IMG/VR virus record: IMGVR_UViG_2695420847_000002
Reading direction: 5' to 3' (one strand)
Source: a virus
Taxonomy: Duplodnaviria; Heunggongvirae; Uroviricota; Caudoviricetes
DNA length: 19,746 nt
This document shows, piece after piece, positions 1-19,746 of this stretch. The notes beneath the pieces are model-generated. The model was not told the origin of the DNA. It did no database searches and worked only from the letters and a program-made list of their open reading frames with translations. The number at the start of each line of letters is the position of its first letter. Within the stretch, counting starts at the first letter, position 1. The translations under genes and the position numbers were made by a program.

Positions 1-3000
1 ATGCCGTCCTGTTCCTGAGACAATACGGCACGACCACTGGCGGGCTTGCCCTTAATCGTCCAGCCACGCATATCAGGGATCACGCCTGACGGATAAGCGG
101 CTGCAAGTTTCGGGTAAGCAGATTTGTCAAAAGTCTGCCCCTGCATCAGGGCATAACCAGACGGAACGGTATCTGATGGCCACGGGATTGGTGCGCCGAC
201 TGGGTAGCTTTCTGGTGGAAGATTTTTCGAGGTATAAACTTCTGCCCAGTCTTCCTCAAAACCATAACCGTCTCTTGAAGAACGGTAGAACAGACCACCA
301 TTTCTGTAATGCGCCTTCATCTGCAGGGTCCGGCAACTTCCGACTCCGGTATAGAAGTTAACCAGAATATAGCTGTCGCCAGAGCGGGTGACATTGTAAG
401 CGCCTGATTCGGCATTCCAGGGAACGCCACCATCCGCATCGGCATATGTATCCGTTGCCCTTCTGGCAAAAGCAGCCACATGCGCAGCGGTTAAAGTAAT
501 ATCTCTGGAACCATCAAACTCAACACCAGAAACCAGTCTTGGCGTTTGCAGCTTTGTTGCTGTTAATGCATTACCGTTCAGACTTGCGGACAGTTTGGTT
601 CCAATAATCAGTTCGCCGGTTGCGTTATCAATAGCAACCGGTCTTAATGTATTCCAGCCACCATAAACATCACCTTGATTGGTAAGCAGCAGGTAAGTTT
701 TAGCGCCATCATTACGCCATAATGCACCATACTCCCCACCTATCATTCGAATCTGATTACCACCACGCGCTACAATTTCGTCTGTGGCAAAAAGTTTTTT
801 GCACGACAAGTTATCGTTAACGATTAACGAATGAGACTCATAAAAACCACGCCCACTCTTAAAATCAAGGATAACGTCCGCCGCGATACATTCAGTCGCT
901 GGATTTGTTGCCCCAAACTTATAGGTCGTATCATTAACAACGAGATCAGCACCAGGTGCGGATATTGACAGGCCATCTTCGATAAACGCAAAAACAGGGA
1001 AAGCAGCGCCATCAACATAGAACACAGAGCGCAAATCATCGCCCTTATTACTCATCATTATTGAGTGGATGGCTCGTTCATTGTTTTGATATTGCCAGAA
1101 CATTCCATAAGCATAACGCCCCCTGTCAGTCCAGCCACCAGGCATAACAAATCCGTTAAACTCGCAGTTATTCATCGGATCGCCTGCGGTTCGCGTTGCC
1201 GTGGTGATAATGACCCTTGATGCCAGTTCGCTTACTGAGCCAGCAGAACGCATAACAACAACAGGGTAATATTTTCCAGATGTTGCACCTGCAGGAGCGT
1301 TAACCCGCACATAACGCATACCACGCTTATCAGCAAAGTCTGTTTTACTGACCGCGTTAATGTTGTTCAGGAAGCGTCCCTTATCGGGTATATCAGCGCC
1401 GTTCTGGTCTTTCTGCAGACGTTTCTCTGCATTGTCATAGGCTGATTTTACTGCCTTTGGCGTTGCCGCCAGCGTTTCAGACGTGCTGTTGGTCGCGCTG
1501 CTTAGCTGGATTATCCCTTTCTGTGCTGTCGTTGCATCCTGTGCGGTGTATTTCCCGTTAGCCAGGTCATACGCGGCCTTAACGGCTTTTGGCGTTGCCG
1601 CCAGTGACTCGGAAGTGCTGTTGGTCGCACTGCTGAGCTGTACTATCCCCTTTTTCGTCGTGCTCGCATCCTCAAGCGCCACGGCGGATGCAATATCCTC
1701 TGCCCGTTTTGCCGCTGTCTCAGCGCGCGTTGCCGCGGATTCCGCCGTACTTTTGCTCTGAGCTGCCGCCGTCGCACTGCCAGCTGCCTCTGTCGCCTTC
1801 GTGGATGCCGTCGTGGCGCTGCCTTTCGCTGCTGATGCCTGTCTGCTCGCCTCATCTTTTGAAGCAGACGCAGATGATGCCGATGACGCCGCCGAACTGG
1901 CGGACGATGCAGCAGCCGTTTTTGAGGATTCTGCACGGGTTTCCGACGCTTTCGCGTTCGTTTCGGATGTCTTCGCTGCGGAAGCTGACCTCGCTGCTGC
2001 GCTGGCCTGCTCAGTGGCTTCGCCAGCCTTCGTTGTGGCTGTTGAAGCGGATGATGCGGCGCTTTCTGCCGATTTTCCGGCGGCGGTGGCACTGGCTGAG
2101 GCCTGCCCGGCACTTGTTGACGCGGCGCTGGCAGACGACGCAGCCGCTGTTTTTGAGCCTGCCGCAGCTGAGGCACTCTGTCCCGCTGCCGTTTCAGAAG
2201 ACCTGGCGTTCGTCTCGGACGTTTTGGCCGCCTTCGCAGAATTTGCTGTCGCCGTTGCCGAGGAAGCTGCGCTACTGGCGCTCGAGGATGCGTTCGTTTC
2301 TGATGATTTTGCCGCCTCTTTTGAAGCCGCCGCATCCCGGGCTGAGGTGGCAGCTTCTGACGCTTTCGTGGTCGCGGTGGATGCAGAAGTGGCTGCTGAT
2401 TGTTGTGACGCTGCAGCATTCGTTTCTGACGTTTTCGCGGCACTGGCACTGGTAGCTGCCGCGCTTTTTGAGGACTCTGCAGCAGCAGCACTTTTCGATG
2501 CTTCAGTGGCCTTTGTTGATGCCGTTCCTGCGCTGGAAGATGCTGACTGAGCCGACGACGCGGCCTGTCCGGCTGACGTGCTGGCTGCGCGTGCTGAGCC
2601 TGCAGCATCAGTCGCACGGGTTGCCGCCTCACTGGCAGATGTGCTGGCATCACTGGCTGACTTCTTTGCGGCTGCCGTGTTCTGTGCCACCACGGACGCG
2701 TTACGCGCCACCTCTTCCACCATCAGCTCAAAACGGCGCAGTGCCTCCGGACGGGCATCATCCTCCGTCATGGCACCGAGAAAATCATTCAGCGTACCGG
2801 GTCGGGAATCTTCATACACTGTGATGGTCCCGGCATGTGACGGCGGGAATCCTTCCACCAACAGAATAACGCTGTACTGACCGTACTCAACGTCCATACT
2901 GTAACGCCCGGCTTCATCCGGATTTTCTGAGGCCAGCGTGTTCACCACCACCGTGGTACTGTTACGTTTTGCTTTCAGCTGGATTGTGCAGTTCTGTACC

Positions 3001-3047
3001 GGTTTTCCTGTGCCGTCTTTCAGTACACCTGAAATCTTTACTGCCAT
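1..3047 (-). CDS. stf: Side tail fibre protein Stf, N-terminal ~1015 codons; 3' end lies beyond window position 1
   Basis: Seen: continuous minus-strand frame from ATG at 3047..3045 ([36 protein letters not shown]...) to the window edge, where the same frame reads ...[15 protein letters not shown]...[23 protein letters not shown]. Spot-checked at 2680-2717 ([13 protein letters not shown]) and 1260-1319 ([20 protein letters not shown]). Absent from the ORF track because no stop codon falls inside the window. Established (recall): N-terminus and the [29 protein letters not shown] block closely resemble lambda Stf / E. coli StfR. Confidence 0.85.
1435..1690 (-). repeat. Tandem direct repeat, about 2 x 132 bp, inside stf; encodes two copies of a phage tail-fibre repeat motif
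   Basis: Seen: the core tttggcgttgccgccag recurs at about 1456 and 1588 with flanking similarity. Encoded peptides are [29 protein letters not shown]... and [29 protein letters not shown]... Established: this motif class is the Pfam 'phage tail fibre repeat'. Boundaries approximate. Confidence 0.6.
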
Positions 3048-3058
3048 ATTCACCCCAC

Positions 3059-3084
3059 AAAAAAGCCCGCCTGAACCGGCGGGC
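3059..3084 (-). terminator. Rho-independent terminator downstream of lom, immediately upstream of the stf start
   Basis: Seen: 7-bp GC stem gcccgcc / ggcgggc (3065-3071 / 3078-3084) with a 6-nt loop, followed on the minus strand by T6 (A-run 3059-3064 on plus). Minus-strand RNA: GCCCGCCGGUUCAGGCGGGCUUUUUU. Confidence 0.6.
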
Positions 3085-3111
3085 TGTCATAACACTGTGT
3101 TACCTGGCTAA

Positions 3112-3711
3112 TCAGAATTTATAACCGACACCCACGATGAACCCGTCAGTGCGCCAGTCACCACTGCCGGAGCCTTCATAAGCGACATCAACGGCCACGG
3201 ATTCGGTCGGGTTAAACTGCACGCCAGCTCCCCACGCCAGAGACGTGTTGCTGTGGCGACCGTCATCACTTCCGGTCAGCACATCGTGCGTTTTCCCCTT
3301 GTTGTCAGTTACGCGGATATAATCCCCGGAGAAAGTCGACACACGGCTGTAAGCCATACCCGCCATCGCATACGCGCTGAACCATTCATTCACGCGCACA
3401 GACGGCCCCGCCATCACGCTGAACCAGCGATTACGCACGGAATCCTCATGCCAGCGGGTATCGCTGTAATGCGTTTTTTGCTCATCTTCAGCGTTGGCAT
3501 AACTGAATGACGTAATCAGCCCCAGCGTGTCCGTAAACTCATAACGGTATTTCACGTTAATCCCGTTCAGATTATCGCTGCCGGGAGCGTTCGTACGGGC
3601 ATGAAGATACCCTGCGCTCAGTGTGGCCTGCTGCTCAGACGCCCATGCAGGCGCACCGGATACGGCCAGACAGATGGCTGCGGACAAAATGGCTGCACAA
3701 ACTTTACGCAT
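3112..3711 (-). CDS. lom: Lom outer-membrane beta-barrel protein (Ail/Lom/PagC family), prophage moron
   Basis: Seen: 199-aa ORF with a signal-peptide-like N-terminus (MRKVCAAILSAAICLAVSGAPAWA) and C-terminal ...GVGYKF; ATG at 3711..3709 preceded by GAGAGG. Established (recall): same position as lambda lom between J and stf. Flanked by terminators on both sides. Confidence 0.9.
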   Translation of the reverse strand: MRKVCAAILSAAICLAVSGAPAWASEQQATLSAGYLHARTNAPGSDNLNGINVKYRYEFTDTLGLITSFSYANAEDEQKTHYSDTRWHEDSVRNRWFSVMAGPSVRVNEWFSAYAMAGMAYSRVSTFSGDYIRVTDNKGKTHDVLTGSDDGRHSNTSLAWGAGVQFNPTESVAVDVAYEGSGSGDWRTDGFIVGVGYKF

Positions 3712-3735
3712 AATTACCTCTCGCTTTTCTGCAAT

Positions 3736-3760
3736 AAAAAAGGCGCCATTTCTGGCGCCC
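3736..3760 (-). terminator. Rho-independent terminator downstream of J (tJ-like), upstream of lom
   Basis: Seen: stem ggcgcca / tggcgcc (3742-3748 / 3753-3759), loop tttc, then T6 on the minus strand (A-run 3736-3741 on plus). Confidence 0.6.
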
Positions 3761-3778
3761 GTATATGGGTTATAAAAT

Positions 3779-6700
3779 TCAGCTGATACTGATGCCTGCG
3801 GTGGCTTTCTTCATCACCACAACCAGCAAATCGCTGATACTTGCTGTGGGATACCAGTCATTTACCAGCCATGCTGACACCGAAAACTCCAGCGTCATGT
3901 GGCCGTGACCAGCAGGCATATCAATAACACCACTGTAAATCAGCGTATTATCCAGCGCGGTACGGTTATAAATTTCAGCACCATTTTTCTTCACTATCAG
4001 GCGGCATGAGGAGTAAATATCAGTATGCTCTCTCTCATGTTTAGCACCGCTGAATGCCACCGCCGGAATAACAATCTGCCGGTCAAACGGCTGATCGTCA
4101 TAAATCCTGACGGTAATGGTCCCTGATGGCCACCGCTCCGGTGCCCGGGAGTCCCGCGGGAAAGCCTTACCCACTGTTTTGACAATATCGCCTTCAATCT
4201 GGTTGGCTGACAGTTTCCCTTTAATCTGACAGTTCTCATTTATCGTAACGTTGTTGAGCGTCCCGGAGTTCGCATTCACACTGCCACTGATATCTGCATT
4301 TTTAGCGGTCAGCTTTCCGTCCGGTGTCAGGGAAAATGCAGGAGGATTACCGCCGCTGGTAATGGTGGGAGCCGTCAGATATTTCAGGAACACTTCATTC
4401 ATGAATATCTGATCACCCTGACCAACAAACATCGGTTTTGTGTTGCCATTTGCAGGATTAATCATCGCAATCCTGTCTGCCGCCAGCAGCACCTGACTCT
4501 GCATGCCGTCGGGGGTGTTCTCAATACCGGCACCGATACCCGCGATATAAAGGCGTCCGTCCTGCATCTGCTGCAGCTTCACAGCCCACATGCTGTTCAG
4601 ATTATTATTTGTATCAACCTGAACCTTCTGTATCTGCTGGATCGCTGCACTCTGGTCTTCCAGTTTCTTATTGACGGTCTGTGTGATTTCATTGCTGACA
4701 TCCGTAATGGACGTCCTGATTTCAGCCAGGTCAGGCGCAAGCTGACCGTTATCAATCTGCGTCCACAGCTCCTGAGCCAGATGGGTTTTCCCTATCTCGC
4801 CTTTGAAAAAATCCAGATAGCCGGATGCGTCATCACTCGGCTGACCAACAGCCTCCACGAATGCCGATTTGCCAACGGTGTTCACACTGCGAACGTAAAA
4901 ATAATAATTATGGCCCGGCCTGATATTGATACTGGCGGCTATCCAGTACAGCGCCGTGCCAAGATAGCGTGCTGTGGTTTCAACCTGCCTGATATCCGCA
5001 ATCCGCTTTTCCGAGAACCAGAACTCAAACTGTACCGTCGGATCATAAACCGCAAGATGCGGCGTGGCGGTTATCTGAAAATAGCCCGGCGTCAGCTCAA
5101 TCCGCGACGGCGCTGCCGGTGCGGCAATCCGGAACGATACCGACGCCGGATCGCCCTGCTGCCCCCACGCATTTACTGCCCGGACTGTCAGCCTGTAGTT
5201 CCCCAGAGCCAGTTGTGTGAAGCGGTAAGTGGTTTCCGTCGTCCGGGCCGTGCTGACCAGCCGCTCACTGCCGTCATCCGCTGCCACGGTCAGGCGAAGC
5301 ATGAAACTCACGCCCTTCACCACCTTCGGCGTGTCCCAGCGGGCCAGTACCTGATACTCCCCGCTGTCTGCGGTGACTTCGGCAGTCAGGTGCTGCACTG
5401 CTGGCGGCGTGACACCATTCACCGTGCCGCTCTGGTCGCCGTCAAAGTGCGCCCCGTTATCCACGATGGCTTCTTTTTCCGGTACATGCTGCACGGCGGT
5501 GATGGCATACGTGCCGTCGTCGTTCTCACGGATACTCACGCAGCGGAACAGGCGCTGGCGCAGCGTCGGCAGCTTCAGCCCCCATACGCTGTATCCGGCA
5601 ACGCCGTCAGGAACACGGCTCACTTTTACCTTCACGCCGTCGGTGACGGACTGGACCTCCACGCTGACCGGATTGCCACTTCCGTCAACCAGGCTTATCA
5701 GCGTGGTACCGGAGGATGGCAGCGTGATTTCACGGTCGAGCGTCAGCGTCCGGGTCTGGCTGTTCACCGCCAGCACGCGCCCGCCGGTGCTGATCCCCGC
5801 ATAGTCATCATCGCAGATTTCAATGACATCGCCCGGCACATGGCGAAGCCCTTCCGCACCCACGCTGAAGTCCACGGTCTGCGTTTCCAGTAGTTCCGTT
5901 TTAATCAGCCACAGCCCGGCGCGGTGCGCCTGCCCCCGGCTGGTACAGCCAAAGGCATCCATCTTCGTGACGTTACGACCGTAACGGAGAATGGCCTGCG
6001 TATCTTCAACAAGCTCTGTCGCCGTCTCCCAGCCGTTATCCGGGTCAATCCAGTTCACCTCAACGGCATTATGACGGTCCTTCAGGGCACTGAAGCTGTA
6101 GCGGAACGGCGCGCCATCATCCGGCATCACCACATTACTGCGGTTATAGGTCCACACCTTATCCGACGGTCGGTCCTGCACGAACGTCAGCGTCTGCCCG
6201 TTCCATACCGGCATACAGCGCATCGCCGAGCAGAAATCACTGAGAACATCCCACGCCTTGCGCTGTGTGGTCAGGTAGGCATTACAGGTGATGCGCGGCT
6301 CCGTGCCACCAAAGCCATCCGGCACCGACTGGTCGCAATTCTGGCCGATGACATACAGCGCCCATTTGTCCACATCCGCCGCACCGAGACGCTTCCCCAT
6401 GCCGTAGCGCGGATGGGTCAGCATATCCCACAGACACCAGGCCATGTTGTTGCTGTATGCTGGCTTAAACGTTCCGTCCCAGATACCGCTGTATTGCCGC
6501 GTCTGCGGGTTATAGTTCGACGGCACCTGCAGAATGCGCCCGCGAAGATGATAATTACGGCTCACCTGCTGGCTGCCGAACTGTTCCGAGTCCACCTGCA
6601 CGCCGACCAGTGCCGTGTTCGGGTAGCACTGTTTCACATCGATGATTTCGGTGTATGACGACCAGAGCGTTTTGTTCTGCAGCTGGTCTGTGGTGCTGTC

Positions 6701-7258
6701 CGGCGTCATTCTGCGCATCCGGATATTAAACGGGCGCGGCGGCAGGTTATCCACCACCACCGAGGCCAGATACTGCGAGGTGGTTTTGCCCTTAATGGTG
6801 ATGTCTTTTTCCGTCACCCAGCCACCATTACGCTGTATCTGAACCAGCAGGCGAACTTCCGACGGATTCCGGTCCCCCTTTGAGGTGGTTTCCACCAGTG
6901 CCTGCACACCGAAGGTAAAGCGCAGTCGGTCGATGTTTGCCGACGTGATGGCGCGGGTGATCGGCGTGTCGTATTTCACTTCCGTACCCAACACCGTCTC
7001 GGAGCCGGAGGATTCAAATCCCTCCGGCGGAGTCTGCTCCTGCTCACCAGCCCGGAACACCACCGTGACACCGGCGATGTTGGTATTCCCATCACTGTCC
7101 AGCACCGGCGTACTGTTCAGCAGCACGCTTTTTAATCCATCCATCGGACCTTCAATCGGCCCTTCACTGATGGCATCAATCACACTCAGCAACTGCGTGG
7201 ACTTCAGGTTGTCCTTCGCTTCGCGCGGGGTATGCCCCTTACTGCTTCCTTTACCCAT
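3779..7258 (-). CDS. J: Tail tip central fibre / host specificity protein J
   Basis: Seen: 1159-aa ORF, ATG at 7258..7256. Established (recall): N-terminal ~780 aa are near-identical to lambda gpJ ([38 protein letters not shown]...); the C-terminal part is homologous but diverged. Confidence 0.95.
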
Positions 7259-7280
7259 TCCTCACGCTCCATAAACGACA

Positions 7281-7300
7281 AAACCGCCCGCAGGCGGTTT
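7281..7300 (-). terminator. Stem-loop in the I-J intergenic gap (terminator-like, weak U-tract)
   Basis: Seen: 8-bp stem aaaccgcc / ggcggttt with 4-nt loop; on the minus strand followed by UUUUGUCGUUU, then the J ribosome-binding site GGAG. Function inferred only. Confidence 0.3.
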
Positions 7301-7318
7301 CACATAAAACATTTTGCA

Positions 7319-7960
7319 TCAGCGACCAATCACCACAACCTGACCACCATCCCCTTCGTCTGCCGTGCTGATCTCCTGAGAAACCACGCGTGACCCCACG
7401 CGCATTTCACCGTACAGAACAGGCAGAACATTGCCCTGGGCAACCATGTTATCCAGTGAAGAAAAATAGGTGTTCTGTTTGCCGTTATCCGTTGTCTGTG
7501 TGCGGGGGGTTTTGGGTTTAGGGGCCAGCATCTGTGCAACACCGCCAAGCGTCATACTGGCACCGAGAGAAAACAGCAGATTACTCGCCATAATTCCTAC
7601 CCCCGGCATCCATATAGCAACCGCCATAACAGCCGCCCCCAGCACAGCCTGAAACACACCGCCACTTTTGGCTCCCGCCAGACGCGGCACGATATGGATC
7701 ACAGCACCATTTGCCAGCGGTTCATTAAGACGGGCTGATAATTCCGTTTCACCTGTATCACGCCCGGCAATGCGTACCTGATACCAGCCGTCGCTCAGCT
7801 TCTGACGAAACGCCGGGATCTGCATGGCCAGCGCCCGGATGGCTTCGGCCCCCGTTTTCACACGCAGATCGATGCGGCGGCCAAATCGTTGTAAATCCCC
7901 GTAAAGGCAGATGCGCGCCATGCCCGGTGACGCCAGAGGGAGTGTGTGCGTCGCTGCCAT
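7319..7960 (-). CDS. I: Tail tip assembly protein I
   Basis: Seen: 213-aa ORF, ATG at 7960..7958, overlapping the 3' end of K by ~100 nt. Established (recall): the same K/I overlap exists in lambda; N-terminus MAATHTLPLASPGMARICLYGDLQRFGRRIDLRVKTGAEAIRALA matches lambda gpI. Confidence 0.9.
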   Translation of the reverse strand: MAATHTLPLASPGMARICLYGDLQRFGRRIDLRVKTGAEAIRALAMQIPAFRQKLSDGWYQVRIAGRDTGETELSARLNEPLANGAVIHIVPRLAGAKSGGVFQAVLGAAVMAVAIWMPGVGIMASNLLFSLGASMTLGGVAQMLAPKPKTPRTQTTDNGKQNTYFSSLDNMVAQGNVLPVLYGEMRVGSRVVSQEISTADEGDGGQVVVIGR

Positions 7961-8601
7961 TTGTCGGTATACCTCTCTCGTTTGCTCAGTTGTTCAGGAA
8001 TATGGTGCAGCAGCTCGCCGTCACCACAGTAAATGGCGGCATGATTCGGCACCGATGAACCAAAGCAGCACAGCAGCACATCGCCCGGTTGTGCTGATGA
8101 CAACGGCACCTGATACAGCCCTGTGGCCTCCAGATTATCCAGATAGAGATTCTGACCGTGACGCCACCAGTCATCCCCGCGATGAAAATCCGGCATCTCA
8201 ATTCCCGCCAGATGGTAAGCGTCCCGGAACAGCGTGTAACAGTCCGTCACCCCGTGCTCAAAGCGCCGCCCGGTGAGATGCGGCACACAGCGGAATTTAT
8301 GAATCGCCCCCCGGCAGACCAGCCACCACGGCAAATCACTCTGCACCTGCAGCCGCCGGTCGGCCTCACTCAGCCAGGGCAGACCACCGGGGTGGCTGTG
8401 GACCAGCGCCACAATCTCTCCCTGCATTTCTGCACTCAGCCAGTCCTCCGGCGACATCCGGAAATACTCCTCCGGCTCACCGGATATATTCACGCAGGGA
8501 AAATATCTTTCCCCCTCCGGTGTTCTCACCACGAAGCCGCACGACTCCGCTGGCGCACATCGCCGGGCGTGCGCCAGAATCGCTGATTCTGTCTCTGTCA
8601 T
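7858..8601 (-). CDS. K: Tail tip assembly protein K (MPN/JAMM-like plus NlpC/P60-like domains)
   Basis: Seen: the ORF is open from 8610 (GTG) with the first ATG at 8601..8599, 6 nt after the L stop. It contains HSHPGGLPWLSEAD (HxHx7SxxD) and a downstream Cys/His NlpC/P60-like segment (VTDCYTLF...NHAAIY). Start codon uncertain (8610 GTG, 8601 ATG, or an internal Met). Confidence 0.85.
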   Translation of the reverse strand: MTETESAILAHARRCAPAESCGFVVRTPEGERYFPCVNISGEPEEYFRMSPEDWLSAEMQGEIVALVHSHPGGLPWLSEADRRLQVQSDLPWWLVCRGAIHKFRCVPHLTGRRFEHGVTDCYTLFRDAYHLAGIEMPDFHRGDDWWRHGQNLYLDNLEATGLYQVPLSSAQPGDVLLCCFGSSVPNHAAIYCGDGELLHHIPEQLSKRERYTDKWQRRTHSLWRHRAWRASAFTGIYNDLAAASICV

Positions 8602-8606
8602 GGGAT

Positions 8607-9305
8607 TCACTGCGAAAGTTTGTTAATGGAAAGGAAGCCGCCAAAGTTGCCGACGTTATTGCGAAACTTACAGCCGCTCAGGCATTTGCTGCATTTATCC
8701 TTCGTGATATCGGACGTCGGCTGATCATATTCATCCGCGACCGCCGGACCGTGATAACCGCACTCATCACCGCGATAGGTCCAGGTGCAGGTGTTGGCCA
8801 GCATGATACGTCCCGGAAAAACGGCACCGTCCGTTTCCGTCGGCGTGGACAGTACAAAAGAGGCACTCACCGCGCTCAGTTCACTGCACTGCTCGATGCG
8901 CCAGCGGCTGATCACCTCCTGCTCCGGATCGGCGTCACTGTTTCCGTTGACGAAGTTCACCGCATCCAGAAAACGGGCGTAAACCTTACGCCTGACCACC
9001 GTTCCGCCGACCAGACTCTGCAGGTCTTCCGCCATCCCGGTGACCATGCCGTGCAGGTTAGAGACCGTCAGTGTCGGACGGGCAGCACTGCCCTTACCGT
9101 TCAGTTCAAATCCCGTCCCCTGAATGGGGTATGCCTGATACTGCCGCCCCTGCCAGGTGACCGGCTCACCTTTTTCGTTCTGCTCATTACAGAAAAAATA
9201 ACGTTCACCACCGACCTCTGTCAGATCGATTTCCCAGAGCACCACCTGGGCTGACTGAGTAAGGCGTGTCGTCTCATGATGTGTTTCCTGTGGAATATCC
9301 TGCAT
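8607..9305 (-). CDS. L: Tail tip protein L (C-terminal Cys cluster)
   Basis: Seen: 232-aa ORF, ATG at 9305..9303, ends ...KCSKCLSGCKFRNNVGNFGGFLSINKLSQ. Established (recall): near-identical to lambda gpL, same length. Confidence 0.95.
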   Translation of the reverse strand: MQDIPQETHHETTRLTQSAQVVLWEIDLTEVGGERYFFCNEQNEKGEPVTWQGRQYQAYPIQGTGFELNGKGSAARPTLTVSNLHGMVTGMAEDLQSLVGGTVVRRKVYARFLDAVNFVNGNSDADPEQEVISRWRIEQCSELSAVSASFVLSTPTETDGAVFPGRIMLANTCTWTYRGDECGYHGPAVADEYDQPTSDITKDKCSKCLSGCKFRNNVGNFGGFLSINKLSQ

Positions 9306-9314
9306 CAGGGCCTC

Positions 9315-9644
9315 CTATGCCACGACCTGTTCAAAATCTGCCGTTATGGTTACCCACAGCGCCCCCACGCTTGCCGACCATTTACGACAAACCACCCTGA
9401 TCGGCTTCCAGTCATAAGGTGGCGTCCACTGAAATGCGCGGACGCCACCGTGCCGTTCCAGAAAGGCTTTCAAAGATGGGTGTTCACATTTACGAACACG
9501 TATCGTCACGCTGTAAGTCGACAACTGGTTATTCAGTCCCGCCGCACGACGCTGTTCATAACCATCGCCCAGCTTCACTGTCACCACTTTCGGCTCTGAT
9601 ACCACATTCATATCCGGGCGCACTTTCCAGTGAAACGTCTCCAT
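9315..9644 (-). CDS. M: Tail tip protein M
   Basis: Seen: 109-aa ORF (METFHWKVRPDMNVVSEPK...); its ATG overlaps the H stop as TAATG. Established (recall): same length and sequence as lambda gpM. Confidence 0.95.
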   Translation of the reverse strand: METFHWKVRPDMNVVSEPKVVTVKLGDGYEQRRAAGLNNQLSTYSVTIRVRKCEHPSLKAFLERHGGVRAFQWTPPYDWKPIRVVCRKWSASVGALWVTITADFEQVVA

Positions 9645-12600
9645 TACCGATATGCTCCACTTAACCGACCACCATCACGGGCCTGCTGTTGCATAAAGTC
9701 CGCTGCCGCTTTTTTCCCAAGGTCATAAACCACCTTCAGGGCAGCCGGACCTATCTGCCCGTTCGTGCCATCGTTATTGATCTCGATGTTGTACTGCGGG
9801 GCAAACATCGCCATACCTGAACCACCAATATCCGCCACAACCCCCAGCTTACCATCAGCACCACGACGCAGTGGCAGAATGGCTTCAGGTCCAGCTTCCC
9901 CCATCACACCCGCGCCTTTTGCAAAAGCAAAAAACGTCGGACGGTTAACCACCGTGCCACTGTAGCGACTCAAATCAGCCGACTGATAAACACCGCCATC
10001 AGCATTGGCTACAAAATCAAAAGGCAGCGCGGAAGCAATACCTTTTACCGCTTTCATTAAAGCTATCTGAGCCATGATTCTGGACATATCTGACAGCACA
10101 GAAGAGGTGAAGGATTTGAAATTGAGTTTGCCTGTAGTACAGAATGTCGCCAGCCAGTCACTCATGCTACTGAACGCAGACGTGAACAACTGTTCCACTG
10201 TCCCGGCTGTGTTATCCGCTTTCTCAGTGACATTCTGGAGTGCACGCAGGACTCCGTTTTTCCAGTCACCCTGAGCAATTTCAAGCTGTTGCCAATAACG
10301 GCGATTCTCATTCAGTTGTCGGTTCAGGCTCTCCGTCAGCGCCTGCTCGGCCTTTCTGTAGTCATCCGTGTTATATGTTCCTTTCTGCTCACTATCCCGC
10401 CTCAACTGCTCCAGCTGTTGCTGGTATTTCTGGCGAAGACTCAGTTGTACCTGATATCGCTGCCGCTGCTGATCACCCATACCCACCGTGGCGATATCCA
10501 GGTCATGTTGCTGGCGCTGAGCGCGCTCTTCTTCAGCCAGTTGACTGGTCAGCTGAATTGTTTTTTTCTTCAGATCGTTGAGTGCCGTCTGTTTCTGAAG
10601 CTCCTGCTGTTTTACATCCAGCAGCGTCAGTGCCTGAATCAGTTCATCTTTACGGGCCAGCACACTCTTTTCATCTGCCGTCAGTTTTTTCCCGTCCAGA
10701 TCGCTGATGCGCTGCTGCAGAGCCAGAAGCTGTTTATGCGCTTCTGTCATCCTGTCAGTGGCAATGCCTGCTGACTGTCTTGCAGCAGCAATCTGTCCTT
10801 CCACCTGTGCCTGTTGCTGACTGTACTGCAGCAATAACCGGGTGGCCTCATCATTACGGGTTTCGCGTGTTTTTTTCTTACCGGATGCCAGGACTTTCTC
10901 GTAACGTTCATTTTCACGTTGTATCGCCGCATCCCTGACAGCCTGATCGGCGTACTGCATGGCATTAATACGCGCAATTTCACGCTGATGTCGTGCTGCT
11001 TCCGTTTCATTCATCCGGTTCAGTGCAGCATTTTCAGCATTACGGCGTTTCTGTTGCTCCTGATAATTCCGCTCTGCCTGCTCTTTTGCATCCTGCAAAT
11101 CCTTCTGGCGTTTTTTCTCCTGAAGCTCGTTAAGACGCTGCTGATCGTACTCAACCTGAGAAGATGATGCCGTCCAAGGGAGTCTTTTCGCCCGCGACAC
11201 TTTCTCCTGTAAAGCGGAAATCTGTTCATCCAGCGAGTCTTCACGACCAATATTCATGGCCGCATCCCAGAAACGACTCCATAAATCAGACAGATACTTC
11301 AGCGTACTGCCCAGCGCATTGAGGTTATTATCAATATCCGCAGTACGCCGACCGGTTTCCTCTGCCAGTGCAGACATGGCTATCCGTGCCGCATCACTGG
11401 ACCGCCCCTGTTCCCCAAGGACGCGTATCTGCTCAAGCTGAGTGGCAGTAAGAAAATGCAGCTCATTGTCCAGAGCCTTCGCGGCATTTACAGGATCATC
11501 CTTCAGCCGCTTAAACTGATTTATGGTATCGCTGACCGACTGGCCAACCGATCGCTCCATCTGTGCGGCAGCTCTCGCCACCATACCGATATCGTTTCCA
11601 CGAAATGCACCACTCCCCACCACCTGAGCCAGCGCACCGGCTGCAGCATGTTGCGTGATACCATTCCCGGAAATAGCACGACTGAGCGTCCACAGCTGCC
11701 CGGCAGTGACTCCGGCATAATGCCCCGTCAGCGACAGCTGGCGGTTAAATTCTTCCCCCTCCTTCTGACCGTCATACCAGGCTTTACCCAGACCATAGAC
11801 AGCCGCGGCAATACCGCCAATAACCCCGCCAAGCATCATGCCTTTCGGTGACATCAATGTGTCTATCCATCCGGCACGGTTAGCCAGCGTTATTCCGGAT
11901 CCCCTCAGCGCACCTAAATTGCCGCGGGCCAGTTCACCTATCAGAACGCCTATCTCCTGACGGGCCGCTGCACTTTTCAGACCCAGCGAATGCGTTGCTT
12001 TTCCTGCCTGCTCCATTTTGCGGATATACACTTCTGCAGCACTGCTTACCCCCAGCTGGGCAGCCTTAGCACGAAGCAACTCAGAAGAAGAAAGATTCTG
12101 GCGGGTTGCCTGCTCTTTAAGCTGACGGATAAACGCCACTTTCTGTCGGGTAGCCTCTTCCTCAGCCTGTGTAAGAACACGGGTTTTCGCCGTAACCTCA
12201 GAAATCAGCGCCAGATAATCCTGCTGACCAATCCCGCCACTGTTTCTGGCCTGTCGGATCTGCTGCTGAATACGCTGTAATTCCTGCAGCCCCGCACTGG
12301 CCTGTTTCACACTGTCAATCTGACGATAAAACGCGGCAGCCGCTTTATCCTGAGCCTCCGCCAGAGCCATGGCCTGCGCCTGTTCCTCGCGCATTTTCTG
12401 GCTCAGTGCCTCCATACGCTGGCGGGTTTGCTCCACCTCGCGGGCCATGCGTTCATGAGCCTGTGCGCTCTTCTCCACCGTCTGCGCATGGACGGATGCG
12501 GCTGTTGCAGCCGAAGAAGCCGCCTGCATTGTCTGCCGGGCGGCCTGAGTCTGACGCTCCATAAAACGCTGCATACGGGCAGAAGACCGTTCTGCATCGC

Positions 12601-12700
12601 TGGCTGCACCATTCAGAAGGTTTTTGATACGGGGAATTTCATTTTTAAACTCTGCCGCATCAATCCCCAAATCAATGACCAGGTTGGCTATCTGGTCCAT
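9644..12700 (-). CDS. H: Tail tape measure protein H
   Basis: Seen: ORF is open to a TTG at 12730, but the ATG at 12700..12698 is preceded by GGAGGTG at good spacing, giving 1018 aa. Long central coiled-coil (Gln/Ala/Arg/Glu-rich). C-terminus NNDGTNGQIGPAALKVVYDLGKK...DGGRLSGAYR matches the lambda gpH C-terminus from recall. Position between T and M. Confidence 0.9.
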   Translation of the reverse strand: MDQIANLVIDLGIDAAEFKNEIPRIKNLLNGAASDAERSSARMQRFMERQTQAARQTMQAASSAATAASVHAQTVEKSAQAHERMAREVEQTRQRMEALSQKMREEQAQAMALAEAQDKAAAAFYRQIDSVKQASAGLQELQRIQQQIRQARNSGGIGQQDYLALISEVTAKTRVLTQAEEEATRQKVAFIRQLKEQATRQNLSSSELLRAKAAQLGVSSAAEVYIRKMEQAGKATHSLGLKSAAARQEIGVLIGELARGNLGALRGSGITLANRAGWIDTLMSPKGMMLGGVIGGIAAAVYGLGKAWYDGQKEGEEFNRQLSLTGHYAGVTAGQLWTLSRAISGNGITQHAAAGALAQVVGSGAFRGNDIGMVARAAAQMERSVGQSVSDTINQFKRLKDDPVNAAKALDNELHFLTATQLEQIRVLGEQGRSSDAARIAMSALAEETGRRTADIDNNLNALGSTLKYLSDLWSRFWDAAMNIGREDSLDEQISALQEKVSRAKRLPWTASSSQVEYDQQRLNELQEKKRQKDLQDAKEQAERNYQEQQKRRNAENAALNRMNETEAARHQREIARINAMQYADQAVRDAAIQRENERYEKVLASGKKKTRETRNDEATRLLLQYSQQQAQVEGQIAAARQSAGIATDRMTEAHKQLLALQQRISDLDGKKLTADEKSVLARKDELIQALTLLDVKQQELQKQTALNDLKKKTIQLTSQLAEEERAQRQQHDLDIATVGMGDQQRQRYQVQLSLRQKYQQQLEQLRRDSEQKGTYNTDDYRKAEQALTESLNRQLNENRRYWQQLEIAQGDWKNGVLRALQNVTEKADNTAGTVEQLFTSAFSSMSDWLATFCTTGKLNFKSFTSSVLSDMSRIMAQIALMKAVKGIASALPFDFVANADGGVYQSADLSRYSGTVVNRPTFFAFAKGAGVMGEAGPEAILPLRRGADGKLGVVADIGGSGMAMFAPQYNIEINNDGTNGQIGPAALKVVYDLGKKAAADFMQQQARDGGRLSGAYR

Positions 12701-13022
12701 AACGCACACCTCCGGAAATACCTTCCCCAAGATGCATCAGTTCTTCGTCCGTTCGCTCCGGTATCCCGTTCTCTTCCGGTAAAAGGCTGAAATCAGCCAC
12801 CGCAGCATCACTGCTACCGGACACCATTCTCACGATCAATGCCTTCAGCGAGGCAAACTGCGCATCCATCCACACATCACTGAAGCTCTGCATCCGGAAA
12901 TAATCGCCCCATTCACCAAGCTCAGTGGCCGACATTTCCGACAGCATCCGCCGCCAGTCTGCCCGCCGGAACTCCCGGGCAAGCCGCATGACAAACTGCA
13001 TTTCCCGCGTCAGGACTTTTCC
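12672..13022 (-). CDS. T: gpT segment of the G-T tail assembly chaperone, read in the -1 frame relative to G (programmed frameshift)
   Basis: Seen: the -1 frame is open from a stop at 13037..13035 through to 12672 and overlaps the last codons of G. It has no plausible independent ribosome-binding site. Established: the G/G-T arrangement is conserved upstream of tape measure genes in long-tailed phages. The frameshift is inferred, not demonstrated. Confidence 0.7.
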   Translation of the reverse strand, partial: GKVLTREMQFVMRLAREFRRADWRRMLSEMSATELGEWGDYFRMQSFSDVWMDAQFASLKALIVRMVSGSSDAAVADFSLLPEENGIPERTDEELMHLGEGISGGVRYGPDSQPGH

Positions 13023-13399
13023 GGCGTCAGCACCTCATGCTCCAAATCCCCGGCATTCTCAATGGCTCCCATACCGCTCAGCGACAGAACCATCTCCGCC
13101 CCCGCTCCCAGGGCATCATACGACCATGTTGTAATAACGGATGCGCAAAGCGTCTCAACATCCTGAGACTGTTCCGCATTCCACAGTGAGCGGGAAACCA
13201 GCCAGGCATTGATATCCATCCCCATCCGCAGAAAAGCAATCTGTCGTTCAGCCTCCGGCAGTTCTCCCTCCCCGGCATCAAACTTTGCCGTTCGCTGCTG
13301 AACAAACGCCAGATATTCAATTCTCTGCAGCCCGGACAGCTCACTGAGCACCACGGACTGCTTTTCATAATTAAACGTGCCCTGTTTCAGAAACATCAT
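13010..13399 (-). CDS. G: Tail assembly chaperone G
   Basis: Seen: ATG ATG at 13399..13394 preceded by AGGTGGAG; the longer ORF in the track (13438) would start inside the upstream terminator hairpin. The motif ...VVLSELSGLQRIEYLAFV... resembles lambda gpG (recall). Stop TGA at 13012..13010. Confidence 0.85.
   Translation of the reverse strand: MMFLKQGTFNYEKQSVVLSELSGLQRIEYLAFVQQRTAKFDAGEGELPEAERQIAFLRMGMDINAWLVSRSLWNAEQSQDVETLCASVITTWSYDALGAGAEMVLSLSGMGAIENAGDLEHEVLTPEKS
13016..13022 (-). other. Candidate -1 frameshift slip site GGAAAAG at the end of G
   Basis: Seen: minus-strand ...CCG GAA AAG TCC TGA in the G frame; the heptamer G GAA AAG lies inside the 22-nt window where both G and T frames are open. 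Established (recall): the lambda site is G GGA AAG. Assignment by inference only. Confidence 0.35.
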
Positions 13400-13412
13400 G
13401 TTCTCCACCTGC

Positions 13413-13436
13413 AAAAAAGCCCCGGATAACCGGGGC
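13413..13436 (-). terminator. Rho-independent terminator between V and G
   Basis: Seen: stem gccccgg / ccggggc (13419-13425 / 13430-13436), loop ataa, followed on the minus strand by T6 (A-run 13413-13418 on plus), then the G ribosome-binding site. Confidence 0.55.
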
Positions 13437-13456
13437 AAATGATGAGTATCGTCCTG

Positions 13457-14200
13457 TTAACCTGCGGCGCTGACAGCCACCGCAGCCACTGCCACAAAAT
13501 CGCCGTCAGAAGTCATGCCCACAATGCTGACACTGCCCTGCTTCACGCCTTTCACCGTGGCCACAAGCCCGTTCAGGGTCACCGTGGCAGTCTGTGGATC
13601 TGTCGAATGCACACTGATCGCTTTGTCACTGGCTCCGTCAGGTTTTACTGTAAAGGTCAGCGTGGTGGTTGCTCCCACTTTTACACTGGCAGATGCCGGT
13701 GCCACCGTCAGCCCGGTAACGCTCACTGTTTCAGTGCCTTCCTCTGCCAGATACGGACGCCCCACACCGCTGATTTTCACTGTGCGGGTCATCACGTCTT
13801 TTGAGGCAATGGTTTTACCCAGTGAGCTCAGCCAGCCACGGAAAACATCAACAGTGCCGTTGGGATATTTGATACGAAACGCGCAGACTTCACCGGAGTC
13901 GAACAACTGAACCAGTTTTTTCTGCCCGCTGTCACCCGGACGCCAGGCCAGCGTCGCCGAAGTATCACCGACGGATTTCTGCCCCTGGGTTGTCGTTTTC
14001 CAGTCTGCATCTTCATCATCGAGATAAGTGTCATCTTCTGCATCAGCGGTCATTTCGCCAGGTTGCAGATCCTTCACCATCGCAAGACGCAGCCAGTCAG
14101 TGTCCGATAAAGGGTTCGCAAACGCATCGCCCTTGCCGGTGTACATCCAGAACGTCGTTCCCGCACCTTTCGTTTTTGCCAGTGGATTTGGTGTGGTCAT
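13457..14200 (-). CDS. V: Major tail protein V with a C-terminal Ig-like domain
   Basis: Seen: ATG at 14200..14198 preceded by AAGGAGGTG (the track ORF starts at an upstream GTG, 14206). ...KTKGAGTTFWMYTGKGDAFANPLSDTDW...YLDDEDADW...YPNGTVDVFRGW... closely resembles lambda gpV (recall). Confidence 0.95.
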   Translation of the reverse strand: MTTPNPLAKTKGAGTTFWMYTGKGDAFANPLSDTDWLRLAMVKDLQPGEMTADAEDDTYLDDEDADWKTTTQGQKSVGDTSATLAWRPGDSGQKKLVQLFDSGEVCAFRIKYPNGTVDVFRGWLSSLGKTIASKDVMTRTVKISGVGRPYLAEEGTETVSVTGLTVAPASASVKVGATTTLTFTVKPDGASDKAISVHSTDPQTATVTLNGLVATVKGVKQGSVSIVGMTSDGDFVAVAAVAVSAAG

Positions 14201-14211
14201 TGCCACCTCCT

Positions 14212-14613
14212 TTAATTCGTGTACGTGATCTGGTACGTGATTTCCGCCATCGCCCAGGTGGCCATCTCATTATCACGTTGATAGTTAAAACCGAGAGGGA
14301 TCAGGGTGTCGATGAGTCCGGAAAGTGCCGGTATATCATTCAGAGCCGGGAAAATGGTGCTCTCCATCCACATATCCAGCTCTGAATCCGGTGCCTGTGC
14401 CCGGATGAAGACAGCAATATGCAGAACAGCCTGCCAGTCATCTTCATCCGTCATTTTTCCGGTGTACTGAGCATCACTCAGCCACACCGCCACGGCATGC
14501 AGTTCCTGCGCATCAATAAATGCCGGAAGCCCGTCAAAAAACGTGGCGCTGTCTCCACACTGTTCCCGAAGGCGTGCCAGTACGGCCTGGCGGATTTGTG
14601 TATGTCGGTTCAT
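14212..14613 (-). CDS. U: Tail terminator protein U
   Basis: Seen: ATG at 14613..14611 overlaps the Z stop as ATGA; an alternative upstream ATG is at 14625. ...ATFFDGLPAFIDAQELHAVAVWL...WMESTIFPALNDIPALSGLI...ITYQITYTN resembles lambda gpU (recall). Confidence 0.85.
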   Translation of the reverse strand: MNRHTQIRQAVLARLREQCGDSATFFDGLPAFIDAQELHAVAVWLSDAQYTGKMTDEDDWQAVLHIAVFIRAQAPDSELDMWMESTIFPALNDIPALSGLIDTLIPLGFNYQRDNEMATWAMAEITYQITYTN

Positions 14614-15188
14614 CGGGTCAGCCATAACCTCAGTTGTTGTTTCAGTGCATACCCCAGCTGTTTCGGCATTTCCGCAGCAATAATGCGGTCGCGGGCATCT
14701 TCAAATGCCTGTGTCAGCGGTCCGGACAGCGGGACTTTCACCACATCAATGGGGTAACGATTTTTGCCATCAATACGCCGCATCACATGCCAGCGACCAT
14801 TCGCCAGTTGCTGAATAAACGCATCCCGGAAAAGATATTTACCCACCTTCAGCACACTGCCACGGTACTGCAGTTTTCCACCACGCCGGGCCAGTCTGAC
14901 CCGGGCTGTCCCCAGCTTAATAGCGGGCAGATTGCCCCGGTTAACGCGGATCCTGGCCGTCATTTTTCCTGACGGACTGGCTTTAAACACCCGGACACGC
15001 TGACGTACCAGTTTCAGGGGGATCCCTCTCACCTGGTTATCTCCCGCAACGGTATTCCCGGCAACCTGCCGGGTGGCGACCGAGACCGCTTTCTGTGCCA
15101 CACGATTTATCGCCCATGCGCTGGCCTGTGGCACCATACGGGTATCAAGGCTGTTCAGATTACGGATGGCATTCTCAAGCCCCTTCAT
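14610..15188 (-). CDS. Z: Tail completion protein Z
   Basis: Seen: 192-aa ORF, ATG at 15188..15186 preceded by AGAGGTG. Assigned by synteny (between FII-like and U) and by length equal to lambda gpZ (recall). Confidence 0.8.
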   Translation of the reverse strand: MKGLENAIRNLNSLDTRMVPQASAWAINRVAQKAVSVATRQVAGNTVAGDNQVRGIPLKLVRQRVRVFKASPSGKMTARIRVNRGNLPAIKLGTARVRLARRGGKLQYRGSVLKVGKYLFRDAFIQQLANGRWHVMRRIDGKNRYPIDVVKVPLSGPLTQAFEDARDRIIAAEMPKQLGYALKQQLRLWLTR

Positions 15189-15199
15189 CCCACACCTCT

Positions 15200-15475
15200 T
15201 TACTCAATAAAGATCATTGGCTTACCGTTAAAACGTTCATGCCGTGTGACCGTCCATTGTTGTCCGTCATAAACAACGCGATCCCCGCGCCGTGGGCGGT
15301 ATCCCGAAGAAAACACCACCAGAGAGACCGCAGGTCCGGACAGAGCATTCAGCTCTGCCAGTGTTTCTCCCGGGATCACAGTCATATCGGCATCATTAAT
15401 CGAGGCTGTCTTTCCCATCTTTCTGACCGTGATCGCATCCATACGCGCTGCCAGCCTGGAAAAGGGATCAGACAT
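15200..15475 (-). CDS. Head-tail connector protein at the lambda FII position (FII-like)
   Basis: Seen: 91-aa ORF; its ATG at 15475..15473 overlaps the stop of the upstream gene by 8 nt (ATGTCTGA), so it is probably translationally coupled. Assigned mainly by synteny; sequence similarity to lambda FII not verified. Confidence 0.6.
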   Translation of the reverse strand: MSDPFSRLAARMDAITVRKMGKTASINDADMTVIPGETLAELNALSGPAVSLVVFSSGYRPRRGDRVVYDGQQWTVTRHERFNGKPMIFIE

Positions 15476-15791
15476 TGAGTTTTACCGGCACTTCTTCTGC
15501 ACTGGTTCCGGCATCTGCCCAGACAACCCCGACCAGCGGATCAGAGCCGCTGTTAGTCAGCTGAACTTTTCCGGACTTCAGATAAACCTTCTTACCCGTT
15601 TTCATATCATCCGTTTTCAGCTTAGGCAGCATAAACACACCTTCGGTCATGCCGTCGCCTGTTTCACCCTGTGGAATATCGGTCAGCGCCACCGCAAAAA
15701 TATTACCCACCTGCACCAGATCTCCGCTGCTGATGGCTGCACTGGCAACAATCGCCACCGTTTTTCCTTCTTCTACAAAATTCTTTGCCAT
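15468..15791 (-). CDS. Small DUF2190-like protein of unknown function at the position of lambda FI (possible capsid accessory/decoration protein)
   Basis: Seen: ATG at 15791..15789 preceded by CGGAGA; the track ORF starts at an upstream TTG (15836) inside the terminator. MAKNFVEEGKTVAIVASAAISSGDLVQVGNIFAVALTDIPQGETGDGMTEGVFMLPKLK... fits my recollection of the DUF2190 family found next to HK97-type capsid genes. Not verified by search. Confidence 0.5.
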   Translation of the reverse strand: MAKNFVEEGKTVAIVASAAISSGDLVQVGNIFAVALTDIPQGETGDGMTEGVFMLPKLKTDDMKTGKKVYLKSGKVQLTNSGSDPLVGVVWADAGTSAEEVPVKLNV

Positions 15792-15834
15792 AACTGTCTC
15801 CGCACAGCCCCGTTCAGGGGCTGATTTCAGGTAC

Positions 15835-15853
15835 AAAAAAAGCCCTTACGGGC
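15835..15853 (-). terminator. Weak rho-independent terminator just downstream of the capsid gene
   Basis: Seen: 4-bp GC stem gccc / gggc (loop ttac) followed on the minus strand by T7 (A-run 15835-15841 on plus). A second 6-bp hairpin (agcccc / ggggct, 15806-15822) lies between it and the next ribosome-binding site. Short stem, so low confidence. Confidence 0.4.
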
Positions 15854-15877
15854 CATCAGAGTTGTTGTCTGCGACGT

Positions 15878-17836
15878 TTACGCCGTACATTTCACCAGAC
15901 CGCGGTGATCAACTGGCGCGACACCGGCGTCAATACGCACTTTCGTTGTCACGCCATCCACACTGAAGCCCTCCATCTGATCAATATATGGCGTATCCAC
16001 ACCGTTGAGATAAGCCACTTCAATCGTATCGGAGCCTTTTGACGCAGCCAGGTAGAAGGTGGTCTGGCTGTTATCATCAAGACGAGGCTCTGCAATAACG
16101 GTCGCAAAATCTTTCACCGGGTTAATAATACCGGCGTTAATGTCAGCCCCCTTGACACTTGAGGAGCGAATGACCTGGTTAGCAACAGACTCCATCGCCG
16201 TCGGTACCAGTACGAACGCAGGACGAATATTCAGATGACGCTCCCCCTCTTTCTGAACGCGCATCAACTGGCGGGCTTTATCCAGCGATGCCACGTCCAT
16301 TGCAGCGCTCTCCAGTACGTTTGCATGTTTCGCTTTATCGAACAGACTTACATTATCTGTGGAGATTTTCGGGTTAGACGTCAGAATGGCATAAACCAGA
16401 TCGGCAATAGTGGATTTCGCCGCACGGCCCAGTTTCATCGGGACATCGGTCAGCATATTCAGATCATCATTGATAATGGCCTGACGGGTGATACTGAACA
16501 GCTCGCCATAGGTCGCCAGTGCAATAGTGGCCTGTTTATCTCCGGTGGTGACGTATTTATATTCCGCCCCTTCACGCACCTGACGCAGAGCACTGAAGCC
16601 CCCCATACCCACACGATGGGCAATTTTAAAATCAGACAACTGACCTTTCCGCGTCCACTGTTCATAGGTTTCAGGGGCATCTTCCCAGCCCTGCAGAATG
16701 GCTTTGTTCGCAACATCCAGCAGAATATTACCGAAGTCAGACGTACTGTGTGTGAACGCCGCACCGACCATCTGCATCGGGTTATAACTGGAAACCCCAA
16801 TACCCCGTTCAGTCAGTGACATACGGGCATATTCACGCAGGGTCATCCCGTTGTAGACATTATCACGTTCGGTTTTTTCAAATCCGGCACGCGCCATCAG
16901 CGCCTGGCGGATCCCGTCCCCCACAAAATTACCGTTACCGGCATAAATATGAGCCGGGGTATTTTTATTGGATGGCGTGGACTCGCGCCCCATCTCGTTC
17001 AACAGCTTTTCGCGGGCCTGCTCCAGCGAACATTCAGGATCGGCAAGACACTGAGCCTGCAGCGTCTGATAACGCCCGCCAAACATGGCAAACAGATCAT
17101 TAATACCGTTTACACGCGCTTTTTGCTCTGCCAGTACCTGCGCACGGATACTGTTTTCATCCACCACGGGTGCTGCTGCCTGCACTGGCGTCCGGGAGGC
17201 TGCAGGTTCATTATCCTGTACGCGTGGAGCACTGTTGCGTGGCGGAGTAATCATGTTTCGAATGGATTCCGGCATCTTTGTAAATTCCTCTGTACGTTTT
17301 GACTGAATACATGCCATTGCCTTAACGGCTGGCGTCACCTGATCAGCAAATCCATGTGCCAGACATTCGGCACCGGACATCCAGGTCTCATCCGCCAGCA
17401 TGGCAGCAATTTCATCGGTGGTTTTCCCGGTTTTCTGTGCATAAGCGGGTAACAGAACCGCCTCAACCTTATCGAGCAGGTCGGCATAGGTGCGCATGTC
17501 CTCCGCATCACCGCCCGTAAAGCCAAATGGTTTATGAATCATCATGAAGGTGTTTTCCGGCATAATGACCGGGTTTCCCACCATCGCAATGATCGACGCC
17601 ATTGACGCCGCCACACCGTCGACATAAACGGTAATGGACGCACCATGTGTTTTCAGCGCATTAAAAATGGCGATGCCTTCAAAGACATCGCCACCCGGTG
17701 AATTGATATGGAGATTAATGTGGGTGATATCGCCCAGTGCATTCAGATCACTGATAAACTGCTTCGCTGTAACACCCCAGAAACCAATCTCGTCATAAAT
17801 ATAAATATCCGCGTCACTCTGGTGACCAGCCTGCAT
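15878..17836 (-). CDS. Fusion protein: ClpP-like (S14) prohead protease, Ala/Gln-rich scaffold-like linker, HK97-fold major capsid protein
   Basis: Seen: one uninterrupted ORF. Start placed at ATG 17836..17834, 14 nt after the portal stop (MQAGHQSDADIYIYDEIG...); the track extension to 18097 would overlap the portal by ~250 nt. ClpP-like motifs IYIYDEIG, GVAASMAS and MIHKP in the first ~200 aa; C-terminal ~330 aa capsid-like. 652 aa from this start. Confidence 0.85.
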   Translation of the reverse strand: MQAGHQSDADIYIYDEIGFWGVTAKQFISDLNALGDITHINLHINSPGGDVFEGIAIFNALKTHGASITVYVDGVAASMASIIAMVGNPVIMPENTFMMIHKPFGFTGGDAEDMRTYADLLDKVEAVLLPAYAQKTGKTTDEIAAMLADETWMSGAECLAHGFADQVTPAVKAMACIQSKRTEEFTKMPESIRNMITPPRNSAPRVQDNEPAASRTPVQAAAPVVDENSIRAQVLAEQKARVNGINDLFAMFGGRYQTLQAQCLADPECSLEQAREKLLNEMGRESTPSNKNTPAHIYAGNGNFVGDGIRQALMARAGFEKTERDNVYNGMTLREYARMSLTERGIGVSSYNPMQMVGAAFTHSTSDFGNILLDVANKAILQGWEDAPETYEQWTRKGQLSDFKIAHRVGMGGFSALRQVREGAEYKYVTTGDKQATIALATYGELFSITRQAIINDDLNMLTDVPMKLGRAAKSTIADLVYAILTSNPKISTDNVSLFDKAKHANVLESAAMDVASLDKARQLMRVQKEGERHLNIRPAFVLVPTAMESVANQVIRSSSVKGADINAGIINPVKDFATVIAEPRLDDNSQTTFYLAASKGSDTIEVAYLNGVDTPYIDQMEGFSVDGVTTKVRIDAGVAPVDHRGLVKCTA

Positions 17837-17849
17837 CCTGAACCAGGAA

Positions 17850-19358
17850 TTATTCTTCGGACTGGTCGTCGGTGTGCTGCGGCTCCTGTCGTTTCGTTGC
17901 GGCACTGCTGCCTCCTTTATCACTGGCCGGATCGGTATCAAATACCAGATCCAGCTTGCGGTTTTCATCAATTTCGGCCTTGCGCCGACGTTTGACATCA
18001 TCCGGATTACGACCACCTGCACGTACCCAGTCTGATTCTGTCGCTGCTCCACCACGAATCTGAATTTTCCAGGCCTCAGCCTCCTTAACAGGGTCAATCC
18101 ACGGCATCACCGGTCCGGAGTACACCGCGGTATACAGTGAAGAACGGTCAAGATCGCGGGGTAGCCTGATAACACTGGATGCCACAGCCTGTTTCAGCCA
18201 GGCACGATACATCGGGCGGGTGACAGCACCAATAAACCAGTCCTGCAGGATCAGGTAGCCATCAGTGGATTCAACCAGCTCCTGACGCTGGGCGCTGTAA
18301 GTGCCGTTATAGTTGCGCGCTGTACTGGAAAAACTCAGACGACTGCCCGCCGCCACGGCACGCAACTGACCATTACGAAAAGTTTCAAGGTTAGGATTGG
18401 GGCGATCCGACTTCACCATTCCGATTTCTTCGCCGGGTTTCAGATCGTCGTAAATAATGCCTGGCTGAATGGTAAGCTCGCGTTCCTTATCCTTGCTGCC
18501 ATTACCATCCGGTTCATAGCTCTGCCCGTCGCCTTTGCGGATGTACATCCCCAGAGCAGCGGCGATCCTTGCTGCAGTCAGCTCATAATCTTCATAATCT
18601 TTCAGGGCACTGAGGCGGATCAGCACACCGGACAACAAAGACGTCCCGCGCATCTGGTGCAGACGGCGAACAAATTTAAGATGCAGCATTCGCTCTGCAT
18701 CCACTTCTTTGGTTTCCATCTGCCGTCCGGATACGGGACGGCTTTTATACACCAGATATTTTTCGGGACGCCCCCAGTCATCAACAAACACGCCCTGATT
18801 CAGCCTGTTGCTCTCATCACTGGTCATGGGAATAAAGTCTGGCTCGAGCGCCTCCAGCCAGAAATGAACACCGGCAGAAGGCGTCAGGCTGTTTATGCGC
18901 CCGGAAACCATCTGGGCAAACACCTCACCATCGCGCAGCCAGGTACGCAGCATCAGACGTTCCAGCATCGGACGGGTAAACTGCCCGGTGACTTCCGGGC
19001 TGACAGACCATTCACTCCATCGGGTGCGAATCTCCGCTGCCAGATCACGGGCAATGGCCCCATTGCGTAATACCGGATGTGGCTCGACAATAATCCCGTT
19101 TTTCCCCACCACCCGTTCTTCCAGCTTGTCAAATACACCAATAACCAGATCGTGGTTGTTATCAAGGTAACGGGCCTGCTCACGTAACGACACGGCCCCG
19201 TACTGGCTTAGCTGGTCGGCAGTTCGGTTCTCCCGTCGGGCTTTGTGTGTCCGCGTCGTTTTTACGGCTTCATAAGCCTGGATCACCGCACGGGAACGCA
19301 GCCTTGCCGCTTTCCATCCAGGTGAAAAAACGCCAATCACATCATCAAGAATTGCCAT
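17850..19358 (-). CDS. B: Portal protein, lambda gpB family
   Basis: Seen: ATG at 19358..19356 preceded by GAGG and overlapping the W stop as ATGA; the track extension to GTG 19430 is rejected. C-terminus ...RKLDLVFDTDPASDKG...EPQHTDDQSEE resembles the lambda gpB C-terminus (recall). Confidence 0.9.
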   Translation of the reverse strand: MAILDDVIGVFSPGWKAARLRSRAVIQAYEAVKTTRTHKARRENRTADQLSQYGAVSLREQARYLDNNHDLVIGVFDKLEERVVGKNGIIVEPHPVLRNGAIARDLAAEIRTRWSEWSVSPEVTGQFTRPMLERLMLRTWLRDGEVFAQMVSGRINSLTPSAGVHFWLEALEPDFIPMTSDESNRLNQGVFVDDWGRPEKYLVYKSRPVSGRQMETKEVDAERMLHLKFVRRLHQMRGTSLLSGVLIRLSALKDYEDYELTAARIAAALGMYIRKGDGQSYEPDGNGSKDKERELTIQPGIIYDDLKPGEEIGMVKSDRPNPNLETFRNGQLRAVAAGSRLSFSSTARNYNGTYSAQRQELVESTDGYLILQDWFIGAVTRPMYRAWLKQAVASSVIRLPRDLDRSSLYTAVYSGPVMPWIDPVKEAEAWKIQIRGGAATESDWVRAGGRNPDDVKRRRKAEIDENRKLDLVFDTDPASDKGGSSAATKRQEPQHTDDQSEE

Positions 19359-19570
19359 CAGAACCTCGCCAGCCGGTACCCAGGATGCCCCCGTCGTCGT
19401 GTAATCAGAGCCGCAAGGCGGCGCTCCCACTCCTGCCGTCCCTGCCGGATCTCAGATAAGTTTTCCATGGTCATCTGCTGACCATTAAAGGTGACGGATT
19501 TTCCGTCCAGCACCGCCATTTCAGCTTCCATATAACGCTGAATCATGGCTTCGATATCATTCTGGTTCAT
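19358..19570 (-). CDS. W: Head completion / head-tail joining protein W-like
   Basis: Seen: ~70-aa ORF ending ...ITRRRGHPGYRLARF, similar to the lambda gpW C-terminus (recall). GGAGG abuts the first ATG (19576), so the second ATG (19570) is the more likely start. Confidence 0.8.
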   Translation of the reverse strand: MNQNDIEAMIQRYMEAEMAVLDGKSVTFNGQQMTMENLSEIRQGRQEWERRLAALITRRRGHPGYRLARF

Positions 19571-19610
19571 AACCATCCTCCGGAAGTCAGCCAGGGGTTA
19601 ACATCGTCAG

Positions 19611-19646
19611 TTACTGTTTTCTTCCGTTTTTGTTTTTTAACAGTAA
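19611..19646. repeat. 8-bp perfect inverted repeat TTACTGTT / AACAGTAA separated by a 20-nt T-rich spacer, upstream of W
   Basis: Seen directly in sequence at 19611-19618 and 19639-19646. Function unknown (RNA hairpin or protein-binding site). Confidence 0.3.
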
Positions 19647-19746
19647 GCGACTCGTCAGAACCGTATTGATATTTACTGAGAGCTCAGATCAACTTTCCAG
19701 GGCAACAGATCGCGTACCCGGTTTGCCGGCCAGTCCTGGATATGTT

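Follow-up and report, generated by a model that had tools for sequence, protein, structure and literature searches.

The side tail fiber StfR has been present in the genome annotation of Escherichia coli K-12 for decades. Its gene lies in the Rac prophage, where the locus order is stfR, tfaR, pinR. For the related side tail fiber of Ur-lambda (Stf), cryo-EM places the N-terminal anchor domain in a collar on the tail, at the gpV/gpM junction, and the gp37-like tip binds OmpC (PMC12617516). According to the same cryo-EM study and its AlphaFold3 model, lambda residues 394-525 form a hinge and a distal coiled coil (PMC12617516), and it is this part that is replaced in the fiber described here. In the crystal structure of the T4 proximal fiber protein gp34, a triple beta-helix comprises residues 1014-1047 and 1105-1128, with the P4 beta-prism between them (PMC5537660). 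Exchange of fiber genes among lambda, T4, P2, P1 and Mu is on record (Haggard-Ljungquist 1992; Sandmeier 1992, 1994, as these are cited in PMC3945230), and lambda picks up Rac stf sequence by homologous recombination in laboratory crosses (PMC3945230).

Genomic context of the fiber gene

The window analyzed here is a stretch of 19,746 nucleotides from a virus of the Caudoviricetes (IMG/VR record IMGVR_UViG_2695420847_000002). Reverse-complement translation gave one frame running from an ATG at position 3047 to window position 3, with 1015 codons and zero stops, so the frame assignment of the preliminary description passed its frame-error check. The minus-strand location of stf was absent from that description. 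The gene was recorded as follows:

3..3047, minus strand: stf, StfR-type side tail fiber gene (residues 1-1015 of about 1176; truncated by the window edge)

The peptides quoted in the preliminary description were all recovered where expected: MRYVRVNAP lies at residue 577 (window 1319), WAEVYT lies at residue 934 (window 248), GAPIPWPSD lies at residue 951 (window 197), and SQEQDG is found at the window edge. The window ends within stf, and the needle and tip fall outside it.

Upstream of stf on the same strand, Pfam assigned lom (3112-3711) and J (3779-7258), followed by I, K, L, M and the tape measure gene (H); further upstream come genes for the tail tube, a ClpP-capsid fusion and the portal. 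From this gene set, the window was taken to be the block of late structural genes of a lambdoid prophage, and stf occupies the position of a StfR-type fiber gene, after J and lom in the lambdoid tail gene block. Phages mEp460, cdtI and Ayreon share 96-97% identity with the backbone of the window. Megablast similarity to these phages stops inside stf, at window position ~2209 or ~2698; the same backbone therefore bears different fiber cassettes. Directly after the fiber gene, a tail fiber assembly (tfa) gene is found both in K-12 and in the locus of E. coli strain CFSAN061769 (99.6% identical).

Similarity to lambda Stf and to StfR

For comparison with lambda, Ur-lambda Stf (774 aa) was reconstructed from orf-401 and orf-314 of J02459. 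By blastn against J02459, the first 962 nt of stf were 87% identical to lambda, weaker matches reached residue 534, through the fiber repeat, and 85% identity resumed from residue 951 to the window edge. Both ends are thus as first described: stf begins like lambda Stf and reaches the window edge in the conserved GAPIPWPSD block. Between them, residues 535-950 had zero DNA or protein similarity to lambda (blastn against J02459; protein comparison). This stretch is listed as:

198..1446, minus strand: segment without DNA similarity to lambda stf, residues ~535-950, referred to below as the insert (blastn against J02459)

The preliminary description had put this segment at ~350 residues and regarded it as an insertion into a lambda-like fiber. 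That it has no counterpart in lambda was confirmed; its length is about 410 aa. The 417 codons of the unmatched stretch face 147 codons in lambda, so that it is a replacement and not a pure insertion. Relative to lambda, the mosaic breakpoints lie between ATPKAVK and SAYDNAE, in the Phage_fiber_2 repeat, and between YPV and GAPIPWPSD, at the collar. The domain shuffling at a host-range locus that had been proposed is therefore borne out with lambda as the reference, although tail-fiber mosaicism is a classic, textbook case and carries little weight as a discovery. The hinge and distal coiled coil that stand between fiber repeat and collar in lambda Stf proper were not found in the window protein.

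The segment had also been called of unknown affinity, with colinear alignment to canonical Stf/StfR proteins named as the outcome that would speak against this. Such an alignment was found. Residues 1-1015 of stf are colinear with StfR residues 1-971, the middle region included (MAFFT, blastn), with a 44-aa repeat as the only large difference, and window positions 230-1330 share 98.9% DNA identity with K-12 stfR (MG1655, BW25113). Along the gene, stf and K-12 stfR share 95% DNA identity across the proximal 1535 nt and 98.05% across the distal 1540 nt that the window contains. The affinity of the segment is also known from its parts, because most of it matches Gp34_trimer, gp37_C, T4 gp34, Mu S and Mu S'.

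By megablast, 1361 of 5426 complete E. coli genomes contained at least 80% of the insert (window 230-1330); for the whole 3.1-kb query, coverage of at least 80% was reached in 1231 of the 5426. The best full-length relative, WP_071886289.1 (1176 aa, strain CFSAN061769), is 99.7% identical at the amino acid level over 1015 residues. Matching architecture at about 95% identity was seen in the lambdoid phages Kati, 2H10, mEp332 and PhiR34_1; Nonagvirus 9g has a full-length fiber that is 54% identical and was annotated by its authors as similar to the lambdoid Rac prophage. The segment is the already known, ordinary middle section of StfR, found in about a quarter of complete E. coli genomes.

A frame error, a pseudogene or an assembly chimera, in which the stretch would be no part of a functional fiber, is extremely unlikely. 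Broken copies do exist, as database proteins P0113, P0027, P0040 and P0109 join the segment to the N-termini of terminase, gpI or ClpP. However, the stf frame is open for 3045 nt, and intact fiber genes of 1120-1176 aa, with tfa after them, occur in many complete genomes and plaque-forming phages. For this window, the open frame and the colinear intact homologues rule the broken-copy explanation out.

Domain organization of the fiber

The modules of the fiber, from the N-terminus to the window edge, were assigned as follows:

2646..3047, minus strand: N-terminal anchor domain, residues 1-134 (Pfam phage_tail_N, E 1.4e-71)
1683..2645, minus strand: Ala/Ser-rich proximal coiled-coil shaft, residues ~135-455 (alignment with lambda and K-12)
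1410..1664, minus strand: two Phage_fiber_2 repeats, left recombination junction (Pfam PF03406, 2 stretches, E 2.4e-37; alignments)
1329..1442, minus strand: linker, residues 536-573, homologous to Mu S residues 143-172 (phmmer against PDB 5yvq, 8ju3)
804..1328, minus strand: domain A, an all-beta globular knob of ~165 aa, residues 574-748 (motifs PMNNCxFxG, GGWSDR, ERAIHSI, FYVEARAFP)
582..803, minus strand: domain B, residues 749-822 (match to T4 gp34 1036-1105; Pfam Gp34_trimer; PDB matches)
492..581, minus strand: one fiber repeat, residues 823-852 (unit GNAxTATKLQTxRxxxGVxFDGSxDIxL)
213..491, minus strand: domain D, residues 853-945, like the Mu(-) tail fiber S' and Pfam gp37_C
3..212, minus strand: start of the gp37-type collar, residues 946-1015, right recombination junction (Pfam Collar; PDB 2xgf, E 1.7e-32)

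The coiled-coil assignment of the proximal shaft was taken from the lambda homologue (PMC12617516). The window protein has two Phage_fiber_2 repeats, compared with one each in K-12 StfR and lambda; the duplicated 132-bp repeat was visible in alignments only, and Tandem Repeats Finder gave no report. In the single fiber repeat further along, the columns GN..TATKLQ...GV.FDGS..I were invariant across alleles.

Domain B was 43% identical to T4 gp34 residues 1036-1105 (BLASTP, E 8e-15), and scored 94.4 bits against a cut-off of 27 for Gp34_trimer (PF21446; E 8e-27 with the whole protein, 3.5e-23 with domain B alone), so that a score above the gathering threshold is joined here by direct similarity to T4 gp34. 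Its PDB matches were 4uxe, 5nxf, 5nxh, 9x3r and Mu S (5yvq residues 268-336). From the domain limits of gp34 (PMC5537660), domain B is the counterpart of the P4 beta-prism together with the last part of the triple beta-helix. Domain D likewise combined a score above the gathering threshold (gp37_C, PF12604, 28.7 bits against a cut-off of 22.5) with similarity to a solved fiber, the Mu S' stretch 318-415 of 8ju3 (phmmer, E 2.6e-21). The collar was 84% identical to T4 gp37 residues 811-879 and 88% identical to lambda Stf residues 529-597.

An enzymatic module was among the possibilities raised at the outset, and the segment could in principle act on surface polysaccharide as a depolymerase, esterase or deacetylase, as tailspikes do. 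Matches to tailspikes were obtained, but they span about 100 residues of proteins of 580-680 residues. No hydrolase, lyase or esterase family was found in Pfam, NCBIfam or PHROGs, and the annotated PHROG matches of the segment were all 'tail fiber' or 'tail protein', the rest being families of unknown function. A right-handed beta-helix was not predicted, only the thin triple beta-helix of the gp34 type. With no family match and no beta-helix of the tailspike kind, enzymatic activity is very unlikely.

The globular domain A

Analyzed alone, domain A had no match to a Pfam, CBM or lectin family even at E<=10, and NCBIfam returned no family for the stf protein, domain A included. All annotated PHROG matches of domain A were tail fiber or tail collar fiber proteins; the remaining ones, the top match among them, were families of unknown function. 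In PDB sequences, the only matches of the domain A profile were antibody VH chains (E 0.0075-1), which were judged spurious. A divergent gp34 P3 domain was also considered and rejected, since hhalign against full-length T4 gp34 gave a probability of 0.8%.

The homologous-protein search returned mostly near-identical E. coli fragments, and diversity was therefore taken from a library clustered at 50% identity (1.84 billion cluster representatives, E<=0.001). Domain A was found there in 132 clusters, in fibers of sipho- and myophages. The match spanned about 160-170 residues in nearly all full-length cluster matches, and the domain was always interior, in proteins of about 350-2700 residues. Seven diverse members were annotated with Pfam: their N-terminal anchors were phage_tail_N (lambda-type) or Phage_tail_fib (P2-type), and the tips paired with domain A were Collar, Peptidase_S74 or Phage_tail_C_2.

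An AlphaFold2 model of domain A, built on a 35-sequence alignment, predicted an all-beta globular beta-sandwich (pLDDT 92.3, pTM 0.89). Searched with Foldseek against the PDB, the model returned nothing below E 0.046, with a TM of at most 0.36. In BFVD the fold recurs in tail fibers of phages JenK1, pAh6-C, phi 3, phiAS4 (annotated gp37) and navn. Pro, Gly and aromatic residues make up most of the conserved positions, alongside the polar residues T616, N626, D641 and E657.

Domain A might serve as an accessory, lectin-like glycan-binding knob that adds to the gp37-type tip a second contact of low affinity, made with LPS or O-antigen. This would suit the compact beta-sandwich predicted with high confidence, and the polar residues N626, D641 and E657, which are nearly invariant; together with T616, these conserved polar residues could form a binding site. 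Several discrete and divergent alleles of the domain (roughly 60-70% identity) circulate in E. coli fibers, a pattern that host-range selection on the domain could also produce. Against such a contact stand the lack of any Pfam, CBM or lectin relative, the Foldseek result, the interior position, never at the fiber tip, and the make-up of the most conserved positions, which are Pro, Gly or aromatic and thus structural. On balance, a glycan-binding knob is an unlikely alternative to a structural one. The wider proposal, that domain A (window 804-1328) represents an undescribed and widespread family of beta-sandwich knobs with a secondary binding site for glycans, through which host range would be modulated separately from the tip, we also consider improbable. 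The extra binding or enzymatic module suggested in the preliminary description accordingly found no backing, as neither a CBM, lectin or glycan-active enzyme family nor a clear fold match was obtained. At about 165 aa, 40% of the insert, domain A is conserved and widespread and has neither a Pfam family nor a solved relative, and in this lies the sole residual interest of the segment.

Exchange of modules between fiber alleles

Sub-modules of the insert swap independently between fiber alleles and across phage families. Alleles P0115 and P0117 are without domain B and have domain A joined straight to fiber repeats, in which the unit seen once in the window protein occurs in tandem. An unrelated domain D is found in P0071 and P0075, and in P0084, P0087 and others a divergent domain A (about 60-70% identity by eye) stands together with the same domain D and collar. 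The cassette was found in lambdoid phages, in Nonagvirus 9g and in P2-like myophages. In the fiber of the P2-like myophage P2_2H4, repeats, linker and domain A are 67% identical over a 286-residue stretch, domain A is followed by a repeat and domain D (50% identity), domain B is missing and the tip is different. The junctions fall at short conserved motifs, namely the Phage_fiber_2 repeat, the GNAxTATKLQ repeat and GAPIPWPSD.

The region of Mu S that is homologous to the linker holds gix, and for this reason the left junction was checked for a Gin/Pin crossover site. Using the 26-bp consensus TTnTCnnAAACCnnGGTTTnnGAnAA, 0 matches to a Gin/Cin/Pin crossover site were found in the whole window at up to 3 mismatches. 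The DNA beneath the homologous FLNNINAV motif agreed with this consensus at 12 of 26 positions by eye. An invertase crossover site at the left junction was therefore rejected, as none was found in the window.

Probable function of the distal-shaft cassette

Taken together, the fiber is the standard StfR-type fiber of a lambdoid (mEp460-like) prophage, and its ~410 residues that lambda lacks are most probably a normal distal-shaft spacer and knob cassette that presents a gp37-type tip. The cassette fills the place of the hinge and distal coiled coil of lambda, and is not a foreign insertion. Its modules, in the order Mu S-like linker, domain A knob, domain B, fiber repeat and domain D, would be trimer-forming, and they lead into the collar, needle and tip of the T4 gp37 type. 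The length and geometry of the distal half-fiber would be set by the cassette, which would also present the tip; the tip, in turn, would bind the receptor and would require the downstream Tfa chaperone for its folding. Homologous recombination at the short conserved junction motifs is the likely process by which the cassette arises and is reshuffled.

The whole 416-aa insert, modeled with AlphaFold2 as a monomer with 13 near relatives, reached a pLDDT of 39, and the assembled architecture was therefore taken from homologues; we infer a trimeric state and a purely structural role for the cassette. In practical terms, the analysis maps the modules of a very common E. coli fiber type at residue level, and the natural junction points could guide the engineering of chimeric fibers of the kind in PMC11338833.

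Relation to other tail fibers

The closest known system is StfR of the Rac prophage of E. coli K-12 (WP_000279097.1, 1120 aa), which has the same domain order from anchor to collar; the window protein differs from it by one extra Phage_fiber_2 repeat of 44 aa. WP_071886289.1 differs from K-12 StfR in the needle and tip, which are variable and His-rich and fall outside the window.

Ur-lambda Stf shares with the window protein the N-terminal anchor, the proximal coiled coil, one Phage_fiber_2 repeat, the gp37-like collar and the locus after J and lom. In contrast, lambda Stf residues ~400-527 (hinge and distal coiled coil) are replaced in the window protein by about 410 unrelated residues. The Ala/Ser-rich coiled coil is ~89 aa shorter in lambda Stf than in the window protein, a length difference missed in the preliminary description.

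The T4 proteins gp34 (proximal) and gp37 (distal) have only domain B and the collar in common with the window protein, and in T4 these two modules lie in two separate proteins of a jointed fiber, whereas here they lie in one protein. The Mu fibers S (G+) and S' (G-) (PDB 5yvq, 8ju3) share the linker motif, the gp34-like domain (S 268-336) and domain D (S' 318-415); Mu S/S' and the P2-like gpH variants, however, have other N-terminal baseplate anchors and other short tips than the window protein.

Structural backbone

Across window 2209-19643 the structural backbone was 96-97% identical to mEp460-like phages (mEp460, cdtI, Ayreon), and the similarity ended within stf, the side tail fibre gene, at window position ~2209 or ~2698; therefore, one head-tail module bears differing fibre cassettes. 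Two terminator-like hairpins and one long ORF were noted in the window.

3064-3085, minus strand: terminator-like GC-rich hairpin with a T run, in the gap that separates lom from the stf start codon
3741-3760, minus strand: terminator-like GC-rich hairpin with a T run, between J and lom
15878-18097, minus strand: single long ORF with ClpP-type protease and phage capsid domains (Pfam CLP_protease and Phage_capsid_4)

The number of terminator-like hairpins (2 observed vs 1.0 expected from shuffles) was not significant by itself. For the ClpP-capsid ORF, the real start is probably further downstream than the listed TTG, because the latter overlaps the portal ORF by ~250 nt.

Fibre cassette and its relatives

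The cassette's left junction carried a duplicated Phage_fiber_2 repeat, giving 2 repeats in the window Stf vs 1 each in K-12 StfR and lambda.

1520-1651, minus strand: 132-bp (44-aa) duplication of the Phage_fiber_2 repeat

The 132-bp duplication at 1520-1651 was not reported by Tandem Repeats Finder. Inside the cassette, the profile of domain A (Stf residues 574-748; window 804-1328) weakly resembled antibody VH domains from the PDB, with a best E-value of 0.0075. The source of these matches was the pattern GGWSD..G.F....ER.......A.YV.AR, and the likeness was judged a coincidence.

Among the E. coli database proteins, four entries (P0113, P0027, P0040 and P0109) carried terminase, gpI or ClpP N-termini fused in frame to the middle and C-terminal parts of StfR, and these fusions probably stem from deletions that left remnants in cryptic prophages, or else from errors of assembly or annotation. 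Several fragments among the E. coli entries were wrongly named 'short-chain fatty acid transporter'. In the closest complete genome, CFSAN061769 (its locus L001, 1919-5517), the fibre-bearing prophage adjoined a truncated ydfJ and the chaperone gene of the fibre was named tfaQ, a combination that fits the position of the K-12 Qin prophage, not that of Rac.

Comparison with known side tail fibres

The Ala/Ser-rich coiled-coil shaft of the window Stf was ~89 aa longer than that of Ur-lambda Stf.

~1860-2126, minus strand: extra coiled-coil length relative to Ur-lambda Stf (Stf residues ~308-396)

This longer shaft, which the original observation does not mention, constitutes a second length difference from Ur-lambda Stf and was common to the window Stf and K-12 StfR.

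Follow-up and report, generated by a model that had tools for sequence, protein, structure and literature searches.

A mosaic lambdoid tail fibre protein J with a receptor-binding domain of the gpJ-1A2 class

We found that the J protein encoded by a 19,746-nt stretch of Caudoviricetes DNA (IMG/VR record IMGVR_UViG_2695420847_000002; this whole stretch is called the window here) is a mosaic, in which a lambda-like trunk is followed by exchanged modules and ends in a receptor-binding domain (RBD) of the class that includes gpJ-1A2, VT1-Sakai and PhiR55_1. Because this RBD is homologous to that of the experimentally characterised 1A2, the most likely receptor of the window J would be OmpC, not LamB. 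We regard a modular J assembled by recombination and carrying an OmpC-type RBD as the probable explanation overall.

J, the central tail fibre or tip attachment protein, is encoded at 3779..7258 on the minus strand by an intact 3480-nt ORF of 1159 codons without a frameshift, and its protein sequence is identical to RefSeq WP_048943199.1 (E. coli CFSAN061769). Six Pfam domains were found in the order known from lambda (FNIII-A_GpJ, Phage-tail_3, Ig_J, Ig_J_second, Phage_Tail_Tip and Ig_GpJ_C), all of them above the gathering cut-off with E values from 1e-31 to 1e-42. The last of these, Ig_GpJ_C, marks the RBD at aa 1029-1159 (E = 5.7e-37) and was matched along its entire profile. The gene lies in a siphovirus tail module with the order M-L-K-I-J-lom-stf: upstream are the tape measure gene, M, L, K and I, and downstream are lom and then the side tail fibre gene, so that I-J-lom-stf are arranged as in lambda. 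The lom product (3112..3711, minus strand) is an Ail/Lom outer-membrane beta-barrel of 199 aa (Pfam Ail_Lom, E = 3e-126). The stf gene (1..3047, minus strand) is a second host-range determinant adjoining J; it is truncated by the left end of the window, which retains its N-terminal 1015 codons with Pfam matches to phage_tail_N, Phage_fiber_2, Gp34_trimer and Collar. In a genome copy about 99% identical to the window, the annotation gives stf as a tail fibre of 1176 aa, with tfaQ after it. A terminator-like hairpin was found directly downstream of J (3741..3760, minus strand), at a position where terminators are annotated in phages 434 and 21. A second terminator-like hairpin lies downstream of lom.

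For comparison with lambda we used gpJ of NC_001416 (1132 aa), and the names of the J domains (alpha-helical shaft (AHS), beta-prism fibre and so on) follow the cryo-EM work on the lambda tail (PMC11101478). The two proteins could be aligned collinearly from end to end, with 83% identity over 1159 columns, and LamB-binding lambda gpJ (PDB 8IYK, 8XCJ, 8XCK) shares both the architecture and the gene order of the window J. The lambda-like trunk (aa 1-815; 4814..7258, minus strand), which contains the hub domains and two FNIII/Ig domains, is 96.8% identical to lambda J in protein and 92-98% in nucleotide sequence. An earlier note on this DNA had described the first ~780 residues as near-identical to lambda gpJ, and identity over aa 1-780 is indeed 97.3% (759/780). 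The same note had the protein diverge from there onward, within 3779-4900 (J aa 787-1159 plus the stop codon). The divergence is real, but its break lies at aa 816, where the motif quoted in that note (DFFKGEIGK) exactly begins, and it is not continuous, as a near-identical island is enclosed between two modules that have been exchanged independently.

The first of these, variable module 1 (aa 816-935; 4454..4813, minus strand), comprises the AHS together with the upper end of the beta-prism fibre and is only 35.8% identical to lambda at the protein level. It represents a 'long' allele with 28 residues more than lambda (836-856 and 860-866) and shares 96-99% nucleotide identity with phage 21, PhiR55_1 and WGPS6. 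The conserved island (aa 936-1005; 4244..4453, minus strand) corresponds to the lower central straight fibre and returns to 90% protein identity with lambda; aa 961-1000 are 100% identical, and aa 971-1000 are 96-98% lambda-like at the nucleotide level. It is common to all lambdoid J classes examined and is the likely landing pad for recombination between shaft and RBD modules. At the junction of fibre and RBD, nucleotide and protein alignments revealed a short neck patch of the A8/phi330 type (aa ~996-1025; 4184..4273, minus strand), with nucleotide identities of 93-98% to phi330, 76-78% to PhiR55_1 and 56-69% to lambda. Here the window has S993, QIK1011-1013 and I1025, where other J proteins of the 1A2 class have N, RVL and L. 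The protein ends in the Ig-like RBD (aa 1026-1159; 3782..4183, minus strand).

In the final 1.1 kb of J, sliding windows at the nucleotide level revealed four or more exchanges. Nucleotides 1-2400 of the gene are lambda-like (92-98%). The long shaft (~2400-2910) follows, with identities of 96-99% to its counterparts in phage 21, PhiR55_1 and WGPS6 and of 27-63% to that in lambda. The sequence is again 96-98% lambda-like at ~2911-3000, then of the A8 type (93-98% to phi330) at ~2986-3075, and finally, at ~3076-3480, 89-100% identical to PhiR55_1 and VT1-Sakai but about 50% to lambda. Comparison of protein lengths with a matrix of RBD identities showed that shaft length varies independently of RBD type among phages: one RBD occurs with a long shaft in phage 21 and with a short one in 4A7, another with a short shaft in phage 434 and with a long one in WGPS6. 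We also modelled parts of J with single-sequence AlphaFold2. The model of aa 801-960 (pLDDT 56.8, low confidence overall) was used solely for the helical prediction of aa 840-899; it contained helices at aa 811-836 and 840-899, with pLDDT 72-91 over 841-890, and thus predicts, at low confidence, that the extra shaft residues are helical. A crude heptad count on the shaft was uninformative. The RBD model (aa 1000-1159; mean pLDDT 41.5) was too poor for a fold search, and the sequence matches (Pfam Ig_GpJ_C; PDB 9wca and 8xcj) are much stronger evidence than this model.

We then compared the RBD (aa 1029-1159) with those of other lambdoid J proteins. It was 99.2% identical to PhiR55_1, 96.2% to VT1-Sakai and 95.4% to 1A2, but only ~60% to phage 21 and 4A7, ~57% to A8 and phi330, 41.2% to lambda and 38% to 434, mEp460 and WGPS6. 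The known receptors are OmpC for 1A2, A8, phi330 and 434, and LamB for phage 21 and lambda. We found no published receptor for PhiR55_1, the sole paper naming this phage (PMC13190303) testing ManYZ dependence. The four hypervariable loops, whose indel hotspots have been mapped to lambda positions 1012, 1048-1049, 1077-1078 and 1107 (PMC6646904), aligned with zero gaps to 1A2, VT1-Sakai and PhiR55_1 and with gaps to every other class. With identities above 90% to all three, the window RBD is by sequence a member of the 1A2/VT1-Sakai/PhiR55_1 class. It is not of the lambda LamB-binding type (lambda gpJ ~990-1132, loops L1-L4), as all four receptor loops have been replaced, nor of the 434/mEp460/WGPS6 type. 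It also lies outside the A8/phi330 class in its core, from which it is set apart by an indel of 6-7 residues in loop 2 and by dissimilar loops 1, 3 and 4; only the neck matches (aa 984-1028 are identical to those of the A8 chimera and phi330). The best solved-structure match of the C-terminal 373 aa was PDB 9wca ('A8 gpJ 713', E = 2.7e-138), ahead of lambda gpJ. Over the last 150 aa, which the earlier note had called only loosely similar to lambda, identity was 43.3%, far from the near-identity that would have spoken against its reading; among the J proteins compared, 1A2 has the closest C-terminal domain with a known receptor.

The 1A2 sequence deserves comment. Its DNA was taken from the supplement of PMC11338833, a machine-read PDF with indel errors, and reading frames were found by tblastn with the window protein and then stitched. 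The resulting RBD is 99.2% identical to that of VT1-Sakai, with one position uncertain owing to the machine-reading errors. The lambda-to-insert junction is at approximately ...NADISG|N..., so that only the last ~168 aa of 1A2 are foreign; over this stretch the window J is ~94% identical to the insert.

For this class, evidence on the receptor comes from the 1A2 chimera. Brödel and colleagues (2024, Nature, PMC11338833) fused gpJ C-termini of natural E. coli phages to lambda gpJ and thereby switched it from LamB to OmpC, yielding A8 and 1A2. Particles with 1A2 delivered DNA into delta-lamB delta-ompC cells only when OmpC was supplied (PMC11338833; bioRxiv 10.1101/2025.02.28.640725). They were active with the OmpC allele of EDL933 and inactive with that of MG1655, and on a panel of 23 OmpC alleles their delivery at the top MOI was 76% or higher for 20, with failure on G1 (MG1655), G2 and G40 (PMC11338833). 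For EDL933 OmpC we relied on the text of that paper, its Extended Data Fig. 8a sheet and the Extended Data Fig. 1 data for allele G17; the source sheet of Extended Data Fig. 2c was set aside because its values for 1A2 and A8 are those of panel b. A8 and the Stx2a phage phi330, whose RBDs are 98.5% identical, are both OmpC-dependent and accept the K-12 allele as well, which 1A2 does not. Their common use of OmpC provides a cross-check for inferring a receptor from RBD identity. The A8 gpJ fragment of 9wca has also been solved in complex with the OmpC trimer (PDB 9wcb). Phage 434 is an OmpC user too (PMC11101478); its J has the same architecture but an RBD of a distinct class, indicating that OmpC use arose in, or spread over, very different RBD classes. 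A receptor-prediction preprint of 2026 is concerned with GpJ of Drexlerviridae and expressly leaves out the lambda C-terminal domain.

By analogy with gpJ-1A2, the window J would probably recognise the majority of the OmpC variants that occur naturally in E. coli, that of O157/EDL933 among them, but probably not the K-12 variant. The J proteins of related phages match it in part. gpJ-1A2 and VT1-Sakai (AP000400, an O157:H7 prophage) have the same RBD class, loop lengths and C-terminal beta-strands as the window, but differ in the neck, as aa 993-1025 of the window are of the A8/phi330 type; moreover, 1A2 has the short shaft of lambda, and the VT1-Sakai J is interrupted by a mutation while the window J is intact. 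PhiR55_1 (PV340571), a temperate, ECOR-derived phage propagated on E. coli C, forms plaques and has a J of 1159 aa with 25/1159 differences. The PhiR55_1 RBD differs from that of the window at K1090R only, and the two J proteins have D1134 and the long shaft in common, but the PhiR55_1 neck has N993, RVL1011-1013 and L1025. Phage 21 J (1160 aa) carries the window's long shaft allele on a different RBD.

Between the window and 1A2, the RBD changes are I1052V, R1076K, K1090R, D1134N and S1157T, with F1069L possibly a reading error (five to six in total); the five certain ones are conservative or isosteric (I/V, R/K, K/R, D/N, S/T). R1076 is found at the loop aligned with the lambda 1048-1049 indel hotspot. 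D1134 (codon 3857..3859, minus strand) aligns with lambda D1107. This lambda residue lies within one of the four indel hotspots by which natural J lineages are defined, is critical for host range and, together with 1012, was indispensable for the laboratory switch to OmpF (PMC6646904). Within the class the site is variable, with D in the window and PhiR55_1, N in 1A2, VT1-Sakai and O157 prophages, and G in 2G7b and PhiR47_1. We consider this D/N/G variation a caveat on the allele range rather than a class-defining feature. Phage 21 provides a precedent: it natively uses LamB, its RBD is 80% identical to that of OmpC-using A8, and a single mutation in J enables it to use OmpC (PMC11336670), so a very small number of residues can decide which receptor a member of this family uses. 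Together with the 1134 site, this precedent means that 95-96% identity makes OmpC the best call but not a certainty, and that the range may differ from that of 1A2. There is a small chance that the A8/phi330-type neck and D1134, set on a 1A2-type RBD, give the window J a porin range unlike that of the 1A2 chimera, for example acceptance of K-12-type OmpC or dual use of OmpC with LamB or OmpF.

The earlier note had suggested either a receptor other than that of lambda or a different LamB variant, and homology to OmpC-using gpJ-1A2 supports that hedged proposal, with the sequence comparison favouring its first branch. Continued use of LamB, or of an allele of it other than that of K-12, appears quite unlikely for this RBD. 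Phage 21, with an RBD ~60% identical to that of the window, does use LamB and stands one mutation away from OmpC, and the window keeps the Asp of lambda D1107 where 1A2 has Asn; however, the window RBD shares only 41% with that of lambda and 95-96% with an RBD that is active in delta-lamB cells and requires OmpC, and all differences from the latter are conservative or isosteric. We think it very unlikely that another trimeric porin or outer-membrane protein (e.g. OmpF or PhoE) is used, or a dual set such as OmpC and OmpF. The RBD class has no characterised member with a receptor other than OmpC, and 1A2 delivery fell to background without it in a strain for which an ompF deletion is not mentioned (PMC11338833), even though lambda and phage 21 J gain OmpF or OmpC use by a few substitutions in the same loops and the critical 1107-equivalent site varies between D, N and G.

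J might also be a relic in a defective prophage, without a current adsorption function, in which case its sequence would record past exchange and not present selection. Near-identical copies are found at the ydfJ/tfaQ (Qin) locus, where K-12 has a cryptic prophage; the homologous J of VT1-Sakai is split by a mutation, and regulatory or replication genes are absent from the window. On the other hand, the window J is an unbroken ORF, the head and tail genes from the tail fibre through the portal are intact in a 99.1%-identical genome copy, with the terminase genes just outside the window, segments resembling the window (at least 80% of its 19.7 kb) occur in 1721 genomes, and a phage with a 97.8% identical J (PhiR55_1) forms plaques. 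We therefore judge a relic unlikely.

In the explanation we favour, J forms, as a trimer, the central tail fibre of a lambdoid prophage, and recombination has put it together from exchangeable modules: a hub and FNIII trunk of the lambda type, a long alpha-helical shaft, a conserved beta-prism stretch, an A8/phi330-type neck and a 1A2-class RBD. For its triggering we infer a sequence of events from lambda, for which loop insertion, base spreading, shaft flip, FNIII release and tip opening are established (PMC11101478). The four hypervariable bottom loops of each of the three RBDs would enter the extracellular mouth of the trimeric porin. Binding would then spread the bases of the RBDs and twist the beta-prism fibre, after which the helical shaft would flip and partly refold; finally, the FNIII arms would be released, the tail tip would open and the DNA would be ejected.

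Finally, we determined how common this tail tip is. Of 5426 complete E. coli genomes, 3394 contained the nucleotide sequence of the window RBD (the median carrier had two copies), while 98, many of them laboratory DE3 lysogens, contained the RBD of lambda itself. The best complete-genome match of the whole window was 99.1% identical, and those copies lie beside ydfJ/tfaQ. These counts reverse the implied view of this J as an unusual departure from lambda: it is the window allele that is common in E. coli and the lambda allele that is rare.

Concentration of natural variation in a C-terminal 'specificity region' was reported for 1207 J homologs in 2018 (PMC6646904). The divergence of the window J was thus a correct reading of a well-known pattern, in an allele class that has already been functionally characterised and used in engineering, and it leaves current understanding unchanged. 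What the analysis offers is a prediction from sequence, namely OmpC, of the receptor used by a tail-tip allele carried by ~60% of complete E. coli genomes, among whose prophages the textbook LamB-binding tip of lambda is a rare type. The module boundaries (the island at aa 936-1005, the neck patch and the RBD) are natural junctions that have already been exploited for gpJ tip swaps. Should the porin range of the window J prove to differ from that of 1A2, the D/N/G variation at 1134 would be a natural host-range switch in the commonest class of E. coli prophage tail tips.

The head module (window 15878-19430, minus strand) was found to be of a non-lambda type. A 739-aa ORF within it encodes a major capsid protein fused to a ClpP-like prohead protease, and this ORF is adjoined by a lambda-family portal gene. 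In this prophage a tail tip of lambda type is therefore paired with a head-assembly cassette of another kind.

The tape measure ORF (9644-12730, minus strand) encodes 1028 aa, whereas the annotation of the matching genome gives 1021 aa; it is longer than lambda gpH (853 aa). Injection by PhiR55_1, a plaque-forming temperate phage whose J is near-identical to the one in the window, has been reported to be ManYZ-independent (PMC13190303).

The top complete-genome matches (99.1%; e.g. NZ_CP042969.1) covered window positions 1-19643 only, so that the last ~100 nt (19644-19746) are divergent. In these genomes the prophage adjoins ydfJ and tfaQ, which is the Qin prophage locus. No exact match to the window was found among complete E. 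coli genomes of the collection.

In the Stx1 prophage VT1-Sakai (AP000400.1, 508-3980) the annotation divides J into two ORFs, described as 'truncated by a mutation'. Though split, J carries a receptor-binding domain essentially identical to that of 1A2, a functional OmpC-using lambda gpJ chimera. In the source data for Extended Data Fig. 2 of PMC11338833 (supplementary file 10), the values for 1A2 and a second such chimera, A8, in panel C (OmpC-EDL933) equal those in panel B (OmpC-MG1655). The duplicated panel C numbers conflict with the text of that paper and with its other source sheets, and the duplication is probably a copying error that arose in the source file itself or in the stored version of its text.

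Terminator-like hairpins were detected on both sides of lom, at 3064-3085 and, on the J side, at 3741-3760 (both minus strand). This arrangement is consistent with lom, which lies between J and the side tail fibre gene stf, being a moron that is terminated independently, and it agrees with the annotation of phages 434 and 21.

The N-terminal 1015 codons of stf occupy 1-3047 (minus strand), with the gene extending past the window end, and encode phage_tail_N, Phage_fiber_2 repeat, Gp34_trimer and Collar domains. Within stf, ~1500-2900 is GC-rich and strongly AT-skewed, and because of this several frames of either strand contain long, spuriously open ORFs. The gene is a second determinant of host range, and may be as important for adsorption as J.

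Follow-up and report, generated by a model that had tools for sequence, protein, structure and literature searches.

In the known nested gene pairs lambda C/Nu3, Mu I/Z and herpesvirus UL26/UL26.5, the protease is generally kept substoichiometric. In the herpesvirus pair, UL26 (protease-scaffold) and UL26.5 (scaffold) are nested in frame by separate transcripts, with the capsid protein encoded by a separate gene; the minor long form delivers the protease and the abundant short form is without it. Lambda C follows the portal gene, with a GTG start after GAGGAGG inside the portal 3′ end, and Nu3 is annotated as arising from an internal in-frame start of C. In HK97 (gp4 and gp5) and T5 (pb11/pb8) a scaffold domain is fused to the N-terminus of the capsid protein (PMC10275583), an arrangement of HK97-fold capsid and N-terminal helical scaffold on the same chain that is likewise predicted at the locus described here. 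Fusions of protease, scaffold and capsid have been described in small actinobacteriophages (Microbacterium cluster EE, Arthrobacter cluster AN and others; PMC7302621, PMC5513430); these embody the same one-gene idea in different hosts and different sequence families, and the likeness considered here is that of architecture.

The closest described proteins belong to the NCBIfam family NF045540, ‘ClpP-like prohead protease/major capsid protein fusion protein’, examples of which are gp5 of mEp460 and of cdtI, the Gifsy-2 ‘Clp protease involved in capsid processing’ and gp5 of Pseudomonas phage F10. The gene analysed here has the same neighbours as these, namely a portal gene upstream and, downstream, genes for a cement protein and a head-tail protein of the Gifsy-2 family. 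A second family, NF045541 (‘prohead protease/major capsid protein fusion protein’), together with gp9 of Rhodobacter phage RcKemmy and gp8 of Stenotrophomonas S1 (recorded as ‘major head and protease protein’), has a homologous scaffold and Phage_capsid_4 domain (tblastn 31–36 %); unlike in the gene considered here, the N-terminal parts of the RcKemmy and Stenotrophomonas S1 proteins are not ClpP-like. A literature search returned nothing experimental on the enterobacterial fusion family, its cleavage site or an internal start. A CBASS preprint, a cf-PICI preprint and the DLP4 and ANT_H14 papers were not relevant to the fusion gene.

The gene analysed here is an ordinary member of NF045540, with the same three-part architecture as other members and no substantive difference from them. 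It lies in a minus-strand ORF running stop-to-stop from 15878 to 18097, without internal stops, within a 19 746 nt stretch of DNA from a virus of the Caudoviricetes (the window). Residue numbers of the domains and of Ser78, His101, Glu150 and Met188 follow the 652 aa reading from an ATG at 17836. The features of the gene are as follows.

15878–17905, minus strand: full fusion CDS (ClpP-like protease, linker, scaffold-like helices, major capsid protein), 675 aa and 73.5 kDa from GTG 17905, with the stop codon at 15880–15878
17327–17836, minus strand: ClpP/S14-like protease domain, aa 1–170 (Pfam, NF045542, Foldseek, alignment)
17605–17603, minus strand: Ser78 codon, in GVAASMAS, aligned with the ClpP active-site Ser in G(M)AASM
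17536–17534, minus strand: His101 codon, in MIHKP, aligned with the ClpP MIHQP motif
17389–17387, minus strand: Glu150 codon, aligned at the ClpP Asp position (Asp171 in E. coli ClpP)
17159–17314, minus strand: disordered Pro/Ala-rich linker, aa 175–226 (pLDDT 30–50; length and sequence vary in alignments)
16982–17158, minus strand: scaffold-like (delta-like) helical segment, aa 227–285, three helices in the AlphaFold2 (AF2) model
16934–16981, minus strand: flexible junction, aa 286–301, STPSNKNTPAHIYAGN (pLDDT <50; disordered in AF2)
15881–16933, minus strand: HK97-fold major capsid domain, aa 302–652 (~38 kDa if cut at the junction)

The fusion protein scores 984.1 bits against NF045540 (cutoff 475), residues 9–651 aligning to positions 2–651 of the 652 in the model, and also matches PHROG 133 over its full length. 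At the DNA level the gene is >99 % identical to those of phages mEp460, cdtI, Ayreon and Tritos, and residues 1–675 of the window protein are 99.6 % identical to the PGAP-annotated locus. It is present in 2125 of 5426 complete E. coli genomes (~39 %), where PGAP already applies the NF045540 name, and relatives are found in 131 phage records, including Gifsy-2, F10 and MD8; the gene is thus widespread in lambdoid and other prophages of Gammaproteobacteria. An earlier note, made from the sequence without database searches, had read the ORF as encoding a ClpP-like protease, a scaffold-like linker and an HK97-fold capsid on one chain, and had considered it probably unusual rather than new. The architecture is borne out by Pfam, NCBIfam and Foldseek, with protease and capsid profiles both matched significantly. 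The second judgement erred only in degree, as the fusion is in fact common and has its own NCBIfam model. The fusion gene is real, but it is already catalogued and very common, and nothing in the fusion itself is new. A conserved internal start signal is possibly the sole new point.

Although it adopts the ClpP fold, the N-terminal domain is no cellular ClpP orthologue. CLP_protease (PF00574) is matched at aa 23–168 (6.9e-36, 124.3 bits against a cutoff of 20.2), and the AF2 model is confident over aa 1–170, with Foldseek matches to ClpP structures at E 2e-13 and TMt 0.72–0.80. Against the cellular ClpP equivalog TIGR00493, however, the score is 59.9 (cutoff 308.6), and no equivalog or subfamily model for ClpP comes near its cutoff. 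The translation contains the previously named motifs IYIYDEIG, GVAASMAS and MIHKP, and the Ser and His within the latter two align with the ClpP catalytic residues.

Helices are modelled at residues 227–250, 257–265 and 271–284 with pLDDT 76–86, and this segment may act as a scaffold. The NF045541 model aligns from aa 199 to the end, although with a score of 400 it fails its cutoff of 525. In comparison with HK97 and T5, the helical segment is shorter, being ~60 aa after a 50 aa disordered linker, and the protease is in frame on the same ORF and is of the ClpP (S14) type rather than the S78 (herpesvirus-like) type of HK97. By likeness to the same phages, the scaffold segment would presumably be removed by the phage serine protease within the procapsid. 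The flexible junction that follows is a candidate region for the maturation cleavage site; in the alignment of homologues no variation is seen at P288, and very little at N301, G302, N303 and D307.

Foldseek with the full-length model returned ClpP matches only, and the capsid part was therefore modelled separately (pLDDT 82, pTM 0.79). Its matches are encapsulins and the phage capsids of HK97 prohead I (8fqk), T5 pb8, D3 and SaPI1, at E 4e-8 to 5e-6 and probability 1.00, so that the HK97 fold proposed for the C-terminal part is recovered. Pfam Phage_capsid_4 (PF25209) is matched at aa 355–649 (2e-54, 186 bits against a cutoff of 27). Additionally, the domain matches Mu-like_gpT (Pfam, 3.8e-08), and a PDB sequence search with the capsid part gave weak Mu-gpT-like matches only (E 2e-4).

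Two in-frame initiation sites are predicted within the gene, and an ATG between them has been used as a start.

17911–17917, minus strand: Shine-Dalgarno (SD) sequence AAGGAGG of the probable main GTG start, within the portal gene 3′ end, read from the sequence
17834–17836, minus strand: ATG used as start in the earlier note and in the mEp460 GenBank record, residue 24 of the 675 aa protein
17286–17290, minus strand: internal SD-like GAGGA, 10 nt upstream of the Met188 codon
17273–17275, minus strand: invariant internal ATG, Met188 (Met211 of the 675 aa protein), predicted start of a 465 aa, 50.7 kDa product

The true start is probably GTG 17905, with ATG 17836 probably an internal Met. AAGGAGG (17917–17911) is separated from the GTG by 5 nt, use of which adds 23 aa, and the PGAP annotation starts at this position, 69 nt upstream of ATG 17836. 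No good SD is found upstream of ATG 17836, and the corresponding codon is a non-start codon (ATC, ATT, ATA, CTC or TTT) in 28 of 63 homologues. Residues NSW[FY], N-terminal to this Met, are kept in homologues; an SD and start codon lie upstream of them in 45 of 63, typically 15–40 codons ahead of the conserved Trp, and most keep AAAGGAG(G) ahead of a start codon, either GTG or ATG. The portal TAA is at 17852–17850, and therefore the gap to ATG 17836 is 13 nt and this ATG is the 14th base after the stop. The ORF had been said to begin there, 14 nt after the portal stop; the ATG is so placed, but the probable start is 69 nt farther upstream. With a start at GTG 17905 the fusion gene thus opens inside the 3′ end of the portal gene, and the two share 56 nt.

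The Met188 codon is ATG in all 63 homologues, which are phylogenetically related, so that this and the following counts overstate independence; at 52–60 % amino-acid identity, synonymous sites should nevertheless be saturated despite kinship. Of 64 ORF sequences, only three are without AGGA in register upstream of it, and in these (L076, L083 and L088) GAGGA or AGGAG is displaced by about one codon. The residue encoded at the SD site varies between E, Q and K, with the codons GAG (43), CAG (9) and AAG (9); GAA, CAA and AAA are never seen, and the third codon position is G in 62 of 62. Among 19 E/K/Q columns the SD-site column alone has 100 % third-position G, the other 18 having 25–78 %. Likewise, of 12 conserved Met columns, Met188 alone is preceded by an SD-like motif (100 % versus a background of 5.4 %). 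The internal SD consists of just GAGGA with a rather long spacer (10 nt), and lies inside a translated ORF. Conservation of AGGA could also reflect another RNA-level role.

An ATG with an SD is found at the same protease/linker junction in phages F10 (ClpP-type), RcKemmy and Stenotrophomonas S1. In RcKemmy the Phage_capsid_4 domain is preceded by a Pfam Peptidase_S78 domain, and the N-terminal part of the Stenotrophomonas S1 protein has no match to any Pfam protease model. In Shewanella phage 1/44, one of the four distant relatives examined, the junction shows just an ambiguous GGGGA. Recurrence of the junctional ATG and SD in relatives that are not of ClpP type suggests a general rule for protease–capsid fusions, by which they may have arisen through read-through of a protease gene into a gp5-like scaffold-capsid gene whose own start was retained. 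Such a rule is stated in no annotation or paper found in a limited search.

The conserved internal start predicts a second, protease-less product of scaffold and capsid (465 aa), exactly the layout of HK97 gp5. It appears fairly probable from these signals that the gene is a nested pair, in which the protease dosage per procapsid would be set by the ratio of two initiation sites in one ORF. Lambda Nu3 offers a precedent for the nested start. The proposed pair resembles UL26/UL26.5, but the capsid protein would be in both products and the nesting would be by internal translation initiation. If the 465 aa product is made, the protease need not be on every subunit.

The gene encodes one in-frame polypeptide of ClpP-fold serine protease with intact Ser and His, disordered linker, short helical scaffold-like segment and HK97-fold capsid. 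An overall account in which the fusion gene has two in-frame starts, as proposed from the comparison of homologues, and its products undergo co-assembly and junction cleavage, as modelled on HK97 and on the lambda, Mu and herpesvirus nested pairs, has a good though by no means decisive claim to be correct. Initiation at GTG 17905, with its strong SD overlapping the portal gene, would give the 675 aa protease-scaffold-capsid chain, and initiation at ATG 17275, with the conserved AGGA 10 nt upstream, would give the 465 aa scaffold-capsid chain. Both chains would co-assemble into one procapsid by way of their capsid domains, so that the protease of the long form is enclosed in the shell. Once assembly is complete, the protease may cut the flexible junction at ~aa 286–301 and degrade all that is N-terminal to the cut, and the remaining ~38–40 kDa capsid protein would expand and then be bound by the downstream cement protein. 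If real, the internal start would explain how a protease on each of ~415 subunits is avoided, and would provide a simple, testable model for the evolution and dosing of protease–capsid fusions.

The earlier note had instead placed the protease on every subunit, to be removed by autoproteolysis. A single polyprotein of this kind, with ~415 self-removing proteases per procapsid, would have Met188 and AGGA serving otherwise, for example as a cleavage or structural motif or in translational pausing between domains. It accords with the conservation of one uninterrupted ORF, with the stronger SD of the upstream start (AAGGAGG at a 5 nt spacer) and with the observation that no nested gene is annotated in any database record examined; ~415 copies of the 35 kDa N-terminal part, estimated at about a third of a lambda-sized procapsid, are also physically possible. 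However, an invariant ATG and a synonymous-site-fixed AGGA at constant spacing form a specific initiation-site signature, unique among the 12 conserved Met codons, and the junctional ATG and SD recur where the protease domain belongs to a different family. The known nested pairs, moreover, show that phages generally keep the protease substoichiometric. The single-polyprotein model is weakened by the conserved internal SD and ATG and is considered rather unlikely, the nested pair being preferred.

Two further explanations bear on the long chain itself. The ClpP-like domain might be degenerate and non-catalytic, acting as extra scaffold while a host or other phage protease carries out maturation; the Glu in place of Asp at the third triad position and the low cellular equivalog scores are in keeping with this. 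However, Ser78 and His101 are invariant in all 63 homologues, at 52–100 % identity, and the SPGG oxyanion-region motif is invariant or nearly so; the NF045542 model (‘head maturation protease, ClpP-related’) is passed with 214.7 against a cutoff of 120, and the head module has no other protease gene. A non-catalytic domain is accordingly very improbable. Position 150 is itself E in 61 and D in one of the 63 homologues, with the adjacent Asp149 variable. Alternatively, the fusion could be an artefact or pseudogene, in which a lost stop or frameshift error joins two genes, and some relatives do look split, with a frameshift in L008, an in-frame stop in L002 and many proteins listed as ‘partial’. 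The comparative data already refute this, and its probability is negligible: the ORF is intact at ≥80 % coverage in 2017 E. coli genomes, in the isolated, viable phages mEp460, cdtI, Ayreon, Tritos, Gifsy-2 and F10, and in ~75 of 80 gammaproteobacterial species loci at 52–100 % identity. The same uninterrupted ORF in these species is counted as support for the fusion being kept under selection, and the apparent splits that were examined have other origins. In the favoured account, both products would derive from this intact ORF.

Lists of homologous proteins were without full-length members (>581 aa), and fused and split forms were judged on genome loci instead. The split candidates P0044 (L005–7), P0094 (L003) and P0154 (L012–13) are cut by contig ends. 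P0110 (L008) has a frameshift in a degraded prophage with the terminase also in pieces, P0111 (L002) has one in-frame stop, and the capsid genes after P0166 (L011) are in fragments. Among the stand-alone-looking capsid and protease proteins examined, none was a convincing case of a functional split relative.

The fusion stands in for the separate C, Nu3, D and E of lambda, as had been proposed, in a late operon of lambda gene order. The neighbouring features are as follows.

17850–19358, minus strand: portal gene of the lambda portal family (Pfam Phage_portal_2, 8.4e-82; extent from the mEp460 annotation)
15834–15854, minus strand: intrinsic-terminator-like hairpin GGCCC-GUAA-GGGCU followed by U7, 24 nt after the capsid stop (terminator scan, RNA fold)
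15468–15791, minus strand: head decoration (cement) gene, directly downstream (Pfam Phage_cement_2, 4.3e-21; PHROG 122 ‘head decoration’, 2.8e-47)

The position after the portal gene and the start inside the portal 3′ end are shared with lambda C. Unlike in lambda, the protease is of the S14 rather than the S49 family, the capsid belongs to a different Pfam family and is fused rather than separate, and the decoration gene comes after the capsid gene instead of preceding it. Lambda C, Nu3, D, E, FI and FII have no tblastn match at E≤1e-3, and Pfam assigns S14-like, Phage_capsid_4 and Phage_cement_2 families in place of those of the lambda head shell. A mosaic joint had been suggested between this head-shell module and a lambda-like W/portal on one side and FII-Z-U-V on the other. 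This reading is supported only in part. The head shell indeed has no sequence match to C/Nu3/D/E, but the flanking genes are also remote: the portal is 21 % identical to lambda B (tblastn), the small gene upstream of it is not recognisable as gpW, the FII position is taken by a Gifsy-2-family protein, and Z, U and V are only 50–55 % identical to lambda. Therefore, the whole head end, and not the shell genes alone, is remote from lambda. Identity to lambda rises sharply only at a great distance from here, near 9782, where a tail-tip block (M, L, K, I, J) with 89 % identity starts. At the G/T junction the slippery heptamer GGGAAAG of lambda is absent.

The hairpin between the fusion and cement genes is not unusually stable in comparison with shuffled sequences (z = −0.4); it is identified as a terminator because of its shape, its U-run and the mEp460 annotation, in which the site is a rho-independent terminator.

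In practical terms, annotation of the fusion gene is inconsistent in names and starts. Phage records name the same gene variously as ‘Nu3’, ‘protease C’, ‘major capsid protein’, ‘terminase protein’ or ‘hypothetical protein’. Two different start codons are in use across records, the mEp460 and cdtI GenBank records having the ATG start (652 aa) and PGAP the GTG start (675 aa).

The fusion gene is a known and common gene whose identification is already catalogued. Its open reading frame runs on the minus strand from 18097 down to a stop at 15878 and, counted from the ATG at 17836, encodes 652 aa that include the motifs IYIYDEIG, GVAASMAS and MIHKP. The gene upstream encodes a lambda-family portal (Pfam Phage_portal_2, 8.4e-82), and 13 nt separate the portal TAA (17852–17850) from this ATG. 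The portal itself is annotated with different ends, at 491 aa by PGAP in NZ_CP116913 and 502 aa in mEp460. The fusion protein matches the NCBIfam model NF045540, 'ClpP-like prohead protease/major capsid protein fusion protein', end to end (984 bits, curated cutoff 475) and PHROG 133, also over its full length. At the DNA level the gene is 99.0–99.7 % identical to that of the isolated phages PhiR55_1, mEp460, phi458, Tritos, cdtI, HannyBb and Ayreon, and approximately 77 % identical in long-tailed Stx2 phages and CP-1639. It is present in 2125 of 5426 RefSeq complete E. coli genomes, mostly at an identity of at least 99 %, where PGAP applies the NF045540 name. A protein-level search of phage records returned 131 records with relatives, including those of Gifsy-2, mEp043, VT1-Sakai, Hafnia, Pasteurella, Stenotrophomonas S1 and Shewanella 1/44, the Pseudomonas phages F10 and MD8 (labelled "protease and major capsid protein") and a Rhodobacter phage (labelled "major capsid and protease fusion protein").

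Labels conflict among the phage records H1–H25 and H38–H77, which call the gene 'head-tail preconnector protein Nu3', 'preconnector protease C', 'major capsid protein', 'terminase protein', 'hypothetical protein' or 'putative protease/scaffold protein'. The sole genome contig with a 100 % identical match (L014, JAEWTL010000010.1, 19905 bp) belongs to a metagenome-assembled genome labelled 'Bacillota bacterium'; it is otherwise >99 % identical to E. coli prophages. Most likely this is an enterobacterial prophage contig placed in the wrong bin, and the window may derive from it.

The Pfam matches are CLP_protease at aa 23–168 (6.9e-36), Phage_capsid_4 at aa 355–649 (2e-54) and, more weakly, Mu-like gpT. 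An AlphaFold2 model, with 38 homologues as input, divides the 652 aa form as follows.

aa 1–170: protease domain, confidently modelled
aa 175–226: Pro/Ala-rich linker, disordered
aa 227–285: three helices
aa 286–301: flexible junction
aa 302–652: capsid domain

The three-part description in the earlier note (protease, linker, capsid protein) is accurate, since motifs, Pfam matches and modelled domains all fall as it described. Foldseek superposes the N-terminal domain on ClpP (E 2e-13, target TM up to 0.80). When aa 286–652 were modelled separately (pLDDT 82, pTM 0.79), HK97-fold shells matched at a Foldseek probability of 1.00, among them encapsulins as well as capsid proteins from SU10, D3, SaPI1, T5 and HK97 prohead I. 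Alignment by phmmer to solved ClpP structures pairs Ser78 with the active-site Ser (G-x-AASM) and His101 with the His of MIHQP. All 63 of the 63 homologous ORFs keep both residues, and in 61 of them Glu150 occupies the ClpP Asp position. Cellular ClpP as the identity of the protein is ruled out, with every ClpP equivalog model far below cutoff.

Fusion of the two domains was followed in 80 loci, one genome per species, from Enterobacterales, Pasteurellaceae, Pseudomonas, Shewanella, Ferrimonas and others (52–100 % identity). A single uninterrupted ORF spans both domains in approximately 75, the exceptions being contig ends or truncations. Seemingly separate genes in databases proved to be contig-truncated, frameshifted in a decayed prophage, interrupted by one in-frame stop, or followed by capsid genes in fragments. 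Given the intact loci and the explained splits, the fusion is the conserved, selected state.

The start codon at 17836 is probably wrong. No convincing Shine–Dalgarno (SD) sequence was found upstream of it, and an in-frame GTG at 17905, 69 nt upstream, is preceded by AAGGAGG with a 5 nt spacer. PGAP starts the gene at exactly this GTG, giving 675 aa, and the mEp460 GenBank record uses the ATG at 17836; PGAP and GenBank submitters differ in the start they use. Homologues conserve N-S-W-[FY]-x-[MI]-[QK]-A, which in the window lies upstream of the Met at 17836, and 45 of 63 have an SD and start codon upstream of the N-S-W-[FY] residues, typically 15–40 codons before the Trp. In 28 of the 63, the codon of that Met is ATC, ATT, ATA, CTC or TTT. 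With the GTG as start, the first 56 nt of the fusion gene are shared with the 3′ end of the portal gene. Lambda C is much alike, its GTG start following a GAGGAGG within the 3′ end of B.

A second initiation signal may lie within the gene. Met188-Pro189 (652 aa numbering; ATG 17275–17273) is invariant in 63 of 63 homologues, within an otherwise variable linker. AGGA stands 10 nt upstream of the Met188 codon in the same register in all but three of 64 sequences, and the three have GAGGA or AGGAG displaced by about a codon. The residue encoded there is Glu, Gln or Lys by lineage, yet the codon supplying the "AG" is GAG (43), CAG (9) or AAG (9) and never GAA, CAA or AAA; across the homologous ORFs overall GAA outnumbers GAG (1349 vs 1030). 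Of 19 alignment columns dominated by Glu, Lys or Gln, 18 have G at the third codon position in 25–78 % of sequences, and only the AGGA column reaches 100 % (62/62). Among 12 conserved start-codon columns, that of Met188 is the only one with an SD-like motif at −17 to −5, present in 100 % of sequences vs 5.4 % of codon positions in the background. Three more distant relatives also have, where protease and linker meet, an in-frame ATG with AGGA or AGGAG 6–10 nt upstream.

Phage F10: ATG at aa 220; protease of ClpP type
Rhodobacter phage RcKemmy (L095, 754–2802, gene 9): ATG at aa 215; Peptidase_S78
Stenotrophomonas phage S1 (L096, 802–2784, gp8): ATG at aa 207, again "MP"

For Shewanella phage 1/44 the picture at this junction is ambiguous. 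In RcKemmy and S1 the same scaffold and Phage_capsid_4 part is joined to a different N-terminal part, as if one type of protease had been exchanged for another inside the fusion gene; no Pfam protease model matched the N-terminal part of S1, which is 'protease' only by record label.

The simplest reading, and on balance a fairly probable one, is that the Met188 ATG serves as a functional internal initiation site. The gene would then yield a protease-bearing chain (675 aa, 73.5 kDa) and a predicted nested linker–scaffold–capsid chain (465 aa, 50.7 kDa). A limited search found no record annotating the nested product and no paper on it; the internal start is the only element of the fusion-gene finding that might be new. 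Nested arrangements in which the protease is substoichiometric have precedents in lambda C/Nu3, Mu I/Z and herpesvirus UL26/UL26.5.

The earlier note instead placed a protease on every subunit. That is physically possible, as approximately 415 copies of 35 kDa would by our rough estimate fill about a third of the interior, but it leaves the conserved internal signal without explanation and is probably wrong in detail. With internal initiation, both products would co-assemble around the portal through their HK97-fold domains, the long form carrying the protease into the shell interior. The helices at aa 227–285 may play the part of the HK97/T5 delta (scaffold) domain (PMC10275583). The protease would cleave the flexible, partly conserved junction ...TPS...H-I-Y-A-G-N-G-N-x-V-G-D, in which P288 is invariant and N301, G302, N303 and D307 nearly so, and digest the N-terminal parts. 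A shell protein of approximately 38–40 kDa would remain and expand, and the protein encoded immediately downstream, which matches Phage_cement_2 and PHROG "head decoration", would stabilise it.

Gene order in the window is lambda-like (portal, head genes, FII-like, Z, U, V, G, T, H, M, L, K, I, J, lom, stf). Similarity to lambda is graded, with no clean island at the shell genes.

Protein similarity between lambda and the window, by gene
Portal (B): 21 %
C, Nu3, D, E, FI, FII: none detected
Z, U, V: 50–55 %
G, T: 32–38 %
H: 25 %
M: 56 %
L, K, I, J: 80–96 %

Close DNA likeness is confined to 4762–9782 (89 %; lambda 12965–18002), the tail-tip block from the end of H through M, L, K, I and J, and to parts of the fibre region. 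V-U-Z is 66 % identical in DNA, and the head region has no DNA match to lambda. These steps place the sharp, recent recombination boundary with a lambda-like phage near 9782, in the 3′ end of the tape-measure gene, and not at the shell genes. The small gene before the portal (19358–19576, minus strand, 72 aa), earlier taken for lambda W, has no gpW match; databases call it hypothetical, and only a sub-threshold DUF6148 match was obtained (20.9 bits, cutoff 27). Graded similarity, the unmatched head DNA and the missing gpW together indicate that the head module as a whole is of the Gifsy-2/mEp460 lineage, differing from lambda. The proposed mosaic joint is therefore right only in part: the other lineage takes in the whole head module, and the sharp boundary lies in the tail. 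The G/T tail-chaperone homologues (12672–13438, minus strand) have the usual overlapping arrangement; the lambda slippery heptamer GGGAAAG is absent from their junction, so a frameshift site, if any, must differ.

Reassortment of head and tail modules is supported by a Pseudomonas locus (L003, 1–6325), where the same capsid gene (56 % identical) precedes Phage_attach and, after it, Phage_base_V, GPW_gp25, Baseplate_J and Tail_P2_I; with these P2-type baseplate genes, the head module also travels with contractile-tail modules. Three homologues (L012, 4001–4927; L011, 4001–5802; L002, 4200–6272) lie in small islands adjoining primase/helicase-type genes (D5_N/DUF5906/Pox_D5 or Toprim_3/DUF3987), with no tail genes within the flanks. 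They look like capsid-forming satellites (cf-PICI-like) rather than full prophages; L011 also has a DUF1441 gene, and L002 has one in-frame stop between the protease and capsid parts. A metagenomic contig (L004) carries two copies approximately 2 kb apart. The first (990–2930) lies among small genes and is an intact fusion of 646 aa with 53 % identity to the window protein; the second (5001–6668) is N-terminally truncated (555 aa, 69 % identical), and genes for cement, Gifsy-2-family, Z, U and V proteins come after it. The pair could reflect an insertion or rearrangement within the head gene of a prophage, or else a chimeric assembly.

One further element lies downstream of the fusion gene in the window.

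15834–15854, minus strand: intrinsic-terminator-like hairpin (GGCCC GUAA GGGCU + U7), between the capsid stop, 24 nt away, and the decoration gene

The mEp460 annotation lists this hairpin as a rho-independent terminator, and it may favour capsid mRNA over that of the genes downstream.
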